A stretch of DNA of 64,000 nucleotides from contig JALHPE010000001.1 of the NCBI GenBank assembly GCA_022842645.1, positions 135,711 to 199,710 of the forward strand, given 5' to 3'. Every line of letters begins with the position of its first letter. Positions within the stretch are counted from its first letter, which is position 1. A program made the position numbers and the translations under genes. The notes beneath the pieces are model-generated. The model saw only the letters and a program-made list of their open reading frames with translations. It did not search any database and was not told the origin of the DNA. This document shows positions 1-64,000 of this stretch, piece by piece. This DNA is from Minisyncoccota bacterium. GTDB taxonomy: Bacteria > Patescibacteriota > Minisyncoccia > Phycocordibacterales > UBA2100.

Positions 1-6
1 TGTCCC

Positions 7-771
7 GTGCTGATTGTTGATGAAGAAAACAGTCCTCGGCTTATACAAACACGTACCAGACTACTTTCAAAAAACACAGATACCCCTATCTATGTAGCTT
101 CGAGAAGCGGGTTCCAGCTACGAGAAGATAACGTAGATAGGTTGATTCAATACGCCAAGAGCAAAGAGGTTGGCTTGATAATCTTTGACTCCTTTATCTG
201 CATACATAATGCCGACGAGAACTCTGCGAGTGATATGCGCAATGTAATGAAGCATCTCAAGGAGATTGCTAAAAATGGGATTGCTGTAATTGTCATTCAT
301 CACCACAGAAAAAGGAAGGAGGACAGAAATGCGGCACAGGACTTGCGTGGCTCATCAGACATTCTGGCGCAAGTGGATTGTCATTTGGCAATTGACCGTA
401 AACTCAATTCCGCATCAGTCACCATCCAGCAAAGCAAATTGCGGGAGGCTGAAGAAATCAAACCATTCACCGTAACTCTTCACAGTGATGGAGATGATGG
501 TTACTTCACACACGATGGAAACGTGAAGGTCGGACAAAGCAAACGTGATGAGTTGAAAAATCTCATAAAGACTACGCTCGCTTATGTGACCGAGCCACCA
601 AACCGCACCCAGCTTTGGGAAATGGTACATCTGGCGGGCGCAAAAGGCGGCGAAGCCACCTTCAAAACTGCGATAAAAGAAATGCTCAAGGATGGTGTGT
701 TGTTTAGTAAGAGGGGCGATAAAAACTCGACTCTCTACTCTCTAACCCCTTTTGTCGTTGAAGATGGATAA
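7..771 (+). CDS. RecA-fold ATPase domain (AAA_25/RepA-like replicative helicase-type) of a mobile-element replication protein; reading frame is open to position 1, so the gene is probably 5'-truncated by the window edge
   Basis: Motifs GLIIFDSF...HNADENSASDMRNVMKHLKEIAKNGIAVIVIHHHRK match the RecA-like AAA_25 domain found C-terminal in plasmid/phage primase-helicases. Frame stays open upstream of the GTG at 7. AT-rich context. Confidence 0.5.
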   Translation: MLIVDEENSPRLIQTRTRLLSKNTDTPIYVASRSGFQLREDNVDRLIQYAKSKEVGLIIFDSFICIHNADENSASDMRNVMKHLKEIAKNGIAVIVIHHHRKRKEDRNAAQDLRGSSDILAQVDCHLAIDRKLNSASVTIQQSKLREAEEIKPFTVTLHSDGDDGYFTHDGNVKVGQSKRDELKNLIKTTLAYVTEPPNRTQLWEMVHLAGAKGGEATFKTAIKEMLKDGVLFSKRGDKNSTLYSLTPFVVEDG

Positions 772-843
772 AAATTGCGTATGTAGAGTTTCGCGTTTTT
801 AACCAACTTAAAGGTCGAGAAAAAGAAATAACTGCAAAAATAT

Positions 844-1095
844 ATGGAAGAAAACATCATTTTTAGAATCGAGTTTGACGAGGAGGAAGTTCAAAGCTTT
901 GCCGAAGATAATTTCGAGAGAGAGCTTACAGAAGTGGAGCTGAATCGAATCAGGTGTCACTGGTATGAAGATGGAGCCGCATATAGTGCCAAAACAGAGT
1001 TATTGGCACGCGCCATAGAAGTGGCAATGAACAAAGACAGGAAAATTGACTTCAGTTATACGGACAAGAAATATCTGGAGCAAACCAATAAGTAG
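844..1095 (+). CDS. hypothetical acidic protein (element cargo)
   Basis: 83-aa ORF between the ATPase and the recombinase; no recognisable motif. Confidence 0.3.
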   Translation: MEENIIFRIEFDEEEVQSFAEDNFERELTEVELNRIRCHWYEDGAAYSAKTELLARAIEVAMNKDRKIDFSYTDKKYLEQTNK

Positions 1096-1570
1096 GCGCA
1101 ATTGTTCTTTGAAAGAGTGTCCACAATTGACCTTGCCAATACCTGCCACGGTGCTGTATACTTATATTGCGTCCTACAAGTTTGACTATATGCACAGGGT
1201 TTTTGCCTTTTTGGCTCCAGGTGAGCTGAAAGGGGCGACTATCCTCCGCATCTGGTTGCCTTGTGCAATTCAGACTTGTGGGACGCAGGCTCTGGTCGTC
1301 CCTTTCAGCTACTACTTCTATGAGGGATGCCAGTGCAATTATATGCACCACTTTTGGCACAACAATTCAAAACCAGTAAAAGGCTGCGCCGCCATAATGG
1401 CTGGTGCTATGGCGTATTTATTCTTTATAGACGGAGAAAGTTTTTCTGGGTGGACAGTATTCTTCATTGCGCTTGCGCTGACCGTATTGTTCCACACGAT
1501 GGATGAGCAAAATAAAGAAATTGAATCGCTGCGAAAAAATGGAAATGAAGATGAGGACATTAAAAAATAA
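1046..1570 (+). CDS. hypothetical membrane protein; start uncertain (overlaps previous ORF)
   Basis: C-terminal hydrophobic helices (AAIMAGAMAYLFFIDG...FFIALALTVLF). Cys/aromatic-rich N-terminus. Confidence 0.25.
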   Translation: MTSVIRTRNIWSKPISRRNCSLKECPQLTLPIPATVLYTYIASYKFDYMHRVFAFLAPGELKGATILRIWLPCAIQTCGTQALVVPFSYYFYEGCQCNYMHHFWHNNSKPVKGCAAIMAGAMAYLFFIDGESFSGWTVFFIALALTVLFHTMDEQNKEIESLRKNGNEDEDIKK

Positions 1571-1584
1571 TCATCTACAAATCT

Positions 1585-3195
1585 ATGACTAACAATCAAC
1601 CAAAATTAAGAGCAATCAAATACTGTCGCGTATCGTCCAAAGAACAAGAATTGGGCTACTCACTTGATGCGCAGGAGAAATTGCAAACTGAATACAGTAA
1701 AGGCAAGTTTATTGTCGTCGGGCAAGCATACAGAATCGCTGAATCGGCAAGCGGTAAACAAATACGAAAAAAGTTCAACGAAATGATGATGTTCGTTAAA
1801 AAGAACAACATCAAAGTTATCCTTTGTGAAAAAATTGATAGACTCACTCGAAACCCAAAGGATGCCGTCGCAATATACGATTGGCTACAAGAAGATGAGG
1901 AGCGTGCTGTTCACTGCGTTAAAGAAAACTTCATCGCCAACAGGAACACAAAGGCACACGAAAACCTTGTGTGGGATATGAAAGTCGCTATCGCAAAGTT
2001 TTACAGCCAAAACCTATCCGAAGAAGTTAAGAAGGGTCAAAAAGAGATGCTTTCGCAAGGAAGGTTTCCTACCAGACCACCAATGGGATACAGAACCATA
2101 GAGGAAAACGGTCACAAAGCTCACGTCATTGATGAAGAAACTGCACCGTTTATGAGGAGGATGTTTGAGTTATATGCCACAGGTAACTACTCAATCATTC
2201 GTCTTGAAAAAGAGTTCTACGACGAAGGACTCCGTACAAAGAGTGGTAAGCGTTTGCGAAAGAGTAAGATTCACACGATGTTGCAAAACCCATTCTTTTA
2301 CGGTGGGATGCTATGGATGGGCGTTACTTATCCCAATGGAAGACACGAGGCACTTATCAATAAAGATTTGTTTGATAAGGTGCAACTGATTTTGAAGAGA
2401 AAGATTAAGAATCCGAAATACCAAAAGCATAACTCGCTATTCAAAAGCAAGATTGTTTGTGATGGATGCGGTGGAACGGTCACTTGGTATGAAAAGAAAG
2501 GACATTGGTACGGACACTGTAATAACAGCGATGCTTTCAAGCACTGCCCAAAGAAAACAGGGCTGCGCGAAGACAGAGTTGAGCCACAGCTCACTGGTAT
2601 TTTCGATGTTATTGCCGCAAAGGATGAGCGAGTGTTGGCGGCTATCGAAAACATACTACGCTCGCAACATAGCGAGAGGATTACCAAGCGTGAGACCGAG
2701 CTAAAACGCCTCCAGGGGCTTCTACAGAGCACCAGAGCACAGAAAGACAGACTTTATGAGGCAAAGCTCTCACGCGAGATTGAAGACATTGGTTTTTTCA
2801 ACCGCAAACTTGCTGAACTGACCACAGAAGAAGAGTCACTGGAGAATGCGCTTGTTGCTGTTGGAAATGAAAATGATTTATCTCTCCAGATAGGCGTGGC
2901 GGTTCACGAACTTGCCTACAAATCACACGAGATTTATCAGAATGCGAGCGTTGATGCCAAACGTTTACTCTTCTCTCAATTATTTACGAACTTGCTCCAG
3001 GATGGGCTTGAAATAAGGAAAGAATACACAAAAGCGGCTGCAATGTTGATGGAGTGGGTTCCAAAGCTCAACAAGGATTACGAACTCGCAAAAAGCCAGG
3101 TTATAAAAGGCAAAGAAGCCGTTTCAGTGGCTTCTCAACCAAATTGGCTGCCGGACTTGGATTCGAACCAAGATACACTCCTCCAGAGGGAGTAG
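1585..3195 (+). CDS. large serine recombinase (resolvase/invertase-type catalytic domain + recombinase domain + zinc ribbon)
   Basis: N-terminus IKYCRVSSKEQELGYSLDAQ is the serine-recombinase catalytic motif. 536 aa. Cys cluster CDGCGG...HCNN...HCPKK is the zinc-ribbon insertion typical of large serine recombinases. C-terminal coiled-coil region. Confidence 0.85.
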   Translation: MTNNQPKLRAIKYCRVSSKEQELGYSLDAQEKLQTEYSKGKFIVVGQAYRIAESASGKQIRKKFNEMMMFVKKNNIKVILCEKIDRLTRNPKDAVAIYDWLQEDEERAVHCVKENFIANRNTKAHENLVWDMKVAIAKFYSQNLSEEVKKGQKEMLSQGRFPTRPPMGYRTIEENGHKAHVIDEETAPFMRRMFELYATGNYSIIRLEKEFYDEGLRTKSGKRLRKSKIHTMLQNPFFYGGMLWMGVTYPNGRHEALINKDLFDKVQLILKRKIKNPKYQKHNSLFKSKIVCDGCGGTVTWYEKKGHWYGHCNNSDAFKHCPKKTGLREDRVEPQLTGIFDVIAAKDERVLAAIENILRSQHSERITKRETELKRLQGLLQSTRAQKDRLYEAKLSREIEDIGFFNRKLAELTTEEESLENALVAVGNENDLSLQIGVAVHELAYKSHEIYQNASVDAKRLLFSQLFTNLLQDGLEIRKEYTKAAAMLMEWVPKLNKDYELAKSQVIKGKEAVSVASQPNWLPDLDSNQDTLLQRE

Positions 3196-3218
3196 TCCTA
3201 CCATTAGACGATCCGGCA
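3145..3218 (-). tRNA. tRNA-Gln(CUG)
   Basis: Minus-strand read: UGCCGGA-UC-GUCU-AAUGGUA-GGAC-U-ACUCC-CUCUGGA-GGAGU-GUAU-CUUGG-UUCGAAU-CCAAG-UCCGGCA-G-CCA. Clean cloverleaf; anticodon loop CUCUGGA gives anticodon CUG. U1-A72 and G73 are typical of bacterial tRNA-Gln. Confidence 0.75.
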
Positions 3219-3312
3219 GTCATGCGGAGCATAGCCGAAAAATGCTCAGAATTCAATCTTGTTCTGGGAGCTTACACTTCACGAGGCGCAGCTTCTCGAC
3301 TAGAATGCAAAC

Positions 3313-3561
3313 ATGAAGAAGAAGCTCAAAGGGATTATGGTGCTCTTTGTGGGAATCATTCTGCTCATGATGGGTATGTTTGCATCCATTGTTCCTTTCG
3401 TACCAGGATGGGTGCTCATAGCGCTCGGCATACTCTGCCTCACCCTCTACTTCCCTCGCCTGCGCAACTGGGTGGATGGACACACCGTGCGCTGGCCCCA
3501 CCTCCACAACCTGATCCACCGCGCACGGATGTGGGCAGACAGAAACATTGGAGAACTCTAG
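3313..3561 (+). CDS. small integral membrane protein (PGPGW-like)
   Basis: 82 aa. Two hydrophobic helices (IMVLFVGIILLMMGMFASIV / GWVLIALGILCLTLYF) with a PGW motif. Confidence 0.4.
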   Translation: MKKKLKGIMVLFVGIILLMMGMFASIVPFVPGWVLIALGILCLTLYFPRLRNWVDGHTVRWPHLHNLIHRARMWADRNIGEL

Positions 3562-3776
3562 AGCCTAGGTTGCGCTTCTTCTGCAATACGAGAAAATAAG
3601 AGTATGAAAGAAAATATTCGTCTCATTTTTTCTCTCATGTGGTTTCCTGCTGTGGGGTGTGCATTTGCGAGCACACTGGTTTTTCTCGTGACCTTTGGCG
3701 ATTTCTCTGAATTTTTCTTCGCCTCGATTGCAGCGCTCATTGTCTCTACTGCAGGCGTCATTCTCACCTCACTCGA

Positions 3777-5435
3777 CTAACCCCGCCGCTCAATAGCAGC
3801 TTTCACGAACGCATTAAAGAGCGGATGTGGCTCGAGTGGGCGGGCACGAAATTCGGGATGGAATTGAGTTCCGAGGAAGAATGGATGCTCTGATTTGGGC
3901 AATTCTGCGATTTCCATAAGTGTATGATCGGGAGAAACGCCCGAGAACTTGAGTCCTGCTTCTTGAAGCTTCGCCACGTATATTGGATTCACCTCATAGC
4001 GATGGCGATGACGTTCTGACACTTCCTCAGCGCCATAGGCCTTCTGCGCCACCGTCCCCGAGCGAAGCTTGCACGGATATGCCCCAAGACGCATTGAGCC
4101 ACCATAATCTTTACGGCGGAGTTTCTCCACCTGCTCGGGAAGAACCATAACAATAGGATGTTTTGCCTTCGGATCAATCTCGGTGGTATGCGCACCCGGA
4201 AGTCCCGCGACATTGCGCGCATACTCAACGACCAGAAGCTGCATGCCGTAGCAAAGCCCGAAATATGGAATCTTTTTCTCACGGGCAAAACGGATGGCAT
4301 TGATCTTTCCTTCAATTCCGCTCTCGCCGAAACCCCCCGGAACCAGGATACCGTCATAGTTCTCGAGCTCCTTCACACGCGCAGGATCTTTCTGATACTC
4401 CTTCGCATTCAACCAATGAATCTCGGGCTTCACGCCGAGATGAAATGCTGAAAACTTAATCGCCTCAATCACCGAAAGGTACGCATCGGAGAGGACGAAG
4501 TCTCCCGTGTCGAAATATTTCCCCACGATGCCGATCTTTATTTTCGTACGCCCATTGTGCGCATGTTCCGCGAACTTCCGCCACGCATTCATATCAGACG
4601 CCTGCTTGCCGCGTTTCCCTAGTGCCTTTAACAGCATGTCCGAGAGCTCGTCACGCTCAAAATTAAGCGGCACATCATAGACCGAATCCACATCGGGTGC
4701 GGAAATGATGTGATCCGCTGGGATATTGACCTGCACCGCAAGCTTCTCCTTGCGCTTGTGATCAAGTGGTGTTGGGGCGCGCGCAATGAGAAAATCGGGC
4801 TGCACGCCATACGCATTGAGTTGTCGAACTGCAATCTGCGTCGGTTTCGTTTTCATCTCCCCAATAGTGCCCGGGACCGGAAGATAGGAAACCATCACAA
4901 AGAGTGTGCTTGAAGAGTCCTGTAGATGAATGACACGCGCGGCGTCAATAAAAAGTGCGTTCGAAAAGTCTCCCAAAGTGCCGCCAATTTCCACAACAGT
5001 CACATCACTCTTGCCCATTTTTGCTGAGTGTCGGAGGCGTGCCACGATCTCATCGCGCACATGCGGCACTGCTTCGACACATTTACCGCCATATTCCAAA
5101 TTACGCTCTTTCTCAATAACGTGCTTATAGATCATCCCGGAGGTCATGTAGTCTTCCGCACCCACATCGCGATTAAGGAATCGCTCATAGTTCCCCATGT
5201 CTTGATCGGTCTCGAGCCCGGAATCCAATACAAAAACCTCACCATGTTCGGTGGGGTTCATAGTACCGGCATCAACATTGAGATAAGGATCAATCTTTAC
5301 GAGATTCACAGAGAGCCCGCGTGCCGCGAGTATTTTGCCGATTGACGCCGTGGCGATGCCCTTTCCAACCCCGGACATCACGCCGCCAATTACAAAGACA
5401 TACTTATGTGCTTTCGGGTGCGCACGCCGAGCCAT
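3777..5435 (-). CDS. pyrG: CTP synthase
   Basis: 552 aa. N-terminal KYVFVIGGVMSGVGKG synthetase P-loop. C-terminal glutamine amidotransferase domain with GLCYGMQ catalytic Cys motif and HPEF motif. Confidence 0.95.
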   Translation of the reverse strand: MARRAHPKAHKYVFVIGGVMSGVGKGIATASIGKILAARGLSVNLVKIDPYLNVDAGTMNPTEHGEVFVLDSGLETDQDMGNYERFLNRDVGAEDYMTSGMIYKHVIEKERNLEYGGKCVEAVPHVRDEIVARLRHSAKMGKSDVTVVEIGGTLGDFSNALFIDAARVIHLQDSSSTLFVMVSYLPVPGTIGEMKTKPTQIAVRQLNAYGVQPDFLIARAPTPLDHKRKEKLAVQVNIPADHIISAPDVDSVYDVPLNFERDELSDMLLKALGKRGKQASDMNAWRKFAEHAHNGRTKIKIGIVGKYFDTGDFVLSDAYLSVIEAIKFSAFHLGVKPEIHWLNAKEYQKDPARVKELENYDGILVPGGFGESGIEGKINAIRFAREKKIPYFGLCYGMQLLVVEYARNVAGLPGAHTTEIDPKAKHPIVMVLPEQVEKLRRKDYGGSMRLGAYPCKLRSGTVAQKAYGAEEVSERHRHRYEVNPIYVAKLQEAGLKFSGVSPDHTLMEIAELPKSEHPFFLGTQFHPEFRARPLEPHPLFNAFVKAAIERRG

Positions 5436-5514
5436 AGTTCCCGCTTAGCTTACCGCGAGAAACTTCGTTTGCAGAGGTTATTCTTTGTGTATAACGCACC
5501 CGACGATACGAATC

Positions 5515-6432
5515 TCATTGATGCAAGTAGCGGCGTACTGCAAGGAAGCTGGAAAGTGCCCCCAAAAGCACCCCAGTGCCCACAATAGTGAAGAAGAGGA
5601 ATGGGAAATTCTCCACATAGTAGTCAAAAACGTTAAAGGAACCGAAGAATGCCTGGGATGGGGGTCCGAGCCAAATCGCGACCGGATACAGTGTGAGCAT
5701 GACCACAACGCCCGAAATGAGTCCATAGAGAATACCTGCGACAACGAAGGGACCCCGGACATACCAGTGCGCCGCACCCACAAGGTTCATGACCCCTATT
5801 TCATCGCGCGAGGTATAGATGGCCAAGCGGATAGTGTTGAATGCAATCAGGACCGAAGCACCTGCAAGAAAGAGCGCTGCCACGATACTAACCTTCCGCG
5901 AGGTCTCAATAATGCTTGAAAGACGGTCGATCGCGGTTTTGTTTTGGTAAAAGTTTACTTTACTGATTACACCAGTTTCGGCACCACGCACATCAAGAAA
6001 CTCGGCGATTGCTGCGTACTGCGAGGTGTCTTTAGCGCGAATGGCGAGCGAGGCACCGAGAGGATTCCCTGCAAGCTGGTCGAGTGCCTGTATCGTTGTC
6101 TGCTCATTTGCATGACGTTCGCGGAATTCGGCAAGCGCTTGTTCGCGCGAGGTATATTCCACTCCCGCCACTTCCGGAAGGCGCTCCAGGTCGGCTTTAA
6201 TGGCTAACGCTTGTTCCTCGCTTGCTTCGGTCGTAAAATAAACATTCACATCCACCTTCCCCACAAGCTCTTGAAGTGTTGCTTGCAGTGCCGCTCCAGA
6301 GATCATGAGTACCGCGATCACGAAAAGCGTGATCATCATGATAAAAATTGCAGCGAGCGATACGAAGCCATTGCGAATGAAACCGATGAGGCCATAGCGC
6401 GCAACACGTTTTGTGGTAAGCCAGAAGGACAT
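5515..6432 (-). CDS. ftsX: cell division ABC transporter permease FtsX
   Basis: 305 aa. N-terminal TM, large periplasmic domain, three C-terminal TMs. Sits immediately downstream of ftsE. Confidence 0.88.
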   Translation of the reverse strand: MSFWLTTKRVARYGLIGFIRNGFVSLAAIFIMMITLFVIAVLMISGAALQATLQELVGKVDVNVYFTTEASEEQALAIKADLERLPEVAGVEYTSREQALAEFRERHANEQTTIQALDQLAGNPLGASLAIRAKDTSQYAAIAEFLDVRGAETGVISKVNFYQNKTAIDRLSSIIETSRKVSIVAALFLAGASVLIAFNTIRLAIYTSRDEIGVMNLVGAAHWYVRGPFVVAGILYGLISGVVVMLTLYPVAIWLGPPSQAFFGSFNVFDYYVENFPFLFFTIVGTGVLLGALSSFLAVRRYLHQ

Positions 6433-6437
6433 AGTTC

Positions 6438-6534
6438 AGTTTGTAGTTTGTAGTTTGTAGTTTGTAGTTTTTTGCATAGCTCGTGTTTGTATTTTTATTT
6501 TACTACAGTCTACACACTACAAACTACAGTCTAG
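6438..6534. repeat. intergenic inverted heptamer-repeat hairpin: (AGTTTGT)x4 at 6438-6471 facing CTACAGT/CTACACA/CTACAAA/CTACAGT at 6502-6534
   Basis: Direct reading: four tandem 7-mers and their imperfect reverse-complement partner separated by a ~30-nt AT-rich loop. Lies exactly between the ftsE stop and the ftsX start. Confidence 0.6.
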
Positions 6535-7211
6535 AGAATATACTTCCCTTCTTTATCGTCCCGAATAACCCGACCCTGCTCAAGCGTGATCACACGCCTC
6601 CCGACCGAATCTACCACTAGCTTATTATGAGTCGTGAGAAGCACCGTCGTACCAAGGCTGTTTACCTTTTTGAGGATTTCCACGACATCATGCGTATTCA
6701 CCGGATCAAGATTCCCTGTTGGCTCGTCGGCTATGAGTACGTCTGGCTGATTCACAATCGCACGTGCAATTGCCACACGTTGCTGCTCTCCACCCGAAAG
6801 CTCCTTCGGAAAATTCCACATTTTTTCTGAAAGCCCGACAAGGTCAAGTACATGGGGCACATCCGCTTGAATATCCTCATCGGGCTTGCCTGCCACTTCC
6901 ATTGCAAACGCGATGTTCTCATACACGGTTTTTGTAGGAAGGAGTCGGAAATCCTGAAAAATCGTGCCTATGTTCCTGCGAAGCCCCAGGAGTTCTTTCT
7001 CGGAAAGGTCTCCTATCTCGCGGGAGCCAAAAAAAACGCTGCCCTCAGTTGGGAAGATTTCAGCAAAAAGCATCTTGAGGAGTGTGGTTTTCCCCGCACC
7101 CGAGTGTCCGACGATAGAAACAAACTCTCCCGGATCAATCGAGAGTGTGACGTCTTCAACAGCGGGCAATCCGCCGTTGTACTTCTTGGTCACGCGGTCA
7201 AAATAGATCAT
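6531..7211 (-). CDS. ftsE: cell division ATP-binding protein FtsE
   Basis: 226 aa. Walker A GHSGAGKTT, ABC signature LSGGEQQR, Walker B LIADEPTGNLD. FtsE-type N-terminus MIYFDRVTKKY. Confidence 0.92.
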   Translation of the reverse strand: MIYFDRVTKKYNGGLPAVEDVTLSIDPGEFVSIVGHSGAGKTTLLKMLFAEIFPTEGSVFFGSREIGDLSEKELLGLRRNIGTIFQDFRLLPTKTVYENIAFAMEVAGKPDEDIQADVPHVLDLVGLSEKMWNFPKELSGGEQQRVAIARAIVNQPDVLIADEPTGNLDPVNTHDVVEILKKVNSLGTTVLLTTHNKLVVDSVGRRVITLEQGRVIRDDKEGKYIL

Positions 7212-7292
7212 TGTGAACAGGTGTTAGGTTCTAGGTTTCAGGGACTAGAAAAAACTTAGATGCCCTTACGCTCATTATACCGCATGCATGCA

Positions 7293-7327
7293 CCTGTCAA
7301 AACAAGGCGGCTCTTTCGAGCCGCCTT
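7293..7327 (-). terminator. rho-independent terminator downstream of the 88-aa ORF
   Basis: Minus-strand transcript AAGGCGGCUC-GAAA-GAGCCGCCUU followed by GUUUUGA. Perfect 10-bp GC-rich stem. Confidence 0.5.
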
Positions 7328-7330
7328 TCG

Positions 7331-7549
7331 CTAGTCTGTCTGTGCCTCTTCCATACACTGAAGCACGGGGGTTTTCTTAGACTCGCGCATCTCGTCGAAA
7401 CTGGTGATCACGCGATTGCGCAATCGCCAATCCGCAAAGAAGCTTTTGATCTCTGCCTGCGTCGCTCCGCGACCGTCGATCAGCTCTTCTTTCACCACCT
7501 TCTCGATCTGCGTCTTGATGCGCGGATCCATGTGCCACTGCTCTGTCAT
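7331..7549 (-). CDS. hypothetical small protein (start set at internal Met of the 88-aa ORF 7331..7597)
   Basis: ORF between prfB and ftsE with its own terminator. No recognisable motif. Confidence 0.35.
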   Translation of the reverse strand: MTEQWHMDPRIKTQIEKVVKEELIDGRGATQAEIKSFFADWRLRNRVITSFDEMRESKKTPVLQCMEEAQTD

Positions 7550-7605
7550 ACTTCCTCTCTTTCCCGGCATACGTGCCGTTCTTTTATCAGAATACACCTT
7601 TGTTG

Positions 7606-8487
7606 CTAAAGTGCCAGATCTTCTTCTGCATCAATGAATGATTGAATATCCCCCGCTAAGACTTTTTCAATATCCCTGCGCTCATGCTCCGTGCGATGAT
7701 CTTTCACGAGCTGGTACGGATGAAGGACGTAGGAGCGGATCTGGCTTCCCCATTCAATCTTCGTCGAGGCACCAGTTGAAAGCCCGCGTGCGGCACGCTC
7801 CTCTTCCTCTTTCTTGAGTGCGAAAAGTTTACTGCGAATAAGTTCGAGCCCTTTTGCTTTATTTTGTGCTTGCGCGCGCTCGCTCGTCACGTGTACGGAA
7901 ACACCCGTTGCTTTGTGCACGATGCGGACTGCAGTTTCTCGTTTGTTCACATTCTGTCCACCAGGACCCCCGGCATTCTGAAATGTAATCTCAAGCTCTC
8001 CCTCAGGCACGGCAAATGCGCTCTCGGCAATTTTCGGAAGCACCTCCAGAAGCGAAAAACTTGTTTGACGCTTACCTTGTGAATTAAACGGCGACATACG
8101 TACCAAGCGATGCACGCCCGCCTCACGCTTGAGCGCTCCGTAGACTCCCACACCACTCACCTCAAACGAGATACTTCGAAAACCGCCCATTGAATTCCTG
8201 TTCTCATCATTCACGACAACCCGCCACCCGCGCCCAGCGGCATATTTCGAATACATTTCAAAGAGCATGCGAGAAAAATCTTCGGCATCGTCCCCTCCCG
8301 CGCCCGAAATGATTGAAAGTAATGCATCGCCCTTTTCAATCGAACCTGCCCCTGCAAGCGCAGCCTTCAAATCCTGATACTCTTTCAGAGCCGCCTGTGC
8401 CTTATCTTTATCGCTCCAGAAATCCGCCGCCGCCATTGCGGCTTCGATCTCGGCAATGCGGGTTTCTATTCCCTCTTTTGATTGCAT
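7606..8487 (-). CDS. prfB: peptide chain release factor 2, single uninterrupted ORF
   Basis: SPF tripeptide (RMSPFNSQGKRQTSF) and GGQ motif (GGPGGQNVNK). Start set to the MQSKEG Met because the longer ORF would overlap the adjacent tRNA. No in-frame stop or frameshift site. Confidence 0.85.
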   Translation of the reverse strand: MQSKEGIETRIAEIEAAMAAADFWSDKDKAQAALKEYQDLKAALAGAGSIEKGDALLSIISGAGGDDAEDFSRMLFEMYSKYAAGRGWRVVVNDENRNSMGGFRSISFEVSGVGVYGALKREAGVHRLVRMSPFNSQGKRQTSFSLLEVLPKIAESAFAVPEGELEITFQNAGGPGGQNVNKRETAVRIVHKATGVSVHVTSERAQAQNKAKGLELIRSKLFALKKEEEERAARGLSTGASTKIEWGSQIRSYVLHPYQLVKDHRTEHERRDIEKVLAGDIQSFIDAEEDLAL

Positions 8488-8490
8488 ATA

Positions 8491-8566
8491 TGGAGCCGCC
8501 TCCCGGGATTGAACCGGGCACCTACCCATTACGAATGGGTCGCTCTACCAACTGAGCTAAGGCGGC
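8491..8566 (-). tRNA. tRNA-Thr(CGU)
   Basis: Minus strand: GCCGCCU-UA-GCUC-AGUUGGU-AGAGC-G-ACCCA-UUCGUAA-UGGGU-AGGUG-CCCGG-UUCAAUC-CCGGG-AGGCGGC-U-CCA. Anticodon CGU. Encoded CCA. Confidence 0.85.
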
Positions 8567-8580
8567 TTACATCGCCGATA

Positions 8581-8892
8581 TTATAGTATTTCAACCAAAA
8601 ATGCATCTATAGCAGGCTCATCATATGGATGCACCAAACGAATTGCCGCTACAACTTTTTCTATCAGTGCAGGTTCGCAGACAAATTCAATTCTTTCCTC
8701 TTCAACTTCCTCTAATGCGCCTATCTCTCCAATCGCCGGATGCGCCCCGTTCTCGGGTTTAAAGCGTCCGGTACCAACGGAACTAAAGGAACAAAAAGAA
8801 TAGTTCCCAATTTTACCGCCGCCCGCATTCCCGATTGCCTCTCGCACGGTATTTGCATGGGTTCGCGGCACAGTCACACATACTTTCATCAT
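8581..8892 (-). CDS. stand-alone PII-like domain protein homologous to the insert domain of Nif3/YqfO (GTP cyclohydrolase 1 type 2 homologue)
   Basis: ~100 aa. VREAIGNAGGGKIGNYSFCSFSSVGTGRFKPENGAHPAIGEIG...HPYDEPAIDAFLV closely parallels the remembered YqfO/Nif3 insert-domain sequence (GNYSHCSF...GTGTF...HPYEEPAYD). Confidence 0.5.
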   Translation of the reverse strand: MMKVCVTVPRTHANTVREAIGNAGGGKIGNYSFCSFSSVGTGRFKPENGAHPAIGEIGALEEVEEERIEFVCEPALIEKVVAAIRLVHPYDEPAIDAFLVEIL

Positions 8893-8897
8893 TTTCA

Positions 8898-9156
8898 TGG
8901 AGCCGACGACCGGGATTGAACCGGTGACCTCGTCCTTCGCTTACACCTCCCCTTTAAATATACGGGAGGGCTAGACTGTATATTCGACCACGAGGGTCGC
9001 CCTTGTCAGTCGTTCGGGCTCGAAATGATTTCGCGCCACGGTCTTGGCTCTTCTAAGCTATTAACCGTTATTCGGGATTCATGTGCACTTTGCAACACAC
9101 ATGGGCGGGGACTGCGTCCCACCAAGGACGTGCTCTACCAACTGAGCTACGTCGGC
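8898..9156 (-). tRNA. tRNA-Thr(GGU) interrupted in the anticodon loop by a ~183-nt group-I-like intron (5' exon 9121-9156, 3' exon 8898-8937)
   Basis: 5' exon GCCGACG-UA-GCUC-AGUUGGU-AGAGC-A-CGUCC-UUGGU. 3' exon AA-GGACG-AGGUC-ACCGG-UUCAAUC-CCGGU-CGUCGGC-U-CCA. Joined, they give a perfect cloverleaf with anticodon loop UUGGUAA. The 5' exon ends in U and the intervening sequence ends in G. Confidence 0.7.
8938..9120 (-). ncRNA. compact group-I-like intron within tRNA-Thr(GGU)
   Basis: GCCAAG inside the intron can pair with exon end CUUGGU, giving a U.G pair at the splice site. R/S-like core elements GAACGACUGACAAGG and AAUAUACAGUCUAGCC with P7-like pairing GACUG/CAGUC. Terminal G. Several internal hairpins. 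Confidence 0.5.
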
Positions 9157-9189
9157 TTTCTATCGAACATCGATAGAAAACCCACAATA

Positions 9190-9912
9190 TCACGCGATTT
9201 CGTAGTCCCAAAGTTCTTTAATGATAGATTCTGCGGCTGTGTCGTTTATGTCGCGACCCACTAATCCTGTCTGGTCTAAAAGCTGTTTCTCTAACTGTAA
9301 GGATAACTCCCGATGTTTCTCAACTTCGTTAAACCACGTCAGTGTATCTGCATGTGGCGCATATCGAACACGCGCTTCTGCAATACGCTCTTCCACGGAA
9401 AGTATCGAGAGCGGGCCAACGCGCGTATCTGCATATTGTATGATTTGAGCTTCGCGAGATCCTTCTGATAAAATCTTTTCGAGACGCCCGGAACCAATCT
9501 GCATGAACATCGTATAGACTCGATCCAGATGCAGTTCCTGTAGAATCGCAGATGTGGCCGTGTACTCATCGAACCCGTAGAGCGCGCGTATGTTATTTCG
9601 CACCGTAATCCAATGATCCACTTCTTGTTCTGTGTAAAACCCGTATGAGTCTCCCTCAAAATCAAACTTTACAATCGCACCAATGTCGTGAAGGAGGCAC
9701 GTACTTACCACAAGATCGGTATCAACCGCTTCCTTCTGCGCCTCGGCAACCATTCTTCCCACTGCAGCAACGCGTACCTGATGCAACTGAAGCCACGGTG
9801 GCACTTGGTATTTCTCGTAAATATCTTTGACGCGCATCCCGAGAACGATATCACACTGTACACAGTCCTCTACACACCCCAGCCTCGTGGGCTCTATACT
9901 GCTCATATGCAT
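9190..9912 (-). CDS. HD-domain phosphohydrolase (start taken at internal Met MHMSS; the longer ORF to 10134 is probably not real)
   Basis: LLHDIG HD motif plus downstream D residue. Longer ORF overlaps the convergent/divergent neighbour. Confidence 0.55.
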   Translation of the reverse strand: MHMSSIEPTRLGCVEDCVQCDIVLGMRVKDIYEKYQVPPWLQLHQVRVAAVGRMVAEAQKEAVDTDLVVSTCLLHDIGAIVKFDFEGDSYGFYTEQEVDHWITVRNNIRALYGFDEYTATSAILQELHLDRVYTMFMQIGSGRLEKILSEGSREAQIIQYADTRVGPLSILSVEERIAEARVRYAPHADTLTWFNEVEKHRELSLQLEKQLLDQTGLVGRDINDTAAESIIKELWDYEIA

Positions 9913-10293
9913 GAACTCTTTAGACATCTTGCCCACCGCGCGAGTGAGCGACTTGGTTCCCCTTGGGCATTTGCGTTCGCCCTCGGCATCATTGTCCTGT
10001 GGGCGCTCGCAGGCCCCTTCCTTGGATTCTCCACAACGTGGCAGCTTCTCATCAATACTGCGACAACTGTTCTCACCTTTCTCATGGTGTTTCTCATCCA
10101 AAACACTCAAAACCGCGATACGCGCGCGGTACATCTCAAGCTCGACGAACTTATCCGCGCCGTAAAAGCCGCGCGCAATAATCTCATCGATCTCGAGGAA
10201 CTCTCAGACGCGGAGCTTGATGAGTTTGAAGACGAGTTTCGTCGCATCCGCGCCCATAAAACCACACGTCCGCGCACTAAGGTTACCGAGTGA
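9907..10293 (+). CDS. small membrane protein of the low-affinity iron permease (Fet4-like, PF04120-type) family
   Basis: GSPWAFAFALGIIVLWALAGPFLGFSTTWQLLINTATTVLTFLMVFLIQNTQNRDTRAVHLKLDELIRA matches the remembered conserved core of bacterial Fet4-like proteins. Start at ATG 9907. Confidence 0.5.
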   Translation: MHELFRHLAHRASERLGSPWAFAFALGIIVLWALAGPFLGFSTTWQLLINTATTVLTFLMVFLIQNTQNRDTRAVHLKLDELIRAVKAARNNLIDLEELSDAELDEFEDEFRRIRAHKTTRPRTKVTE

Positions 10294-10795
10294 GCTCTTC
10301 GATGCGTGCACGCACCTCATCCATTTGGATGGGCCCCCGTTGGTGGAAAATAATTTCACTATTTGAATCAATAAAGACTGTTTCGGGCATAGCATATCCT
10401 CCGATTGATCGGAAGAACGCATCGTCGGGGTCAAGTAGTATCTCAACACCTGAGAGGCCCAGGGGATCGGTAAATGCACGCGCCTCTTCAAGAGACTCGG
10501 CGCGATTCACTGCAAGAATAGTGATTTTGTCACCAAATTCGTTCTTGAGCTCGTGAAGGTTCTTCAGCTCTTCGGCGCAATAGGGACACCAAGAAGCCCA
10601 CGTGTGCGCAACGATAATTGATCGCTTGAATTCTGAAAGCGGCACTTCTTTTCCATCATATGAGCGCAGCGTGAGATTATATTCTTCACGGAATGTCTCT
10701 GAGCCAGGTGTGGGGCGGGTAAAGAAATAATACCCCACTGCACCAACCACAATGATGCTTGCCAGACCAACGCCAATAAATAGTTGTTTTTGCAT
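10283..10795 (-). CDS. TlpA/ResA-like membrane-anchored thiol:disulfide oxidoreductase (thioredoxin fold)
   Basis: N-terminal TM helix. WASWCPYCAEEL CxxC active site. Thioredoxin-like length. Confidence 0.8.
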   Translation of the reverse strand: MQKQLFIGVGLASIIVVGAVGYYFFTRPTPGSETFREEYNLTLRSYDGKEVPLSEFKRSIIVAHTWASWCPYCAEELKNLHELKNEFGDKITILAVNRAESLEEARAFTDPLGLSGVEILLDPDDAFFRSIGGYAMPETVFIDSNSEIIFHQRGPIQMDEVRARIEELTR

Positions 10796-10796
10796 A

Positions 10797-12458
10797 CTAA
10801 CCAGTCCAATTAAAGAGGAGGATACTAAAATCAGCAAGGTTCACCGTGCCGTCGGCGTTGAAATCACTCTCTGCATCAGAGGTAAGCCACGCAGAGAGCA
10901 TGATGGAGAAATCGGTGAGATTGACCTTACCATCGCCATTTATATCCGTGGATCCTGTCGTTGAAGGTGCCCTCTCTCCTAAGCCAAGAATGAGTGGTGG
11001 ACTAAGGGGGCTTACTTTGTCTTCAACTTCTCCACGCGCTTGAATGACATAGCTTCCGTCTGAAATGCGCGATCCCGGCACCGTCTCACGCCACTGACCG
11101 TCGGTAGTCGAGGCATTTGTTGCACTCACCTGACTAAGGAGTGAACCAATTTTCCGCCACACAATCACGCGCACCGTACTCCCAGGTATACTCTCGCCTG
11201 TGAGCGATAGATCTTTCCCAAGCTGAGGCTCAGTAATTGCTCCCAGTGTTGGCGAGAGAAGAATGTCAGAAACGCGGTTGTTCGTACCACTTTCAAGCGT
11301 GAGCGTTGTGGTATAGGAAGCGGTCGTGCGGCCACCCGAATCGCGCGCATACGCTGCAAAAGTATATACACCACGCTCAAGGCGATCGATCGTCGTTTCG
11401 AATAACCCATCTGAGCTAGCCTGCGCCGTCCTCGCAACCACACCGTCTTTCAGAATGGTTACCGTACTTCCCGAAGGTGCCCACCCCGAAAGTTCGAATC
11501 CTGCGAGGTAGAGCACACTACTTCCATCAGGAAAAGGACCGACACCACCGTTCCCAGTCGAGCCTGACTCCGATGCAATGGAAGTATTACTCACCGGAGT
11601 TGGTGCAAGTGTAAACGTAATTGCATAGTCATCGGTGTTTACATTAAGACTCGTATCGACACAGCGCACATAGTAATTGTAGGTGGTGCTGTTCACGTGC
11701 CCCGAAACGGTCGTGAAAAATAATGTACCCGCGTTAGCCGAAGAAAATACTCCGGGCATCGATGCATACGCAACTCCTGTTGTGGTTGCATACCGACACG
11801 TGGCTGCTTCATTGGTCTCGAGCGAAAGTTGGATCACGCTATTCCCCGCTGAAATTGTTCCTGAGGGAAGTCCATTCACCCGCGTCGGCGGTTGCGGCGC
11901 TTGCTGCACCGTCACGGCAACCGGCTGAACAATTGCAATCATGGCAGCTCCGTTATCAAGCACCCCGCTACCACCCTCCGTTGCAAGCGAGACGCGGTAT
12001 GAGCCAATACCTGCAGGGTTCACTGGAAACCGATTCCCTAGTGCGCCATACGACGCATTGCCGAGCGTTATGCGCACCCTATCCCCCGCAGCAAGTCCTG
12101 TGGTCGAATTCAATACAATAATGACGGTTCCTCCTGAAAGCGAAATACCATCGGTGCTCGTGCCTGCGCTCGCAGAGAGTTCGCGCTGAGTGAACGGCCC
12201 ACCAGAAGAAACCTCAACATCGACGTCAGTGTAATCAAAGCCTGATTGTAATGTGAACGCACCACCCTCCGGCACAATACGCACAACACCAGAAGGCGGT
12301 ATGGGGGAAGTTAGGGTAAACGTAACTATGTGTGTCGAAGTTGCGCTCGGTGCAGAAGTCGAAACAAGATCGCTCACCACAAGTAACGCACCCGCACGCG
12401 TTGTGCTAAGTGCGATACCAAAAATGATGACACAGAAGACTGCGAACAGTGCCCGCAT
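10797..12458 (-). CDS. secreted multi-Ig/Fn3-like surface protein with C-terminal dockerin-like module
   Basis: Signal peptide MRALFAVFCVIIFGIALSTTRA. C-terminus DINGDGKVNLTDFSIMLSAWL...DFNADGTVNLADFSILLFNW is a duplicated Ca-binding dockerin-type repeat (DxNxDGxVNxxD). Confidence 0.65.
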   Translation of the reverse strand: MRALFAVFCVIIFGIALSTTRAGALLVVSDLVSTSAPSATSTHIVTFTLTSPIPPSGVVRIVPEGGAFTLQSGFDYTDVDVEVSSGGPFTQRELSASAGTSTDGISLSGGTVIIVLNSTTGLAAGDRVRITLGNASYGALGNRFPVNPAGIGSYRVSLATEGGSGVLDNGAAMIAIVQPVAVTVQQAPQPPTRVNGLPSGTISAGNSVIQLSLETNEAATCRYATTTGVAYASMPGVFSSANAGTLFFTTVSGHVNSTTYNYYVRCVDTSLNVNTDDYAITFTLAPTPVSNTSIASESGSTGNGGVGPFPDGSSVLYLAGFELSGWAPSGSTVTILKDGVVARTAQASSDGLFETTIDRLERGVYTFAAYARDSGGRTTASYTTTLTLESGTNNRVSDILLSPTLGAITEPQLGKDLSLTGESIPGSTVRVIVWRKIGSLLSQVSATNASTTDGQWRETVPGSRISDGSYVIQARGEVEDKVSPLSPPLILGLGERAPSTTGSTDINGDGKVNLTDFSIMLSAWLTSDAESDFNADGTVNLADFSILLFNWTG

Positions 12459-12484
12459 AGAAGAAGTATAACGCGCTCATGCAC

Positions 12485-12892
12485 CTACGACTGCTTGAGA
12501 TTCACGATTCCACCTCGCGGAACCCGCTTCCCCCGTCGATAGTCAAAAAAGAAGTTGAGGCCGACAAGGATGGAGAGAATGATACTGGCAATAAAACTGG
12601 CTAAGGGGAGCAAATCTCGTTCGCGAAGCGAAAGAGCTTCTTCACGTTCAAGGACACGCTCTTCACGTACCTCAAGTAGAGTTTCTTTTTGTGCGAGCTG
12701 TGTCGCAATCGTGTTTTCGGGCGTGACCGGAACCGATGCCGAAGCACCTACCACGTTTGCAACCATCTGAATGCCACCCTGCGCGACAGCACCAGGTACA
12801 CCATGAAGTGCCGAGTATGAAAGCAGAAGCACTGCAATAGCTGCAGGCGCATGCACACTCCATGTGCGCCGTTTGTGGTGATGTGTTTTCAT
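12485..12892 (-). CDS. hypothetical membrane-anchored coiled-coil protein
   Basis: Hydrophobic N-region, charged coiled-coil (LLEVREERVLEREEALSLRERDLL), C-terminal TM. Confidence 0.3.
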   Translation of the reverse strand: MKTHHHKRRTWSVHAPAAIAVLLLSYSALHGVPGAVAQGGIQMVANVVGASASVPVTPENTIATQLAQKETLLEVREERVLEREEALSLRERDLLPLASFIASIILSILVGLNFFFDYRRGKRVPRGGIVNLKQS

Positions 12893-12899
12893 ACCCCTC

Positions 12900-13949
12900 T
12901 CACGCAAACAGGAAGAAGAGAAGTCCGAAAGAGACGACGGCAAAGAGAAATACACCTGCGACAATGGCCATCATCCGAAGCGCGGATCGCTCATAACGTC
13001 TTCCCATGTAGTCCTTATTACCCGATCCCCCCATCTCACGTAATTTTTTTCTGATGTACGAACGAACAAAAAGGAAAAGGAGGAGCGCAGCAGCAAAGAG
13101 TGAGCCTAGAACAGTGAGGATGAGCGTCGCAGGAAGTACCCAAAATGTTGTAACCCCCGAGATACTCTTCCTACTATCCTCGCCATAGGCAAGACTTAAG
13201 ACTGCTTGGTACCTGCCAAATGCAAATGAGTCATGGTCCCAGGTGGGGCGATAGATGCGCTCTGTTTCTGGGAATATGGCTCCGCCGGAGTCATTGACCC
13301 GTACGACCGCAACTTGATTGCCACGCATATTCGTAATCTCGATTGTGCCTCGTGGACGCACTAAAACATTACTCAGGTTCTCAACACGCACGGTAAAGTC
13401 GACATTGGGCGTACTATACACACTACTACCACTCGAGAACTCGCGCAGTCGCGCCTCCTCAACAATATCTCCTGAAATACGTAGACTGATCACACTGCCT
13501 ACCTGAATACCGATAGCTGCCCCGGTTTCTCCTGGACTTGGTGGCGTTGCGGCAAAAAATACACCTCCGAAGTGTGATCCCGGCGTTGCCTCCAAGGGAA
13601 TGCGCACCGTAAACGCAACGGATTTTGATTCACCAACAGCAAGTGCGACTGAAGTAGTCTCCGGCTGGATCCACTGACTAATCTCATACCCTGTTGCTTG
13701 TCCCTCAGCCGCAAAAACAGGAAGCCCTTCGTCATCAACACCAAGAATATCTTCAATAAGAACGTAGTAGGTACGATCTTCTGATGCAAGGTTTTTAACC
13801 GTAAGCGTGAAGCGATAGGTATCCCCAGGATTCACCCGGTCTTCAACAATACCCGGCTTGATCTCAACGCCCTGAGTTTGGGCAAGCGCAAAAGGCGCCG
13901 CACCGAGGAGAAGCACTATGGCGAGGAGGGATGTGATGATGTCTTTCAT
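12900..13949 (-). CDS. CscA-like cell-surface protein (signal peptide + DUF916-like + DUF3324-like beta-sandwich domains + C-terminal TM anchor and basic tail), paralog 1
   Basis: Signal peptide. Domain-1 end motif PGSHFGGVFF. Domain-2 motif RPRGTIEITNMRGNQV...GRYQAVLSLAYG...TTFWVLP. TM LILTVLGSLFAAALLLFLFV followed by RSYIRKKLR. Confidence 0.55.
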   Translation of the reverse strand: MKDIITSLLAIVLLLGAAPFALAQTQGVEIKPGIVEDRVNPGDTYRFTLTVKNLASEDRTYYVLIEDILGVDDEGLPVFAAEGQATGYEISQWIQPETTSVALAVGESKSVAFTVRIPLEATPGSHFGGVFFAATPPSPGETGAAIGIQVGSVISLRISGDIVEEARLREFSSGSSVYSTPNVDFTVRVENLSNVLVRPRGTIEITNMRGNQVAVVRVNDSGGAIFPETERIYRPTWDHDSFAFGRYQAVLSLAYGEDSRKSISGVTTFWVLPATLILTVLGSLFAAALLLFLFVRSYIRKKLREMGGSGNKDYMGRRYERSALRMMAIVAGVFLFAVVSFGLLFFLFA

Positions 13950-14012
13950 GGTCTCTTCCCCTATGGGGCGAGTGTAGCATGCCGCTGCACCCTACCCCAG
14001 CCCACCCCTCGG

Positions 14013-15176
14013 CTAGAAGACGGGGGTTGCAACGTACGTGAGTGTATTCGTGTAATCCGTACCTGCTTCCTGAAGCGAGGTGATCGCTATCCTGAAGCCA
14101 ATGTCAGTCGTACCTATATTTGCCGTTGTACCATCCGATGGGCCGTTGTGATGGAAGACCGCGCGAGAGGTTGTCGCAAAGTTACCCACAAAGAGCGCCG
14201 TACCAAACTCATCAGTGTTGAGATCATCCTCTGATGTGATACCAAAGTGACCATACGTATTCTCGGAACCAAGTGTTCCTGCAGGATACGACCACGGGCC
14301 AGGAGTGGAGTTACCATTACCATTTGCAAACGGATCAATGTCGGCACCTGTCGCGGAAGTGAGGTTTTGATCTTGTCTGATGGTGACTGTGAAGCCGTTT
14401 GCGGCGTTGGTCGCAACGGTGAGACGCTGCCCCGCCGTGGTGGATGCGTTCACGGTTGGATCAAGAAAACCAAACGCGATAGCGGTTGCAGATGTGGTAG
14501 TGGATGTTGTGATTCCATTTACATCAGTACCATTCGGAAGACCAGCAATGGTAAAGGTGAAGCTTGTGGCAACAGCTGCGGTTACCACTACATCGTCAAT
14601 GATAGCAACACGCGTATCTGCCTGATCGAGAACGGAAGATGCCGAACCTTGGTTACGGCTCTCTACACGAACCACATATGACTGAGCAGAGCTTGGGTTC
14701 ACAATGTTACTTGTTGTTGCAATTGGCAAACTGATCGCGGTTGAGGTAGCAATAACGTCGTTTGCGCAGATAGTGAGCGTGAAGGCCTCAGTGGTAGTGG
14801 AGAGCGTAAACTCGCCGGGGCCGGCGGTACAGGTTGCGACGACTGAAAGACCGGACTCTGAAACAAAGTCAGCTGCTTCAAGATTGTTGATCTGGAAGTT
14901 GTCCCCCGTTGGATCGAAGTCCACAAAGATAGTATCAGCACCACCAAGATCATTAAGCGCCGTTTGAACCGTGAAGTTGATCGTGTGGCCTGAGCGAACA
15001 CCCAAATCAGAATCCGTGAGTGTGTCGCTCACGTTCGTAAAGCTTGCCGCGTTTGCATTTTTGAGAGAAAGCGGAAAGCCGGTCGCCCACACTAAAGCGG
15101 CGATCGCGAGGATCGAAAGGAGTTTGCGAGCAAGTGTGTTGTCGAGCGAGAGAGCAAATACGTGCTTGTTATTCAT
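14013..15176 (-). CDS. secreted T/S/N-rich surface protein with C-terminal WxL-like motif (Tyr in place of Trp)
   Basis: Signal peptide. Low-complexity T/S-rich body. C-terminus ...QEAGTDYTNTLTYVATPVF resembles the second WxL motif (YxGxLTWxLxxxP). Adjacent to CscA-like paralogs. Confidence 0.5.
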   Translation of the reverse strand: MNNKHVFALSLDNTLARKLLSILAIAALVWATGFPLSLKNANAASFTNVSDTLTDSDLGVRSGHTINFTVQTALNDLGGADTIFVDFDPTGDNFQINNLEAADFVSESGLSVVATCTAGPGEFTLSTTTEAFTLTICANDVIATSTAISLPIATTSNIVNPSSAQSYVVRVESRNQGSASSVLDQADTRVAIIDDVVVTAAVATSFTFTIAGLPNGTDVNGITTSTTTSATAIAFGFLDPTVNASTTAGQRLTVATNAANGFTVTIRQDQNLTSATGADIDPFANGNGNSTPGPWSYPAGTLGSENTYGHFGITSEDDLNTDEFGTALFVGNFATTSRAVFHHNGPSDGTTANIGTTDIGFRIAITSLQEAGTDYTNTLTYVATPVF

Positions 15177-15367
15177 AAGGTGGTTTCCGGCGCAAGTAAT
15201 GACATGTGCTAATGAGTTTATTAAGCAACACGCGTCCGATGCAGGGTCACCGTGCACGTCTTCTTACCTGGGTCATTGTAAACGACAAATATTGGACAAG
15301 TCATGAGAATTACGGCGCAATTGTGGATAACTCCCCTTGCGATACTACTGTCCTTTTCAAAAGGACG

Positions 15368-16618
15368 TTACTGGACGACCCCTTCTTGTTCTGAAGCGGT
15401 TTCTCGTACCTCAAACGATCGATTAGGATCGAGGGATTTTTGAAGATATGAAATACCCGACACAGCTCCCACAATAAGGAGTGCAAGAAACAGGAAAAAA
15501 AGCTTATATTTCGTCATAAATCCGGTAACCGTGACTGGTGAGGTGGATATACTGACGGGAAGAGATGGTTCTGACCGCACAACGCGACGTAAATCAACGA
15601 CGCCCTCGCGAAGCGGCTCTGCAAGCGAAGCAAGAGAAGGTGTGGACTCTTCCGTCCCCGCACTCACCCCTCGTCGTTCTCGCTCGAGAGTAAGCGCGCG
15701 ACGGATATACCGGCGAATAAACCACACCAAGGCAAGGATAAAGAGGAGTAACGAACCAAGCAGCGTGGCCACCGGCACGACCGGAACTACCCAGAAGTAG
15801 GTGGTAGCTGAAACGCTCTGTTTTTCACCATCGCCAAACGAAAGTGTTGCAACAGCACTGTACCGGCCGATGTCAAAGAGTTCAGCATCTCCCTTCCACG
15901 AGAACTCGAACTTGCGAATACTCTGCGGTAACACATTTCCAAACGAACTGGATTCGTTGATTGGGAGTACACCCCGCTCTTTCCCCCACATGTTGTAGAT
16001 TGTGATGAGCCCGCGTGGAATAAGATGTGTGTTGCCGGTATTTTCGAAACGGAGAAGGAACGAGGCCTCGTTTGTTTGATAGAGCTCGCGTTCAGTCCGA
16101 AACTCGCGAATACGTCCCCGCTCTAGTACCTCTCCTTCAATGCGAACAAAAAGAAGAGAGGAGACGAGTGTTGAAACCGCAACTGAAGTGCCGCTTGTGT
16201 TTACTTCAGGCGGCTGGGTACCAATAAGAATTGCGGCATAGTGTCCGCCGGGCGACGCCCCTTCTGGAATGTTCACCGTAAAGGGGATGTCGGCGCTCGA
16301 GCCGGGCGGTACGGTGATAGGTTCGCTCGGAATGCTCACCCATGAGGCGAGTCCGATACTCGCCCCACCCACAATTGGAGTTAGCGATGCGGCCCCACCC
16401 TCACCATCCGCAGAAAAGTCCATCAGCTGCGCGTAATAGGTTACGTCGTACGGATTCGTGTTCACAACCTTCAAAGAACTCGCCCACGATTCTCCGCGAC
16501 CAATGGTGAGCTGTATCAAGGGCGGCGTTACCGTAACCGAAAGTGCACCTTGTGTTTGTGCGCCCGAACCAAGTGGTAAAAGAAGCGCTAGAAGGACGAT
16601 GAGGGCTCTCATCTTCAT
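15368..16618 (-). CDS. CscA-like cell-surface protein (DUF916/DUF3324-like architecture), paralog 2
   Basis: Signal peptide MKMRALIVLLALLLPLGSGA. PGGHYAAILI. IPRGLITIYNMWGKE...GRYSAVATLSFG...TYFWVVP. C-terminal TM + RRYIRR basic tail. Long cytoplasmic/charged extension. Confidence 0.55.
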   Translation of the reverse strand: MKMRALIVLLALLLPLGSGAQTQGALSVTVTPPLIQLTIGRGESWASSLKVVNTNPYDVTYYAQLMDFSADGEGGAASLTPIVGGASIGLASWVSIPSEPITVPPGSSADIPFTVNIPEGASPGGHYAAILIGTQPPEVNTSGTSVAVSTLVSSLLFVRIEGEVLERGRIREFRTERELYQTNEASFLLRFENTGNTHLIPRGLITIYNMWGKERGVLPINESSSFGNVLPQSIRKFEFSWKGDAELFDIGRYSAVATLSFGDGEKQSVSATTYFWVVPVVPVATLLGSLLLFILALVWFIRRYIRRALTLERERRGVSAGTEESTPSLASLAEPLREGVVDLRRVVRSEPSLPVSISTSPVTVTGFMTKYKLFFLFLALLIVGAVSGISYLQKSLDPNRSFEVRETASEQEGVVQ

Positions 16619-17775
16619 GCGCGGCGCTTGAGATTAATGACCTGGCCCTCAGTCGCAACCCTCGATTGAGTGGGTGCTTTTTTTGAGAGATCGACCGTGT
16701 GAGACACAGCTTGTGGCGTAGCACGCGTGATGATTGGCGGTCGTTCTTGCACAGGTGAAGGATCAACTGGCGGGACTAGCGGCACAGGAGTCGGTACAGG
16801 AGTGGAGGGAGCTGCAGGGGCACTTGGCACCACCTCCGCAAGCGGCAATCCATGCGCAAGCGCAAATTTCTTGTGGTGCCGCACTTCCAGCCAGCGATGC
16901 GAATAAAGGGCAAGAACAATGATTGCGATAAGACTCACAATAATGAGCCCCAAGAGCTGTTGCCACGGAATAATCCAGAAAAAAACCGTATCCTGAACAG
17001 AAGCCGTCTGACTCGAGCCGTAATCAACATTCAAGTACGCCTTATAGCGACCAAAGCCGCTTGCGGCACTCCAGACCGATGCAAGCTGACTCACCTGACT
17101 CGGCGAGACCTCCTTACCATCTGCATTCACTTCAACAGACGCAACTTCGGTACCCTTGCGATCATAAATACGAATCTCACCTTTGGGTTTCAGTTCTTGG
17201 TTACCAATATTTTCAAGTTGGTAGTTGAAGAGCACATCATCGCCTGAGAAAAAAAGTGAATCCGTCTTGAATGCCTTGAGTTGCATGAACTCTTTAATAT
17301 CTTCTTGAACTTCGAGATTGACCGCAACAACCGCAAGCGGCGTTGAGTTTTCGGCAGACGCACGATCGCCGCCGTCGCCAAAAGAGATTGATGCGTGATA
17401 GGTGCCTGGCACTGCGTTCGCGGTGATACGCACCACAAATGGAAGCGTTTTCTCTTCACCCGGGTTCAATTCCACGACACCACGCGAGAGCTCGATCCAA
17501 TTCGCTAATGAATCTGCTCGGTCATCGGCATTTTGTGCTGAGACAAATTCCTCTTCCCCCTCCCGCGCATCCACATCATTCACACTGGGAAACAGATTGA
17601 GTTTACGCTCGGTCGTGTTGCGCACCGTGATCGAGCGCTTCAGAATGTCGCGCGCTTTTGCTTTGTCATCGATGACTACCGGGGTGACTTCAAGCTCCGC
17701 AGCGAATGCCGGTTGCGCAACCACGAGAAGTGCGAAGAGAACCACCGAGAACCGAAGCATAGATGTGAATAGCAT
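16615..17775 (-). CDS. CscA-like cell-surface protein, paralog 3, with Pro-rich C-terminal tail
   Basis: Signal peptide. PGTYHASISF. KPKGEIRIYDRKGTE...GRYKAYLNVDYG...VFFWIIP. TM. Pro-rich tail PAAPSTPVPTPVPLVPPVDPSPV. Confidence 0.55.
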   Translation of the reverse strand: MLFTSMLRFSVVLFALLVVAQPAFAAELEVTPVVIDDKAKARDILKRSITVRNTTERKLNLFPSVNDVDAREGEEEFVSAQNADDRADSLANWIELSRGVVELNPGEEKTLPFVVRITANAVPGTYHASISFGDGGDRASAENSTPLAVVAVNLEVQEDIKEFMQLKAFKTDSLFFSGDDVLFNYQLENIGNQELKPKGEIRIYDRKGTEVASVEVNADGKEVSPSQVSQLASVWSAASGFGRYKAYLNVDYGSSQTASVQDTVFFWIIPWQQLLGLIIVSLIAIIVLALYSHRWLEVRHHKKFALAHGLPLAEVVPSAPAAPSTPVPTPVPLVPPVDPSPVQERPPIITRATPQAVSHTVDLSKKAPTQSRVATEGQVINLKRRA

Positions 17776-17781
17776 ACCAGA

Positions 17782-19089
17782 TTAAAAAACGGGTACGACG
17801 ATAAAGACGATGTTCCCTTCATATGCGCCCGCCTCCTGTAGATTGCGCGCCTCAACTTTGTACACAATGTCAGTGCGTTTGTCGGTCGCGGGCCCTGCGT
17901 TATAGGCGATTTCTTTCGGGGTGTTCGTGAAGGCAGCATACGTATCGTTTGCAGCAAAACGCGTTGAGCCTCCGCCGAGCACATCTTCGCCAGCGTGGTA
18001 GCCGAAACATCCAGCGGCACCTCCACCGCATGCACTCGTCCACCCTGCCGGACTTTCATTTGTTGCGGCAACCGGATCAATTTCTGCACTTGGACTGAGG
18101 AGTCCTTGTCTTTGAAGTGCAAAAATCTTGTACCCTTGGCTCGCATTGGTGGAAACAGAAAGACGGTGCGCCGCTTCAACGGGAGTGCTCAGAAGGAGTG
18201 CCCCAAACGGCACGCCGGTTGCGGTTGTTTCAACATCAGTCGATATGCCCTCAGTTGATGTTGCCGCTGGCAAGCCATCGATTGAGAACGAGAGTTCAGC
18301 GCCACCAGTAGTGAGACTCGGATATGCTCCCGCAGAAACAAACGGTACCGTTGAACTACTTGCCACGTCAAAAAGTCGAAAGAAATACACAGTATTTCCA
18401 TTCGCACCCGATTCTTCAATCGTAAATTCATATTCAACGGTTGAACTTGCTGTGTGCGTTTCGGAACTCGTTGTGGTGCCAGACTCGTTGTGCGTACCAC
18501 ATCCATCACCCACACTTGCGACACAGGCATCGGCGTCTGAGATGAGTGCGCTTGGGATACGCGCCCCGTCGACGCCTCCCCCGCTTGCGTAACACCAGCT
18601 AGAAACACCCGTACAATCACCCGTTTCTGCGACGAATGTACCACCCGAAGAAAATGATGAAGAGGTTGCAAATTGGAGACGGAACTTTGCACCAGCGAGT
18701 CCGATGCCTGCCTGATCAACAACGGTGATGCGTAATTTAACGACACCCGTCACATTGGTTGGCGCTACACTCTCTCCTGCGAGCGGCGTCAGTGGCGTTA
18801 CATTTTCCGCGTCATCGTACCAGCGCCAGAGAGACGACTGCGGAACAAAGGTCTCAAAGAAAAGATATCCGGCGTTTAGAAGAAAATTGGTGCTCGTGGC
18901 TTCGGTCGTTGCAATGTCATTTCCACTTTGCAGTGTTTCAAAACTCGTGGATGTGCCCGTGCCCCCAAAATCATTTGCGGAAGGCGTACGGATCATAAAA
19001 TTATTGCTCGAGTAATCATCGGCAAACACAGGAGCCGCAAGCGCCAGAAGAAGCGCAATCGCGAGTCCTTGTTTAACCCTCAGTGTCAT
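17782..19089 (-). CDS. secreted T/S/G-rich surface protein with C-terminal WxL-like motif
   Basis: Signal peptide MTLRVKQGLAIALLLALAAPVFA. C-terminus ...QEAGAYEGNIVFIVVPVF parallels the 414-aa protein's terminus. Confidence 0.5.
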   Translation of the reverse strand: MTLRVKQGLAIALLLALAAPVFADDYSSNNFMIRTPSANDFGGTGTSTSFETLQSGNDIATTEATSTNFLLNAGYLFFETFVPQSSLWRWYDDAENVTPLTPLAGESVAPTNVTGVVKLRITVVDQAGIGLAGAKFRLQFATSSSFSSGGTFVAETGDCTGVSSWCYASGGGVDGARIPSALISDADACVASVGDGCGTHNESGTTTSSETHTASSTVEYEFTIEESGANGNTVYFFRLFDVASSSTVPFVSAGAYPSLTTGGAELSFSIDGLPAATSTEGISTDVETTATGVPFGALLLSTPVEAAHRLSVSTNASQGYKIFALQRQGLLSPSAEIDPVAATNESPAGWTSACGGGAAGCFGYHAGEDVLGGGSTRFAANDTYAAFTNTPKEIAYNAGPATDKRTDIVYKVEARNLQEAGAYEGNIVFIVVPVF

Positions 19090-19091
19090 AG

Positions 19092-19532
19092 TTACTGCGC
19101 AATCGGCGCAACCTCAAGGAGTCTATCGATGTTCGGGTCATAGAGATACGCCTTGCGTGCCTGTGCATAGATCAAGACGACGTCGCCCACTTTCGCGTTA
19201 GCAAAAAATGTTTGCTCGGCGAGTTTGGACGGATCAGAAACTGTCGCGATTGTTGGCTCTTCTCCCTCCGGGAGCACGATAAGCTTCCCCACACGCTCAA
19301 CTATTGAAAGCTCCTTTTCTGGCGTTTCTTCTCTCACTGCCGGGGCTTCTGATGCTGAGTCGTTTCGTACAACATACCAATAGATTGAAGCGCCGAGGAC
19401 AAGAAACACACAGACGCTAATGACTAATGTCGGATTACGCTTTCTCCGACGACGCGGAGGTGGTGGCATAGGCGGCATTGCCGGAGGTGCGGGTTCATTT
19501 TTTAAACTTACAATCAGTGGATCTCGTGCCAT
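19092..19532 (-). CDS. hypothetical Pro-rich, membrane-anchored protein (weak SAF/CpaB-like flavour)
   Basis: PAMPPMPPPPRRRRKR followed by a TM helix. C-terminal VGDVVLIYAQ region. Confidence 0.35.
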   Translation of the reverse strand: MARDPLIVSLKNEPAPPAMPPMPPPPRRRRKRNPTLVISVCVFLVLGASIYWYVVRNDSASEAPAVREETPEKELSIVERVGKLIVLPEGEEPTIATVSDPSKLAEQTFFANAKVGDVVLIYAQARKAYLYDPNIDRLLEVAPIAQ

Positions 19533-19551
19533 ATTAGTAGTGTCTCATATT

Positions 19552-22500
19552 CTATTCGGTGGGCGGGCTCGCCTCAGGAACTTCTGATTCGGGAGTTGGC
19601 GGTATATCTGCTGAAGGAGATGCTGAGACGGATGGAGCCTCGGGAGTTTCACTCGACGCTTCTCCACCTATCGGTGGATTCTCTCCCGCAGATGGTGGGG
19701 GAACAATCTCTTCAATGGGGCCGGTCATATCTTCTTCGCTCAGCGTCTCATACTCAGGAACATCCGTAATTTCCAAGAGCGAACGAACATCTTCTTTGGT
19801 AAGACACTGATCATCAATACAGATCTCATTCTTCGCTTTAACGGTGTCAACAAAGATCGCACCAATGCCGTTTGTTGCACTCGCAAACCACTCGGCAATA
19901 TGCGTCAGAATGGAGGCAATAAATGATTGTTCCCCTGTGCGCGGAGTTGTGCTTGCGGTCGAGGTTGCGATGGATGTTGCAACTCCGTCGGTTGAGGATG
20001 CGGAAGATGTGGCAAATTCAGTCGAAGCGATTCCAAACGCATTTTGAAGACGCACAGAGATTGCGTGCATGACACCATCAACGAAATCAAATTGCTCGGT
20101 ACTCGTCGCGATCACGCGTAAGCCCTCCATGTCGCCGAGAAGCGCGAGTCCCAAAGCATCAATCTCAATACCGCGCTGCAGATCAACAAAGAGCATCACT
20201 GTTGCTTCCTCCTGCGTGCCGTCGTATGCCGAAAGTGCGATACCCACAGTATCATCAAAGACATTTGCTTTGCGCCCGACACCCGCTTCAGACGAGAGTG
20301 CGATACGATCCCCCACTTCGATTACACCTCCTTCAAGATTTACTTTTGTCGGAATTCTTCCGGCGAGCGCAACAGGACGCTGACCAACTTGATCTTTTTC
20401 TCCGAGCACAATTCCTGGAGCTGTGGCGACAATGCCAACAAGTGGTCGCTTCACTTCTTCCAAAGCGCGCGTGACTACAAGTGGAGAAGATGTATCAAAC
20501 GCCACAATGTCTCCTGGTCCGATAGATGGATCGGTGACTGGATAATTCTCTGCAAGGTCGGCACCACTCGTAACTGTGGTGTACTCATAGATAACGACAC
20601 AACCGACGCCGCCCACAGTGCCTGTCCCATTACTCCCACCACCACCACCACCACACGCCCCCGCGGCCCCAGCAGCACCTGCCCCTACACCACCAGCACC
20701 ACCCACACCACCACGCGGAGCATCGCCTCCGGCGCCTCCAATACCAATTGCGGTGTCGCCATAACCACCTGAATCTCCGTTCATATTGAGATCCCCTCCA
20801 GAACCAATGCCCCCGGCACCCCCCGCTCCGTCAGCACCGTTTGCACGCACACCTCCGCCGCCACCAGTAGATGTTGCAGACCCGGCGAACGCTGATGTGC
20901 CGCCAGCACCACCGCTTGCAGAGGCGGTAACTGTGCCAGCTGCACCAATTTGAATGAATGGCGTTGTGGTGCCAGCAAGTTCGCTCACGGTAAATTGCTC
21001 CATCGCATAGCCACCAGATCCGCCACCGCCAGTACCATCGCCAGTACCATCGCCATCGCCACCGCCACCGCCACCGCCCCAAACCTCAACAACAATGTAC
21101 GACATGCCGTTTGGCTTCGTATACGCCTGACTTGTAGTAAATGTATTCACTGCAGTGAGTTTTACGACGGTGTCGGTGATACACGCTCCATTCACTGAAA
21201 AACATCCGCCTGTAATATTGATGCCATTTGCAAATGTTGAAGTGCCAGTTGTGATATTGAGCGCACGCCCTTCGATGCCACCCGCAAACGTTGACGTTGC
21301 ATTTGTTTCCCCACGAATCGTGGTGGTCGCTGTGCGTCCCACCGCAACAAAATCATTTGCCGAAAGTGCAGTTGTAGAAGCGCCTCCCCCAAATCGCTGC
21401 AAACCACTCCAGATGTTTGCATTCGCAAGATTTAACCCAAGCGTTGCGCTTGCAAGTTGCAGCGACGAGCCGACGGTAGTGGTCGCAAGTGCACCGGTGC
21501 CATTTCCAGTAAGAAGCGTGCCTGATTGGATATTCCCCCACCCCGTGCCGCCCCGAGAAACTCCGAGCATGCCGAGCCAATTCATCGCAAAGGTGTGCGC
21601 ATTACCAGCGGATGTGATGGTAATCCCAATGTTTGCATCACTTGATGAAGCAAATGTTTGCGTCGCCCCTGTTTGAGGTTGCCCCGGAGCGCCAAGCGAT
21701 GAAATGCCAGAGCCAGAGGCACCCGCATCGACTCCGCATGAAAATTGCCCCGTGAGGGAATTCCACAAAAGCTTATCCCCCGAAGTATCACATCCAAGAA
21801 GTCCTGCGCCGCGAAAGGCGTTGGTAAAGAGAAGTGACGACGTTGCATTTCGTGACGTGAAGTCCTGGAACGTCGAAGATGCAGTTACTAAAAGATTTGT
21901 TGTTGTTGCAGCAGAGAGTGTGGTATTGCCTGTCACATTCAACGCCCCTGCGACTACAACATTCCCTGCCGTATCAATGGTTGTTGTCGCCGTTTCTCCA
22001 AAATATGCGCGCCCTGCTGACAAAGCACTCGACGACGCAAGGGCAAAATTCTGACGCGCTGTCCAAGTGTTTGCGTTTCCCGTGTTGAGAGCGAGTGTGC
22101 CCCCGGAGAGTTGGAGCGATGAGCCGATGGTAGTGGTAGCAAGTGCTCCTGTTCCGTTTCCAGTAAGAAGCGTGCCTGATTGGATATTCCCCCACCCCGT
22201 GCCGCCATTTGCTACTTGTAGAATACCGTTCACATCGCTTGCGAGGTCAACAAGTGTCGCACTAATGGCTCCTGCCGTTGCACGAAGAATACCCGTAAGA
22301 TTGCCCACCGAAAGCGAGCCGAAAAATCCTTGTGTCGAAGACGCGTACGATGCAGAGATGTTTGTTGTAGAGGCGTTGCCGAATGTTTGGAGTGCAGTGA
22401 AGGTGTTGGCAGTGTAGGTCTTCGGAATGGTTGTTGATGATGAGACAAAGAAGTTGGCGCTGGTGGTGGAGAAGAAGTTGCGCTGCGTTTGCCAGTAGTC

Positions 22501-25500
22501 GTTGGAGGTGGTGGAGAACGCTAAGCCGAGGGATGCGAAGTTTGTTGCTGATGTGGTGGAGAAGCTGTTCGCGAGATAGAAACTTCCTTCTTGACCATCG
22601 AAGGTGCCGGACCAGTTGCCGGTCACGTCGAGATATGAAGCAGCGAGGGATGTGGTCGCATACACACGACCTGTTGCGTCAGTTGCAAGGAGTGCGGAAG
22701 GAAGATTGGTAATACCGAGGTTTGAGGTGGTGGCGCTCGTGAAGCGCGCATTTGTTGCAAAGAGATTCGTTGAGGTAGCGTTCGTTGAGGTGGAGAAGGT
22801 CGAGGAGAGTGCGGTGATGGAAGATGATGCGTTTGCGATGAGGCCGCCGTTGAATGAAAGGAGTGTGTTTGTTGCGTTTCCTGGGAAGAGGTAGCCGAAG
22901 GTTGCGTAGTCAGTGCCTGCGACTGCGAGTGAGACATTCCCCTGTCCATCAACGCGCAGGAGTCCGTTCTGAAGACCAGAGACGACGAGGTTTGTTGTGG
23001 AAGCGTAGGTGGTGGAGAAGAGTGTTGAGGAGGCGTTGCCGAAGGTTTGGAGTGCAGTGAAGGTGTTGGCAGTGTAGGTCTTCGGAATCGTTGTTGATGA
23101 TGAGACAAAGAAGTTGGCACTGGTTGTGGAGAAGAAGTTGCGCTGCGTTTGCCAGAAGTCGTTGGAGGTGGTGGAGAACGCAAGACCGAGAGATGAGAAA
23201 TGGAGTGCAGATGTGGTTGAAAAGATTCCCTGGATACCGAGCGTCGAGGTTCCCATGAGGGTATACGCACCGAGTCCGTCGCCGACGAGTAATTGCCCGT
23301 ATGTCGGCACAGTTGTAGTGCCAGTGCCGCCGCTCGTCACGCCGAGCTCACCAGTAAAAGGACCATATTCATAGACAACGACCGTGCCCGTGCCACCGGC
23401 ACCTCCCGTTGCACCGGTATCCACGTCTTCACAAGACGCGCCGCCGCCGCCGGCACCATACGCACCTGCCGTTGCTCCAGCTGTACATACGTTTCCACCG
23501 TCTTGTCCACCACGACCGCCGCCGCCCCAGTAACTGCTACCACCAAGACCTCCAAAGACGACTTCAGCGAGACAATCGCCAATATGTCCGTCGCCACCGC
23601 TCACATTAAGATCACCGGAGCTTGCGCTACCGCCGGTGCCTGCTGTACCCCAAGAACCAGCCGCACACGCTGCATTCACGGCAGAGCCGCCGCCGCCAAC
23701 ACCACCATTTGCAATTGCAAACGTACTAAAACGCGATTGCCCACCGGTGCCACCGGTTCCTCCCGTGTTTGATCCGGCAGTTCCCGCAGAACCCACTGAA
23801 ATTTGCACCGACGTTGTTGCGACAACGTCGACGACAACGATAGAGGATGCGCCCGCGCCACCGCCGCCACCAACTGTTTCGTTCGCGACGTCTGCAGCCG
23901 GAGCATCGGCACCGCCACCGCCACCGCCACCGCCGGTCACGACCACGTGCGCAATCGTGGCCCCTGGTGAGGGTGTATATGTTGTGACCCCGGGAGTCGT
24001 AAACGTTCGGATAGCAACCAAAACACCACTTCCTTCTCCCCCTCCCCCGCCCGCACCCAAACACACACCATTTACTGCGACGCAGCCCTGTCCTATATTG
24101 ATACCATTCGCAAACGTAGAAGTTGCCGACACCGATGTGACGTTCAATACCGAAGCTTGCAGTCCTCCTGCAAACGTTGATGTACCCGCACCAAGTACCG
24201 CGAGCAGCCCCGTCGTCGTCGCGCCTCCACTAATCGTGAGTCCTCCTGCTTGCGTACCCGAGCCAATGGTTGAGGATGCGTAGATGCCAAGACCAGTTGT
24301 GGTGGCATTGTTTGGGAAGAGGTATGCAAATGTTGGAAGTCCGAGTGAGGAAGTGGCAGTGAGTGTGTAGCCACCGGATGCGTTCCCGACAAGCATCTGA
24401 CCGAAGGTTGGCGCTGCGGTGAGTCCGGTGCCGCCGTAGAGGACACCGATGGACGTCGTCGCAGACACCACACCATTGCGTGCATCAAGTGGACCATTCA
24501 GTCCGGTGAGTGTGAGTGCGTTTGAGGTGAGGCCACCCGTGAATGATTGTGCGGCAGTGAAAGTATTAGCCGTATACGTCTTCGGAATCGTTGAAGACGA
24601 GTGGACGAAGTGTTGTGCGGAAGTTGTGGAGAAGAAGTATCCCTTATCGAGAGCATTGAGGAAGGTTTGGACACGGGAGTCGGTGTAGTAGAGGTTGGCT
24701 CCTTCTGCGACGTGGGTGGTCAGGAGTCCCAGTGTGGATGTGGAGAGTTGTTGCCAGCCAGTCCCTGCGTAATTCCCTAGGAGAATACCTGCTGCGGAGA
24801 TGCTTGAAAGACCGGTGCCACCACGATTCGCTGCGAGAGTACCAGCGGTGTCAGCGAGTGCGATACCAAGTGTTGAAGTTGCAAAGTCAGTCCACGTGGA
24901 ACCGTTCCACGCAAAGAGGTCCCCATAGTTCTCCGTCATTGCCGCGACATCGTTTAACTCTTCAATGCTGTTGTTAGTGAGATCGTCTGCGGTGCGTGCG
25001 GTTTGCTGGGTTTCCCAGTAGTCGACAGAAGTCGTGCTGAAGAAATTATTCACAGATTTCCAGTAATCACTGGATGTTGTTGAGAATGTAAGACCAAGAG
25101 ACGTGAAATGTGCGGCACTTGTCGTTGAGAAGAAGTTGTTGACCGATTTCCAGTAGTCGTTTGAAGTCGTGCTGAATGCGAGGCCGAGTGATGAGAAGTA
25201 TGAGGCGCTTGAAGTTGAGAAGAAGTTTCTTTGTGTCTGCCAGTAATCTGCAGACGTTGTCGAGAAGCCTGAAAGATTTGCTTGGGATATGTAGTAATCA
25301 GTGGATGTTGTTGAGAAAAAGTTGTTCACACTTTTCCAGTAATCGTTAGAGGTAGTGGAGAACGCGAGACCTTGCGAAGAAAAGAACGAGGCGGACGTGG
25401 TGGAAAAGGTACCCGTGATGCCGAGCGACGATGTCGCGACAAGATCGTAGCCACCGATCGCATTACCCAAAAGAAGCTGACCATATGTCGGTGCTGTTGA

Positions 25501-27543
25501 AATGCCGGTGCCGCCGTTTGAGATTCCCAAAATTCCTGTCACATCACTCCCGAGATTGACAAGTGTGCTCGTAATAGCCCCACCTGTCGCACGCAGAATG
25601 CCCGTGAGATTCCCAATTGAGAGCGAACCAAAAAAACCTTGCGTTGACGAAGCATAGCTTGTAGAAATTCTCGTCGCCGATGCATTTTCGAGCGTGAGTT
25701 TGTTGGTGAGTGCGAGCGCGTATGACGATGAGGCAAGCGTGATGGCCCCAGTTGATGTCGAGAAATCCCAGTACCCCGAGATGCCGCCCTGCGAACCGCC
25801 ATATTCTTCAAGGACGATCGCCGCGTCAATGTATTTAGGAAATACTAACACTGAAATTTGTCCTGTACCCGGACCATTCCAGTTCTCGAGCGCCTGCCCC
25901 AAGGTAAAACCTGAGCCCATAAGCTTCACACCAACACCCGCCGTTGTGCTCGCCGCAATGAAATCTCCGGCGCCAATAATGCCATTCGCATCACTCACTG
26001 TTGTTTCAATCACACCCGCAAAACCAACTACGTACGCATTCGGCACACCCTCCAAGTTGGCATTTGCCACAAATGCGGGGTTATCTGAAATAACACCGAT
26101 GAGCGATTGTCCCGCAACAGCACGCTGGTATTCACCGTCTGAATTGAGCGAAACCAGGTCGCCAACACTTGCCGACGAATTGAGCACCATATATTCGGCA
26201 AAGTCTGCAGCACCCGAAGTTTGTGTGATGCCAGTCCCCGCAGTTGAGAGACGGAGAGAGCCAACGCCGCGCCCGCCCGTATCAGCATTATCAGGAACAC
26301 CCGCAAAATACTCGATGAAGCGCGGGCATGTCGTGCCCGAAGTACATGTTGTTCCAAACGCCGTTCGAAGATTGAGGCGGAGCACGTTCGTGCCGGAACT
26401 GAGCGTCGGATTTGAATTTGAAACCGCGAGCACGGCCGTGCCCGTTGCACTCGTCGCCGCAGTTGTCGAACCAAGAATAGAAAATTGATATGAGGATGTA
26501 TCGAGTCCTACACGAAACGGACCCGCAAACGACGATGTTGCCGTTGAAGTGGCAATGATGTTACCCGTGAGAAAACGTCCTTGCGCGGTTGTTGAGGCAA
26601 GGTTTGCGCTTGTCGTTGCGGTTATGTCCCCAAAGAGTCCTGAGAGCGATGCGAGCGTAGAAGCAAAAAGGCTGGTGGTTGTTGCGTTGGTCGTGGTTGC
26701 ATTCGTTCCAATGATATTGGTGGCGGTGAGATTGGTGATCGTCGCCACAGCAGCAACAAGAGAATTGACAATTATGTTCGTGAAGCGTCCAAGTGTTGAA
26801 AAAAGCGTTGTCGATGTTGCATGTGTTGTTGTTGCTGCAGCAGCTGTCACTCCACCAGCGAGTGTCAAATTACCCTGCGCAGTAATTTTGTTTGCCGCAC
26901 TGAAAAATTGGATGTCCCCTGTTGCCTGCCCCCCACCCTGGAGCGTGAGGGCGTTTGTGGTCGTTGCGTTAATAAAAGGATTTGTGCCGCCAAGAATGAG
27001 ATTGCCGGACGCAAGAACTGGAATTTGATTCCCACTTGCATACTGTGCCGCCGAAAAACCACCGACCATTGAAGCATTAATGGCATAGCCCGAGGCGAGA
27101 ATGCGCTGACGTGGTGAGAATGTTTCGAACGATTCCGCGCCGTCCCCCGGAGCACAGGTCGCACCTACTTTCGTTGCTACTTCAACATTTAAATATGCGG
27201 CGTCGGTATCCTGAAAATTAAAATCGAGCACGTCGCCCCCGATATTCGTGTCGCCAATACCCACCGTGAACACACCGTTACGAACCGGCGCGGTCATCGT
27301 TGAGGGAGCGGAAGCAGGCCACAGTTTTGTACCAGAACCAACTGTGGGAACGTCATAGAAAGAAAACTTGAAACAATACTCGGTGCCCGTGCCTCCAAGA
27401 AGCGTCCCCCCACTCGAAAGAAGACGTCCCTGGTAATTGAGCATCCGCGGCACCCCAGGCGCCGCAAATACGGGAAGCACAGGAATTAGCACTCCAAGAA
27501 GGCAGAGGACGCCTACCCAATAACGCACGCATTTATTCAACAT
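19552..27543 (-). CDS. giant (about 2660 aa) secreted repeat-rich surface protein; start uncertain
   Basis: Single ORF. Signal peptide. Many GGTG-containing ~35-aa repeats. ~20-aa FSTTSxDYWxxxxNFF repeats. Two Gly-rich blocks each ending VVxYEY. C-terminal ~340-aa domain starting ADLAENYPV and an acidic Pro-rich tail. Confidence 0.8.
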   Translation of the reverse strand: MLNKCVRYWVGVLCLLGVLIPVLPVFAAPGVPRMLNYQGRLLSSGGTLLGGTGTEYCFKFSFYDVPTVGSGTKLWPASAPSTMTAPVRNGVFTVGIGDTNIGGDVLDFNFQDTDAAYLNVEVATKVGATCAPGDGAESFETFSPRQRILASGYAINASMVGGFSAAQYASGNQIPVLASGNLILGGTNPFINATTTNALTLQGGGQATGDIQFFSAANKITAQGNLTLAGGVTAAAATTTHATSTTLFSTLGRFTNIIVNSLVAAVATITNLTATNIIGTNATTTNATTTSLFASTLASLSGLFGDITATTSANLASTTAQGRFLTGNIIATSTATSSFAGPFRVGLDTSSYQFSILGSTTAATSATGTAVLAVSNSNPTLSSGTNVLRLNLRTAFGTTCTSGTTCPRFIEYFAGVPDNADTGGRGVGSLRLSTAGTGITQTSGAADFAEYMVLNSSASVGDLVSLNSDGEYQRAVAGQSLIGVISDNPAFVANANLEGVPNAYVVGFAGVIETTVSDANGIIGAGDFIAASTTAGVGVKLMGSGFTLGQALENWNGPGTGQISVLVFPKYIDAAIVLEEYGGSQGGISGYWDFSTSTGAITLASSSYALALTNKLTLENASATRISTSYASSTQGFFGSLSIGNLTGILRATGGAITSTLVNLGSDVTGILGISNGGTGISTAPTYGQLLLGNAIGGYDLVATSSLGITGTFSTTSASFFSSQGLAFSTTSNDYWKSVNNFFSTTSTDYYISQANLSGFSTTSADYWQTQRNFFSTSSASYFSSLGLAFSTTSNDYWKSVNNFFSTTSAAHFTSLGLTFSTTSSDYWKSVNNFFSTTSVDYWETQQTARTADDLTNNSIEELNDVAAMTENYGDLFAWNGSTWTDFATSTLGIALADTAGTLAANRGGTGLSSISAAGILLGNYAGTGWQQLSTSTLGLLTTHVAEGANLYYTDSRVQTFLNALDKGYFFSTTSAQHFVHSSSTIPKTYTANTFTAAQSFTGGLTSNALTLTGLNGPLDARNGVVSATTSIGVLYGGTGLTAAPTFGQMLVGNASGGYTLTATSSLGLPTFAYLFPNNATTTGLGIYASSTIGSGTQAGGLTISGGATTTGLLAVLGAGTSTFAGGLQASVLNVTSVSATSTFANGINIGQGCVAVNGVCLGAGGGGGEGSGVLVAIRTFTTPGVTTYTPSPGATIAHVVVTGGGGGGGGADAPAADVANETVGGGGGAGASSIVVVDVVATTSVQISVGSAGTAGSNTGGTGGTGGQSRFSTFAIANGGVGGGGSAVNAACAAGSWGTAGTGGSASSGDLNVSGGDGHIGDCLAEVVFGGLGGSSYWGGGGRGGQDGGNVCTAGATAGAYGAGGGGASCEDVDTGATGGAGGTGTVVVYEYGPFTGELGVTSGGTGTTTVPTYGQLLVGDGLGAYTLMGTSTLGIQGIFSTTSALHFSSLGLAFSTTSNDFWQTQRNFFSTTSANFFVSSSTTIPKTYTANTFTALQTFGNASSTLFSTTYASTTNLVVSGLQNGLLRVDGQGNVSLAVAGTDYATFGYLFPGNATNTLLSFNGGLIANASSSITALSSTFSTSTNATSTNLFATNARFTSATTSNLGITNLPSALLATDATGRVYATTSLAASYLDVTGNWSGTFDGQEGSFYLANSFSTTSATNFASLGLAFSTTSNDYWQTQRNFFSTTSANFFVSSSTTIPKTYTANTFTALQTFGNASTTNISASYASSTQGFFGSLSVGNLTGILRATAGAISATLVDLASDVNGILQVANGGTGWGNIQSGTLLTGNGTGALATTTIGSSLQLSGGTLALNTGNANTWTARQNFALASSSALSAGRAYFGETATTTIDTAGNVVVAGALNVTGNTTLSAATTTNLLVTASSTFQDFTSRNATSSLLFTNAFRGAGLLGCDTSGDKLLWNSLTGQFSCGVDAGASGSGISSLGAPGQPQTGATQTFASSSDANIGITITSAGNAHTFAMNWLGMLGVSRGGTGWGNIQSGTLLTGNGTGALATTTVGSSLQLASATLGLNLANANIWSGLQRFGGGASTTALSANDFVAVGRTATTTIRGETNATSTFAGGIEGRALNITTGTSTFANGINITGGCFSVNGACITDTVVKLTAVNTFTTSQAYTKPNGMSYIVVEVWGGGGGGGDGDGTGDGTGGGGSGGYAMEQFTVSELAGTTTPFIQIGAAGTVTASASGGAGGTSAFAGSATSTGGGGGVRANGADGAGGAGGIGSGGDLNMNGDSGGYGDTAIGIGGAGGDAPRGGVGGAGGVGAGAAGAAGACGGGGGGSNGTGTVGGVGCVVIYEYTTVTSGADLAENYPVTDPSIGPGDIVAFDTSSPLVVTRALEEVKRPLVGIVATAPGIVLGEKDQVGQRPVALAGRIPTKVNLEGGVIEVGDRIALSSEAGVGRKANVFDDTVGIALSAYDGTQEEATVMLFVDLQRGIEIDALGLALLGDMEGLRVIATSTEQFDFVDGVMHAISVRLQNAFGIASTEFATSSASSTDGVATSIATSTASTTPRTGEQSFIASILTHIAEWFASATNGIGAIFVDTVKAKNEICIDDQCLTKEDVRSLLEITDVPEYETLSEEDMTGPIEEIVPPPSAGENPPIGGEASSETPEAPSVSASPSADIPPTPESEVPEASPPTE

Positions 27544-27934
27544 AGCCCCTGTTCTGCACTTCTTGCAGATTGCGCGCACTGATACGATTGTCGAGGCTCA
27601 CCGCAAATACATACGCAAGCAATAGAATCACGACTACGAGGAGCACAACACATGTCCAGGCAACCCACGTATAGAGATTCACCAGCGACTCTGGGGTCGT
27701 GAGTACTTTTTTAAGCCGATCACTATATGATGGCTCTTCGGCTTTTTTGTCTTTGTTTTGCTGGTAGGCCTCAAGCGCCTCACGCGTCGTCATCCACGCA
27801 ACGTTTGAGTAGACCTGTTTGCCTTCCAATTTTCCTGCACGAATAAGCTGACCGATATAGTCGGCGCTGTAGCCTGTAATTTGCGCGGCCTCTTTGAGGT
27901 TTATGTATTCGTCCTGCTTCCCCATAGAACTCAT
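27533..27934 (-). CDS. membrane-anchored helix-turn-helix DNA-binding protein
   Basis: INLKEAAQITGYSADYIGQLIRAGKLEG is an HTH (MerR/excisionase-like). C-terminal TM VAWTCVVLLVVVILLLAYVFAV. 3' end overlaps the giant gene start by ~11 nt. Confidence 0.5.
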   Translation of the reverse strand: MSSMGKQDEYINLKEAAQITGYSADYIGQLIRAGKLEGKQVYSNVAWMTTREALEAYQQNKDKKAEEPSYSDRLKKVLTTPESLVNLYTWVAWTCVVLLVVVILLLAYVFAVSLDNRISARNLQEVQNRGYVE

Positions 27935-28082
27935 CTCGACCCCCGAGATTTGCCGCGCACAGCACCTCGATACCCGAGATATGGCTTGAAGTATATACCT
28001 TCAGAGGGTCGCATGAAAACAAGCCTCTCCTGACTGTGGACAACTTATTTTCGTATCTTCACGAACAGATCGCATTGTACTT

Positions 28083-28844
28083 ATGCCAAAGCTCGCGTAC
28101 GCTAGAGATATGTCCGGCCTTGCAGCAAAAACTCTTGTTCTTGGCGGTATTATCTTTGCAATCATTATTGTTGGCTTCTTGGAGGCCCGAAAAGGGGCTG
28201 AGCTTGATGAGTTGGTTAGAGACACTCTCCGACAGCTCGGTATGAATCGCACCTATGGAATGCGAGCAGAGACTCGTGTGGATATTGGCGATCGTATACT
28301 TTCGATTGACGGCACCTATCGCATAGATACCCCGGCAAAATCGTATTCCTCAAACTCGCGCACAACCCTAACGGTTAAAAATACCGGCGAAACACATTCA
28401 TTTACCCTCCAAAACATCTCTCTTGGTGAAAAAGTCTATGTATCAGTCTCGACTGACAGTCCACTCCTCAGACAGACACTGCCTCTCACGGAAGGGTGGC
28501 GCTCGTTTGACAGTAGGGCGATACCAGAGGAGTTCGTAGGCATTGCCGTCTATGGCCCAATTCTTGATAACACGCGCATCTTTGCGGATGAGGGTGCTCA
28601 TCTTACCTTTCTCGAAAAGAAGGTAGAGGATAGCGGCGAACAGTACGTTTTTAAGCTTAGCAATCCTCGCGACGAGATAGGGGGCACACTTCAAACACTG
28701 TTTGAGCGTATTGGCTCGGAGGGGCGTGTGTTTGTATGGCTTCGTGAAGGAAGGGTCTCTCACTTCGTCTTTACTGGCAAAGACTACGTCTCAACCACAA
28801 CGCTCATGGGGGGAGAGCTTGACCCCATCACTCCCCCACTTTGA
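28083..28844 (+). CDS. hypothetical N-terminally anchored extracytoplasmic protein
   Basis: TM LVLGGIIFAIIIVGFL then soluble domain. 253 aa. Overlaps the next gene by 4 nt. Confidence 0.4.
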   Translation: MPKLAYARDMSGLAAKTLVLGGIIFAIIIVGFLEARKGAELDELVRDTLRQLGMNRTYGMRAETRVDIGDRILSIDGTYRIDTPAKSYSSNSRTTLTVKNTGETHSFTLQNISLGEKVYVSVSTDSPLLRQTLPLTEGWRSFDSRAIPEEFVGIAVYGPILDNTRIFADEGAHLTFLEKKVEDSGEQYVFKLSNPRDEIGGTLQTLFERIGSEGRVFVWLREGRVSHFVFTGKDYVSTTTLMGGELDPITPPL

Positions 28845-29602
28845 TGTGTACAGCCAAGACCGAGACGCTCGCCACGAAGTACACTAAGGCTATGCAGGCA
28901 TTTCTTCGTCGCCATGCCCACAAAATCCTGATTGGACATGGAACTGCAATCGCACTCCTTACCACAAGCATGATGATGGGCGTGCCTAAAGCTATTATGT
29001 ATCTCGCACCCACACCTGAACAAATGCGGGTGGGAGAAAATGCCACGCTCTCCATTAATCTCAATGCCCAAGTGCCGGTGAACGCTATTGGCACAACACT
29101 CGTAATCCCACCTGAGATGGAAGTAATTGCCATCAGCAAGGAAGGATCTTTCTTGGACCTTTGGACTGAGGAAACGGTGTTGCGTGAAGCGGTGGGTGAA
29201 CTGCGGTTTAGTGGAGGATCACTCGCGCGCGGAGGACTCACCGGAGTGCATACAGCGCTTACACTAACTGTCCGCGCCAAAACACCCGGCGAAGCAGTCT
29301 TCTCATTCAAAGATACTGAGGTGCGGGCCCATGATGGAACGGGAGAGCGTATCACAACCGAGCTTCGCACCCTCTCCATTACAATCGTTCCGGAAACTCC
29401 CAAAGAAGAAGTCGGAGTAGAGACACAAAGAGCGGCGCCACATGCTGATTTTGACGGAAAAAATGGCGTCACTATCGCCGATATGTCTATTCTCATGATG
29501 AAGCTCTTTGGCCCTTACGATGCATACTTCGATCTAAACCGCGACGGCCTGCTTTCGCTCGCCGATCTCTCGGTTTTCTTTAGCGCGATGCAAGATCGGT
29601 AG
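28841..29602 (+). CDS. secreted protein with cohesin-like beta-sandwich domain and C-terminal dockerin-like segment
   Basis: Signal/TM. ATLSINLNAQVPVNAIGTTLVIPPEMEVIAISKEGSFLDLW...GELRFSGG resembles cohesin modules. C-terminal FDGKNGVTIADMSILMM...DLNRDGLLSLADLSVFF dockerin-like repeats. Confidence 0.45.
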   Translation: MMCTAKTETLATKYTKAMQAFLRRHAHKILIGHGTAIALLTTSMMMGVPKAIMYLAPTPEQMRVGENATLSINLNAQVPVNAIGTTLVIPPEMEVIAISKEGSFLDLWTEETVLREAVGELRFSGGSLARGGLTGVHTALTLTVRAKTPGEAVFSFKDTEVRAHDGTGERITTELRTLSITIVPETPKEEVGVETQRAAPHADFDGKNGVTIADMSILMMKLFGPYDAYFDLNRDGLLSLADLSVFFSAMQDR

Positions 29603-29605
29603 TGC

Positions 29606-30580
29606 TTATTTCTCACGAATGCGGCCGTATTTTGCTTTTTCGATCGCATGGATGTGGTAGAGGTAGCCCGCACCCAAACCACCGAGGACGAGAAGAAAGA
29701 GTATAGGGAGAATCGTCCCCACCACGTCTGCACCAACGGCGGCAACAGACGCAAATCCTTCCGAACGCACCGTTATTGTGAGCCGTGCGGCTTCCGACAT
29801 CTTGCCATTCTGATTCTCAGTCATGGCTCGAAGACGATAGACACCGGGACGTGCGCCCATGTTGGAGACAAACATAAATGCGCCGTCCCCATCCGTGGTA
29901 AGCGCCGTTGTTTCAGCCTCATCCCCTTCTCCAAAGAGGAATACTATCTTCGTGTTCGGCGCAGCAACTCCTGTTACTACAATTCGCTCTCCCACAGGCA
30001 CAAAACCCGGATGCGGATCAAAAATAGGTGCGGGAGGTGCCTCCTCGATATATGCTTCATAGCCTTCTTCTGTCGATGTTGCGTCACTCAGTTCAGGAAC
30101 CGCCCCTTCCTCGCGCGGCTGAACTGTGTAGAGCCCTGAGCGCATGCTGGTGATTATGTTTGAACCTTTACCATCAGCGGCGAGAATGGCACCCGCGGCA
30201 AGATAGGCATTACTGGGGCGCGAGCGGAGTGCCTTGAACTCCACGGTGACGAGAAGTCCTCGCGAACCGCGGTACGGTACTTTTGTCCACCCCGCAAAAC
30301 GCAGTGTTCCTGTCTGATTTGAAAATGTCGGCTGCGTTGGCCATGCATCGAGAATAGAACCATCAGTCGAAACTTTTTGTATCTCAATTGCGTCGGGATT
30401 AAATGTGAGCTCCGCCTCAGCAGCATTTACCTCTGCGTCATCGGTATCAGCATACACACGTATTTCAAAAATCTCACCGATCGTATAGGCTCCCGTTTCT
30501 GGCTCAACAAAGAGCGCTGCCTCTGCGGCAAAAACCCCGCTCGGAACAAGGAGAACCAGCGCGAGGAAAACACGCATCAT
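29606..30580 (-). CDS. membrane-anchored cohesin-like scaffold protein (cohesin-like + Ig-like + C-terminal TM)
   Basis: Signal peptide. FEIRVYADTDD...VNAAEAELTFNPDAIEIQKVSTDGSILDAW...GTLRFAGW cohesin-like pattern. C-terminal TM TILPILFLLVLGGLGAGYLY. Confidence 0.5.
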   Translation of the reverse strand: MMRVFLALVLLVPSGVFAAEAALFVEPETGAYTIGEIFEIRVYADTDDAEVNAAEAELTFNPDAIEIQKVSTDGSILDAWPTQPTFSNQTGTLRFAGWTKVPYRGSRGLLVTVEFKALRSRPSNAYLAAGAILAADGKGSNIITSMRSGLYTVQPREEGAVPELSDATSTEEGYEAYIEEAPPAPIFDPHPGFVPVGERIVVTGVAAPNTKIVFLFGEGDEAETTALTTDGDGAFMFVSNMGARPGVYRLRAMTENQNGKMSEAARLTITVRSEGFASVAAVGADVVGTILPILFLLVLGGLGAGYLYHIHAIEKAKYGRIREK

Positions 30581-31491
30581 GCGCCTGATGCAGGATCTGT
30601 TGGCTTTTCCCTGGGTCGCAGGTACAGCCGCGAGAATGCGATGAGCACAACGAGTATGACGCCGAAAATGATGAATGAAAGATCGATCGACGCCTGTGAT
30701 TCCGGTGCGGCCTCCGCGTCATACTCTCCCAAGCGCTCGTTTCCTGCCTTGTCTATGGCACGGACACGAATATCGTCGAGCGATTTAAAACGAAGGGCGT
30801 GGGGGCTCGTAACCGTACGCCAGGCTCCTCGCTCATAGAGCTCGAAGTGATCAAGCCCACTCTGCTTATCGGTTGTCGAAAATACGAGAAAATAGCGGCC
30901 GCTAAAGATCCCGCGCGTTGAGTGAGCCTCGACCGTAAATGCTTCTGGTGGAATAGTATCTTCCTGTACCTCCTGAATCCATTCGTTTGCCGAAAGTTGT
31001 GGCTCACGAAGGAGTGTAAACGACGCAACGCTTCGTTCCGGCACTATCTCAGTCCCCAGACCATCATGTGCATAGAGACGTGCGTTGTTACTTATGAGCA
31101 CGTCAGCATTCTCGCTTGTGCCAACAACTGTGAATGCAATTCTGCCGAGAATATTGCTCAGCGACGGGTCGCCCTGAACGCGTCCGCAATACCCACCGGG
31201 AATGCCACCCGCAAATGAGACGATACCGCGCTCGTAATCGAGTACGGGCTCGCGCACCCACAAGGAGAGTATTGATGAGCCTTTACTGAAATCAACGGCG
31301 CGCATGCTTTCTTTGGGGTATACAATCTCGATGTCAGCAGCATTTATACACGCATCGTCAGTGAGAACCCGCACTTCTGCAATAAACGTATCTCCCACTC
31401 CATATGTCCCATCCCCCGGCGTGAGATAGACACTTGCGGCATGTGCAAAAATGGGGGAAGCAAAGAGTGCGAGTGCAAGAATGGCGCGCAT
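30577..31491 (-). CDS. membrane-anchored cohesin-like scaffold protein, paralog
   Basis: Signal peptide. FIAEVRVLTDDACINAADIEIVYPKESMRAVDFSKGSSILSLW...GIVSFAGG. C-terminal TM FIIFGVILVVLIAF. Confidence 0.5.
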   Translation of the reverse strand: MRAILALALFASPIFAHAASVYLTPGDGTYGVGDTFIAEVRVLTDDACINAADIEIVYPKESMRAVDFSKGSSILSLWVREPVLDYERGIVSFAGGIPGGYCGRVQGDPSLSNILGRIAFTVVGTSENADVLISNNARLYAHDGLGTEIVPERSVASFTLLREPQLSANEWIQEVQEDTIPPEAFTVEAHSTRGIFSGRYFLVFSTTDKQSGLDHFELYERGAWRTVTSPHALRFKSLDDIRVRAIDKAGNERLGEYDAEAAPESQASIDLSFIIFGVILVVLIAFSRLYLRPREKPTDPASGA

Positions 31492-31505
31492 ACCTATAGT
31501 ATATA

Positions 31506-32666
31506 TTAGCCCGTCCAGTTAAAGAGCATGATACTAAAATCTCCGAGATTTACGGTGCCGTCTTTGTTGAAGTCATAGCGCGCGTCGGTCTTCCCCCACG
31601 AGATGAGAAAGATCGAGAAATCGACGAGATTGACTTTGCCGTCATCGTTAACATCAGCTGAGCCGGTGCCTCCAGGAGAACCTGCGCCCACAAAAAACCC
31701 CACAGAGCGACCGTACCCGCTCGAAGCTTCGATCGAAAGTTCAAAAAGCGCCTTTGCAGTGTTCATCCCTTCAGAGAGCGATCCGGTGTCTACTTGCAGT
31801 ACCCACAGTCCTGCCTGGTCGCTCTCTGCAGAGAACGATGTCTTCTTCCCGGCAAACACATCCGCGAACACCTTCACATCGGGCACTGTCTGTCCCTGGA
31901 GCGTCAAAAAATCTCCTCGTGGTATTTCAACCGCACTCGCAGAGATGGTCGGCGGAATGAGTATATTTGCGATGGTAGTCACCGCGCTCTGGACGACCTC
32001 AAATACAAACGCGGTAGTAAGTGAGTCGACACCACGACTATCTTTTGCAGAAAAGCCAAACGTCGTAATACCGGGGGTCACCTGATTGGTTGTGTAGATA
32101 AAATTTGCTTTGGAATCAGCGCGGGTGGTTCCAAATTCTTTGCCATCAACCAACACGCGCACATCAGCGTTTGGGTATGCTTTCCCGCGCATCACCACTT
32201 TTGTTTCGTTTGCAGACGGAATGGTTCCTGGTTGCCCCCCAGGAAGATTCGGGATAGAGCCGACGGTTGGCGAGCCCGGGTTTGACGGCGGCACTGCGGT
32301 TTCCGACTGGCACGTCGCCGAACAAAGGTCGCCGTTGGTATGATTACCATCGTCACACTGCTCAGAGAAACGCACTTGGAGTATGTTATCGCCGCAGTAA
32401 GGACCGAAGCTTACACAATCAGCCGCACACACACGCAGCGTAGTCGAGGAGCCGTACGTACCCAGGTTATTCCCTGCCCCAAGATCACAGACCTCTTCGG
32501 TGCTCACAACTCCATCGCCACAAATGGTGATGATAGCGCTAGTTTGAAGATCAATTGCAGCGGCTTGTGGAAGAAATATGAGGTACGCTTCAAGTAGGAG
32601 CACGCCGATACCCATTGCGGTGAGGAGCCCTATCCACACACGCTCAAACAGACTACCAGCGAACAT
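31506..32666 (-). CDS. secreted Cys-rich/Ig-like protein with C-terminal dockerin-like module
   Basis: C-terminus DVNDDGKVNLVDFSIFLISW...DFNKDGTVNLGDFSIMLFNWTG is nearly identical in pattern to the dockerin-like terminus of the 10797..12458 protein. Confidence 0.6.
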   Translation of the reverse strand: MFAGSLFERVWIGLLTAMGIGVLLLEAYLIFLPQAAAIDLQTSAIITICGDGVVSTEEVCDLGAGNNLGTYGSSTTLRVCAADCVSFGPYCGDNILQVRFSEQCDDGNHTNGDLCSATCQSETAVPPSNPGSPTVGSIPNLPGGQPGTIPSANETKVVMRGKAYPNADVRVLVDGKEFGTTRADSKANFIYTTNQVTPGITTFGFSAKDSRGVDSLTTAFVFEVVQSAVTTIANILIPPTISASAVEIPRGDFLTLQGQTVPDVKVFADVFAGKKTSFSAESDQAGLWVLQVDTGSLSEGMNTAKALFELSIEASSGYGRSVGFFVGAGSPGGTGSADVNDDGKVNLVDFSIFLISWGKTDARYDFNKDGTVNLGDFSIMLFNWTG

Positions 32667-33630
32667 GCGGGCGAGAAGTGCGACGACGCGCGAGAATGAC
32701 GGCAAGAGAGAGCACGATAAGAAGTGGGATACCAACAAAACCAGCAACTTTTAGTTTATCGGCATTTGAAAGTCCTCCGAAACCGTACCCCTCATATCCA
32801 GGAACACTTCCTATGGTTGAGATGCTCACGTCGAGCACGTCCTGTTGCGCAACCTCTTCACCTTTTTGAATAGTGTATTTTGCCTTATAACGTCCTGCTG
32901 GGAGACGTGTCGGGAGTTCCGCAAGCACCTCCTGAATTGCAAACGGTGGAATTGACTCAATCGTATTCGTATTCTCGGTAGTTTCGAGCAGTGTTTCCAT
33001 ATCGGCATCGTATATCTCGAACCGCACCCCAGTTGGTCCATAGTCGGTATTCCCTGTATTTTCGATCGTCATGAGAAAGCGAATCTTGCCAGGAAAGAAC
33101 AGTCCCCACTTCCAGCGACCTTCTTCGAGATCAGAGAGTCGAATCTTTCTCACTGAGAAATCGTAAATCTTATCAACAACTTCAATATCAACGTCGATCT
33201 GGGCACCGAGCGCAATTGACACACCGCTTCCCTGAGGACCTGCCGCAGCCGAAGATGTTCGCACCCGAATGGTTCCTTCGTGTGTTTTGTATTCGGCATC
33301 TTCGGGAACCTGCACGCGTACGATAATAGGAATTTGAGTTGTGCCTTTCGGTAAGATAAATGTATTTCCACGATCAACAGAAAACCACGATTCGATGCCG
33401 GGAATATTCATGGTGATCTCCGCAGTGAGGTCTTCTGAGGGGTCGGAGCGTACGAGCGTTATTTTTTGTTCAAAGACAGTCCCGCGCGTGAGACGTTGAT
33501 TATTCACATACGGAGGTGTGATACCAAACCCCGCATGTGCAAGTGGCGCACATACAAAAAACACAATGAGTGTCACGAGCGAAAAGCGCATAGAAAAAAA
33601 GCGCCTGTGTTTCGCGGCCATAGAGCGCAT
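32653..33630 (-). CDS. CscA-like cell-surface protein (DUF916/DUF3324-like architecture), paralog 4
   Basis: Signal peptide. Two beta-rich domains with conserved GRYKAKYTI...G motif. C-terminal TM FVGIPLLIVLSLAVIL + RRRTSR. Confidence 0.5.
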   Translation of the reverse strand: MRSMAAKHRRFFSMRFSLVTLIVFFVCAPLAHAGFGITPPYVNNQRLTRGTVFEQKITLVRSDPSEDLTAEITMNIPGIESWFSVDRGNTFILPKGTTQIPIIVRVQVPEDAEYKTHEGTIRVRTSSAAAGPQGSGVSIALGAQIDVDIEVVDKIYDFSVRKIRLSDLEEGRWKWGLFFPGKIRFLMTIENTGNTDYGPTGVRFEIYDADMETLLETTENTNTIESIPPFAIQEVLAELPTRLPAGRYKAKYTIQKGEEVAQQDVLDVSISTIGSVPGYEGYGFGGLSNADKLKVAGFVGIPLLIVLSLAVILARRRTSRPHVRW

Positions 33631-33717
33631 TTTAGCACCTACTAACGCTATGTCTTGCCTCTGTACCCACGAACCGGGAGAGAGAGAAAAGTGACCCATG
33701 AACCCCAGGAAAACGCT

Positions 33718-35592
33718 TTACCAGAAGGAACTATTACTCTTCTTTGCTGTTATTGTGTTTTGCCCGAGATAGCTACCCGCTTGCGTAATCGCGCTTGGAA
33801 TGTTGATGCCCCAGTAGGTATCCCGTTCTTGCGGGGAGCTTGTGGCGGTTGTCTTCGGAACGCGTATCAAGAGTTCAGCCGGAGTCGTAGAGCCGGTGAG
33901 TGTAAATGCGGTAGTGGACGCATAGCCGACTGAGGAAGTTGCGAATTTTTGGTTAGAGACCGGAATATCGTTTGCGGGATTAATGCCGTTGGTATCACAC
34001 GAGTCTGGTGCACTCCATATCGTACACATCGTGTCGCCATAGAGGTCTTGGTCGAGGCCAATGTTTCCGAGTGCAATAAGATCAGTTGTGGTTGCGAGAG
34101 GATCGTTCTGCTGACCCGGCTCGAGCCCGCCGTACCCAATCGCAGTTTCTGTCACGTTAAATGCGAGGAAACTGGTCATTTCATTTCCTGTTGAACCCTC
34201 GGTGAGTCCACTTGAGAAACCGTCATCGTCGAGAATACTGACCGAGGTGAGCCAGTTTTCCGCTGTCCAAGGCGTTGCGGTATCGGTTGGGTCTGCGACG
34301 TACCAAAGCGGGAATGTGCATGTCCATGTGGATGTGGTATCCGACGTCCCACTACACGAGGCGCCATCCTGGGTGCAGGAAACAAAAGGACTGAAATTCG
34401 GCGACGAGGATGCATAGCAGTTGTTAGGATTATATTCGCCAGAAGAATCACAGCCTGCTTGTGTGATACCTGAGCGATAGACGTTGATGGTTGCCGTCGC
34501 GATCTCATTCCCCACCGTTGCCTGACAGCTATTGTTGTCAGTTGCGGTAAAGCGTACACGAAAAGGTCCGGTTGTTGCACTCGGCGTGACGAGCGTTAAG
34601 TTACCCGAGCCATCAGTGTCTTCAAGACTGACGGTCGCAGCACTCACACTTGGCGCGACATTGTTCACGGTAAACGATGAATTGAAACCTTGGAATGTCG
34701 ATGTTGCACTGTGACCATGATTATCGATCACGAACACAAATGCCGAATACAGAGCGTCCTGTGTTGGAATCACAATAGTGGTGGTCGTTGCGGGGTTAGA
34801 CGACGCAAGCGTCGAGGTTGCCCAGGCGCCACCGGTACAGGTTCCGTTACTGAAACCGCTCGTGCGGCACACGATGAGTTGCACAGTGTCAGCAACACCA
34901 GCAACATCAGTATCTGATGCCGTAGAGTTCCATGTCATCGTATCCCCCGGATCGACTGGACCATCGTTTGATATCGCGGTGAAAATAGGAGGGTGGTTTA
35001 CAACAAAGGGCGAGGAGGTTGTGCCACTACCTTGCCTAAACGCCAGGTTGCAGCGCGGAAGCGGGTTATTACCATCGCATACCCATGCGAACCAATCATT
35101 AAGCTCGTTTTGAAATGGGAAGGTTTCTCTGGTGGTTGTTGCAGCGGTTGCTTGTAAGCCACTGCCCGTAGAAGCTGAAACCGCCCACTGATTGGCAACA
35201 CCACCATTGCAGGTCGGCGCCGCACTGATGTTTGCAGTGGGTGTGCCACTTGTTTTACAAATGAGGAGGTAGTAGTTGTCGCCGCTTGAGTCCGTTGCCG
35301 TTCCAATCCAAGAAACAACACTTCCCGAATTGGTGGGAGTTGTTGTGGAAGATCCAATGTTTTCTTGCGCATCCACTGTCCATGTTGGCGCGGTGTTGAG
35401 CACCGTAACTGATGTGGTCACGTCGTCTGCGCGTGCGTTTGGTACATTCGCATCAAAGAGGAGCGTAAACAAAAGTGCCGAGATAACCGCAAGGATCAAA
35501 GCACCACTTTTGCCTTCACCCCCCTGGAGTGCGCTCTGACATAAACGAAGAAGCCCGAACTGATACGGCATACTATGCACTGATGGTAGCAC
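33718..35592 (-). CDS. secreted T/S-rich surface protein with C-terminal WxL-like motif
   Basis: Signal-anchor. C-terminus YWGINIPSAITQAGSYLGQNTITA is shared with the giant protein terminus YWGINVPSGTAATLHAGTNTFIATSD. Confidence 0.55.
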   Translation of the reverse strand: MLPSVHSMPYQFGLLRLCQSALQGGEGKSGALILAVISALLFTLLFDANVPNARADDVTTSVTVLNTAPTWTVDAQENIGSSTTTPTNSGSVVSWIGTATDSSGDNYYLLICKTSGTPTANISAAPTCNGGVANQWAVSASTGSGLQATAATTTRETFPFQNELNDWFAWVCDGNNPLPRCNLAFRQGSGTTSSPFVVNHPPIFTAISNDGPVDPGDTMTWNSTASDTDVAGVADTVQLIVCRTSGFSNGTCTGGAWATSTLASSNPATTTTIVIPTQDALYSAFVFVIDNHGHSATSTFQGFNSSFTVNNVAPSVSAATVSLEDTDGSGNLTLVTPSATTGPFRVRFTATDNNSCQATVGNEIATATINVYRSGITQAGCDSSGEYNPNNCYASSSPNFSPFVSCTQDGASCSGTSDTTSTWTCTFPLWYVADPTDTATPWTAENWLTSVSILDDDGFSSGLTEGSTGNEMTSFLAFNVTETAIGYGGLEPGQQNDPLATTTDLIALGNIGLDQDLYGDTMCTIWSAPDSCDTNGINPANDIPVSNQKFATSSVGYASTTAFTLTGSTTPAELLIRVPKTTATSSPQERDTYWGINIPSAITQAGSYLGQNTITAKKSNSSFW

Positions 35593-35644
35593 TCAGGAAA
35601 ATTGTAATTTTCCTTGTATGTGGATAACAAACCGCGCGTAGTTG

Positions 35645-36853
35645 CTATTTGTAGCGAATCGCGTCGAGTGGGTTAATTTTTGCGGCGCGACGCGCAGGGA
35701 AAAGTCCGGTGATAAGCCCGACGACACCCGAAAAAGTCGCGATGAATGCGAGAAATGGAAGTGGATATTTGAAAATCCCAACCGCTTCCCCACCGAACTT
35801 ACTCGCCGCAACACTCAGGAGTCCATTCGCAAACCACCCAATACCGACGCCGATCATGATTCCCACAATGCCCCCGAGAAGACCAACAATAACCGCTTCC
35901 GCAACGAAGAGTACGACGATGTCACGCGACGAAGCGCCAATCGTGCGCATAATGCCGATTTCCGCCGTGCGCTCGAGGAGGGTGACCGTCATTGTATTGA
36001 ACATACCAATCGCAGAAACAGTGAGTGCGATTCCACCAAAGACTGCCAAGACTGCCTGAATACCTTGGAAGATTTTGTTTGCCTGTTCGACAGTTTTTGA
36101 AAGCGCCGTCACCACAAATCCCTGTGCGATAATTTCATCTTGCACTGGAACCAGTGACTCACTATCAATCACGCGCACTTGCACGCGCTCGTACTCAGGA
36201 ATCTGGAAGCGCGACGAAAACTCATCGAGCGTCATGATCGCCACGAGCGATGATGCGTCATCGGTTACTCCTTTAATAGTGTACGGAGTCTCAATCGCGA
36301 CTTCGGTAAAATCTTCAGTCCCCTCGTTCGGCACTAAAACGCGGAATGTGACTTGGCGACCAAGTGCTTCTGCCGGGTTTTCAACGCCGAAGAGTTTGAG
36401 CATCGCAGAAGAAACAATCACGCTTCGCTTGTCTTCCTCGGCAGTCGCGTCGGTAAACAGATCCCCTTCAAGCGCCTTGCCGCCAGTGTAGAGAAAATAG
36501 GATGGCTTCACGCCCTGGAGGAATGCATTCCCTGTGAGCCCCTCGTACGTTGCAAGCGTCGGAAAACTCGCCATGGGCGACACATCTTTCACGAGCTCGT
36601 TTGCTGCAAATGCATCGACAGTTTCTTGATCCAAGACTACCGCCTTCGAAGGCGGATTTGCAACGTTGAGAGAAAGGAGTGTTTCTCCGAAAACGATGCG
36701 TTCGAGAATGATACTCTGGAGCCCGAAGCCGAGGCCCACAAGCGCAACGACCGCCCCCGTTCCCACACCCATGCCCAAAATAGTGAGCCACGTACGCGAC
36801 GGGTTCGTCTTGAACATACGCGTTGAGAGCATTGCGATGTCTTGAATTCTCAT
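35645..36853 (-). CDS. ABC transporter permease, MacB/FtsX-like (4 TM + large extracytoplasmic domain)
   Basis: N-terminal TM, ~220-aa periplasmic domain, three C-terminal TMs with the FtsX-type motif. 402 aa. Confidence 0.8.
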   Translation of the reverse strand: MRIQDIAMLSTRMFKTNPSRTWLTILGMGVGTGAVVALVGLGFGLQSIILERIVFGETLLSLNVANPPSKAVVLDQETVDAFAANELVKDVSPMASFPTLATYEGLTGNAFLQGVKPSYFLYTGGKALEGDLFTDATAEEDKRSVIVSSAMLKLFGVENPAEALGRQVTFRVLVPNEGTEDFTEVAIETPYTIKGVTDDASSLVAIMTLDEFSSRFQIPEYERVQVRVIDSESLVPVQDEIIAQGFVVTALSKTVEQANKIFQGIQAVLAVFGGIALTVSAIGMFNTMTVTLLERTAEIGIMRTIGASSRDIVVLFVAEAVIVGLLGGIVGIMIGVGIGWFANGLLSVAASKFGGEAVGIFKYPLPFLAFIATFSGVVGLITGLFPARRAAKINPLDAIRYK

Positions 36854-36858
36854 GGTGG

Positions 36859-38205
36859 TTATGAATGCGCTCCGAGAAGTTCGTTCGCGCGGATGATGTA
36901 GCCGCCTTGAGCAATCAGTTTCTCTAAATGTCGCGCTATTTTCCCTGCCGCATCTTCGTCGTAGGCAGCGCCTCCAAGATGCTCGGGAAGCGCAAGTTTT
37001 TCTTCAAACTCTGCAGCGTTCGTGATACCTCCCACGCGATCGGCGACCGCATCGCGGAGTATTCCGATCTGCACAGCGGTTGAGGTAATGCCGATCTCTT
37101 CTTTGATGTAGTAGAGGAGGTGGTCGATGAATTTTCTTTGGTGGAGAAAGAGGTTGTCTGAATGCACTTCCGCGCGAAACTTTTGGACGTCCTGCGAATA
37201 GTGCACGAGGGCAAAGACACGATTCATAACCCCCGTCGCCTCATCCATGTGCATTCCCACGCCGCCCGCATGCACGCTCTTCATCAGAAATTCCATGAGG
37301 AGGTTTTCGTCCATGGTGCCGGCCAAGACCTGTAAGACCGCCTTCTCAAGCCGCTCGAGTTGCGTGAAGCCGATTGTTTGCGTCGCAAAATTCACAATGC
37401 TTTTTACCTTGAGCTCCATCGGTTCCGCATACGGATACAGACGTGCGAGCTGTTCGATTTCCGTCACAATGGTTTCCCCCGGCTTTGTGCGCTTCACTTG
37501 TGGCTTTTCAGGGTTCACCACAATGCGGCGTAATTCCCCATCGCGCATATAGAAGACGCGGTGCGCATACGGAAGATATTTTGCGTCGTGCGTGACGAGA
37601 ATTACCGTCTTTCTGTCTTTTTCGTTAATTTCTTCAAATGAATCCATAACGTGCTCGGCGGAGATAGAGTCGAGGTTACCAACAGGCTCGTCGGCAAGGA
37701 GAATCTCCGGATCGTTAATCAAGGAGCGCGCCACCGCAACACGCTGCTGCTGACCGCCCGACATCATGACGGGTGTTTTGTTCTCAAGGCGCTCAGGGAT
37801 ACCAAAACGACGCAGGAGTTCTTGCCCTCGTGCGTTCCGCTCCTGCACGCCCTTGTTAAGGAAGATCATCGGGAGCGCCACGTTGTCCAAGACGCTAATC
37901 GAAGTGATGAGGTTAAATTGCTGATAGACGATGCCGATCACGGCTTGTTGATAGCGATTCATTTCCGCCGGTGTGTAGGCATAAATATCTTCACCCTTAA
38001 CATAGAGGTGCCCGGTGTCGGGGACGTTACCGCCGAGAATGGTATAGAGGAGTGTGGATTTACCACACCCCGAAGGACCAAAGAGGATGATGTATTCGCG
38101 CGGATAGATCTCGACGTTAATATTTTTAAGCGCATTAAATTCGTTTGACTTCCCCTTGTTATAGGTAATCACGAGATTTTCTGCCTGAATCGCTGCTTTT
38201 GCCAT
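36859..38205 (-). CDS. ABC transporter ATP-binding protein (MacB/LolD-type) with ~220-aa C-terminal extension of unknown function
   Basis: Walker A GPSGCGKST, signature MSGGQQQR, Walker B LLADEPVGNLD, H-loop VTHD. The extension has no recognisable motif. Confidence 0.85.
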   Translation of the reverse strand: MAKAAIQAENLVITYNKGKSNEFNALKNINVEIYPREYIILFGPSGCGKSTLLYTILGGNVPDTGHLYVKGEDIYAYTPAEMNRYQQAVIGIVYQQFNLITSISVLDNVALPMIFLNKGVQERNARGQELLRRFGIPERLENKTPVMMSGGQQQRVAVARSLINDPEILLADEPVGNLDSISAEHVMDSFEEINEKDRKTVILVTHDAKYLPYAHRVFYMRDGELRRIVVNPEKPQVKRTKPGETIVTEIEQLARLYPYAEPMELKVKSIVNFATQTIGFTQLERLEKAVLQVLAGTMDENLLMEFLMKSVHAGGVGMHMDEATGVMNRVFALVHYSQDVQKFRAEVHSDNLFLHQRKFIDHLLYYIKEEIGITSTAVQIGILRDAVADRVGGITNAAEFEEKLALPEHLGGAAYDEDAAGKIARHLEKLIAQGGYIIRANELLGAHS

Positions 38206-38224
38206 ACCTTATTGAAAGCTCGAA

Positions 38225-38310
38225 ATACTAAATCCTAAATCCGAAACGGAATGAGGGGATTTATTTGTGATTTGTAATTTCATATTTGTTTAGAATTTAG
38301 TGCTTCGAAT
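38225..38310. promoter_or_regulatory. AT-rich intergenic region with long imperfect palindrome (AAATCCGAAA ... TTTCGGATTT; CTAAAT ... ATTTAG) between the Fn3 gene and the ABC operon
   Basis: Direct reading of inverted repeats in a strongly AT-rich 112-nt spacer inside a GC-rich gene array. Confidence 0.35.
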
Positions 38311-38317
38311 TTCGGAT

Positions 38318-39739
38318 TTATTTACCTATATTATTGACCCATCCGAAAGTGCCTTGGAAGTTCTCCAGAATAATATCAATAATGTTTTTCTCTTTAAACG
38401 GCGTGATTAAGACGAAATCTTCAGAGACCGATGAATTACGCGCTTCGTCTGCACACTCCACCCAGAAACGATACACAGTTGAGGGCGCGAACCCAACGAT
38501 CACCTTGGTGTGCTCCGTAGAAGGACTTACTTCGATGGGAAGTGAGTCCCCCTCTCCACTCCCCGCGGCGCCTTGTGCATAAAAGACCTGACACACGGCG
38601 GGCTCATCGGTTTCCCACGAGACTATGGTCTGAATTTTGGTGTCTTCGCCCGGAAAAAGTGTTGATTCGTTCTTCACCTTCGCAATCGCAGGAGGGATAA
38701 CGTCGCGAATGGTTATGAAGGTAAAGGGATCGCTCGAGAGCGTGTCACCACTTTCGTTGGTAGCAGTAATAACTGCGGAATACCGTGTGCCAAATTCAAG
38801 GTCGGCAAGACGAATACTATGATTCGAGGCATAAATAGGGCTGCCCACGGATTTTTTTGCATTGGTGCGTGTGTTCGTATATTCCACCACACCCTTTGCA
38901 ACCACATCTGGCGTTGCCCAGCTCACCACTGCTGAGTCTTCTTGAATGCGAGTCACTTTCGCGTCGGAAATGCGCGGGAGAAGGGAGCGTGTTTTGAAGG
39001 TATCATCGGCAGTTTCGGCGGCGAGTCCCACATCATCTTGTGAGACCACCTTAAAGTGATAGGTGGTTGCCGGTTCAAGCCCGATCACCGAGACGCTGTG
39101 CTTCGTGACACGCTCGGTCGCGTCTCCTTGAGTAATAGTGTAGGGATTTTCTGCACCGGCACGATAGCCGCTCTCTGGCGCAAGATAGACCGCAGAACCA
39201 GATTCGCGATCGGTCGTCCAGGTAATCTCCGCACTATTCGTATCAACCACAACTTTCGTCGCACCGAGAATCGTCGGTGGTTTCAAGATATCCCCGGCTT
39301 TATCTTTAAGAGCTTCGTCCACCTCTTTAATATCCTCCGGGTCTTCAAGTTTGTTGATGTCTTTGATGATGCGCTGCACGAGAGAGTCGTCGCCTGCTTT
39401 TGTGGTAAAAACGAACGCGCCCGTTGCTGCCTTGTTCCCCGCCGCGTCCGACGAGATGACGCGGAAGTGGTAGGTCGTCGCGGGATCGAGGTTATCCAGC
39501 GTGAGTGAGTGCTTATTTTTGTCGAACAAGGGGTAGCGCACAATCCCCACATTCGCATCGAGACCGTAATTGATGGTCGCATCGGTGTTCACATCAGTCG
39601 TCCACTCCACAACCGCTGAGCTATTGTTGACAGACACAACCTTCACGTCACTAATTTCTGCGGCAAACGTGTGCGCGAAGAAAAACAACACCGCAAGGAG
39701 TACAAGCAAAAGAGCACTCTTTGCACGCAGAGAGTTCAT
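38318..39739 (-). CDS. secreted protein with four fibronectin type III-like repeats
   Basis: Signal peptide. Repeated ATTYHFRVIS / ATTYHFKVVS / TRYSAVITA / TVYRFWVECAD motifs typical of Fn3 modules. Confidence 0.6.
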   Translation of the reverse strand: MNSLRAKSALLLVLLAVLFFFAHTFAAEISDVKVVSVNNSSAVVEWTTDVNTDATINYGLDANVGIVRYPLFDKNKHSLTLDNLDPATTYHFRVISSDAAGNKAATGAFVFTTKAGDDSLVQRIIKDINKLEDPEDIKEVDEALKDKAGDILKPPTILGATKVVVDTNSAEITWTTDRESGSAVYLAPESGYRAGAENPYTITQGDATERVTKHSVSVIGLEPATTYHFKVVSQDDVGLAAETADDTFKTRSLLPRISDAKVTRIQEDSAVVSWATPDVVAKGVVEYTNTRTNAKKSVGSPIYASNHSIRLADLEFGTRYSAVITATNESGDTLSSDPFTFITIRDVIPPAIAKVKNESTLFPGEDTKIQTIVSWETDEPAVCQVFYAQGAAGSGEGDSLPIEVSPSTEHTKVIVGFAPSTVYRFWVECADEARNSSVSEDFVLITPFKEKNIIDIILENFQGTFGWVNNIGK

Positions 39740-39761
39740 TACTCTCTAGTTTAGCATTCGC

Positions 39762-40106
39762 TTAGCGGCGGGCACGCACAAACCACGTGAGGATGAGGAA
39801 TACCCCGAGCACTATGAGTGTCGTGTGTGGAGCGTCATAGAAATAGTAAGTAGCGGGGCGTGTGCATGAGAGATAGTCGGAAGAATTGCCGTCGCAGTAG
39901 CGGCCGCTCTCGAATCCAAAGAAGCCGATAAGAAAGAGTGCCGTGCCGAGAAAAAGATCCGACTCTCGCGCAGCAATACTCGCCCGCACCCCAAGCCAGG
40001 AAACGAGCCTGTCGAGGAGATACATAATGAACATCCCCATAACCCAAAACCTATTGCGCACACGCCCTATAAATGTCTGTGATTCTTCCATGCCGCTATT
40101 GTACAC
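39762..40106 (-). CDS. hypothetical small integral membrane protein
   Basis: Three predicted hydrophobic helices. 114 aa. Confidence 0.3.
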   Translation of the reverse strand: MYNSGMEESQTFIGRVRNRFWVMGMFIMYLLDRLVSWLGVRASIAARESDLFLGTALFLIGFFGFESGRYCDGNSSDYLSCTRPATYYFYDAPHTTLIVLGVFLILTWFVRARR

Positions 40107-40127
40107 AGAAATACGTCTCTTGCCTCA

Positions 40128-40784
40128 TTATTCCCGCGCAGGTTCGCCGAGGGAGATGAGGGCTTTATCGACGCGTTCTCGGGCGGATTTGAGGCGTTCG
40201 TAGAGTCCAGCGCGAGTGTTGAATTGTTCCTCGACAAGCGGGAGTTCGCGGTTTAAATCTGCAGAATAGGCACTCGTGAGCTCTCCCCCATCCAAAATAA
40301 TACGGTTGAATATTTCTGCGGTGTGAAAATTGGCGCGATACGAGAGGCCGCGGATGTCGGCAATAATCGCAAACTCTTCCTCTGCGGCGGCGATAAGCTC
40401 CTTCGTCTCGTCACCTGCAGTGAATCCTCCACCCTTTTCTTCAAGATAGGTAATCGCCACTTGCACGCGATCACCTGCTTCCCCGATCGCATCAATCTGC
40501 GTCTCAACTTCTTTCAGAGCCTTCAAGCCCTCTTCAGCAAGAGCACGGCGTTCAGGAGGCGTGAGTGGACGCACCAAGACAGACGAGAGAATGGTGTTCA
40601 AGCGCTCACGCACAGGATTTTCTGGCACGCCGGGCACATACGCCGCCTGCAAATGCTCGAATGAGCGCGTGCTATATGACTCAACGGCGCGTGTACTATC
40701 CCCCGAGGAAATTCTAAGAAAATAGAACGCTGCGGCGGCGAGAGCGAGGAGCACTATAAGAATGAGAATGTATGAACGACGCAT
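40128..40784 (-). CDS. hypothetical N-terminally anchored protein
   Basis: TM ILILIVLLALAAAAFYFL then alpha-helical soluble domain. Immediately downstream of the giant gene. Confidence 0.4.
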   Translation of the reverse strand: MRRSYILILIVLLALAAAAFYFLRISSGDSTRAVESYSTRSFEHLQAAYVPGVPENPVRERLNTILSSVLVRPLTPPERRALAEEGLKALKEVETQIDAIGEAGDRVQVAITYLEEKGGGFTAGDETKELIAAAEEEFAIIADIRGLSYRANFHTAEIFNRIILDGGELTSAYSADLNRELPLVEEQFNTRAGLYERLKSARERVDKALISLGEPARE

Positions 40785-40787
40785 ATT

Positions 40788-43700
40788 TTAATCAGATGTT
40801 GCAATAAAGGTGTTGGTACCTGCGTGCAATGTTGCCGCCGTACCCGACGGCACGTTGATGCCCCAATAGAGCTCGTCAGTAATCGGCGTTGAAGTTGATG
40901 TCGGCTTCGGAAGATCGAGCTCGAGATTTGCGGCGGAGCCGGTCAAGAACTGGCAGATCGCACACGCGCTGTAGGCGAAGGTGGTGGTGGCAAACTTCTG
41001 CTCACCGACCGCGATCGAGCTTGAGCCGTCAGTCAGATTGGTACCCGAGAGCTGAATGTCGATATTGGTATTCCCCGTGTTGCGAAGCGTCGTCGTTGCG
41101 TTCGTGGTTCCCGTGTTTTGCCCCACTTCAAGCGAGCCAAAATTGATACCGCTCGTGTCGAGCGAGAGTCCGAAGAGCGTGAGCATCTCAACCCCAATTG
41201 GCGTTTCGACGTCGCTTGCGCCACTCGCGTCCGTCACCTGTACACGCGAGAGCCAGTTTTCTGCAGCAAAGGAACTACCCGCATCCGTCGCATCAGCAAA
41301 GTAATAGATAGAAGCGGAGCACGAAATTGTACATGAGTTCCCCGAACAGTTGGAAAGCGAGCAGATGGTCTCTCCTGGTGGATAACAACTATTGAAGTCA
41401 GCACTGCACTGCGGCCCAACGCCTGAACGATAGAACGTGGAGGTGGAGGAAAGAATGTCGGCGAAGCCGTTCAAGTCAGAAACAGTGCCGGTTGCTGAAA
41501 TGGTAGTTGTCGCGCCTTCGGTGAGCGCAATATTATTCGCGCCATTTAACGTGAATCCGCTGATTTGCGGTGTATGGAGGAGTACCGCTTCTGCCACCTG
41601 TGCGTAGTTGTCGAATGCAATACCACCGTTTGTGCTGCGGAAACAGTAGGAATTTTGCACTGCATTTGAAGTGAGCTCGAAGTTGTATTCGATTTCAGTT
41701 GCAGCGTTTGTGGGAACTGAGCTGCTTGCTGATTGGTTAGAACTATCTTCTACCATGCGCCCCGCGACAAAGCTCTTATTCGCCGGGTAGCTGAGGAGTC
41801 CTGCGGTCGTGTCTTGATCGACGAAATTCGATGACGACTTCATACACGCAGGAGAGCTTCCACAACTGCCGGCGACGGGGACGTCGTTGTAATTCACGCT
41901 CGGCACTGATTCGCAGTTGAGAGATGCTCCCTTCGGGGCGACTTGGAGGCGGAAAAGTTGTCCCGAAAGTGGCGAGCCAGTGTTGAGAACTGAGAAGCGG
42001 AGGCGAATATTCTGATTTATCGCTTGACCAAGAAGCGTTGCATCTTCGGCAGCTTTCCACGTCGCACCGTTTGATGATTGTTCAAGACCAACAATGTACG
42101 AAGGATCTGCGCTTATATATGGCCGCGTCATGTACGAATCCCAGCCGCCATGTTGACCCCAGAAGCCGAAGCCCGCGCCGCCGGATGTGTACGAACTATC
42201 CGTAGTCGAGGCAGTCGCAAAGAGTGTGCCGCTGTCGGTATACACATACGCCTCAATAGTGTTACCCGAGAGCCAATCAACCTCAACCTCATACCAGCCG
42301 GTAGTGTACGAAACAGTCGTCGAGGCAAGCACGGTGCCGCTGCCATCGTTTGAGGTGACGTTTTCAGCGATAATGAGACGATCGGACGGGAACTGATCGA
42401 GACACACGGCATAATTCTGCGCCGAACCTTGTACCGCAAAATAGGTGCACGGCTCATCGTCAAACGACGCATCAACGTATTGGAAGAAGCGAATCGTTTC
42501 GCCCTGCGCCATAAGAGAACCGGTGCGACGAATACCGCTTGTGGTGCGATCGTCGACGTTTGCTCCCGCATCGAGGCCATATGAGCCGTGCTTATTGAAG
42601 GACGTGTCCACATCAAACGTGCTGGTGTCGCCGCTGTATTCAGAAATGTTGTCGTCTTCAAAGTCATCGAAGAAGCCGAAGGTGCCGTCGCCGTCGGACG
42701 CGCTCGATGCGCTTCCGTTGCCGTAGTAGACATAGACGAGCGCAGAACCAGATGCAGGGAGAGACGGCACACGCACCCACACTGTTGAGGTCGCCGAAGC
42801 AGAAACACTCTCAACCCAGAACGGTACCGTCGTGGTTCCCGTTGAATCTGTGAAGCGTAGGTCATCAAAGTCTGCCTGCATGTCGGCGTCGTATGCAAGT
42901 TCAATCTTCACCGGAAGGTTGCTCACCGCGCTTGCAGCGTTGTTCGTGATCGCGATGCGCTTGCGCTTACTCCACGCGGCATTAAACCACTCACTCGTAG
43001 GCACTCCTTCGCCGCCATCGTCGTTCCTCCAGCGGAAGTGTTCCTGACTCACAAAAAGACACGCGCTGTCCGACCAACGAACTGCACCACAATCATCAAC
43101 TCCGTCTGAATCGTACGCTTCCCCATCGAAGTTGCCCTGGGAATCGATGAATGTCCATGCACTCACGGGGGTTCCTGTGCGGGTCACGTTCGTGCCAGAC
43201 GAGACACCGCTTGAGGTAGCAAAGCGCACATTGCTAATCTGTAGGCTCGCATTTGCATCAATTGCTGTTCCGGCAAGTGTGAGCATGGCACCACCCGTAA
43301 GATCGAGCTCGAAGTCACCGTTTGAAAGACTTGAAATGGTTGGTGTCCCGGAGATACTTACACCGCTTGTATTGGTATTACGGAATTCGTAGTAGCTTGC
43401 ATTCAGTGTCCCGCCAGCAAGAGAGAATGCATACCGCCCAGTTCCTTGGACACGCACCGTCGAAGTTGCCCCTGCTTGTCCCACGATCGCGAGTGTTCCA
43501 CCACTAAACGCCACACTCGAACTCGACGCCACCCGCACATCCACCTGGCGACCCGAGCCACCAAGCGCAGTACCATCGAAGTCGGTTGCATAGCTCCAGT
43601 AGTCAGCGCCAGTTGAGCGGGTGTATTCCCCCCAGATGAAGAGATCCCCATCTTGAGCAGCATGATCTTGCGAGTAGAGAGAACCAGTTGCGTTCACGTT

Positions 43701-46700
43701 TGTCGTTGCTGCTGAGGAGTTCCACATGCGTACATCGGTGTTGGAGGCAATAGAAAGCGTGCCGTAGGTGTCTCCAGTGTTTGCTTTCGTGTTGAGTGAG
43801 TAAGAAGTGCCTGAGACAAGGGAGAGGGTTGAACCAGTCCAGGTGGTGGCTGCACCACCCACGCTATTGGTGAAGGTGCCGCCTACTGAGAGCGTGGTGC
43901 CGCTTGCTTGTGTAAATGATGCGGCGCTCGTGAGCGTGAAGGCGCTTGTGGTGGTGGCGTTACTATTGATGGTCCAGCCGCCGGTGGCGCTGTCAAACGT
44001 CACGTTTGCGAAGGAAGAAGATCCAGGGTTAATCGTCTTCCCTGTGGTAGTGGCAGTGAGGCGGAGTGTGCCTGAAGGCGCATTAAATGTTCCCGCAGAA
44101 GCATTGAGGGAGCCGGTCATAGTAGTTGTGCCAACAGCGAGCGTGGTACTACCTTGCACCCACGTCATATCGTTGACAGAAACATTAGTATCAAGGAAAG
44201 CCCAAGATCCGGTTCCGTCGAAGCGAATGTTGTAGAACGCGGATGAACCAGCGCGAATGGTGCGATTACTTACCGAAGAAGTAAAACGAAGCGTGCCCGC
44301 AGCATTTGTAAAGGTTCCACCTTGCGCATCAAACGATGCGCCGAGTGCGAGCGTGCCCGACGGCAGCGTCACCACGCCGGCATTAATCGTGAAAGATGTG
44401 CTCGTCGCATTCGTATCAAGGAATGTCCAGCTTCCTGCCGTGCTGCTTGCGACAAGCAACGCAAAGTTTGAACCATTTGCGCGAATCGTCTTTCCTGTGG
44501 TCGTCGCATTCAAAACAACCGCGCCGTTGTTGTGCATAAACGTGCCGCCGGTATTTCCGAACGAGCCGCCCACCGTGGTTGTTGCCGTTGCGAGCGTCAC
44601 GGTGCCATTCGTGATTGTAAGGTCGCTCGCCGTAGTGATCGTACTCGTCGAGAATGACCAGTTACCACCAGAGCCGTTAAAGGTGAGATTATAGAAGCTT
44701 GAACTTTGAGGATTGATTGTCTTCCCTGTTGTTGTCGCCGTGAACGTAACGGTCGAGTTTGCAGCGGTAAATGTCGCACCTGAGTCAAGTTCGAAGTTGC
44801 CGCCAATCGTGTGTGTCTGTGTGCCCGCAAAAAGAAGTGATGCGCTTGATTTCACGCGGAGCGATCCGTCCCACGCGCTTCCGGATCCGCCGGACTGAAG
44901 CGTTATATTTCCGGCTGGCGCAAATGTCTTTGTGTCCCACACAATAAGTTTCGTTTCCGGCGGAAGGACAAGTGTGTCTGTCGCAGCATCGGTCGCATTG
45001 AAGATGATGTCGGTGTCGTTGTCGGAATCATAAACCGCCATGCTTGCGATCGTAAGAGGCGACGTGTCTTCATGGCGCACAATGACGCGATTCTCATAGA
45101 GATGCATGTCGCTAATGTTCGTTATTGGGTCGCTCGAAACATTTACTGCTTTCCGCCCGCCGTTCGTATCGAGATAGAGCGTCAGAGTATCTCCTGGATT
45201 AAAGAAGACACTGGAGAAATTAAATGCGCCTGTTCCTGCATTACAAGAAGACGTTTGCGGCGAGCCGCCTTCAATAAGAAGACGCACAACTGGTGTTGAA
45301 CCATCACACACCGTACTCACGGTCGTACCTTCATCGGAATACACATTACCCGTGATTGTAATGTCGGACGCACTGTCATCCCAGCGGAGGTAACCGGGGT
45401 CGCCTGCCGGATCGTCATCATAGCTCTCGCCATAGAGCGAACCATAGTGGAGATTAAATTTCCACGAGCTTGCTGAGGTGCCAGTGGCGCGCACGTTCGT
45501 GCCACTCGAGATACCACTTGAGGTTGCGAATCCAACGCGCATAAATGTTTTCAAAGGATTCGCGTTAATGACAGAGCCAGCAACAGTCATAAGGGAACCG
45601 CCATTCACACTAAGCTCGAGATAGCCATCCGCAAGCGCAGAAATTGTTGGTGAACCCGAAAGCGCAAGACCGTTTGCATCGAGATTTCTCAATTCGTAAT
45701 GCGTTGCACTCAAGGTGCCGCCTGAAAGCGCAAACGAGAACGCGCCTGAGCCTTGCACGGCGAGTGTCGTTGATGCGGTTGTGGTGCCAATGATGTCGAG
45801 AACGCCTCCGGTAAATGAAAGCGACGAACTCGACGCCACCCGCACATCCACCTGGCGACCCGAGCCACCAAGCGCAGTACCATCGAAGTCGGTTGCATAG
45901 CTCCAGTAGTCAGCGCCAGTTGAGCGGGTGTATTCCCCCCAGATGAAGAGATCCCCATCTTGAGCAGCATGATCTTGCGAGTAGAGAGAACCAGTTGCGT
46001 TCACGTTTGTCGTTGCTGCTGAGGAGTTCCACATGCGTACATCGGTGTTGGAGGCAATAGAAAGCGTGCCGTAGGTGTCTCCAGTGTTTGCTTTCGTGTT
46101 GAGTGAGTAAGAAGTGCCTGAGACAAGGGAGAGGGTTGAACCAGTCCAGGTGGTGGCTGCACCACCCACGCTATTGGTGAAGGTGCCGCCTACTGAGAGC
46201 GTGGTGCCGCTTGCTTGTGTAAATGATGCGGCGCTCGTGAGCGTGAAGGCGCTTGTGGTGGTGGCGTTACTATTGATGGTCCAGCCGCCGGCTGCATTAT
46301 TAATGGTGACGTTAGCAAACGAAGAGCCTCCGGTGCTTATTGTCTCCCCCGTATCATTTGAATTAAATGTGACAGTACCGCCCGAGTGTGTGAAGGTGCC
46401 ACTGTTTGTCCAACTACCCCCCACCTGGAGTGCGCCGGTGTTTGATGCAATGAATGTTGAACTGCTCCCAATCGAAAGATTGCCAGAAACCGTAATTGAA
46501 GGATCATTCGTGTTGGCCGTAAGCGAAACAGGATTTGCGCCGCCGATCGTGACCGAGCTCGCAGACAGAATGCCGCCCATAAATACGTAGGATGGTGTCC
46601 CGCCAACCGAAGGTGCGAGCGCGAGCGCACTGTAGGTGGTGTCTGCAATATTCGTTGTCGTTGTTCCTGTGTAGAAAAACGGCGCGCTTTGCACAGTGAA

Positions 46701-49700
46701 GGTTCCGGCGATTGAGAACGGCGTTCCACTTCCGGCAAGCACCCACGGTGATGTTCCCGCTTCAAGGGTGCGCCCGCTTTCAATGCGAAGCACGTTCGTG
46801 ATGGTCGTTGTACCCGTTCCAGCTTTTGTTGAACTTCCCGTTCCCGAGCCAAAGGTAAGATTGTTGAAAATCCAGGCCGACGAGCCACCAAAACTTCCCG
46901 CACCAAGCGTGAACGTGCCGCTCGTCATTGCAATTGTGCCGTTCCCGGTGACACCCGCTGCTGCAACAACATTCCCCGTTCCTGAAATAGTGCCACTTGA
47001 GATTTGGAACATGTTATTCGCGGTTAGCTGTGCTCCGTCGAACGACCATCCGCCACCGCCGTTGAAGACGAGATTGTTGAACGACATCGCTGAAGCGGCA
47101 TTGATGCTCTTCCCTGTTGTGGTTGCGGTAAACGTGAAGGTTGAACTTGCCGACGTAAACGTCGCGCCACTTTCAGTGACAAACCCACCACCAACTGAAT
47201 GTGATTGACTCCCCGCAGCGGTGAAGACCGCACTGGCGCCGAGTGCGAAGCGCCCATCGCGCGCGTCTCCCGAGCCACCTGATTGCAGGGTCACATTTCC
47301 GCCGGGCGTGAATGTCTTCCCACCCCACACATAGAGTTCGTTCTCAGGCTGTACGACAAGTGTATTTGGGCTCCCTGTTGCGGCACTGAAGAACACGTCT
47401 GAATCGTTATCGGCATCGTAGGAAACAAGGTCGGCAACGGAAATTGGGGTCACGTCTTCATGGCGAAGGATGAGTGCGCGCTCGTAGAGATGGAATCCTG
47501 AGAGGTTACCTGTTGGTGTCTTTGTTACCGTGACTGCGCGCTTCCCACCATTAGTATCAAGAAATGCGGTCAAGACAGCATCGCCTGTAAACTCAACCCC
47601 AGAGATACTGAAAGCGCCGCTTCCCGCGTTACAACTGCCGCTATATGTTCCGCCACCCACGGCGATTTTCACGACTGGTGTTGTGCCGTCACACGGCGCT
47701 CCGATCGCCGTCGTGCCGCGATCACTATACACATTGCCGGAAACCGTAATCGAGAAGCCAGAGTCATCAAAGCGCACAAACCCAGGATTCCCACCCAGAT
47801 CACTGTCATATGCCTCGCTCGCATAGTTACCATAGTGATTCCTAAACCACACGTAAGAAATTGGTGTCCCCGTTGCCGTTACGTTGAAGCCTGACGAGAC
47901 TCCTGTTGATGTTGCAAACCGCACTTGTTGAATTTGAAGTGCTGGATTTTGATTGATGGTGCCCTGCGAAAGGGAGAGCATAGTTCCGCCCGTAGACCCG
48001 AGTTCGAAATCGCCCTGGGCAAGCGAAGTGACCGTCGTGGTGCCGTAAAGACCGAAACCGTTTGCGTCAGTATTGCGCACACGGTAATACTGTGCGTTAA
48101 CCGTGCCTTGCACCGAAAGCGCAAAAGTGCCTGAACCCTGATTCGCAACAGTTGTTGAGGCGACTGCATCACCAAGCATGCGCAGTGTTCCACCAATACT
48201 TACACTTGCGCTCGGCGCGATGCGCACATTCGCGGCACGACGACTACCGCCAGAAAGAACTGTTCCATCGAAATCGTTTGCATAGTTCCAATACTCATCC
48301 GAGCCGACATATTCCCCCCACACATACAGATCCCCATCCACCGCCGCATGATCTTGTGAGTAGAGGGAGCCGGTTGCGTTCACGGTGGTGGTTCCTGCAG
48401 AGGAGTTCCACATACGGACGTCGGTGTTAGCACCAAGAGAGAGGGTGCCGTAGGTGTCTCCAGTGTTTGCTTTCGTATTGAGTGAGTATGAGGTGCCGGA
48501 GACAAGAGAGAGTGTTGCGCCAGTCCAGGTGGTGTTTGTTCCACCCACGCTATTGGTGAAGGTGCCTCCCACTGAAAGTGTGGTGCCGCTTGCTTGTGTA
48601 AATGATGCGGCGCTCGTGATCGTGAAGGCGCTTGTGGTGGTGGCGTTGGAGGAAACAGTCCAGCCGCCGGTGGCACTGTCAAACGTCACGTTTGCGAAGG
48701 AAGAAGATCCAGGGTTAATCGTCTTCCCTGTGGTAGTGGCGGTGAGGCGGAGTGTGCCTGAGTTGGCAGTGAAGGTGCCGCTTGTTGCAAGAAGCGAGCC
48801 ACCGAGTGAGAGTGTGCCGCCCGGAAGTGTTGCAGCACCGTTTTCGAAATTGAGATTATTTGCAACTGTCGCATTTGTGTCCACAAACGACCATGAGCCG
48901 GTTCCAGCAAACGTGAGTGTGTACACGTCTGAACTGTTGAGACGCACTGTTTGTGCACCCGAAGCAGTGAGACGGAGTGTGCCGTTATTATGCGCAAACG
49001 ATCCGCCATTTTTTGCAAACGAGCCGCCGACAGCAAAAGTACCCGAAGGAAGTGTAAGCGTCCCGTTCGAGATGGTCACATGTCGAGAGCTTGTTGCGTT
49101 CGCACTCGTGAACGACCACGAGCCAGTGCCGTCAAAGGCCATATCAAAAAACGAGGAGGAACCGGGTGTGATTGTTTTTGCTGAACTTGCATTGAAACGC
49201 ACCGCGCCGTTGTTGTGCATGAAGGTCGCCGCGTTTGAGAATGAGCCGCCGATGGTAGTAGTTGCAGTCGGAAGCGTCACCGTCCCATTCGTGATCGTGA
49301 AGTCGTTGGTCGTTGTGGCGACGCCTCCCGAAAACGCCCAGTTGCCGCCCGTACCGTTGAACGTAAGATTGTAGAAGCTGGAATTCCCGGGTGTGATTGT
49401 TCTGCCTGTAGTAGTTGCCGTAAAGGTGACGGTACCATTCTGCGCCAGAAACGCATTGTTGTTTGTCCAGTTACCGAGAACCTCAAGTGCGTAGTTATTA
49501 TCAACACTGAAGGTATCATCCGCGCCAATCGTAAGATCAGTAACTTTGGCCGCAGCACCGAGTGTGATTGTTTTACTGGTGCCATCAATAACCACGCGCC
49601 CCAGGTCTTGTTTTAGGGATGTGGAGTCAGTCCAGATACTTGTCCCCGTACCATCAAACGTGGTCGTTGCACTTCCCTTCGCAAAAACACCATTCGCACC

Positions 49701-52700
49701 AATGGTGAGATTCCCGCCAATTGTGAGAGGCTGACTGCCGAGACTCGTGGTGCCATGCTGAATGGAGAGCGTGTTATCAACATCCAAAGGCGAACCGAAT
49801 GTCCACGTTGCATTTCCGGAAGTTTGTCCAAAGGTTGCGTTGTGGAAAGCGCTTGTTGAGGCGCTGGTAGAGTCGATCGTTGCGCTCGAAGAGGTCGCGG
49901 TGAAAACGACGGTGGAGGTGTTCTTGGTAAAGACACCATTATTGTCCCAATTACCACTCACGAAGAATGAGTTGCCATCTGCCGTAATCGCACCGTTAAT
50001 TTCTATATGACGCGTCGTCACATTGCCGCTGGAGGAGGAGTCCGGCTGATAGGTGGTACCACTTCTCACCAACAGTTCTACATCTGAACACCCAGACACT
50101 ACACACGCACTAAGGTCGTTGCCTGCATCTACTTCAAAGAAAATGTCTTCGTCCGCGGAAACTGAGTTGTCGTACTGCCCGATCTGTGCGTTTGAGAGGG
50201 TTTGATTATCAGAAGAGCCAAGCGTCACGTGTCGCTCGTAGAGATTCATGTTGGTAATGTCTCCAATGCCGTCGTAGCGAGTGATCGCAACCGCCTCCCC
50301 ACTATCCGCTGCGCCATCAATAAATACGGTGATAGTGTCCCCAGTGAAAAAGGTAACGTTCGGTATTGTCCATGTTCCACCAGAAATAGTTCCTGTCTTC
50401 CCGCTCTGAAGAATCCCGTTTACCGCAACATGCACCGTGCCACTGGTGAGATTCGTGCTTTGGTCGTACGCCTGCGCCGTTCCTGAAATATTGAGTCCTT
50501 CAGACCATGTGAGTGTCCAGTCATTGAGTTGCGGACAATTTCCGGCAACACAGGAGAGCGCCGCGCGCATGCGGATGGTGTTGTAGGTAATGCGATTGAT
50601 GTTTGAGATATCAACGGGAGATGTTGTTGTGCCCACCGAGTTTCCTGGGAAATCAGTGTCCGGAATGATTGCCCACGAACTTGTGGAGGTGAGGTAATCA
50701 AGAAAGACACGCACGGTGCTTGCGCCCGGCGTCGTTCTTGAGAGTGTGATCGCACCCCACTTAGGGCCGGTACCATCACTAAAGGCAATAGCACTTGTCT
50801 CGATGCTGCCTGAGGTAACTGCTGGGTAGCGTCGAGCAACAATGTCGAGCGGGATGGTAGCTGGTGTCACGGTCGTAATCGACGTCGTTTCAAGCACTTG
50901 CTCCGCCGACCACGCCGAACCATTCCAAAAACTAAAGTCATACTCAGTGTTTGCATCGTCGTAGGCAAACGCAAGAATATTGCCATCGCCGGTGCGCGCC
51001 GTGCGCACTTCGGTCGCATCTGAAATCGTAGTGAGAAGAGAGGCGCTGGAAAGTATCGAGCCATTCCAAAACACATATTCCGCCTGAATGGTATCTGAGT
51101 ACGGCATCATGATGTAGCTATCCCGCCCCGCCGTTGTTTCGTACTCGCACGAAATCGGACGCCCGGTTGCACTATTTCCCGTAAGCTCAAACTCGCTTAT
51201 TGCGCCCCACGCAGAGCCGGTCCACTCTGCGTACCCGATGTCCGCATCAATATCGACATAGCAGAGCGTGAGCTTGTCGCTTCCCGAGTCGCGCGCAAGG
51301 CGTCCGGCGGAAAAGTCGTTCCCTGTTGCCACCGTTGAAGTAGCCGCCCAGGACGAACCGTTCCATGCACTCCAGACGAAGTTGTTATTGGCACCATTCG
51401 AGACAACGGCAAGTGCCTGGTTACCACTCTCTTCATATTCGAGTGCGATACCTTCGTTGTTCACTCCCACCTGCGAACCAAAGACAAGCGAATTTCCCCA
51501 CGATGAACCGCTCCAGACCAACGCTTCGTAATCGGAGGCTCCTGTTGTCGCATCGCGCGCAAGCAGAATGATTTCATCGCTCGCGGGATCCGAAGCAAGC
51601 TTTATCCATTCGCAATTTGCAGAGACTGAAAGTGAGATAGAGCTCGTCGCGCTCCACGAGGTGCCGTTCCACACGCTATAGACTGCCTCGGTTCCACTGC
51701 ATGCAACTGCAAGAAGGTCTCCGGATTGTGTCTCGTAGGCAACATCGAATCCGCGCTGTGTGAGATCCGGCACCACGTTCACAAGGCGGGCCTTGTTCCC
51801 TCCCGTGTCGGTCGTACCATCAACCACCTGTGCATCGATTGCGCCCGTTGCTCCCTGTGTACCAATCGCATATTCATCGCGGGTGGGTGCCGCCGCCGCC
51901 TCGGCAAAACGAATCACATCTCCAACCGACGCCGCACTCAATTCACTTCCCCATGACGAGCCGTTCCAAAGCCTAAAGCGCGGCACCTGCACCGTACCCT
52001 CGGCATAGACAGCAAACGCCTCTCTAATCGTAGAAGTAATCTGCGCGCTCCCACCATTCGTCTCAATATCCGAAAGACGGTTGGTATCAAATTGCTCGTC
52101 GGTAGTCTCAAACCAGGTGGATACAATGACTGACGTGTCGACAGTGAAGCTCCGCAACGGCGACCACACAGAAGAGACATTCGCACCGAGTGGATCCCTC
52201 GCACGAACACGCCACCAATAGGTTTGCCCATTAGTAAGTGCATCAGCGCCCTGGAGGGTGAAGCGTACGGTGTTGTTACTCACAAATGGCGAGGTGTCGG
52301 TGGAAGATGCTGTGTTCACAAATCCAGCATGGGACGCAGAATTACGCGTGGTTGATGCCGAAAAATCAGGCGTTGTAGAAATTGATAGCTCGTAAATAAG
52401 ATCGTCGTTTTGTGGGTCACTCGAGCGGAACGTGAAGGATGGTGTCACCGTCGCAGTTTTCTCATTATCAAAGAGTGAGAATAGCGTGGGCTGCTCAACG
52501 GCAAAGCCCCATCGAATCGTCCAGTCCTGGAGGCGTGGTGTCCCACCAATATTTGTAAACACGCCACGCACGCGTATTTCGTTATACGTAGACGGGCTAA
52601 CACTGAGGAGCGAGACGGGCGACGTGTCAAATCCTGCGGCATTTCCAGAGAGGTCGGCCTCTGGAATGAGCACCCAATCGGTGCCATTGTAATATTCGAT

Positions 52701-55700
52701 GCTGTATTTGATGTCGCCGGCCGTCTCATTGTCAGTCCATGCGAGCTCCCCCCATGCGTTTCCACTCGTTTTCGAATCGTAATCAATGAGAGGCCCGGTC
52801 GTTGTACCGTTTGTTAAAGGCGGCGTGAGCACGACATCCCCTGTCGTTGTCGCCTCGGTGTCATCGAGCGTATTATTAGCAAACTGGAAGAGAGTCGTCT
52901 CTCGCCACGTCGAAATCGTGACACTCGTATCGATAGTAACGCTCGAAATTGACGACCAACTACTCCACTCGTTTGATCTGTTACGATCCTTTGCGCGCAC
53001 GCGCCAATAATAGGTGGTGCCGTTCACGAGCGCAGTTGGCGGCGTAAAGCGCACCGATTGCGCAGGAATAAACGGATCCTTATCCGATGGCGTCACAAGA
53101 TTACTAAAATCATCAAAGTTCGTTTGTGAATCGCGGTCAATGTTCGGAGAACCAAACGCGAAATCATCATCAATCTGGATTTGATACGTGACGTCATCAG
53201 ACTCCGCATCTTCCGCAACAAACTGAAACCACGGAGACGTCGACGCGACCGCCTCGTTATCAAACGGTGCTTCTGCAGTTGGCGCTCCCGGCGCGCTATT
53301 AGTGGTAAGTGCGGCGTAGCGATCATACTCGTTGATCGCTTCCCCACCGTTGGTGACGACACGGAAACAATACGAGGTGTTGTTGGGCGCGTTGTGCTGC
53401 AAGACCCAATCCCATTCGCCTTCGTTTCCGACTGAAACAGCGTTGGGGTTTGATGCACTATCGTTTGATTCTTCATACGTCTCAGCGGTGTCTGAGGTTG
53501 AAAGGAGCACAGAAGGAATTGTGGCGCCGTCAGAAAGAGATCCATTATCAAAGCCGCGCCATGCGGCAGTTGTTGAACCCACGCCCCCCACATCAAACCA
53601 CGAGAGCGAAGCACTACATGTCGCGCCCGCGGCATATTGCAAACGAAGCGCGAGATCCCCCGAACTTAAAGACACATTCTCCACCAGAAGTCCGAGGCGC
53701 AAGCGAAGCACGTCACTCGGACTCGGCGCAAACGACGTTGTGAGCGCAGTGTCCTCAACCACATCGTTCCCCCCGCTCGGCCACGGATCAGTTGGCGTAA
53801 GCGATGATGTATTTACATACCATCGGTAATGAATCTGTGTCAGGTACGACTGCCGCTCCCAAGAAACAGTCCACTCATCAAGCGTGGGCGTGTTCTGGTT
53901 CGACGAAGAGAGCGTCGCGCGCAAACAAATGCGATTGTATGTGGATGTCGATATGCTCGAGAGATTGATCGGGCTCGCTACAACATCGAATCCAGTGCTA
54001 TTGCCCGGAATCACCCCGTCGGGAATGAGTGTTGAACACGAGCCCCCCGATTCAAAGAGAACCTGCATCTTTACATCAGTGCCACTCGGCTCTGTAGTGC
54101 GCCAGATCACCTCACCCCAACTCGGTCGCCCGGGCACCGTGTCGAAATCAATCACCGTTCCCGTCATCGTGCCTAAGCCAGAGCGAAATACTTTCTGCGT
54201 CATATCATACGGCTGCAGAAACGGGGCCACCGTCACAGAGGGCGACGTGTCGAACGTTTCGCGAGTTGACCATGAAGAGCCATTCCAGGATGAGACATCG
54301 TAGCGACCGCTCGCATCATCATGGAAGAATGAAAGGATAACGCCATTTTCGGCGCGCACGGTCGTGATACTCCACGAGTCTTCCGCAGTGCTGATACTCG
54401 CCTCAGCGGAATAGCTCGTGCCATCCCAGACTTGGTAGCGCGCATTCGTCGTATCTGCGTACGGAATCATAATGTAGCCATCGCGTCCTGCAGTTGTCTC
54501 AAATGCACAATCAACGGCGCGCCCCGATTTTGTGTTGCCTCCTGTTTCGCGTTCGCTAAATGCTGACCATGCATTTCCATCCCATCGCACCACACCAATA
54601 TCGTTGTCATTGTCCATATAGCAGAGCGCCATCGCGTCCGTTCCCTCATCGGCACGAAGGCGCCCCCATTCGAAGTCATCTCCCAAGGCTTGAGTCGTAT
54701 TAATACTCCATTCAGTACCGTTCCAGCTCGTCCATGCAAAGTTGTTACTCAATCCGTTCGACACGGTCACAAGTGCCTGGTCCCCTGAGTCTTCATATTC
54801 AAGACCAATACCTTCATGAGGAGTCTCTAACATGGAGCCGATGGTTTTCGCATTACCCCACGCGCTCCCATTCCACACCTGCGCCTCGTACTGCACGCCC
54901 GTGTCACGTGCCACAAGAATGATTTCATCACTCGTTGGGTCGGACGCGAGTTTTATATATTCACAATTGTTCGCGCTTCCGAGATTAATAGTGCCGCCAG
55001 AAGTCCATGACGTTCCATTCCATGTGTGATACGCAGGGTCAGCATCTCCATCGCAATACACAACAATCGCATCTCCCGATTGCGTTTCGTACGCAATGTC
55101 AAAGCCGCGAAGACTCGTACTCGCGACAGACGTTGTCACTTCTTGAAGATTGCCCCAGGTATCGGTTGATCCATTAAAGACCTGCACGTTCACATCAGCC
55201 GAGCCGTCTTGTGTACCAAGCACATACTCGTCGCGTGTCGGCGCTCCTTTAGTCACAATCCACTGCACGGTGCCGCCAACATTTTGCGCGGAAGCTTCCG
55301 CGCTCCACACTGTGCCGTCCCAGAAACGATACCGAGGAGTCTGAACCACTCCTTCTCCATACGCCGCAAGTACCTCACTGGGTGCTGCAAGCGAGAGGCG
55401 CGCACTGTCACCGCCATACGTCTCAATGCTACTGAGTGTGTTCGTATCAAATTGTGCATCTTTGGTCTGAAACCACTGCGAGGGCGACGTGTTCGGGACG
55501 TAGGTGAAGCTCGAGGTTGTTGCCCATGCACCCCAAGTCACGCTTTCGCTTTCACGCGCACGGACCCGCCAGTAGTAGGTGGTGCCGGCAGTCAGAGAAC
55601 TTTGTATCGAAAAGCGAATGCGCTCAGCTTCGGTAAAAGGCGAAGTGTCCGCGGGTGTCGTGCGATTTTCAAAACAATTTGGCGAACACCCAGTCTCATT

Positions 55701-58700
55701 ATCTGACGAACGATTCCCCAGAGGCGAGGTCTCGAGATCAGCATCGTCGTCCCACTGAATCTGATAAATCAAGGCATCGGTGCCATCCGGATCATTGGTG
55801 GTGAATTCAAAATACGGTGTTGAACTCCCCGTTTTTTCATTATCAAACAGAATATCGTGAAGTGTCGGGCCTGGAGGCGTTGCGCCGCCAGCACGCTTTG
55901 CAAATACGGCAGTGCGAAACGGCGGTTGATGATCAGTCGTTGAAAACGCCGTCACATTGACACTATGCGTGTGCGCACCTGTTGAATTTGAGGTTCCTGT
56001 TGTTGTGCGGCTCACCGTGGCGCTCGACGTGCCCGAAATGATTCCTATCATATCCGTATGTGTGTGCGTGGCAGAACCTCCCGTTCCACCAAAGGTAGTC
56101 GAGGCTTTGAGGAATCTGTTTGCAAACTGTTCCGATGTGCTTGAAACAGTACCCCACCCCACCGATGGGTCTCCCGACCACATTGCGATCATGCCATTGC
56201 GAGGTGATGATGTTGCATTCAATTTGCCGAGGATAACTTCGATAAACGGTGGCTCGTTCGAAACCGCTCCCGTGCTACTACTCACGGGGTGAGTATGAGT
56301 TGGTGTGGCAACTGTTGCGCCCGCACCCGAAGCGTTCGTGCCTCCCACAGCCGCCGTTGTGTTTCCCGTTATGGTGTGCGTGTGTGTCGCGGATCCTCCG
56401 GTTGAACCAATAGTTGATGTTGCTTCAGAACGAATGTAATTGCCATCTTGCGCACCATAGCGTGTCCAACCAGAAGGAACCGCCGCATCAAATATTGCAA
56501 TCGCACCCGCAGGAATTTGCGACGGCTCGCCCGTAGAGTTGTGTTGAATAATCGAAAGGTGCCGATAGGGCGGGAGATTGGATGGGCTATTAATGACCGG
56601 TGTATAGGTGTGCGTGTGCGTATTGAGCCCGGCATCGGCACCACCACCACCAGTATCCGCAACACCAGTCGCACCTGTCGCCGCGACCACTCCCGCTGCG
56701 CTATGTGTGTGCGTTGCCGCGCCACCATTGACACCCGGCGTCGACGAGCCCATAACAAAACGCTGATAGAATGGATCCGACGGTAAACATGATACACACG
56801 TCCACCCTGTAGGGATGAAGGTACTATCCCAATAGAGAAGCATGTTTCCTACTGCGTCTGAAGCAATCTTCCACGAACGACCCTCATTAAATGGCATGCC
56901 TGTATCCGCACGAATCTCTGCAGGTCCGAGAAGGTAGAGATACGGTGAGATATCTGGCGCGTCATACACGTATCGGAATCGTGCACTCTCGCCCGCCTTG
57001 AGAGAAAGAGGCCATACTAGATTTTTTGAATCGCCATACATGCGTACCTCCGCGTCAGTTTCAACCAAGAACGATTCCGGGATAGATTCAATGAACTCAC
57101 CATTAAAGTCCGCTGCTGCAGTAACTTCAATCTCCATCGCATACTCAGCAACTGGATAAATACGCATAGCCCCCGTTCGGCGAATCGTAAACGGTGCAGA
57201 CGAAACAACTGAGAACGAATCGTTGAGACGGTGTGCGAGTGCACCATCTTCGTCGTAGTAAGAAAGTTCGATGCCATACACACCTTCCTCATCGGGAATG
57301 TAGAGACCAGAATAATCCGCAACCTCGACTACGTTATTGAATCCACACTCTGGAGAGAAGGCGATGTCGACATCATGCACTTCCCCGCGCGGCGTTGTGA
57401 TGGAGAGCTCAAGATCAGCATCACAGACCGTGTTACCAATCTCATCGAGAACGGCCATCATAAGGTTCGCTTCTTCGCCTGGCATGTACGAAGATTGATC
57501 CGTGTTCAGAGCAAGAATACCCCAGAAGAATTCCACGGTGTCACCAAACGTGCGCCCCCCTTCCTCTATCTGAATGTCGAGCGTATAGCGCCCAGCTTTA
57601 AACTCACGCGGAAGCGCAGTGAAATCCAGGCGCCACTCCCCATCCTTCCCCAGTACCGCCTGCATTGGGAGATCTATGCGTTCTCCACTTTCATGTACAA
57701 GCTTTGCTGCACGCACCGTGAATGAGCTGTCGCGCCCAAGCACGCGATCCAAGAATCGCAGCGGCGCGGAGCGTTGCGTATTGTATTTAAAATCAAATGT
57801 CGGAAGCTCGTCGGCTTCAAATTCTGTTTTGGAAAGATGTTCATTGAGCGCTTGCTCCACGCGCTCTGCACGCTCAGCCTGCGCACGGAGTCTGCGCTCA
57901 CTGCCAAGACCAGTCGTATCAAGATCGCCACTGGCACTTCCCTCGGCGAGGATAACCGGACGCGCACCCGCGCGGTCGATCGTGAATCGGAAGAAAAGTG
58001 TTTGCCCGGGAAGAATGGTGAGATTTTTGCGCGTATCAGCAAGAACGGCATATCCAGGTGGTAGCTCACGCGCCGACGCGCGTCGTTCGTTGAGCGTTTC
58101 GAGCGCGACCCACCCACTGTAATACCGCACATCCTGGTGCACACCCACTGCCTCGTCGGAAACTAGACAATTTTCGCGCGTGCTGTTGAGCCACGAGCAC
58201 ACATGCTCCTCCTCAGTTGCGACACATCGATAGCGATCCCCACGCACACGATCCCATCCTGTCTCGCAGAAATAGGTCACATCCTCTTCAATCACAACTT
58301 CCGTCGTGCTTGCAATATTGCGCACAAACTGCTCCACGCGCACAGCGCCATCAGGAAGTGCAAGAGAGAGCGCAAAGTCTTCTTCTGTCTCGCCCGTGTT
58401 TGTGATACTGGCATGCACCACCGTCTCTGACCCACCACGCCGTGTTGCATACGACGCACGATCGGCGCGCATGAAAAGCGCATCATCGAGGTCATCCGTA
58501 TAGGCAAACGTAATCTGCGAACCATCCGGAAGCGAAAGTGCACGCTCGCGCGCACTCGCGAGGGTGAACGAAACATTCTCAGGCACCGTCGGATCACCCA
58601 CCTCACCCCGAAGCACATCCTGTGCGCGCTCGCGATACGTCGTGTCGAGCCAGAGACCATCAAGATATATCTCCGCAGGAATTCGCGTGTCCCCGCGCAC

Positions 58701-59798
58701 AAACTCAATCTCAACCTCAAGACTCGCAAGATCATTCCACGATGAGAGGCCTTCGAGTGGGGCGGAAAAATAACCACCATTCGAATCATTTGAAATATCT
58801 CCTGCAAGATACACTTCGCCACTTTCCCGCCACTGCCCGTCCACGAGATAACGAACGACAAGCGTATTATCCGTGTTCTCAGGAATGCGACTCGCAAATG
58901 AAAAGCCAACACGTGCTTCCTTAAACACTTTCTCACGCAAATCTCCCGAGACACCAAATCCGGAAAAGCGCATCGTATAGCACGGCGTACCAAGCGTTAT
59001 ACACGCCGCAACACTGTTTGTAGAAACCACTCCCGACGGCGTGGATGTATCCGTGGTCGTTGCAAACACCGTCGTACCAATGAGCGAGCGAAGGCGCTGC
59101 AAAAATGCATGCGACTGAGAGTTTCGAGCTCCGGTTGTCGTTGCGCTCGACGAGGCAACATCGAGAGAAGGACTCGAGGTCGCCGTTTCTACCGGTTCCG
59201 ATTCCACGGGCTGTATCGGCGACGGCGCAGGAGTTTCCGCTTCAGTGGGTGTAGTTGTGGCTCCCTCCAAAACCGCTTCACTCGACGACGCAATTTCTTT
59301 AAGAATTGCCTCTCCCTCTGCACCCAAAAATGGCACAAGGAGTGGAAGTGGAAGCTCAGGATCAAAGTAATCGCTTGGTGGTGGCTCAGGATTCGGCGTG
59401 AGCGGCGGGAAGACTGGCGCTTCATCGACAACTGGCTCAGGAGTTTCGGGCAAGACCTCATCCTGAACCCCCTCCTCTGCCTCAAGCACAAGTGATGCCG
59501 CCGTGTCAGTGGTGAAATCATCGAAGAGTGCGCGCGGTGCCATATCTTCGCGAAGCGCATTTTCTGCGCCGAGCCAACCAACACTCGCAACATCGGTTGG
59601 GAAAATATGCACCGTGCGCTCAATCCAATACGCACGCACAAGTCCACTCATGAACCATAAAAGTATGCATGCGGAAAGAATTCCGGTTACAACAAAAAAG
59701 ACACGACGAAAGACACTCCGTCGGAGCCAATTACGCAGAGCTGTAATGTGGTTCAACACGAAAACACGGATCCGGGATCCGTAGCGTAATTTTATCAC
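40788..59798 (-). CDS. giant (6336-aa) surface protein: N-terminal signal anchor, Pro-rich linker, His-Thr-His motif region, two Fn3+beta-propeller modules, ~2300 aa of T/S/G-rich beta-helix-like repeats including a tandem triplication, DUF2341/LamG-like C-terminal region, WxL-like C-terminal motif
   Basis: Single uninterrupted 19-kb ORF. WNGxxW/WDGxxW blade-like repeats. Three copies of a ~769-aa unit. C-terminal RWRNDDGGEG...WSKRKRIAIT DUF2341-like segment. Terminus YWGINVPSGTAATLHAGTNTFIATSD. Confidence 0.8.
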   Translation of the reverse strand: MIKLRYGSRIRVFVLNHITALRNWLRRSVFRRVFFVVTGILSACILLWFMSGLVRAYWIERTVHIFPTDVASVGWLGAENALREDMAPRALFDDFTTDTAASLVLEAEEGVQDEVLPETPEPVVDEAPVFPPLTPNPEPPPSDYFDPELPLPLLVPFLGAEGEAILKEIASSSEAVLEGATTTPTEAETPAPSPIQPVESEPVETATSSPSLDVASSSATTTGARNSQSHAFLQRLRSLIGTTVFATTTDTSTPSGVVSTNSVAACITLGTPCYTMRFSGFGVSGDLREKVFKEARVGFSFASRIPENTDNTLVVRYLVDGQWRESGEVYLAGDISNDSNGGYFSAPLEGLSSWNDLASLEVEIEFVRGDTRIPAEIYLDGLWLDTTYRERAQDVLRGEVGDPTVPENVSFTLASARERALSLPDGSQITFAYTDDLDDALFMRADRASYATRRGGSETVVHASITNTGETEEDFALSLALPDGAVRVEQFVRNIASTTEVVIEEDVTYFCETGWDRVRGDRYRCVATEEEHVCSWLNSTRENCLVSDEAVGVHQDVRYYSGWVALETLNERRASARELPPGYAVLADTRKNLTILPGQTLFFRFTIDRAGARPVILAEGSASGDLDTTGLGSERRLRAQAERAERVEQALNEHLSKTEFEADELPTFDFKYNTQRSAPLRFLDRVLGRDSSFTVRAAKLVHESGERIDLPMQAVLGKDGEWRLDFTALPREFKAGRYTLDIQIEEGGRTFGDTVEFFWGILALNTDQSSYMPGEEANLMMAVLDEIGNTVCDADLELSITTPRGEVHDVDIAFSPECGFNNVVEVADYSGLYIPDEEGVYGIELSYYDEDGALAHRLNDSFSVVSSAPFTIRRTGAMRIYPVAEYAMEIEVTAAADFNGEFIESIPESFLVETDAEVRMYGDSKNLVWPLSLKAGESARFRYVYDAPDISPYLYLLGPAEIRADTGMPFNEGRSWKIASDAVGNMLLYWDSTFIPTGWTCVSCLPSDPFYQRFVMGSSTPGVNGGAATHTHSAAGVVAATGATGVADTGGGGADAGLNTHTHTYTPVINSPSNLPPYRHLSIIQHNSTGEPSQIPAGAIAIFDAAVPSGWTRYGAQDGNYIRSEATSTIGSTGGSATHTHTITGNTTAAVGGTNASGAGATVATPTHTHPVSSSTGAVSNEPPFIEVILGKLNATSSPRNGMIAMWSGDPSVGWGTVSSTSEQFANRFLKASTTFGGTGGSATHTHTDMIGIISGTSSATVSRTTTGTSNSTGAHTHSVNVTAFSTTDHQPPFRTAVFAKRAGGATPPGPTLHDILFDNEKTGSSTPYFEFTTNDPDGTDALIYQIQWDDDADLETSPLGNRSSDNETGCSPNCFENRTTPADTSPFTEAERIRFSIQSSLTAGTTYYWRVRARESESVTWGAWATTSSFTYVPNTSPSQWFQTKDAQFDTNTLSSIETYGGDSARLSLAAPSEVLAAYGEGVVQTPRYRFWDGTVWSAEASAQNVGGTVQWIVTKGAPTRDEYVLGTQDGSADVNVQVFNGSTDTWGNLQEVTTSVASTSLRGFDIAYETQSGDAIVVYCDGDADPAYHTWNGTSWTSGGTINLGSANNCEYIKLASDPTSDEIILVARDTGVQYEAQVWNGSAWGNAKTIGSMLETPHEGIGLEYEDSGDQALVTVSNGLSNNFAWTSWNGTEWSINTTQALGDDFEWGRLRADEGTDAMALCYMDNDNDIGVVRWDGNAWSAFSERETGGNTKSGRAVDCAFETTAGRDGYIMIPYADTTNARYQVWDGTSYSAEASISTAEDSWSITTVRAENGVILSFFHDDASGRYDVSSWNGSSWSTRETFDTSPSVTVAPFLQPYDMTQKVFRSGLGTMTGTVIDFDTVPGRPSWGEVIWRTTEPSGTDVKMQVLFESGGSCSTLIPDGVIPGNSTGFDVVASPINLSSISTSTYNRICLRATLSSSNQNTPTLDEWTVSWERQSYLTQIHYRWYVNTSSLTPTDPWPSGGNDVVEDTALTTSFAPSPSDVLRLRLGLLVENVSLSSGDLALRLQYAAGATCSASLSWFDVGGVGSTTAAWRGFDNGSLSDGATIPSVLLSTSDTAETYEESNDSASNPNAVSVGNEGEWDWVLQHNAPNNTSYCFRVVTNGGEAINEYDRYAALTTNSAPGAPTAEAPFDNEAVASTSPWFQFVAEDAESDDVTYQIQIDDDFAFGSPNIDRDSQTNFDDFSNLVTPSDKDPFIPAQSVRFTPPTALVNGTTYYWRVRAKDRNRSNEWSSWSSISSVTIDTSVTISTWRETTLFQFANNTLDDTEATTTGDVVLTPPLTNGTTTGPLIDYDSKTSGNAWGELAWTDNETAGDIKYSIEYYNGTDWVLIPEADLSGNAAGFDTSPVSLLSVSPSTYNEIRVRGVFTNIGGTPRLQDWTIRWGFAVEQPTLFSLFDNEKTATVTPSFTFRSSDPQNDDLIYELSISTTPDFSASTTRNSASHAGFVNTASSTDTSPFVSNNTVRFTLQGADALTNGQTYWWRVRARDPLGANVSSVWSPLRSFTVDTSVIVSTWFETTDEQFDTNRLSDIETNGGSAQITSTIREAFAVYAEGTVQVPRFRLWNGSSWGSELSAASVGDVIRFAEAAAAPTRDEYAIGTQGATGAIDAQVVDGTTDTGGNKARLVNVVPDLTQRGFDVAYETQSGDLLAVACSGTEAVYSVWNGTSWSATSSISLSVSANCEWIKLASDPASDEIILLARDATTGASDYEALVWSGSSWGNSLVFGSQVGVNNEGIALEYEESGNQALAVVSNGANNNFVWSAWNGSSWAATSTVATGNDFSAGRLARDSGSDKLTLCYVDIDADIGYAEWTGSAWGAISEFELTGNSATGRPISCEYETTAGRDSYIMMPYSDTIQAEYVFWNGSILSSASLLTTISDATEVRTARTGDGNILAFAYDDANTEYDFSFWNGSAWSAEQVLETTSITTVTPATIPLDIVARRYPAVTSGSIETSAIAFSDGTGPKWGAITLSRTTPGASTVRVFLDYLTSTSSWAIIPDTDFPGNSVGTTTSPVDISNINRITYNTIRMRAALSCVAGNCPQLNDWTLTWSEGLNISGTAQAYDQSTNLTSGTVHVAVNGILQSGKTGTISGGTWTIPNVTFFTGDTITVFIDGAADSGEAVAITRYDGIGDITNMNLYERHVTLGSSDNQTLSNAQIGQYDNSVSADEDIFFEVDAGNDLSACVVSGCSDVELLVRSGTTYQPDSSSSGNVTTRHIEINGAITADGNSFFVSGNWDNNGVFTKNTSTVVFTATSSSATIDSTSASTSAFHNATFGQTSGNATWTFGSPLDVDNTLSIQHGTTSLGSQPLTIGGNLTIGANGVFAKGSATTTFDGTGTSIWTDSTSLKQDLGRVVIDGTSKTITLGAAAKVTDLTIGADDTFSVDNNYALEVLGNWTNNNAFLAQNGTVTFTATTTGRTITPGNSSFYNLTFNGTGGNWAFSGGVATTTNDFTITNGTVTLPTATTTIGGSFSNAATFMHNNGAVRFNASSAKTITPGSSSFFDMAFDGTGSWSFTSANATSSRHVTISNGTLTLPSGTFAVGGSFAKNGGSFAHNNGTLRLTASGAQTVRLNSSDVYTLTFAGTGSWSFVDTNATVANNLNFENGAATLPGGTLSLGGSLLATSGTFTANSGTLRLTATTTGKTINPGSSSFANVTFDSATGGWTVSSNATTTSAFTITSAASFTQASGTTLSVGGTFTNSVGGTNTTWTGATLSLVSGTSYSLNTKANTGDTYGTLSLGANTDVRMWNSSAGTTTVNATGSLYSQDHAAVDGDLYVWGEYVGSDEYWNYANDFDGTVLSGGSRRAANVRIAPSASVSIGGTLRMLGDAVASTTVANQGSGTFALSVQGTVNAQYYRVRNTDANGFGLYGTTTVTSLAQGDFELGSTGGTMLSLSQGTINQNPALQIQQVRFATSTGVSSGFNVTATGTPISYVWFRNHYGNYASEAYDSDLGGNPGFVRFDDSGFSITVSGNVYSDRGTTAIGAPCDGTTPVVKIAVGGGTYSGSCNAGSGAFSISGVEFTGDAVLTAFLDTNGGKRAVTVTKTPTGNLSGFHLYERALILRHEDVTPISVADLVSYDADNDSDVFFSAATGSPNTLVVQPENELYVWGGKTFTPGGNVTLQSGGSGDARDGRFALGASAVFTAAGSQSHSVGGGFVTESGATFTSASSTFTFTATTTGKSINAASAMSFNNLVFNGGGGWSFDGAQLTANNMFQISSGTISGTGNVVAAAGVTGNGTIAMTSGTFTLGAGSFGGSSAWIFNNLTFGSGTGSSTKAGTGTTTITNVLRIESGRTLEAGTSPWVLAGSGTPFSIAGTFTVQSAPFFYTGTTTTNIADTTYSALALAPSVGGTPSYVFMGGILSASSVTIGGANPVSLTANTNDPSITVSGNLSIGSSSTFIASNTGALQVGGSWTNSGTFTHSGGTVTFNSNDTGETISTGGSSFANVTINNAAGGWTINSNATTTSAFTLTSAASFTQASGTTLSVGGTFTNSVGGAATTWTGSTLSLVSGTSYSLNTKANTGDTYGTLSIASNTDVRMWNSSAATTNVNATGSLYSQDHAAQDGDLFIWGEYTRSTGADYWSYATDFDGTALGGSGRQVDVRVASSSSLSFTGGVLDIIGTTTASTTLAVQGSGAFSFALSGGTLSATHYELRNLDANGLALSGSPTISALADGYLELSVNGGSLMTVAGSVINANPLKTFMRVGFATSSGISSGTNVRATGTSASSWKFNLHYGSLYGESYDDDPAGDPGYLRWDDSASDITITGNVYSDEGTTVSTVCDGSTPVVRLLIEGGSPQTSSCNAGTGAFNFSSVFFNPGDTLTLYLDTNGGRKAVNVSSDPITNISDMHLYENRVIVRHEDTSPLTIASMAVYDSDNDTDIIFNATDAATDTLVLPPETKLIVWDTKTFAPAGNITLQSGGSGSAWDGSLRVKSSASLLFAGTQTHTIGGNFELDSGATFTAANSTVTFTATTTGKTINPQSSSFYNLTFNGSGGNWSFSTSTITTASDLTITNGTVTLATATTTVGGSFGNTGGTFMHNNGAVVLNATTTGKTIRANGSNFALLVASSTAGSWTFLDTNATSTSFTINAGVVTLPSGTLALGASFDAQGGTFTNAAGTLRFTSSVSNRTIRAGSSAFYNIRFDGTGSWAFLDTNVSVNDMTWVQGSTTLAVGTTTMTGSLNASAGTFNAPSGTLRLTATTTGKTINPGSSSFANVTFDSATGGWTINSNATTTSAFTLTSAASFTQASGTTLSVGGTFTNSVGGAATTWTGSTLSLVSGTSYSLNTKANTGDTYGTLSIASNTDVRMWNSSAATTNVNATGSLYSQDHAAQDGDLFIWGEYTRSTGADYWSYATDFDGTALGGSGRQVDVRVASSSSVAFSGGTLAIVGQAGATSTVRVQGTGRYAFSLAGGTLNASYYEFRNTNTSGVSISGTPTISSLSNGDFELDLTGGAMLTLAGTAIDANASLQISNVRFATSSGVSSGTNVTRTGTPVSAWTFIDSQGNFDGEAYDSDGVDDCGAVRWSDSACLFVSQEHFRWRNDDGGEGVPTSEWFNAAWSKRKRIAITNNAASAVSNLPVKIELAYDADMQADFDDLRFTDSTGTTTVPFWVESVSASATSTVWVRVPSLPASGSALVYVYYGNGSASSASDGDGTFGFFDDFEDDNISEYSGDTSTFDVDTSFNKHGSYGLDAGANVDDRTTSGIRRTGSLMAQGETIRFFQYVDASFDDEPCTYFAVQGSAQNYAVCLDQFPSDRLIIAENVTSNDGSGTVLASTTVSYTTGWYEVEVDWLSGNTIEAYVYTDSGTLFATASTTDSSYTSGGAGFGFWGQHGGWDSYMTRPYISADPSYIVGLEQSSNGATWKAAEDATLLGQAINQNIRLRFSVLNTGSPLSGQLFRLQVAPKGASLNCESVPSVNYNDVPVAGSCGSSPACMKSSSNFVDQDTTAGLLSYPANKSFVAGRMVEDSSNQSASSSVPTNAATEIEYNFELTSNAVQNSYCFRSTNGGIAFDNYAQVAEAVLLHTPQISGFTLNGANNIALTEGATTTISATGTVSDLNGFADILSSTSTFYRSGVGPQCSADFNSCYPPGETICSLSNCSGNSCTISCSASIYYFADATDAGSSFAAENWLSRVQVTDASGASDVETPIGVEMLTLFGLSLDTSGINFGSLEVGQNTGTTNATTTLRNTGNTNIDIQLSGTNLTDGSSSIAVGEQKFATTTFAYSACAICQFLTGSAANLELDLPKPTSTSTPITDELYWGINVPSGTAATLHAGTNTFIATSD
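43000..50300 (-). repeat. three tandem ~2.3-kb intragenic repeats within the giant gene; two copies near-identical, one diverged
   Basis: Identical shadow ORFs 43403-43663 / 45710-45970 and 43807-44235 / 46114-46590 at a 2307-nt period. Third related copy starting near 48454 (~2376-nt offset). A ~180-aa protein block recurs twice verbatim. Confidence 0.7.
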
Positions 59799-59846
59799 CC
59801 CAATCGCATGAAAAGGGGCATAATTCCTTGTGTTTTGGGGTCAATG

Positions 59847-61289
59847 TTACTGTCCCCTCACCTTCTTCTTCAGATCCTCGATACTGGTATCCACCAGCTC
59901 CTCTGAAATATCCAGAACTTCCTTGATTTTCTCGAGAAAATCGCGCTCTGTGGGGGTTAACTGTGGCTTTTCGTCAAAATCGTTCACCATTTGCTCAAAT
60001 TCTTCACGCATGGCCGAGAACACTTTGTCGTTTTTGTCGCGCACTTCTAAGACGGACTGAAGGAGTCGTGCCTTCTCTTCCTCCACTCGCTTCTTGGCGT
60101 AGTATTGCGAGGTACCCAATCCCCCAATCACGAGCGCAAAGAGGATGGTGAGAATGCGCTCAATCGTCCAGATTTTGTTTTCTACTGGCGGCGGCTCTCC
60201 TCCTTTCGTGGGCTTCACGACTTTCGGAAGTTCAAGATCTTTCTGTGCACTCTGCGCATTCCCCGCTTTATCAATTGCCTTGATGGTCACTTTCTGCATA
60301 CCCCCCTCTTGCGGCGGCACAGGGATTAAACCGCCGGCGATGTCTCCTGCTTTGACGGTAAGAACAGTATCCTCTCCAAAAATAATTTCATACCGATCAA
60401 GTCCAGAGAGTTCATCGGTGGTTTCAACGCCAAAGCTCGGCTTCTCTCCATCAACAAGACGTATCTCAAATTCTTTTGGTGGCACAGTATCAATCTGCAC
60501 TTTGCGCACTCCCTGATCTCCCCACCCAAACTCGTTTTTATACTGCGCATGAAAGAACCAGACACCATCCCCTGGTGCAACCACCACCTGAGACGTTGCG
60601 GTCTTTTGATCTTGCAACGATGTAGGTTGTACTATCTCGACATCACTCAGAAGTGTGCGTGTACCAGTAACGTCAACTGTCGGTCTCCACGAAAACGCAA
60701 TGGTGGTTGTACCATACCAATTCTCTGGCTTTGAGTGTGTCGAAGAATTAATAATCGGAGCGATAGGGATGATGCCATCTCCACCTCCACCAGTCTCTTC
60801 GGCAGAACCCTCTCCTGCAGGTCCGATTGTGAGCGTTGCGGTACCACCTTTCTCATACACATCAGTACCCTTGCCGTCCGCCGCCAAGACCGCGCCTTTC
60901 GTAAACGAAAGTGCCGCACTTCCCTCTTTTTTTGGTGTAAAAACGATCGAGATTACAGTGCCACTATTTGAAAACGCGGTCGGCGTACCACCGCTAAACG
61001 AAACGGTACCCGCTGAATTTGAAAACGCAGGCTCAGCCGTCCAGAGAGAAAACGCAGAGCCGTCTTTGCTGATACGCGCAACAGAAAGTGCCGAAGCATC
61101 AAATGAAACCGTACCATCGGCCGCATTCACACTCTTTCCCTTCGGATCAAGGGTGACTTTCACCGTAAACTCCGCTCCATTTGGAAACGTGCCGCTCGGG
61201 GGAGAAAAATTGAGTTCCGCTGCGCCTGATGCAAAAGGAAAGAGAAACGCAAACGCGAGCACTGTCCGTGCAAAGAGCCGGCTTCCCAT
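59847..61289 (-). CDS. membrane-anchored cohesin-like scaffold protein with C-terminal cytoplasmic coiled-coil
   Basis: Signal peptide. AEFTVKVTLDPKGKSVNAADGTVSFDASALSVARISKDGSAFSLW...GTVSFSGG cohesin-like module. Ig-like middle. TM ILTILFALVIGGLG. Charged helical tail. Confidence 0.5.
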   Translation of the reverse strand: MGSRLFARTVLAFAFLFPFASGAAELNFSPPSGTFPNGAEFTVKVTLDPKGKSVNAADGTVSFDASALSVARISKDGSAFSLWTAEPAFSNSAGTVSFSGGTPTAFSNSGTVISIVFTPKKEGSAALSFTKGAVLAADGKGTDVYEKGGTATLTIGPAGEGSAEETGGGGDGIIPIAPIINSSTHSKPENWYGTTTIAFSWRPTVDVTGTRTLLSDVEIVQPTSLQDQKTATSQVVVAPGDGVWFFHAQYKNEFGWGDQGVRKVQIDTVPPKEFEIRLVDGEKPSFGVETTDELSGLDRYEIIFGEDTVLTVKAGDIAGGLIPVPPQEGGMQKVTIKAIDKAGNAQSAQKDLELPKVVKPTKGGEPPPVENKIWTIERILTILFALVIGGLGTSQYYAKKRVEEEKARLLQSVLEVRDKNDKVFSAMREEFEQMVNDFDEKPQLTPTERDFLEKIKEVLDISEELVDTSIEDLKKKVRGQ

Positions 61290-61338
61290 GTGTGTATCGT
61301 AGCGGTATTTTGGGGCTTTAGGAAACAAGACGTGTGGA

Positions 61339-61818
61339 CTAAACCTCTTTGATTGCAATGCGAATACCACGATCGCTTGAGTGTTTGAGTGGGAGATGCA
61401 GCATCAAGACCCCCTCTTTCATCACGGCCTCTGTCTTTACAGGATCCACTTCTGCGGGGAGTATGATTTGGCGATAAAATTTGCCCCACGAACATTCAGA
61501 GAGCACTTGCTCCATGTGCTCTTGCGCAACGCCGTTTTCAAAATGTGCGAGCTCAGGACGTGTGCGCTCGCCCTTGATAGTCACAATGTCGCCATCACCC
61601 TCAATCTGCACCGTATATTGCTGGATATTCGCCCCTGCGATCTGTGCGTAAATTACAATCGTGCTCTGTGTTTGAAAAATATCCACCCTGAGTTGCTCCG
61701 CAACAGCCGCAGGCTCCTCGGGTGGCTTGTTTTGCATCGCAATCTTCTCCTGCTTTGCATCTTCAGGATTCGATGGCACGAGATCTTTTTTCTTGAGACG
61801 ATCAAGGAATGAGGACAT
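61339..61818 (-). CDS. small heat-shock protein, Hsp20/alpha-crystallin family
   Basis: Alpha-crystallin domain pattern (VDIFQT...IVIYAQIAG...VQIEGD...ITIKGER...GKFYRQIILPAEVD...EGVLMLHLPL). 159 aa. Confidence 0.8.
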   Translation of the reverse strand: MSSFLDRLKKKDLVPSNPEDAKQEKIAMQNKPPEEPAAVAEQLRVDIFQTQSTIVIYAQIAGANIQQYTVQIEGDGDIVTIKGERTRPELAHFENGVAQEHMEQVLSECSWGKFYRQIILPAEVDPVKTEAVMKEGVLMLHLPLKHSSDRGIRIAIKEV

Positions 61819-61896
61819 AGCGCGGTTTCCCTACCGGTCTTTGCATCATACCGTCGTTTCTCTCATTTCGCCCGCGTTTTAATGTGGATAGCCTCT

Positions 61897-62451
61897 TCAT
61901 TCTTTCTTAAGACCAGGCAATATCTCAATCCGCGTAAATGGAAACAACCGCACAATCGGTCGCCCTAAAAGATATCTCTCCTTCACCGGCCCCCACACTC
62001 TCGAATCCGAACTCGCTTCGCGGCTATCGCCGAGTACAAAGTATTCATCTCCCGTAAGACTAATTGATGAATCTTCCTTCATCGCACCATTTCGATACGG
62101 CTCGTCCAAAATAATTGCTTCATCTCCCGCGCCAATCTTTACTTCCCCACCCTCAATCCGCACGGTTTCCCCTGGAAGCCCGATCACGCGCTTAATAAAG
62201 TACGTCGAAGGATCGAGCGGATATTTAAATACAATCACGTCACCTCGCCCCGGCTTTTCGGTGCGATACGTAAGGCGATCGATGATGAGATAGTCATGCG
62301 CATTGAAGGTAGGTACCATCGATGCGCCTGAGACGATAAATGGTTGCGCCACAAAGTAGCGAAACGGCGTCACGATTGCAAAAACAACAAACACAAACCC
62401 CAGAATGCGCCCGGTACGTGTCATCCACTGCGGATATACCACCTCGTTCAT
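61897..62451 (-). CDS. lepB: signal peptidase I
   Basis: N-terminal TM. SGASMVPTF catalytic Ser box. GDVIVFKYP and IKRVIGLPGETV boxes. C-terminal GDSREASSDSR box. Confidence 0.85.
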   Translation of the reverse strand: MNEVVYPQWMTRTGRILGFVFVVFAIVTPFRYFVAQPFIVSGASMVPTFNAHDYLIIDRLTYRTEKPGRGDVIVFKYPLDPSTYFIKRVIGLPGETVRIEGGEVKIGAGDEAIILDEPYRNGAMKEDSSISLTGDEYFVLGDSREASSDSRVWGPVKERYLLGRPIVRLFPFTRIEILPGLKKE

Positions 62452-62505
62452 TGGGGTAGTATACCTTTTAGGCGGTGGACTTGGTCAGGAACACTTTATA
62501 TAAAG

Positions 62506-62550
62506 AAAAATGACTGTCTACAGAATGCGCTATAGACAGTCATTTCTTAT
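62506..62550 (-). terminator. rho-independent (bidirectional-looking) terminator between the VOC gene and lepB
   Basis: Perfect 10-bp stem TGACTGTCTA/TAGACAGTCA with 12-nt loop, flanked by A5 upstream and a T-rich tract downstream (T-tracts on both strands). Confidence 0.5.
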
Positions 62551-62894
62551 TTCTTCTGGATCAAAAGCACGTCGCGTCCATCAGGATCGTTAATATAAAC
62601 GAACTTTGAATCCTCAGTATCCCGAACCGGCATTTTTGCCTCAATCTGAAATCGTGAAGCCACTTCCAACGCCACTTCAATTGAGTCGACATTGATCATC
62701 AAAGCGTCACGTGCAAAGACGGGTGAACGAAGATATATTTCTAGCACGATTTCATCTGACATTGGAGCGACCTCATAGTGAAGTGGTCCGCCGTGCTGAT
62801 GTTCATATACTCCGAGTCCTAGTTCTGCGTAGAAGCGCGCAGTTTCGTGCCGATTAGCGGCACGAAATACCATCCCAGCGATACTCGCCACCAT
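62547..62894 (-). CDS. VOC/glyoxalase-family small protein
   Basis: 115 aa. ARFYAELGL...HGGPLHYE...VYINDPDGRDVLL pattern of the glyoxalase/bleomycin-resistance fold. Confidence 0.5.
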   Translation of the reverse strand: MVASIAGMVFRAANRHETARFYAELGLGVYEHQHGGPLHYEVAPMSDEIVLEIYLRSPVFARDALMINVDSIEVALEVASRFQIEAKMPVRDTEDSKFVYINDPDGRDVLLIQKK

Positions 62895-63011
62895 GTCGAT
62901 TCCTCCTCGAGAGAGCCGCCTGGAGACAATAAATCCTAAAATTCTTTAAAAAGCAAATAAGTGCAAGATTGCTGATGGACATCATGTGTCCGTCCTGTGC
63001 CCTTCTTAGCT

Positions 63012-63047
63012 CCACACAAAACGACTGCCCGGAGACAGTCGTTTTGT
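63012..63047 (-). terminator. rho-independent terminator downstream of tRNA-Asp
   Basis: Minus-strand transcript ACAAAACGACUG-UCUCCGGG-CAGUCGUUUUGU followed by U-rich GUGUGG. Confidence 0.45.
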
Positions 63048-63053
63048 TATTTG

Positions 63054-63127
63054 CGCGAGTGAAGGGACTCGAACCCTCGACCTTCCCCGTGACAGGGGGA
63101 CGCTCTAACCAACTGAGCTACACCCGC
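63054..63127 (-). tRNA. tRNA-Asp(GUC), CCA not encoded
   Basis: GCGGGUG-UA-GCUC-AGUUGGUU-AGAGC-G-UCCCC-CUGUCAC-GGGGA-AGGUC-GAGGG-UUCGAGU-CCCUU-CACUCGC-G. Anticodon GUC. Confidence 0.8.
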
Positions 63128-63145
63128 AATACAGGGCACTCTATC

Positions 63146-63400
63146 TCACTTTCCCCCTCTTTTCAAACCGATCACATCCCTCACCACATCCACCCCCGAA
63201 ACAAGCCCCCACACCGCATTCGTGATCATGAAGGGCACCGCATCAAGATGATATGCATACGCGAAAAGCCCAAGCGCTGAAATGAAATTGAAAAGGTCAT
63301 ACCAGATACTTTCGCTTGAGAGCTTCCCCCATTCATTCGCAACGAACGCAAAGAGAAGTAGTCCCGCAGAAGCAATTCCCAGAAGCTCAATGGGTTCCAT
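63146..63400 (-). CDS. hypothetical small membrane protein (start at internal Met MEPIELL)
   Basis: Two to three hydrophobic helices. Lies between two tRNA genes. Confidence 0.3.
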   Translation of the reverse strand: MEPIELLGIASAGLLLFAFVANEWGKLSSESIWYDLFNFISALGLFAYAYHLDAVPFMITNAVWGLVSGVDVVRDVIGLKRGGK

Positions 63401-63504
63401 ACACAAAGTATACGATGCATTTTGAGAAAAGTATGAAAACCTTAGGTTTTCATACAAAAGGAGTCGCGCAGCGATTGTTGGAAAACCGAGAGTTTCCAAG
63501 ATTG

Positions 63505-63578
63505 TGTCGGGGGAGAGGCTCGAACTCTCGACCTAGCGCTTATGAAACGCTCGCTCTAACCAACTGAGCTACCCCGAC
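63505..63578 (-). tRNA. tRNA-Met(CAU) elongator-type (or tRNA-Ile2 if lysidinylated), CCA not encoded
   Basis: GUCGGGG-UA-GCUC-AGUUGGUU-AGAGC-G-AGCGU-UUCAUAA-GCGCU-AGGUC-GAGAG-UUCGAGC-CUCUC-CCCCGAC-A. Anticodon CAU. G1-C72 paired, so not an initiator. Confidence 0.8.
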
Positions 63579-63631
63579 AAGAGGTAAACAGAGTGAGGAT
63601 AGCCTATTGCGGGGGCAATTTCAATTGGCAA

Positions 63632-64000
63632 TCATTTTATGCTTTTCTTTACGAACTCATGAACATTCGCAACCGAGATTCTAAGAATCTCGTGATATGC
63701 CTCGCGAGTGAAGAAGGCAATGTGCGGCATGAGAATGACACGCTTTGAACCTTGTACGAATTCTTTAATAAGAGCGTGCACAGTGCTGTTCTCGCCCCCC
63801 TCTCGCAACTCCCGCTCACCTTCCAGCACATCAAGTGCCGCACGAGAGACTTTTCCAGAGCGAAGCGCTTGCAGAAGTGCCTCGGTTTCAATTAACTCGC
63901 CACGCGCAGTGTTGACGATCACAACGCCCTGCTTCATCTTTGCGAAAGCGGCTGTGTTGAGGAGGTGATGTGTCTCGGGCGTGCCTGGCGCATGGAGCGT
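63632..64000 (-). CDS. D-isomer-specific 2-hydroxyacid dehydrogenase family protein (C-terminal part; N-terminus beyond window end)
   Basis: LHAPGTPETHHLLNTAAFAKMKQGVVIVNTARGELIETEALLQAL is the conserved catalytic/NAD-binding region of D-2-hydroxyacid dehydrogenases. Frame is open to position 64000. Confidence 0.7.
   Translation of the reverse strand, partial: TLHAPGTPETHHLLNTAAFAKMKQGVVIVNTARGELIETEALLQALRSGKVSRAALDVLEGERELREGGENSTVHALIKEFVQGSKRVILMPHIAFFTREAYHEILRISVANVHEFVKKSIK

Follow-up and report, generated by a model that had tools for sequence, protein, structure and literature searches.

A split tRNA-Thr(GGU) gene in a Minisyncoccota bacterium holds a member of the described Patescibacteria tRNA-Thr intron family

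INTRODUCTION

Introns at position 36/37 of tRNA-Thr(GGU) have been listed for three of 95 complete Patescibacteria genomes (Nakagawa et al. 2026, mSystems, PMC13011429, Table 1). That paper credits the name "divergent group I introns" to Castelle et al. 2018 (Nat Rev Microbiol). It also reports that the Rfam group I intron model, RF00028, misses the tRNA-Thr 36/37 introns and gives sequence divergence as the cause (PMC13011429). The Rfam seed of RF00028 is without any bacterial intron (Williams 2020, bioRxiv 10.1101/2020.01.27.920355). The gpI_bact_tRNA model of tFind detects the published Thr introns (PMC13011429; Williams 2020, bioRxiv 10.1101/2020.01.27.920355), and ARAGORN reads two of the three as tRNA-Arg(GCG) introns at 34/35 (PMC13011429). 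In the published tree, the Thr introns form a long branch among IA introns (PMC13011429). The published splicing assays concern the Asn and Asp 35/36 introns only; these self-splice in vitro, and some carry homing endonuclease genes (PMC13011429). Regulatory roles of introns have been speculated on in the same work (PMC13011429). By tRNAscan-SE, the three Thr-intron genomes have 2 Thr genes and most others have 3 (Table S2, PMC13011429). This difference fits the intron-bearing gene as the sole GGU isoacceptor.

Two further groups of introns invite comparison. The IC3 tRNA introns of Azoarcus tRNA-Ile(CAU) and Agrobacterium tRNA-Arg(CCU) were reportedly described by Reinhold-Hurek and Shub in 1992. 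Mobile group I introns also occur in protein genes of phages, as in T4 td and Twort orf142.

Here, we analyzed a window of DNA in which a preliminary description, made from the sequence alone, had recognized two halves of a tRNA-Thr gene separated by a very compact group I-like intron. Its main call, a compact group I intron in tRNA-Thr(GGU) at 36/37, was right: we found 75 homologues and a covarying fold. It had also considered that such an intron would be unusual for tRNA-Thr in this lineage, and this was out of date, since tRNA-Thr(GGU) 36/37 introns have been published (PMC13011429).

RESULTS

The tRNA-Thr(GGU) gene is split between positions 36 and 37

The window is the whole 64,000-nt stretch that was analyzed. 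All coordinates below are window coordinates, and all features of the split gene lie on the minus strand. We found a tRNA-Thr(GGU) gene that consists of a 36-nt 5′ exon (9156-9121) and a 40-nt 3′ exon (8937-8898), with a 183-nt insert (9120-8938) that separates anticodon position 36 from position 37. These boundaries are exact and are the ones that the preliminary description had drawn. The 5′ exon, GCCGACGUAGCUCAGUUGGUAGAGCACGUCCUUGGU, is a tRNA 5′ half made up of the acceptor 5′ strand, the D arm, the anticodon stem 5′ strand C27-C31, U32 U33, and the anticodon G34 G35 U36 (9123-9121), with which it ends; its 3′ end reads ...CGUCCUUGGU. The 3′ exon, AAGGACGAGGUCACCGGUUCAAUCCCGGUCGUCGGCUCCA, begins AAGGACG and comprises A37 A38, the 3′ strand of the anticodon stem, the variable loop, the T arm, and the acceptor 3′ strand, with the discriminator U at 8901 and an encoded CCA at 8898-8900. 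The insert has GGGACG as its first letters and AAGCG as its last, and the window coordinate of intron position i is 9121-i.

A tRNA-Thr(CGU) gene lies at 8491-8566, about 330 nt downstream of the split gene. The other genes near the split tRNA are those for an HD-domain protein and an unnamed 105-aa protein, prfB, and ftsE. The locus also occurs in the Logan assemblies of SRR28154519 and SRR28154518.

When joined, the exons form a 76-nt cloverleaf with the anticodon loop UUGGUAA, and ARAGORN identifies it as tRNA-Thr(GGU). Structure prediction had been suggested as a check on the intron, and we found that the pre-tRNA folds far better than its shuffles (z = -4.33; 0 of 200 shuffles as good). 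It had also been pointed out that a second tRNA-Thr(GGU) would make this copy a possible pseudogene. An ARAGORN scan found none within the 64-kb window. We concluded that the split tRNA-Thr(GGU) is a functional gene and that it is probably the sole GGU isoacceptor.

Standard annotation tools miss or mislabel the gene

The unspliced gene received no call from ARAGORN at default settings or from the Rfam tRNA model. RF00028 had no match at the gathering score in the whole window and none at E values up to 10 in the 351 nt from 8850 to 9200. A search with RF00028 had been proposed as a check, with the lack of an Infernal hit taken as a refutation. This check misled: there is no match, yet the group I fold is backed by covariation (see below). 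Because RF00028 is known to miss tRNA-Thr 36/37 introns, such a rule would wrongly reject the intron. We did not count the silence of RF00028 against group I identity, since the same blind spot is documented in the literature (PMC13011429).

With the -i option, ARAGORN reported a tRNA-Arg(GCG) with a 183-nt intron shifted two bases in the 5′ direction (34/35). We rejected this boundary because no U precedes the splice site and because the homologues would give an inconstant anticodon, GCG or GUG. In contrast, the boundary at 36/37 gives GGU in all homologues.

The intron occupies one site in many Patescibacteria

In a scan of GTDB genomes, with each species represented once, 108 loci had a tRNA-Thr(GGU) 5′ half with a base other than A at position 37. 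At 75 of these loci (73 distinct sequences), a matching 3′ half was found 169 to 214 nt downstream (median, 191), and the insert ends in G. The species representatives that carry these 75 loci are, by record title, nearly all Patescibacteria; one is labeled Bdellovibrionales, and several are labeled just "bacterium." The lineage labels include Paceibacteria/Parcubacteria, Kaiser-, Nomura-, Taylor-, Vogel-, and Moranbacteria, and "Saccharibacteria." We found that prfB adjoins the tRNA in 71 of the fetched loci and ftsE in 50. The RF2 and FtsE proteins encoded in the window are about 70% and about 83% identical, respectively, to those of the closest loci, and the gene order tRNA-prfB-ftsE is common to both. 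This indirectly places the window in a Patescibacteria genome close to Kaiserbacteria/Paceibacteria.

Metagenome contigs were scanned independently of the host gene with the intron core GCYCGAACGACUGACAAGGG, which gave at least 120 loci. Among the metagenome matches listed, all 100 for which the contig covers the two exons are split at 36/37 of a tRNA-Thr(GGU), and 85 of those 100 listed matches carry A32. Since A32 was excluded by the first pattern, the number of species must be higher than 75. In all, at least 175 sequences keep the insert at this one phosphodiester. The window intron is without an ORF, and the same single site is used across many species. Such a pattern suggests vertical descent and not active homing.

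Covariation among the homologues backs a group I fold

We aligned the 75 tRNA-intron sequences with MAFFT, without fitting them to a structure, and then laid the group I model on the alignment and counted pairs. Long invariant blocks alternate with variable hairpins. Paired cells amount to 90.2%, versus 75.4% in shuffles. Because the 75 sequences are mutually related, counts of covarying cells exceed the number of independent events; read in this way, 38 of the 61 pairs changed on both sides. The covariation score is 0.383, versus 0.131 when shuffled (0 of 500 shuffles reach the observed score) and at most 0.101 when the partners are slid by 1 to 3 columns. Covariation backs P2, P5, P6, P8, P9.0, P9, and the anticodon stem. 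Within the tRNA set, P1 (GGU:GCC), P3, P4, and P7 show no variation except changes that still allow pairing, and the set is therefore neutral on pairing there. RNAalifold, which was given no structure, recovered the anticodon stem, P1, P2, P4, P5, P6, P7, P8, and P9. The helices follow the order P1-P2-P3-P4-P5-P6-P7-P3′-P8-P7′-P9.0-P9, with a P3/P7 pseudoknot and with A-rich J3/4, J4/5, and J8/7.

P1 (9104-9123) pairs G34 G35 U36 (9123-9121) with the guide G15 C16 C17 (9106-9104) and places a U36.G15 wobble at the splice site. The GGU and GCC strands are invariant in 75 of 75 sequences, as are U36 and G15 themselves. The upper part of P1 and its loop are formed by intron nucleotides 1-14 (9120-9107), in which nucleotides 1-3 pair with nucleotides 12-14. 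RNAalifold likewise continued P1 beyond the splice site; the two pairs beside the wobble covary (GU 43, UA 25, and GC 7 for one; GC 42 and AU 31 for the other). The anticodon stem covaries across the intron at 5 of 5 pairs and is 100% paired; its A31-U39 pair, found in 47 sequences, is C31-G39 in 26. The P2 hairpin (intron 19-40; 9081-9102) is capped by a GCAA tetraloop of the GNRA type, and 8 of its 9 pairs changed on both sides.

The 5′ strand of P3 (C45-C47; 9074-9076) is invariant and was assigned by group I topology to pair with G119-G121 (9002-9000). This 3-bp helix (CCC:GGG) has a single variant among the 75 sequences, a C-to-U change that still allows a U.G pair. We also considered C16-C18 as the P3 strand for G119-G121. 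Both C16-C18 and C45-C47 are invariant, and covariation does not discriminate between them as the partner. We rejected C16-C18, with which the guide sequence is lost and P2 is placed between P3 and P4. The A-rich J3/4, GAAUA (9073-9069), lies 3′ of the P3 5′ strand and leads into the P4-P5 region (9038-9068), which consists of P4 (53-58:78-83), J4/5 (AAUA), P5 (63-74), and J5/4 (CAA). All 4 pairs of P5 covary. The sole change of P4 among the tRNA introns is from U.G to C-G. With the viral relatives described below added, pair 53:83 is AU in 15 and UA in 18, and pairs 57:79 and 58:78 vary compatibly. The P6 hairpin (intron 84-104; 9017-9037) abuts the 3′ strand of P4. Six of its 8 pairs changed on both sides, and its pair 84:104 is GC in 6 and AU in 28 of the relatives.

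J6/7, CGA (9016-9014), lies 5′ of P7. The 5′ strand of P7 (9007-9013) consists of A108, a bulged C109, and G110-G114 and pairs with nucleotides 143-148. No variation was seen among the tRNA introns in its five inner pairs; with the relatives included, the outer pair 108:148 is AU in 28 and GC in 4, and the bulge is C or A. The preliminary description had singled out the P7 pairing GACUG/CAGUC and stretches resembling the R and S elements, and these are present as claimed and invariant in the 75 homologues. Beside the bulged C109 and the A108-U148 pair, G110-C147 has the geometry of the predicted guanosine-binding pair. G110-C147 and the bulge would be the counterparts of G264-C311 and A263 of Tetrahymena. 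J7/3, ACAA (9006-9003), connects P7 to the 3′ strand of P3 (G119-G121; 9002-9000), and the P8 hairpin follows (intron 122-136; 8985-8999), in which 5 of 5 pairs changed on both sides. J8/7, AAUAUA (8984-8979), and the 3′ strand of P7 (C143-U148; 8978-8973) are invariant or nearly so. P9.0 pairs G150 C151 (8971-8970) with G181 C182 (8940-8939) and encloses P9 (intron 152-175; 8969-8946). We found that both pairs of P9.0 covary (GC 56 and AU 14; CG 36 and UA 35), as do 5 of the 6 pairs of P9. The intron ends with omega-G183 (8938), a terminal guanosine that is invariant in the 75 homologues. As the preliminary description had noted for the window alone, the exon ends in U-1 and the intron in omega-G, and U-1 is likewise invariant in the 75.

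The loop of P2 and the form of P8 vary together. A GAAA L2 goes with a P8 that bears CUAAR...UAUG, which resembles the 11-nt GAAA receptor (25 to 27 sequences), a motif described in PMC2275092. In at least 36 sequences, a GYRA L2, such as the GCAA of the window, goes with a plain P8 helix. No case of a GYRA loop together with a receptor P8 was found in the family. Judged from these sequence pairings, L2 type tracking P8 type is a predicted tertiary contact across the family.

Relatives of the intron interrupt genes on viral contigs

Outside tRNA genes, the 20-nt intron core turned up at 21 loci on IMG/VR viral contigs and also on some metagenome contigs. A looser P3-P4 pattern gave further relatives, some with an altered P7. 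We built a covariance model, R1, from the 75 tRNA introns alone. R1 had exactly one match in the window, at 198.9 bits, and matched the viral-contig elements at 62 to 141 bits over nearly the full length of the model, save for a few fragmentary matches. In the viral relatives, exon GGU goes with guide GCC and exon GAU with guide GUC, as judged by eye.

On one contig (L244, the contig of L115), three copies of the element lie in one gene, which follows a coiled-coil ORF. The copy on another contig (L253) sits where L244 is uninterrupted, and vice versa. We found that excision at ...GGU/...G/ (slashes mark the cuts) restores the other's protein, giving ...AFEG/IRFHSAYGYV... and ...ENALG/AKVQYVDIKH... 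in the L244/L253 pair. These reciprocal intron-less sites indicate that the elements are real introns, with boundaries as predicted, at different sites in homologous genes. A generic reading-frame test of the viral splice sites did not single out one 3′ site, as several are in frame; the reciprocal sites of L244 and L253 were the decisive ones.

One element (L252) contains an 85-aa ORF within P8, and another (L255) has a similar small Cys-rich ORF at the same position. We did not accept the L252 ORF as a homing endonuclease, as its matches to zinc-finger Pfam families are subthreshold only. RF00028 had no match at E values up to 1 in eight loci with viral-type relatives, and blastn with the intron had none in GenBank phages. 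The interrupted viral gene had no match in PHROGs, in Pfam, or, by tblastn, in GenBank phages. A literature search on group I introns in IMG/VR capsid genes returned nothing relevant.

DISCUSSION

The insert is very probably a compact, ORF-less group I intron at 36/37 of a Patescibacteria (CPR) tRNA-Thr(GGU), of the described "divergent group I intron" family. The published Patescibacteria Thr introns share with it the host tRNA-Thr(GGU), the 36/37 site, the phylum, the silence of RF00028, and the ARAGORN reading as Arg(GCG) at 34/35. We found no difference between the window copy and the published introns in the published material available to us, the comparison being one of shared properties and not of direct alignment. 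The window intron is a member of the already described Patescibacteria tRNA-Thr family and is thus known, not new. The family is broader here: 75 species representatives and more than 100 metagenome contigs, versus 3 in 95 complete genomes as published. A literature search on tRNA-Thr and group I introns returned nothing relevant beyond PMC13011429.

The IC3 introns of Azoarcus tRNA-Ile(CAU) and Agrobacterium tRNA-Arg(CCU) resemble the window intron in several ways: they are inserted at 36/37, they are ORF-less and compact, and an anticodon triplet that ends in U serves as the P1 5′ strand and pairs with a 3-nt guide. The Azoarcus intron is about 205 nt long and has a P2 GNRA loop with a P8 receptor, as predicted for the Thr family. 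In contrast to the IC3 introns, the window intron has its own core, with J6/7-P7 reading CGAACGACUG, its family is shorter, at 169 to 214 nt, and the published tree groups the Thr introns with IA. We saw by eye no P7.1/P7.2 or P5abc helices in the window fold, and the L2-P8 contact looks IC3-like. The subgroup may thus be IA, as in the published tree, or an IC3-like type, as suggested by the L2-P8 contact and the lack of P7.1/P7.2. The Patescibacteria tRNA-Asn/Asp 35/36 introns (IA) are from the same phylum, have a tRNA host, and are also missed or miscalled by standard tools. They differ in their insertion point and in having a different core that RF00028 detects (in the supplementary sequences, R = GUUCAGAGACUAGGA and S = GAUAUAGUCC).

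The fold suggests how the intron may be removed. The anticodon GGU would pair with the guide GCC (intron 15-17), and U36.G15 would mark the 5′ splice site. The anticodon stem would keep both exons together, standing in for a long P10. An anticodon stem in place of a long P10 is reportedly what Zaug et al. found in 1993 for the Anabaena pre-tRNA. By analogy with known group I introns, a free guanosine bound at the P7 site G110-C147 would attack the bond after U36; G183, set by the 2-bp P9.0, would then take the place of that guanosine, and ligation of the exons would yield the 76-nt tRNA with the loop UUGGUAA. L2, a GNRA loop docked on P8, may help to stabilize so small a fold. The part of this scheme that can be read from the alignment is a group I helix order with a pseudoknot, a conserved U-1.G pair and omega-G, a covarying P9.0, and an intact tRNA under selection.

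An intron with a group I fold might still not be autocatalytic. It could need a protein cofactor or chaperone, or its splicing could be conditional and regulate the supply of tRNA-Thr, and we consider this improbable. It would be consistent with a P3 and an exon part of P1 of just 3 bp each, with a length (169 to 214 nt) below that of typical tRNA group I introns, and with the regulatory roles speculated on in PMC13011429; in addition, we found no splicing assay of a Thr-type intron in the accessible literature. However, a self-folding ribozyme would require just such features as the conserved L2-P8 and P9.0 contacts and the bulged P7, and no candidate cofactor gene is present among the neighbors, which encode the HD-domain protein and the 105-aa protein or are prfB and ftsE. 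The Azoarcus intron, too, has a 3-bp exon-guide pairing, and it self-splices. We give very little credence to the idea that the tRNA is dead, its gene broken by an inserted element and out of use. The default tRNA finders do give no call, but the exons are perfect, the anticodon stem covaries across the insert, and the same phosphodiester is interrupted in at least 175 sequences. Moreover, the 64-kb window is without another Thr(GGU), and complete genomes with the intron are one Thr gene short by tRNAscan-SE.

The other two alternatives concern the identity of the fold. The preliminary description had built P1 from exon CUUGGU and intron GCCAAG (intron 73-78; 9048-9043), with a 72-nt L1 loop. 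Six pairs with a terminal U.G can indeed be drawn in the window sequence alone, but this P1 is wrong, and we regard the architecture that it implies as almost certainly incorrect. The hexamer is not conserved: most homologues have GGACAAG or GGGUAAG at the site, with which no pairing to the invariant exon is possible. Its bases belong to the P5 3′ strand, J5/4, and the P4 3′ strand and so pair within covarying or invariant P5/P4, and the architecture would leave no P2 or P3 in canonical order. An archaeal/eukaryal bulge-helix-bulge intron, cut by a protein endonuclease and sealed by a ligase, would also be expected in the anticodon loop. Nevertheless, the insert is at 36/37 instead of the canonical 37/38, and it has a conserved, ribozyme-like pseudoknotted core with U-1 and omega-G. 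Such splicing is not known from bacteria (PMC13011429), and a bulge-helix-bulge intron is extremely unlikely here. We thus favor the group I intron with GGU:GCC as its P1.

The viral-contig relatives are like the phage introns of the T4 td and Twort orf142 type in that their hosts are protein genes, with up to 3 copies per gene and at differing sites. In contrast, the window copy is unlike phage mobile introns: it lies in a cellular tRNA gene, it is ORF-less, and it is found at one fixed site in many species. A possible reading, which we put forward tentatively and as somewhat less probable than its alternatives combined, is that the tRNA-Thr intron represents a cellular, ORF-less, and fixed branch within a wider compact family that is invisible to RF00028, that still moves among structural-region genes of uncultivated phages whose hosts may be Patescibacteria, and that inserts after G-R-U; its members of 169 to 190 nt would then rank with the smallest self-splicing group I ribozymes in nature. 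Of this reading, the homology and the intron-plus/intron-minus alleles are the observed parts. On the question of which group I intron is the smallest known, a literature search turned up no source.

For the window itself, the finding is chiefly an annotation point and of modest interest. This genome has a tRNA-Thr(GGU), yet tRNA finders overlook it at default settings, and ARAGORN with its intron option assigns it to tRNA-Arg(GCG). A tRNA-Thr(GGU) that is missed or mislabeled in this way skews estimates of tRNA complement and completeness for Patescibacteria genomes. The standard Rfam model does not see the Thr intron family; the 75-species alignment gives this family a well-supported secondary structure and could seed a covariance model. 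The comparative structure with its corrected P1, the breadth of the family, the sizes down to 169 nt, and the viral-contig homologues possibly go beyond the published papers. Members as short as 169 nt make the family a candidate for a minimal natural group I ribozyme, and the viral-contig homologues hint at the origin of the tRNA intron.

Flanks of the tRNA-Thr gene

On its upstream side, the intron-containing tRNA-Thr gene of the window is flanked by a perfect 10-bp inverted repeat, TTTCTATCGA-TGT-TCGATAGAAA (9157-9179), which extends precisely up to the tRNA's first base. It lies 10 nt downstream of the stop codon that closes the preceding HD-domain protein gene and is not followed by a T-run. 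The repeat could form a hairpin with a role in processing or regulation. Its only match in Rfam was a spurious, microRNA-like one.

Downstream, on the minus strand, is a 105-amino-acid ORF (8581-8898), and base 8898 is both the first base of its ATG and the final A of the encoded CCA (8898-8900). We found no Pfam match for this ORF and detected it in only 3 of the related loci. In contrast, prfB and ftsE, which lie further downstream, are widely kept beside the intron-containing tRNA.

Length variation among tRNA-Thr loci

In a few members of the family, an additional 80 to 170 nt is inserted in the P9 region, giving a total intron length of 266 to 367 nt; these include the tRNA-Thr locus L032 (4268-4606) and two metagenome loci with inserts of about 360 nt. 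By pattern matching, we also found three loci (L025, L093, and L103) in which the tRNA-Thr halves are only 13 to 29 nt apart, compared with the usual intron of about 190 nt. The L025 contig is titled "uncultured archaeon," and its short gap may represent a short intron of the archaeal type.

Homologues of the tRNA-Thr intron in genes of viral contigs

We found that protein-coding genes on predicted viral contigs house homologues of the tRNA-Thr intron, which scored 62 to 141 bits with a model built from tRNA introns only. They occur on IMG/VR viral contigs (L231-L260) and metagenome contigs (L115, L153, L162, L179, L187, L198, L199, L200, and L223). A single gene contains up to three, as in L244 (6270-6476, 6743-6936, and 7559-7755). 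RF00028 detected none of them in the eight such loci scanned. A coiled-coil ORF precedes the interrupted gene, which itself had no match in PHROG, Pfam, or GenBank phages.

Some of these introns contain ORFs. In viral contig L252, an 85-amino-acid Cys-rich ORF (261-518, minus strand) lies in the P8 loop of the intron at 514-735; its only Pfam matches were subthreshold zinc-finger hits. The ORF may encode a homing endonuclease of small size. A similar small Cys-rich ORF lies in the same P8 position in an intron of L255, around 9619-9818.

Contigs L244 and L253 carry reciprocal alleles, in which the site of the intron in one is uninterrupted in the other. The L253 intron (2281-2473) corresponds to an uninterrupted site around 7798 in L244, and the L244 intron (7569-7752) corresponds to an uninterrupted site in L253. 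Because excision at ...GGU/...G/ (slashes mark splice sites) restores the same protein sequence in L244 and L253, these alleles confirm the splice-site rule of the intron family.

What the first reader, a model, noticed from the sequence alone, without database searches (positions are those of the whole stretch)
12900..19089. Csc-like cell-surface complex locus: three CscA-like (DUF916+DUF3324-type) anchored proteins interleaved with two WxL-like secreted proteins
Five co-directional genes encode (i) three paralogs with signal peptide, two beta-sandwich domains, a C-terminal TM helix and basic stop-transfer tail (12900-13949, 15368-16618, 16615-17775), and (ii) two large T/S-rich secreted proteins (14013-15176, 17782-19089). 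The paralogs' conserved motifs are PGxHxGxIxF at the end of domain 1 and PRG-I-I-N..G....GRY-A-L..YG....FWVxP in domain 2. Their architecture matches CscA of Firmicute WxL loci. The secreted proteins end in QEAG-DYTNTLTYVATPVF and QEAG-AYEGNIVFIVVPVF, which resembles the C-terminal WxL motif with Tyr/Phe replacing Trp. A fourth CscA-like/WxL-like pair lies at 32653-35592, and the 6336-aa giant carries the same terminus. This arrangement suggests a non-covalent surface-display system analogous to the Lactobacillales Csc/WxL complexes, in what appears to be a non-Firmicute genome.
Basis: partly seen in the sequence, partly recalled or inferred. Interest (0 to 1): 0.7.

Follow-up and report, generated by a model that had tools for sequence, protein, structure and literature searches.

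The report
Pam-type pilus operon with WxLIP-like chaperones
This gene cluster from an ultra-small (CPR/Patescibacteria) bacterium most likely builds a recently described "Pam" surface fibre, and its membrane-anchored helper proteins are true relatives of the CscA/WxLIP proteins of lactic acid bacteria, which links two systems so far described separately.

Summary
The five genes are real and lie on the minus strand. The cassette order pilin–anchor–anchor–pilin–anchor recurs in related CPR genomes: both families were found in 33 of 37 loci.

The three anchored paralogs (g1, g3, g4) and a distant fourth (32653-33699) are homologues of CscA/WxLIP:
- 40 of 45 family members hit PF06030.
- hhalign against genuine WxLIPs gives 97.7% probability, E 1.5e-12, across both domains.
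- The best PDB fold matches are E. faecium WxLIP (9i25/9i1y), followed by chaperone-usher chaperones.

The other half does not hold. The two T/S-rich proteins are not demonstrable WxL proteins: PF13731 gives no hit, and hhalign gives 0.5-3.7%, matching only the last hairpin. Their shared C-terminal domain instead matches NCBIfam NF058581, "Pam pilus pilin" (E 1e-10; 49 of 56 family members). Its nearest solved folds are donor-strand-exchange filament subunits.

p4b and the 6336-aa giant carry a different C-terminal domain.

Best reading: a divergent Parcubacteria-group member of the Pam pilus system (bioRxiv 2026), which has no usher and uses membrane-anchored chaperones. The added point is that these chaperones belong to the WxLIP superfamily. 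Filament formation is inferred, not shown.

The parts
17782..19089 (-). g5, pilin 1 (435 aa). Signal peptide; conserved mature N-terminus that is predicted disordered (res 24-77); beta-sandwich NTD (83-261, two conserved Cys pairs); linker strand; Pam-pilin C-terminal domain (263-435, one Cys pair) ending LQEAGAYEGNIVFIVVPVF.
17785..18303 (-). g5 C-terminal (Pam-pilin type) domain, including the near-invariant linker strand L-S-F-S-I-D-G-L at its start. This is the proposed strand-acceptor domain.
   Evidence: Family conservation. CTD profile built without window sequences hits g5 and g2 only.
18859..19020 (-). g5 residues 24-77: conserved S.NF / TSTSF / STNF motifs, pLDDT below 50 in the monomer model. 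An alternative donor-strand candidate.
   Evidence: The parallel is TLP-1, whose AF2-disordered N-terminus is the donor strand (PMC11494351).
16615..17775 (-). g4, anchored WxLIP/PapD-like paralog (386 aa). Signal peptide, two beta domains, one TM helix, ~90-aa Pro-rich cytoplasmic tail.
   Evidence: g1-orthologue profile E 9.4e-52. hhalign vs WxLIP E 1.8e-3, co-linear. TM scan.
15368..16618 (-). g3, anchored WxLIP/PapD-like paralog (416 aa). Two C-terminal TM segments separated by a ~60-aa basic loop. Overlaps g4 by 4 nt.
   Evidence: Profile E 3.6e-78. hhalign vs WxLIP 92.5%, E 5e-7. TM scan.
14013..15176 (-). g2, pilin 2 (387 aa). Signal peptide (ANA|A), conserved N-terminal motif LT.VSDTLSDSDLG..S.HTI.FT, an NTD unrelated to that of g5, and the same Pam-pilin CTD (res ~206-387; nt 14016-14561) ending LQEAGTDYTNTLTYVATPVF.
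   Evidence: CTD profile E 7.5e-27, non-circular. BLASTP vs g5 E 4e-15. NTDs unrelated. Family conservation.
12900..13949 (-). g1, anchored WxLIP/PapD-like paralog (349 aa). Domain 1 (28-133), disordered loop (134-149), domain 2 (150-271), TM helical hairpin (274-348).
   Evidence: AF2 pLDDT 87.6. Foldseek: WxLIP 9i25_C E 6.4e-13, then CfaA, CsuC, Caf1M, DraB and FimC chaperones, and RbmA. PF06030 25.1 bits. hhalign 95.4%.
13503..13550 (-). g1 residues 134-149: low-confidence loop leading into the long last strand of domain 1 (alternating hydrophobic residues I-G-I-Q-V-G-S-V-I-S-L-R-I). Proposed donor strand for complementing the pilin CTD.
   Evidence: pLDDT ~52. Aligned by hhalign to the WxLIP loop region, which in WxLIP orders into a strand that completes the WxL sandwich (PMC10599100). 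The role here is inferred.
19092..19532 (-). g6, 146-aa bitopic membrane protein (Pro/Arg-rich cytoplasmic N-terminus, TM 32-56), 2 nt upstream of g5. A similar small gene occupies the same position in relatives. Role unknown.
12485..12892 (-). g0, 135-aa small membrane protein with a coiled-coil segment, 7 nt downstream of g1. Syntenic in relatives. Role unknown.
10797..12458 (-). gm1, 553-aa secreted protein: g2-type pilin NTD (res 25-202, including the N-terminal motif), then Big_6/Big_13 Ig domains and a C-terminal dockerin. It lacks the linker-strand motif and the CTD. Candidate terminal or adaptor subunit.
   Evidence: g2-NTD profile E 3.1e-11 / 7e-14. Pfam Dockerin_1, Big_13, Big_6. Orthologues lie directly downstream of the cassette in at least 17 loci.
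10283..10837 (-). Membrane-tethered redoxin/thioredoxin-fold protein, syntenic with the cassette. It may oxidise the conserved pilin cysteine pairs (inferred).
   Evidence: Pfam Redoxin, AhpC-TSA. Synteny.
19552..27579 (-). 2675-aa secreted giant protein immediately upstream (19-nt gap), with no pilin CTD detected. In some relatives the first pilin position is taken by a 1200-2500-aa giant that ends in the pilin CTD.
32653..33699 (-). p4a, a distant fourth paralog of the anchored family (348 aa, one TM).
   Evidence: g1-orthologue profile E 3.6e-11. hhalign vs WxLIP only E 0.036.
33718..35592 (-). p4b, 624-aa secreted Cys/Thr-rich protein. Its C-terminal domain is shared with the 6336-aa giant (40788-59798) and is not the Pam-pilin CTD.
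   Evidence: Same gene order downstream of a MacB/FtsX ABC pair in L017.

Best explanation
The locus is a divergent member of the Pam pilus system of CPR bacteria, from the Parcubacteria/Paceibacteria group (Kaiserbacteria-like). [quoted passage not shown]

Proposed mechanism:
1. g5 and g2 are exported by Sec and their signal peptides are cleaved.
2. Each has a different N-terminal beta-sandwich domain but the same ~170-aa C-terminal Ig-like domain. That domain is proposed to be incomplete and to need a strand from another protein.
3. The three membrane-anchored two-domain proteins g4, g3 and g1 have a PapD-like fold and belong to the WxLIP superfamily. They are proposed to supply that strand temporarily from the long loop and last strand of their domain 1, holding subunits at the outer face of the cytoplasmic membrane.
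4. The chaperone strand is then exchanged for a strand from the next pilin. That strand is either the near-invariant linker L(S/T)F(S/T)I.GL or the conserved, disordered mature N-terminus. Repeating this makes a linear fibre that grows from the base without an outer-membrane usher.

The conserved flanking genes are proposed accessory parts: two small membrane proteins, a dockerin-bearing protein with a pilin-type NTD, a membrane redoxin, and an upstream giant protein. Possible roles are anchoring or termination, disulfide formation, and an adhesive tip.

Shown here: homology of the pilin CTD to the Pam-pilin family; homology of the anchored proteins to WxLIP and their PapD-like fold; conserved operon order.

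Inferred: the strand-complementation steps, polymerisation, and all accessory roles.
For: Pilins:
- NF058581 'Pam pilus system pilin subunit' covers its whole model in g5 (E 1.6e-9 and 1.3e-10). 49 of 56 family members match it, best 8.4e-11, and 11 match PamT.
- g2 shares the domain (E 7.5e-27).
- The architecture matches PamA/B as published: signal peptide, beta-sandwich NTD, linker strand, CTD, paired cysteines, with the linker and CTD the most conserved parts.

Chaperones:
- The g1 model is confident (pLDDT 87.6).
- Foldseek gives WxLIP bound to long WxL (E 6.4e-13), then CfaA, CsuC, Caf1M, DraB and FimC chaperones (E 1e-9 to 1e-7).
- A C-terminal TM anchor is present, as described for PamC/PamD.
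- In WxLIP the equivalent disordered loop becomes a strand that completes the partner's sandwich.

Operon:
- Genes are tightly spaced or overlapping.
- The order pilin-anchor-anchor-pilin-anchor is kept across Kaiser-, Adler-, Jorgensen- and Berkelbacteria and other Paceibacterota; 33 of 37 loci carry both families.
Against: - All NF058581 scores lie below NCBI's 55-bit cutoff, so this is a distant subfamily.
- I could not obtain PamA-D sequences or structures for a direct comparison. The pilin profile has no PDB sequence hit, and no Pam chain appeared among the listed fold matches.
- No PamT-like (CTD-only) or PamR-like terminator was recognised in the window, and no NCBIfam Pam chaperone model hit g1, g3 or g4.
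- No multimer model or experiment shows strand exchange or a filament.
- In several relatives the CTD ends 1200-2500-aa proteins, which looks more like surface display of adhesins than like a repeating pilin.
- The closest solved relative of the 'chaperones' (WxLIP) is currently interpreted as a stable anchor, not a transient chaperone.
- The ATP-synthase neighbourhood reported for pam operons was not found among the window genes I annotated.
Confidence: 0.68

Rival explanations
1. A WxL/Csc-like static surface-display complex, essentially the first reader's reading. In this view the anchored WxLIP-like proteins are permanent membrane anchors. Each holds one secreted protein (g5, g2, or in other genomes a giant adhesin) at the cell surface by inserting a strand into its C-terminal domain, and no polymer forms.
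For: - The nearest sequence and structure relative of g1 is WxLIP, solved bound to a long WxL protein.
- The cluster logic is the same: an anchored two-domain protein plus short and very long partners that share one C-terminal domain.
- The terminal hairpin motif resembles the distal WxL motif.
- The roughly one-to-one interleaving of anchors and partners, and the elaborate TM and cytoplasmic tails of the anchors, fit permanent partners.
Against: - The partner domain is not a demonstrable WxL domain.
- It does match the Pam-pilin model, whose founding members form filaments seen by cryo-EM.
- Both pilins carry strongly conserved extra strand-like segments (the linker and the N-terminus) that a static complex would not need.
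- CPR cells lack the thick peptidoglycan platform that WxL is proposed to bind (background knowledge; not tested here).
Confidence: 0.22
2. Unrelated Ig-like envelope or adhesin proteins (DUF11/CARDB/fn3-type) that merely sit next to each other. On this view the similarities to WxLIP, PapD and Pam reflect the generic beta-sandwich fold and T/S-rich composition.
For: - g1 passes the DUF11 threshold (28.3 bits).
- Weak fn3_5, FixG_C and CARDB hits occur.
- Foldseek on full-length g5 gives generic tandem-Ig hits.
- Many two-domain PapD-like proteins, such as CEP192 and ciliary proteins, also score.
Against: - Profile-profile homology to WxLIP runs over 217 co-linear columns at E 1.5e-12, while the cross-controls score E 0.2-0.7.
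- PF06030 is by far the most frequent family hit (40 of 45 members, against 2 for DUF11).
- NF058581 is matched end to end.
- Gene order is strictly conserved across candidate phyla.
Confidence: 0.05

Closest known systems
Pam pilus system of Candidatus Mycosynbacter amalyticus (PamA/PamB/PamE pilins, PamC/PamD membrane-anchored chaperones, PamT tip, PamR terminator; Troman et al., bioRxiv 10.64898/2026.03.03.709456; NCBIfam NF058579, NF058581)
   Same: - It occurs in CPR bacteria.
- Pilins are Sec-exported with a beta-sandwich NTD, a linker strand and a ~150-170-aa C-terminal Ig-like domain homologous to NF058581.
- Pilins carry paired cysteines.
- Helper proteins have a PapD-like fold and a C-terminal TM helix.
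- Pilin and helper genes are interleaved in one operon.
- There is no usher.
   Different: - Scores fall below the NCBIfam cutoff, so this is a distant subfamily.
- The lineage is the Parcubacteria/Paceibacteria group, not Saccharimonadia or Microgenomatia.
- There are three helper paralogs, two of them with two C-terminal TM segments.
- g5 has an extra conserved, disordered ~55-aa N-terminal segment.
- No PamT or PamR was recognised.
- Conserved extras are a dockerin-bearing protein with a pilin-type NTD, a membrane redoxin and an upstream giant protein.
- ATP-synthase genes were not found among the window genes annotated.
WxL / Csc cell-surface clusters of Lactobacillales and Bacillales (CscA = WxLIP: DUF916/PF06030 + DUF3324/PF11797 + TM; CscB/CscC = WxL proteins, PF13731; CscD = small LPXTG protein; Siezen 2006, PMC1534035; Hassan 2023, PMC10599100; PDB 9i1y, 9i25)
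   Same: - The anchored proteins are true homologues of WxLIP over the whole ectodomain and share its architecture: signal peptide, two Ig-like domains, TM, basic tail.
- Clusters combine them with short and very long partners that share one C-terminal domain.
- In WxLIP a disordered loop of domain 1 inserts as a strand into the partner.
- The partners' last hairpin has a similar sequence pattern (A-x-x-Y-x-x-T-L-T-aromatic-x-hydrophobic).
   Different: - The partner domain is not detectably a WxL domain: there are no W-x-L motifs, no PF13731 hit, and hhalign gives at most 3.7%.
- PF11797 is not hit.
- There is no LPXTG protein.
- The organism is a CPR bacterium, not a Firmicute.
- The partners match a filament-forming pilin family.
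Chaperone-usher pili of Gram-negative bacteria (PapD/FimC, CfaA, CsuC, Caf1M chaperones; Pap/Fim/Csu/CFA pilins)
   Same: - The fold of the helper proteins is the same (Foldseek E 1e-9 to 1e-7, TM-score about 0.5 when normalised by chaperone length).
- The proposed mechanism is the same: donor-strand complementation followed by exchange.
   Different: - There is no detectable sequence similarity.
- There is no usher and no outer membrane.
- The helpers are membrane-anchored rather than soluble.
- The pilins have two domains.
TLP-1a/b environmental fibrils (PDB 9ikj/9ikk; CryoSeek, PMC11494351)
- It assembles by donor-strand exchange.
- Its donor is an N-terminal segment that AlphaFold predicts as disordered, as for g5 residues 24-77.
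   Different: - It is a single-domain protomer whose closest sequence relative is a Flavobacteriales protein.
- The donor comes from protomer n+4, forming a tubule.
- No chaperone genes are known for it.

Membership tests
Pam pilus system (CPR) | Pilin with a C-terminal Pam-pilin domain (NCBIfam NF058581) | tested here: met
   g5 scores E 1.6e-9 / 1.3e-10 over model positions 3-148 of 148. 49 of 56 family members match. g2 shares the domain (E 7.5e-27). Caveat: all scores (about 38-41 bits) lie below the curated 55-bit cutoff, so homology is significant but automatic naming would fail.
Pam pilus system (CPR) | Two-domain pilin: signal peptide, beta-sandwich NTD, single linker strand, open Ig-like CTD; paired cysteines | tested here: met
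   The AF2 model has an NTD at 83-261, a linker strand at 266-272 and a CTD extending to 435. There are three conserved Cys pairs. Whether the CTD is 'open' cannot be judged from a monomer model.
Pam pilus system (CPR) | PapD/FimC-like chaperones carrying a C-terminal TM helix, encoded in the same operon | tested here: met
   The g1 model hits CfaA, CsuC, Caf1M, DraB and FimC. TM helices are present. The genes are interleaved with the pilin genes. Direct comparison with PamC/PamD sequences was not possible.
Pam pilus system (CPR) | Tip pilin PamT (CTD only) and RbmA-like membrane terminator PamR | tested here: inconclusive
   No CTD-only ORF is present in the window. NF058579 PamT is only weakly hit by the g5 CTD. 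RbmA is a fold hit of g1 (E 1e-9), so one paralog could play the PamR role. CTD-only proteins of ~180-250 aa exist in other Patescibacteria.
Pam pilus system (CPR) | Assembly into extracellular helical filaments by donor-strand exchange | not testable with these tools
   This needs multimer prediction or cryo-EM.
WxL/Csc cluster | WxLIP/CscA domain 1 = DUF916 (PF06030) | tested here: met
   40 of 45 family members match, best E 8.7e-10. g1 scores 25.1 bits against a 27.3-bit cutoff. hhalign on domain 1 alone gives 97.2%, E 2.9e-11. PDB sequence hit EfmWxLIP1, E 2.9e-5.
WxL/Csc cluster | WxLIP/CscA domain 2 = DUF3324 (PF11797) | tested here: inconclusive
   PF11797 is hit by none of 45 members. 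hhalign on domain 2 alone gives E 0.019. The full-length alignment and the Foldseek match (265 columns) do run co-linearly through domain 2, including the G-x-Y strand.
WxL/Csc cluster | Partner proteins carry a WxL domain (PF13731) with two W-x-L motifs | tested here: not met
WxL/Csc cluster | Small LPXTG-anchored protein (CscD) in the cluster | tested here: not met
   No LPXTG-type C-terminus occurs in any real window ORF.
WxL/Csc cluster | Cluster of at least one WxLIP and at least two partner proteins sharing one C-terminal domain | tested here: met
   There are three WxLIP-like genes and two partners within 6.2 kb, and the arrangement is conserved. This holds in form only, because the partner domain differs.
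Classical chaperone-usher pathway | Outer-membrane usher (PF00577) and a soluble periplasmic chaperone | tested here: not met
   No usher-like Pfam hit occurs among the operon or neighbouring genes. All the helpers are membrane-anchored.

The most novel reading that the evidence does not exclude
CPR Pam pili and the WxL/Csc clusters of lactic acid bacteria may be two branches of one ancient assembly system of bacteria without an outer membrane. It would have no usher and a membrane-anchored chaperone of the WxLIP/DUF916 superfamily with a PapD-like fold. That chaperone would complete and hand over an incomplete C-terminal Ig-like domain on short or giant secreted proteins. If so, one of two things follows. 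Either WxL clusters, whose function has been unclear since 2006, assemble by chaperone-mediated strand complementation and possibly polymerise. Or the Pam 'chaperones' double as permanent anchors. The terminal 'AG.Y..TLT(Y/W).(A/L)..P' hairpin would then be a shared relic of the acceptor domain. Neither the Pam preprint nor the WxLIP literature that I could search makes this connection.
Probability: 0.35. Interest if true: 0.7.

Novelty: new member of a known kind. Interest (0 to 1): 0.5.

Why it matters
CPR/Patescibacteria bacteria are mostly uncultured epibionts, and how they touch and hold host cells is a central open question. Pam pili were described only in 2026, mainly in Saccharimonadia and Microgenomatia. 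This locus shows a divergent but strictly conserved five-gene version in the Parcubacteria group (Kaiser-, Adler-, Jorgensen- and Berkelbacteria and others). It falls below current annotation cutoffs, so its proteins appear as 'hypothetical protein' or unnamed in the source records seen here.

The helper proteins are demonstrably homologous to WxLIP/CscA. That supplies a solved structural template (9i25) for the chaperone-subunit complex. It also suggests a testable evolutionary and mechanistic link between CPR pili and the poorly understood WxL adhesion clusters of Enterococcus, Listeria and Lactobacillus.

Tried and rejected
- Pfam on g2, g5, p4a and p4b gave no hits.
- PDB sequence searches with g5, g2 and the pilin-family profile gave nothing, or only noise (PsaK).
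- The idea that p4b and the giant proteins share the g2/g5 terminus was rejected by profile search. They share a different domain with each other; giant1 shares neither.
- The idea that the g2 and g5 NTDs are related came from a first, circular result, because A3 contains g2. It disappeared once g2 was removed.
- I could not obtain M. amalyticus PamA-D. The preprint's supplement has no sequences, the CTD-profile protein search reached only unnamed Patescibacteria proteins, and the genome scan returned Parcubacteria-group loci. 'Ca. Saccharibacteria' titles on TPA assemblies look like placeholders, since one such locus is 90% identical to the window.
- Promoter and terminator scans were at or below chance.
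- TLP-1 is not from a CPR bacterium; its nearest sequence is from Flavobacteriales.
- The Nat Commun 2026 WxlA paper has nothing on pili or chaperones.
- The representative-library HMM search was not run, because an unannotated top-150 list could not answer the open questions.

Full report
**What is there.** All genes of the finding lie on the minus strand. They form a tight operon: g4 and g3 overlap by 4 nt, other gaps are 2-63 nt, and one 191-nt gap precedes g2. In transcription order the genes are:
- a 2675-aa secreted giant (19552-27579)
- g6, a 146-aa bitopic membrane protein
- g5 (17782-19089, 435 aa)
- g4 (16615-17775, 386 aa)
- g3 (15368-16618, 416 aa)
- g2 (14013-15176, 387 aa)
- g1 (12900-13949, 349 aa)
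- g0 (135 aa, membrane)
- gm1 (10797-12458, 553 aa)
- a membrane-tethered redoxin

Independent gene calls on identical public contigs agree, apart from slightly later starts for g3 and g4.

**The anchored paralogs.** A profile built only from g1 orthologues of other genomes hits g3 (E 3.6e-78), g4 (9.4e-52) and the distant p4a at 32653-33699 (3.6e-11). It hits nothing else among 489 window ORFs. The g1 model is confident (pLDDT 87.6). It shows two beta-sandwich domains (28-133 and 150-271) joined through a low-confidence loop (134-149), followed by a TM helical hairpin. g3 also has two TM segments. g4 has one TM and a Pro-rich tail.

**Are they CscA/WxLIP? Yes.**
- PF06030 is just below threshold in g1 (25.1 vs 27.3 bits), but 40 of 45 family members match it, best E 8.7e-10.
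- The family profile's only significant PDB sequence hit is E. faecium WxLIP1 (E 2.9e-5).
- I fetched nine genuine WxLIPs and fourteen genuine WxL proteins from Enterococcus, Lactococcus and Lactobacillaceae plasmids. hhalign of the g1 family against these WxLIPs gives 97.7%, E 1.5e-12, over 217 co-linear columns spanning both domains. Cross-controls score E 0.2-0.7.
- Domain 2 on its own is marginal (E 0.019), and PF11797 is never hit.
- Foldseek ranks WxLIP bound to long WxL (9i25_C, E 6.4e-13) and free WxLIP (9i1y) first. The chaperone-usher chaperones CfaA, CsuC, Caf1M, DraB and FimC, and also RbmA, follow.

WxLIP and PapD-like chaperones therefore belong to one fold class, and these proteins sit closest to WxLIP.

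**The secreted proteins.** g5 and g2 share a ~170-aa C-terminal domain (BLASTP E 4e-15; non-circular profile E 7.5e-27). Their N-terminal domains are unrelated. The C-terminal domain is not a demonstrable WxL domain:
- PF13731 gives no hit.
- The pilin profile gives no PDB sequence hit at E<=10.
- hhalign against genuine WxL domains gives 0.5%.
- With a far more diverse profile built from the homologues, the only alignment is the last 22 columns (P 0.012, 3.7%).

The motif resemblance is real, but it does not establish homology.

The domain does match NCBIfam NF058581, 'Pam pilus system pilin subunit', end to end (E 1.6e-9 and 1.3e-10). 49 of 56 family members match it, and 11 also hit PamT. 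All scores lie below the curated cutoff.

**The known system.** Troman et al. (bioRxiv 10.64898/2026.03.03.709456) solved the PamA and PamB filaments of Ca. Mycosynbacter amalyticus. The pilins have two domains, and their C-terminal open Ig-like domain accepts the linker strand of the neighbouring subunit. The operon encodes PapD/FimC-like chaperones (PamC, PamD) that, unusually, carry a C-terminal TM helix. It also encodes a tip subunit, PamT, and an RbmA-like membrane terminator, PamR. The present locus reproduces the core of this system. The preprint does not mention WxL or DUF916. [quoted passage not shown] No paper I could search connects the two systems.

**Conservation.** A genome scan with the CTD profile returned 33 species-level loci from Kaiser-, Adler-, Jorgensen-, Yanofsky-, Sung- and Berkelbacteria and from Paceibacterota/Minisyncoccia.
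- Counting four further loci, 33 of 37 carry both families.
- The order pilin-anchor-anchor-pilin-anchor is kept wherever the contig is long enough.
- Three of the four exceptions (L034, L042, L049) have little or no contig downstream of the match. The fourth, L046, has about 10 kb downstream and still no anchored-protein hit.
- In seven loci (L015, L039, L043-L047) the first pilin position is taken by a 1200-2500-aa giant ending in the same CTD.
- gm1 orthologues follow the cassette in at least 17 loci. gm1 has the g2-type NTD (E 7e-14), then Ig domains and a dockerin, but no linker motif and no CTD.
- Membrane-anchored cohesin proteins occur elsewhere in the window.

**Mechanism.** The best-supported reading is a Pam-type, usher-less donor-strand-exchange fibre.
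1. The pilins are exported by Sec.
2. Their CTD is capped by a strand from the loop and last strand of domain 1 of a membrane-anchored WxLIP/PapD-like protein.
3. The cap is displaced by a strand from the next pilin.

What is shown is the set of homologies, the folds and the conserved operon. What is inferred is strand complementation, polymerisation, which segment is the donor (the linker or the N-terminus), and the accessory roles. The main rival is a static WxL-like display complex. The closest solved relative and the giant CTD-bearing proteins favour it. The Pam-pilin match and the filament-type fold neighbours count against it.

**Verdict.** The exception is that p4b and the 6336-aa giant carry a different shared terminus. 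The locus is a new, divergent member of a system described in 2026. The added value is the WxLIP link.

Noticed in passing
window 1-3600 (recombinase 1585-3195 +; tRNA-Gln 3145-3218 -): A large serine recombinase (Resolvase + Recombinase + zinc-ribbon domains) ends on top of a tRNA-Gln gene. It lies in a stretch with clearly lower GC (0.43-0.47, against ~0.52 elsewhere). This is probably an integrated mobile element at tRNA-Gln.
   Followed up: partly
window 29606-30580 (-), 59847-61370 (-), 10797-12458 (-), 31506-32747 (-): There is a cohesin-dockerin set in a CPR genome: two cohesin-domain proteins with C-terminal TM helices, and two secreted dockerin-bearing proteins. One of the dockerin proteins (gm1) starts with a pilin-type N-terminal domain. 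This could be a way of tethering surface structures.
   Followed up: partly
window 33718-35592 (-) and 40788-59798 (-): The 624-aa protein and the 6336-aa giant share a ~200-aa C-terminal domain ending YWGIN(I/V)PS (36% identity, E 2e-27). It is distinct from the Pam-pilin domain and has no family hit. The 624-aa gene and the distant anchored paralog p4a lie directly downstream of a MacB/FtsX ABC transporter pair (35645-38205), and the same order is seen in locus L017.
   Followed up: partly
loci L015, L039, L043-L047: In several Patescibacteria genomes the Pam-pilin C-terminal domain terminates giant proteins of about 1200-2500 aa. In six of the seven loci two anchored paralogs follow; L046 has none. 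The same assembly or anchoring domain therefore appears to carry very large passengers.
   Followed up: no
window 12900-13949 and 15368-16618 (C-terminal ~80-140 codons): The g1 and g3 subfamilies have two C-terminal TM segments (TM, basic loop, TM; the g1 family ends ...LF..FA). g4 has one TM and a ~90-aa Pro-rich cytoplasmic tail. WxLIP and the published PamC/PamD have a single TM.
   Followed up: no
window 7606-8566 (-): The release-factor (PCRF/RF-1 domain) ORF as listed overlaps tRNA-Thr (8491-8566) by ~39 nt. Its true start is probably further downstream, or the gene has an unusual N-terminus.
   Followed up: no
window 10283-10837 (-): A membrane-tethered thioredoxin-fold redoxin overlaps the end of gm1 and is syntenic with the pilus cassette in relatives. 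It may form the conserved disulfides of the pilins.
   Followed up: no

Follow-up and report, generated by a model that had tools for sequence, protein, structure and literature searches.

A cohesin-dockerin gene cassette in a Minisyncoccota bacterium as a likely non-cellulosomal surface assembly

The closest described counterparts of the locus considered here include the cell-bound proteins OlpA and OlpC of Clostridium (Acetivibrio) thermocellum (3ul4, 4dh2), whose single type I-like cohesin takes one dockerin protein directly; they sit on the Gram-positive wall through S-layer-homology domains, and their clients are enzymes. Adaptor scaffoldins of complex cellulosomes, such as ScaA and ScaB of Acetivibrio cellulolyticus and Ruminococcus flavefaciens (3l8q, 5m2o), unite cohesin and dockerin in a single chain, can thereby assemble in layers, and organise glycoside hydrolases with several cohesins. 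The modules of the Clostridium perfringens glycoside hydrolase toxin pairs (2ozn/2jnk, 2jh2, 2vo8, 2w1n) couple secreted enzymes outside cellulosomes, and the cohesin of Archaeoglobus fulgidus (2xdh) is a non-cellulosomal one from a non-cellulolytic archaeon. Cohesin-dockerin pairs outside cellulosomes are an established category, as Peer et al. (2009) is cited in PMC8542988. Here we describe a 64-kb window, the whole stretch of DNA analysed, from the tiny genome of a Minisyncoccota bacterium (CPR/Patescibacteria), and we think it likely that this CPR bacterium builds a non-cellulosomal cohesin-dockerin surface assembly, whose cassette probably keeps non-enzymatic proteins of the cell surface attached to the membrane.

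The window holds four cohesin and three dockerin modules, the sockets and plugs by which cellulosomes are joined. Family-specific HMMs, run against the 489 ORFs of 60 aa or more in the six frames, recovered just these modules, the cohesins with E values of 8e-60 to 4e-15 and the dockerins with 7e-30 to 1e-12, and no further module of either kind at E <= 10. A preliminary description of the same DNA had placed all seven where we find them; only some starts need small corrections, the public gene calls having ATG starts at 28844 for the 252-aa protein, 30577 for the 323-aa protein and 32666 for the 386-aa protein. The core of the locus consists of CohDoc252 (28844..29602, plus strand), a small exported protein with a cohesin and a C-terminal class II dockerin; CohB323 (29606..30577, minus), with a signal peptide, a cohesin, an Ig-like domain and a C-terminal membrane helix; CohA304 (30577..31491, minus), with a signal peptide, a cohesin, a second beta domain and a C-terminal membrane helix; and Doc386 (31506..32666, minus), a secreted cargo protein whose signal peptide is followed by Cys-rich DUF4215 repeats, a pair of Ig-like domains and a class I dockerin. 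Elsewhere in the window, and 47 kb apart from each other, are Doc553 (10797..12458, minus), likewise a secreted cargo protein, in which a signal peptide and about 300 aa come before two Ig-like domains with a class I dockerin after them, and CohD507 (59847..61289, minus), which has a signal peptide, a cohesin, a Gly-rich linker, beta domains, a membrane helix and a cytoplasmic tail of about 90 aa.

Cohesin-like modules had been claimed at the N-terminus of three consecutive gene products and in a fourth gene at 59847-61289, and Pfam, family profiles, hhalign and AlphaFold models bear this out. Pfam Cohesin (PF00963; gathering score 24.1 bits) matches the ORFs of CohB323 (29606-30580, minus; 26.8 bits) and CohD507 (59847-61370, minus; 31.9 bits), whose cohesins lie at 30113-30517 and 60816-61217 (both minus), and close homologues are already named 'cohesin domain-containing protein' by NCBI. 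The CohA304 and CohDoc252 sequences themselves gave no Pfam cohesin match; 5 of 42 CohA304 orthologues and 10 of the 33 CohDoc252 orthologues recovered match PF00963 at E <= 0.01, and the two families align to each other by hhalign with a probability of 99.5% (E 3.3e-22). Among the four cohesins, pairwise BLASTP gives E values of 6e-22 to 5e-7, and the motifs VNA, S..(G)S...W, G.l.F.G and A.DG.G are invariant across their alignment. For the two modules that Pfam misses, we assessed the nine-stranded beta-sandwich (jelly-roll) cohesin fold on AF2 models. The CohDoc252 model (pLDDT 87.4) consists of a helix (6-43), a beta-sandwich (50-182) and two helices (211-221 and 239-250) that come after the calcium loops described below; in Foldseek searches of the PDB, cohesins made up 36 of its 37 best matches, with E values down to 4e-9 and target TM-scores up to 0.78 (4dh2 best; also 6kgf, 2jh2 and, at 0.78, 2xdh). 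The best match of the CohA304 model (pLDDT 85.5) is the cohesin 2vo8, with a target TM-score of 0.80. As modelled, both modules thus have the cohesin fold, in line with the beta-sandwich that had been expected.

Pfam Dockerin_1 (PF00404; gathering score 22.9 bits) matches Doc386 (ORF 31506-32747, minus; 26.1 bits) and Doc553 (10797-12458, minus; 33.6 bits), so that two modules of each type exceed the curated cut-offs. The class I dockerin of Doc386 forms its extreme C-terminus (31512-31670, minus), and that of Doc553 is at 10803-10964 (minus). For CohDoc252 (dockerin at 29429..29599, plus; aa 196-252), the tail alone stays below the Dockerin_1 threshold and scores only for EF-hand_1, at E 0.046; 20 of the 33 orthologues match Dockerin_1, and the family profile finds dockerins in 23 of its 27 matches to PDB sequences (best 2jnk, 5.4e-5; others 2y3n_B and 4fl4_A). 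The three dockerin-type C-termini claimed earlier, including the tail on the plus-strand cohesin protein, therefore stand, through Pfam for Doc386 and Doc553 and through orthologue and profile evidence for CohDoc252.

A dockerin carries a duplicated 12-residue calcium loop with ligands at positions 1, 3, 5, 9 and 12, followed by a helix. Of the six loops that the window encodes, five show the canonical pattern (D1-N3-D5-N9-D12, then helix), among them the two of Doc386 (DVNDDGKVNLVD and DFNKDGTVNLGD) and loop 2 of CohDoc252 (29531-29566, plus; DLNRDGLLSLAD). In loop 1 of CohDoc252 (29447-29482, plus; DFDGKNGVTIAD), which this genome has in a degenerate form, Lys occupies ligand position 5, a correction to the duplicated Ca-binding repeats put forward in the preliminary description. 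None of the outcomes which that description had named as refuting was observed, neither a lack of cohesin and dockerin HMM matches, nor an unrelated fold of the modelled beta-sandwiches, nor repeats devoid of the canonical loop geometry. Across 50 class I dockerins, both repeats invariably have D1, D12, F13 and S14, and repeats 1 and 2 have N3 in 49 and 47, D5 in 50 and 39, and N9 in 49 and 27 cases. Given that Pfam scores are 3-11 bits over cut-off for some modules, with two under it, and that the non-cohesin adhesin domain CLIPPER (9ifr) appears at ranks 18 and 31 of the CohDoc252 and CohA304 fold matches, one could argue that the likeness is confined to fold and motif, with generic stalk or adhesin beta-sandwiches and calcium-binding stabiliser repeats that have no cohesin partner. 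We consider this very improbable: the first 17 fold matches of CohDoc252 and the first 20 of CohA304 are cohesins without exception, Doc386 is most strongly conserved in its dockerin (21 invariant columns within the last 49 residues of the orthologue alignment), and gene linkage and the fusion protein indicate partnership.

By hydropathy, CohA304, CohB323 and CohD507 each start with a signal peptide and have a hydrophobic helix in the C-terminal part, and these helices are the means by which the three are attached to the cell; no SLH domain was matched in Pfam scans. The anchors claimed for both minus-strand neighbours are thus present (CohB323, 29669-29725; CohA304, 30622-30690; both minus), and the fourth cohesin protein has one likewise. 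Between cohesin and helix, aa 205-274 of CohB323 resemble PDB filamin/Ig-like domains by family profile, and the second domain of CohA304, a family of 905 clusters at E <= 1e-3 with two invariant Cys inside its cohesin (31003-31434, minus), gives a weak OmpL47-type barrel match. Family HMMs find one cohesin in each of the four proteins. The membrane anchors, bearing one cohesin each, are therefore anchoring proteins rather than scaffoldins, and of the 'membrane-anchored scaffolds' proposed earlier the anchoring holds and the scaffold does not.

The proteins that carry class I dockerins have no recognised domains other than DUF4215, Big_6 and Big_13 besides the dockerin itself. Doc386 matches Pfam DUF4215 (2.2e-9) and TIGR02232 (3.5e-14); the Ig-like domains of Doc553 match Big_13 (31.8 bits) and Big_6 (30.9 bits), and the stretch of about 300 aa before them has no family match. 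Across the Ig-Ig-dockerin region the two are 37% identical. Dockerin cargo that had been expected to be rich in Ig and Fn3 domains is therefore Ig-like, and Cys-rich as well, without the Fn3 part: the Fn3-rich protein at 38318-39739 has no dockerin. A glycoside hydrolase domain was found in none of the window's ORFs scanned, as had been stated before. We accordingly rejected a cellulosome, since there is one cohesin per protein, window scans detected no carbohydrate-binding module, the dockerin proteins have DUF4215, Big_6 and Big_13 in place of glycoside hydrolases, and attachment is by membrane helices where cellulosomes use SLH domains or sortase. With both module types in a region free of glycoside hydrolases, the locus is a non-cellulosomal cohesin-dockerin system in the sense of Peer et al. 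(2009).

What this analysis adds is the conserved cohesin/dockerin gene order among relatives. With the window excluded, 12 of the 16 genome loci taken at species level keep the order Doc386 > CohA > CohB < CohDoc; the wider order, from an ABC transporter to a 2675-aa giant gene, is conserved as well. A conserved cluster upstream of Doc386 (32653..38205, all minus), assigned from Pfam matches and found in the same order before Doc386 in related genomes and metagenomes, comprises an ABC ATPase (36859-38205), a MacB/FtsX permease (35645-36853), a 617-aa secreted protein (33718-35571) and a 348-aa protein with a signal and a membrane helix (TM348; 32653-33699). A cell-surface complex locus of the WxL/Csc kind known from Firmicutes, which pairs WxL domain proteins with a DUF916 (WxLIP_PGBD) membrane protein, was considered for the flanking genes and rejected: WxLIP_PGBD scores 25.1 bits in 12900-13949, under its cut-off of 27.3, and p414, p435 and p617, like the C-terminus of the giant, gave no WxL domain match at E <= 10. 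Genes within the cassette are closely packed, the start of CohB323 overlapping the stop of CohA304, and the start of CohDoc252 overlapping the stop of p253 (28083..28844, plus), an N-terminally anchored protein that is translationally coupled to CohDoc252 and adjoins it in 10 of 16 genome loci. In 35 of 37 related loci, most of which are orthologous and hence not independent events, a dockerin-only gene has a same-strand cohesin gene at most 3 kb downstream; 44 control loci (323 kb) have neither cohesin nor dockerin. Two other arrangements are a paralogous one in other genomes, Doc553 > Hsp20 > CohD507 > giant (loci L044 and L046-L049), and one at locus L017, where a class I dockerin gene is followed by three CohD-like cohesin genes. 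In the window, CohD507 lies 49 nt upstream of a 6336-aa giant gene.

Attachment to host cells is the presumed lifestyle of CPR bacteria, and the modules might be genuine without being mutual partners, the dockerin proteins, the cohesins or both instead binding host or prey glycans or proteins as adhesins. The Ig-like and Cys-rich cargo domains are adhesin-like, the window has more classes of cohesin than of dockerin, and a transposon study found a dockerin-domain protein of the saccharibacterium Southlakia epibionticum, SEML1_0315, to be essential, in a paper that proposes host glycans as the target of dockerin-domain proteins and nowhere mentions cohesin (PMC10633639). We nevertheless judge direct adhesion unlikely, because dockerin and cohesin genes are tightly adjacent in three arrangements and also fused in one protein, the pattern expected for partners made together, and because of the lack of a detected carbohydrate-binding module.

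The fused protein raises a further question of pairing. CohDoc252, whose N-terminal helix is a weakly hydrophobic export signal by hydropathy, represents an architecture found in 174 clusters at 50% identity (E <= 1e-30). Its cohesin (28994..29395, plus; aa 51-184 by family HMM envelope and fold match) is the most divergent of the four, at 25-30% identity to the others, the anchored cohesins A, B and D being more alike mutually, and its dockerin is a class apart from those of Doc386 and Doc553. It is therefore conceivable that the CohDoc252 dockerin binds the CohDoc252 cohesin, as a closed form in cis or as head-to-tail chains or a lattice in trans, and that all three membrane cohesins serve the class I dockerins; locus L017, where three CohD-like genes accompany a class I dockerin gene, would fit, and the linker of about 20-28 residues would be long enough for binding in cis. 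However, dockerins of characterised cellulosome adaptor scaffoldins are not known to bind the cohesins of their own chain. CohDoc252 also adjoins CohB323 in most loci, and the pTM of its AF2 model, just 0.60, gives no evidence for a fixed cis arrangement. Self-binding thus seems to us a doubtful alternative.

We favor a surface assembly in which all proteins carrying the seven modules would be exported. CohA304, CohB323 and CohD507 would be kept in the membrane by their single C-terminal helix, each with one cohesin outside the cell. Doc386 and Doc553 would be released, and their compact C-terminal dockerins would take up calcium and dock, through non-covalent contacts, onto the cohesins in the membrane, possibly in a calcium-dependent manner, so that adhesin-like, non-enzymatic proteins are held on the cell surface. 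CohDoc252 may act as an adaptor that docks on an anchor and offers a further socket, or that links to its own copies. Based on gene position, the likeliest pairs would be Doc386 with CohA304, Doc553 with CohD507, and the CohDoc252 dockerin with CohB323. Rate covariation with Doc386 (CohA304, rho 0.90; TM348, 0.84; CohB323, 0.81) does not discriminate among candidate partners. Because there are four cohesin classes for two dockerin classes in the window, some cohesins should share a partner or have one unseen. It is also possible that the assembly plays a role in host attachment.

Set beside the described systems, the proposed assembly resembles OlpA and OlpC in having a single cell-bound cohesin that would take one dockerin protein directly, and 3ul4 and 4dh2 both match the CohA304 model; the anchor here is a C-terminal membrane helix, however, and no catalytic domain can be recognised in the clients. 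With the C. perfringens pairs it shares a place outside cellulosomes and its nearest matches there, 2jnk for the class II dockerin family by sequence and 2vo8 for CohA304 by fold, but no enzyme is coupled, and its cohesins are anchored in the membrane. A. fulgidus has a protein that, like CohDoc252, combines the two modules, although that system lies outside any conserved surface-protein gene island, unlike the cassette in the window. The adaptor scaffoldins, whose 3l8q and 5m2o are among the fold matches of the cohesin models, likewise join both modules in one chain, whereas CohDoc252 is a protein of 252 aa with one cohesin. Like Doc386 and Doc553, SEML1_0315 is a dockerin-bearing CPR envelope protein, but it comes from a different CPR class, and the likeness drawn here is one of domain content.

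The cassette comprises five genes between 28.0 and 32.7 kb, three on the minus strand and two on the plus strand, which converge. The minus-strand genes encode Doc386 (31506-32666, 386 aa), a secreted Ig-like protein with a C-terminal dockerin, followed by CohA304 (30577-31491, 304 aa) and CohB323 (29606-30577, 323 aa), each with one cohesin and a C-terminal membrane helix. On the plus strand, p253 (28083-28844, 253 aa), an N-terminally anchored protein, lies 5' of CohDoc252 (28844-29602, 252 aa), which joins a cohesin to a dockerin. These are public gene calls taken from the identical contig, and because they give these products, the plus-strand ORF is a real gene and not an overlapping minus-strand ORF. 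The called start of CohB323 is its second Met, and this start overlaps the CohA304 stop (gcATGATGcgt). The stop codons of the convergent CohDoc252 and CohB323 genes are only 3 nt apart (29600-29608), too close for a terminator to fit between them. At this junction no terminator-like site exceeded chance, and a promoter and terminator scan of 27.4-40.9 kb gave counts at or below shuffled expectation.

The preliminary description had claimed four cohesin-like genes and three dockerin-type tails, and these are the numbers that we find: HMMs from the CohDoc252 family, run against all 489 six-frame ORFs of the window, returned exactly four cohesins and three dockerins, with no further module of either kind even at E <= 10. 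Two of each also exceed the curated Pfam cut-offs, namely the cohesins of CohB323 (26.8 bits versus 24.1) and of a third membrane-anchored protein, CohD507 (ORF 59847-61370, 31.9 bits), and the Dockerin_1 matches of Doc386 (26.1 bits versus 22.9) and of a second secreted Ig-like protein, Doc553 (10797-12458, 33.6 bits). Pfam Cohesin has no match in CohA304 or CohDoc252. The cohesins span aa 20-163 of CohA304, 21-155 of CohB323, 51-184 of CohDoc252 and 52-185 of CohD507, and the dockerins aa 333-386 of Doc386, 499-553 of Doc553 and 196-252 of CohDoc252. All four N-terminal modules align with common invariant VNA, S..S...W, G...F.G and A.DG.G motifs, pairwise BLASTP among them gives E values of 6e-22 to 5e-7, and hhalign relates the CohA304 family (n=42) to the CohDoc252 family (n=33) with a probability of 99.5% (E 3.3e-22). 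AlphaFold2 models built on those two family alignments are confident (pLDDT 87.4 for CohDoc252, 85.5 for CohA304), and structure prediction bears out the cohesin-like reading of the N-terminal beta-sandwich. Cohesins make up 36 of the 37 best PDB matches of the CohDoc252 model, including 4dh2 (OlpC), 6kgf, 2jh2 (Clostridium perfringens) and 2xdh (Archaeoglobus fulgidus) at target TM-scores of up to 0.78, and all of the best 20 matches of the CohA304 model, led by 2vo8 (C. perfringens) at 0.80.

The dockerins fall into two classes, class I in Doc386 and Doc553 and class II in the CohDoc252 family. The class I dockerin is compact, occupies the extreme C-terminal ~49 residues and has two nearly identical halves separated by 6-7 residues (D.N.DGKVNL.DFSIFL..W and DFN.DG.VNL.DFSIMLFNWTG). 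Among 50 class I dockerins taken from related loci, there is no variation at D1, D12, F13 or S14 and hardly any at N3, D5 or N9, and these conserved loop residues fall on the canonical calcium-ligand positions. The last 49 residues of the Doc386 alignment hold 21 invariant columns, making the dockerin the most constrained part of the protein. The class II consensus is DFNGDG.V.L.D.SIL......PY..RYDL..DG...L.DLSI.F., and here the expected calcium-loop geometry is retained only in part: in the window's genome the first loop of CohDoc252 is degenerate (DFDGKNGVTIAD, with Lys at position 5), whereas the second is canonical. The CohDoc252 tail alone is sub-threshold for Dockerin_1, which matches 20 of 33 orthologues, and in the PDB the best match of the family profile is the C. 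perfringens dockerin 2jnk/2ozn (5.4e-5), ahead of cellulosomal dockerins. In the AF2 model, helices 211-221 and 239-250 come immediately after the two loops.

The topology of these proteins separates anchors from cargo. CohA304, CohB323 and CohD507 each begin with a signal-like segment and carry a single C-terminal hydrophobic helix (272-290 in the CohA304 AF2 model), as the preliminary description had proposed for the two minus-strand cohesin proteins of the cassette; one Ig-like or OmpL47-type beta domain separates cohesin from helix, and CohD507 has an additional cytoplasmic tail of ~90 residues. The N-terminal segment of CohDoc252 is weakly hydrophobic in the window's clade, and in orthologues the hydrophobic stretch is longer and clearer. 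Doc386 consists of a signal segment, Cys-rich DUF4215/TIGR02232 repeats that also match a Cys-rich region of pappalysin, two Ig-like domains and the dockerin, and Doc553 of a signal peptide, a stretch of ~300 residues that matches no family, two Ig-like domains (Big_13 and Big_6, both over cut-off) and the dockerin; their Ig-Ig-dockerin parts are 37% identical. The expectation that dockerin-bearing proteins would be rich in Ig and Fn3 domains therefore stands for the Ig-like domains of Doc386 and Doc553 and falls for Fn3_473, an Fn3-rich protein (38318-39739) that carries no dockerin. The claimed lack of glycoside hydrolases was correct, as no scanned ORF of the window encodes a glycoside hydrolase, CBM or SLH domain. 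Two giant proteins of 2675 and 6336 aa, the 617-aa secreted protein p617, p414, p435, Fn3_473 and p253 were rejected as dockerin cargo, since none has a dockerin HMM match or a calcium-loop motif; the HMM scan likewise found no cohesin module in the giants.

The arrangement of the cassette is deeply conserved. All 16 genome loci recovered in a CohB323-family search are CPR metagenome-assembled genomes, labelled Minisyncoccia (a class within the phylum Minisyncoccota), Candidatus Paceibacterota, Adlerbacteria or, in TPA assemblies, 'uncultured Candidatus Saccharibacteria', and named relatives are titled 'MAG: cohesin domain-containing protein [Minisyncoccia bacterium]'. The same gene order occurs under conflicting taxon labels among these loci (L002-L016), and the TPA labels are probably coarse placeholders. 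Twelve of the 16 keep the window's order and orientation (dockerin protein > cohesin A > cohesin B < cohesin-dockerin protein); of the other four, one is cut by a contig end and three have no convergent gene. The conserved block runs Fn3 protein > ABC ATPase > MacB/FtsX permease > p617 > TM348 (a 348-aa signal and membrane-helix protein) > Doc386 and then CohA > CohB < CohDoc252 < p253, followed by HTH133 > the 2675-aa giant, and this order is kept although cohesin identities drop to 28-40%. Scanning metagenomes with the Doc386 alignment brought in another 36 dockerin-type loci. Across genomes and metagenomes, of the 37 dockerin-only genes whose downstream DNA was long enough, 35 are followed within 3 kb by a cohesin gene on the same strand; none of 44 control loci from the same scan (323 kb), which share the Cys-rich repeat only, has either a cohesin or a dockerin. 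The two exceptions have the window's own arrangement of Doc553 followed by a thioredoxin-like gene. Elsewhere the Doc553 paralogue stands in the order p414 > DUF11-like > Doc553 > Hsp20 > CohD507 > giant (L044, L046-L049), so that Doc553 and CohD507, 47 kb apart in the window, are neighbours in other genomes; in a third arrangement (L017), a dockerin gene is followed by three CohD-like genes. Because the linked loci are largely orthologous, the count measures persistence over deep divergence, together with three arrangements, and not 37 independent events. The fused cohesin-dockerin mini-protein is itself common, its 174 representative clusters (E <= 1e-30) being mostly 220-275 aa long and with the match spanning both modules, and the CohA304 family has 905 at E <= 1e-3, the best 120 of which include only one with a precomputed Pfam cohesin match. 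A phage origin was rejected, as viral contigs held no relatives in searches with the Doc386 and CohA304 alignments, bar one match to the Cys-rich repeat alone. The remaining window is ordinary chromosome, with CTP synthase, FtsEX, RF2, signal peptidase, Hsp20 and tRNAs.

The co-encoding of the two module types is thus confirmed, and the proposal that they attach surface proteins to membrane anchors is supported as far as sequence analysis permits. The best-supported mechanism is a calcium-dependent plug-and-socket attachment, in which secreted proteins that are non-enzymatic and rich in Ig domains and Cys would plug their C-terminal dockerins into single-cohesin membrane anchors, possibly with a role in host attachment, and CohDoc252 would serve as an adaptor or self-linker. 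The analysis establishes the identity of the modules, the topology of the proteins and the linkage of their genes, from which binding and its specificity, a need for calcium and any part in attachment to a host are inferred. Gene position suggests the pairs Doc386-CohA304, Doc553-CohD507 and CohDoc252-CohB323. Alternatively, the divergent cohesin of CohDoc252 could bind its own class II dockerin, with cohesins A, B and D all taking class I dockerins; the pTM of 0.60 for the natural CohDoc252 cohesin-dockerin chain is uninformative on such docking in cis. In a crude analysis of rate covariation, the highest value for Doc386 was with CohA304 (partial rho 0.90, n=20), from which TM348 (0.84) and CohB323 (0.81) are not separated.

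Several flanking genes accompany the cohesin and dockerin genes. Directly downstream of Doc553, and kept there in L045, L051 and L052, is a gene for a membrane-anchored thioredoxin-like protein (10283-10837, minus strand; Redoxin/AhpC-TSA). Given at least 8 invariant Cys in Doc386 and 2 in the CohA304 family, this protein may be their extracytoplasmic disulfide helper. Four paralogues of 350-415 aa, all on the minus strand (12900-13949, 15368-16618, 16615-17775 and 32653-33699), each combine a signal peptide with a C-terminal membrane helix, and one of them always precedes a dockerin gene. The first passes the DUF11 cut-off (28.3 versus 24.6 bits) and is just under that of WxLIP_PGBD (DUF916). 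The four resemble the CscA/DUF916 proteins of Firmicute WxL loci; a WxL/Csc-locus reading of the flanking cassettes was rejected, as WxLIP_PGBD stays under its cut-off and no WxL domain matched in p414, p435, p617 or the giant C-terminus even at E <= 10.

The C-terminal ~250 aa of p617 (33718-34480) are homologous to the C-terminus of the 6336-aa giant (40788-41450; both minus strand, 35% identity, E 1e-24), and this shared terminal domain may act as a signal for anchoring or export in connection with the adjoining MacB-type ABC transporter. The ATPase of that transporter (36859-38205, minus strand, 448 aa) is extended at its C-terminus by ~220 residues that match no family confidently. Among PDB sequences, p617 has no match and p253 only a weak one, to a designed propeller. 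The giant gene itself (40788-59798, with the adjoining 59847-61818, both minus strand; DUF2341, Ig_Rha78A_N) starts 49 nt after CohD507, and the order Hsp20 > CohD507 > giant is kept in L044 and L046-L048. The 2675-aa surface protein (19552-27579, minus strand) has two Gly_rich_2 domains and repeated 'FFSTTS..YW' motifs, and it weakly matches Peptidase_G2, an intramolecular-chaperone cleavage domain. Ahead of it there is always a 133-aa protein (27533-27934, minus strand) that combines an HTH_17 domain with a membrane helix, and related genomes conserve this gene pair. The window's left edge (7-3218) has a lower GC content than the remaining window (0.43-0.47 versus ~0.52); it carries an AAA_25 ATPase fragment, a 174-aa ORF and a large serine recombinase (1585-3195), which run up to tRNA-Gln (3145-3218). 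This segment resembles the border of an integrated mobile element.

We consider it unlikely, although worth stating, that the whole ~50-kb island (10.8-61.4 kb) encodes one conserved, non-enzymatic, cellulosome-style surface attachment organelle. In that case CohA, CohB and CohD would hold host-binding proteins rich in Ig domains and Cys by their dockerins, CohDoc252 would polymerise or bridge components into a lattice, and the same structure would incorporate the neighbouring MacB-type ABC machine together with the two giant fibre proteins and the DUF916-like membrane proteins. If true, this would be the long-sought host-attachment device of Paceibacteria-type CPR bacteria.

To our knowledge, little is understood of how CPR bacteria (Patescibacteria) construct their surface and stay attached to host cells, and the majority of their envelope proteins lack annotation. 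The cassette would be a useful, testable handle on this biology, as it amounts to a wiring diagram that assigns secreted proteins to the membrane anchors expected to carry them. Interactions of the cohesin-dockerin type need calcium and are undone by EDTA, so they should be easy to assay in vitro. Recognising the CohA family (~900 clusters), which is almost invisible to Pfam, together with the mini-protein would annotate a common and conserved part of CPR genomes, and the compact ~50-residue dockerins and single cohesins could provide new orthogonal affinity pairs. Should the modules not bind one another, the gain would be an annotation update only.

In the searchable literature we found no description of a cohesin-dockerin cassette in CPR bacteria. 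The closest mention is an essential dockerin-domain protein of a saccharibacterium, for which the authors thought host glycans a possible target (PMC10633639); our data suggest a self-partner for such dockerin proteins of other CPR bacteria. The cassette belongs to the known category of non-cellulosomal cohesin-dockerin systems, established according to Peer et al. (2009) as cited in PMC8542988, and is unsurprising to cohesin-dockerin specialists. It is not a cellulosome, as it lacks a scaffoldin with several cohesins, enzymatic cargo and a CBM, and the Pfam scans show no SLH domain. Structurally, the modules of C. perfringens and A. fulgidus are its nearest relatives, along with OlpA and OlpC, which are anchors with a single cohesin. 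The cassette is set apart by its membrane-helix anchoring and non-enzymatic cargo, by its compact terminal dockerins and by its place in a conserved CPR surface-protein island.
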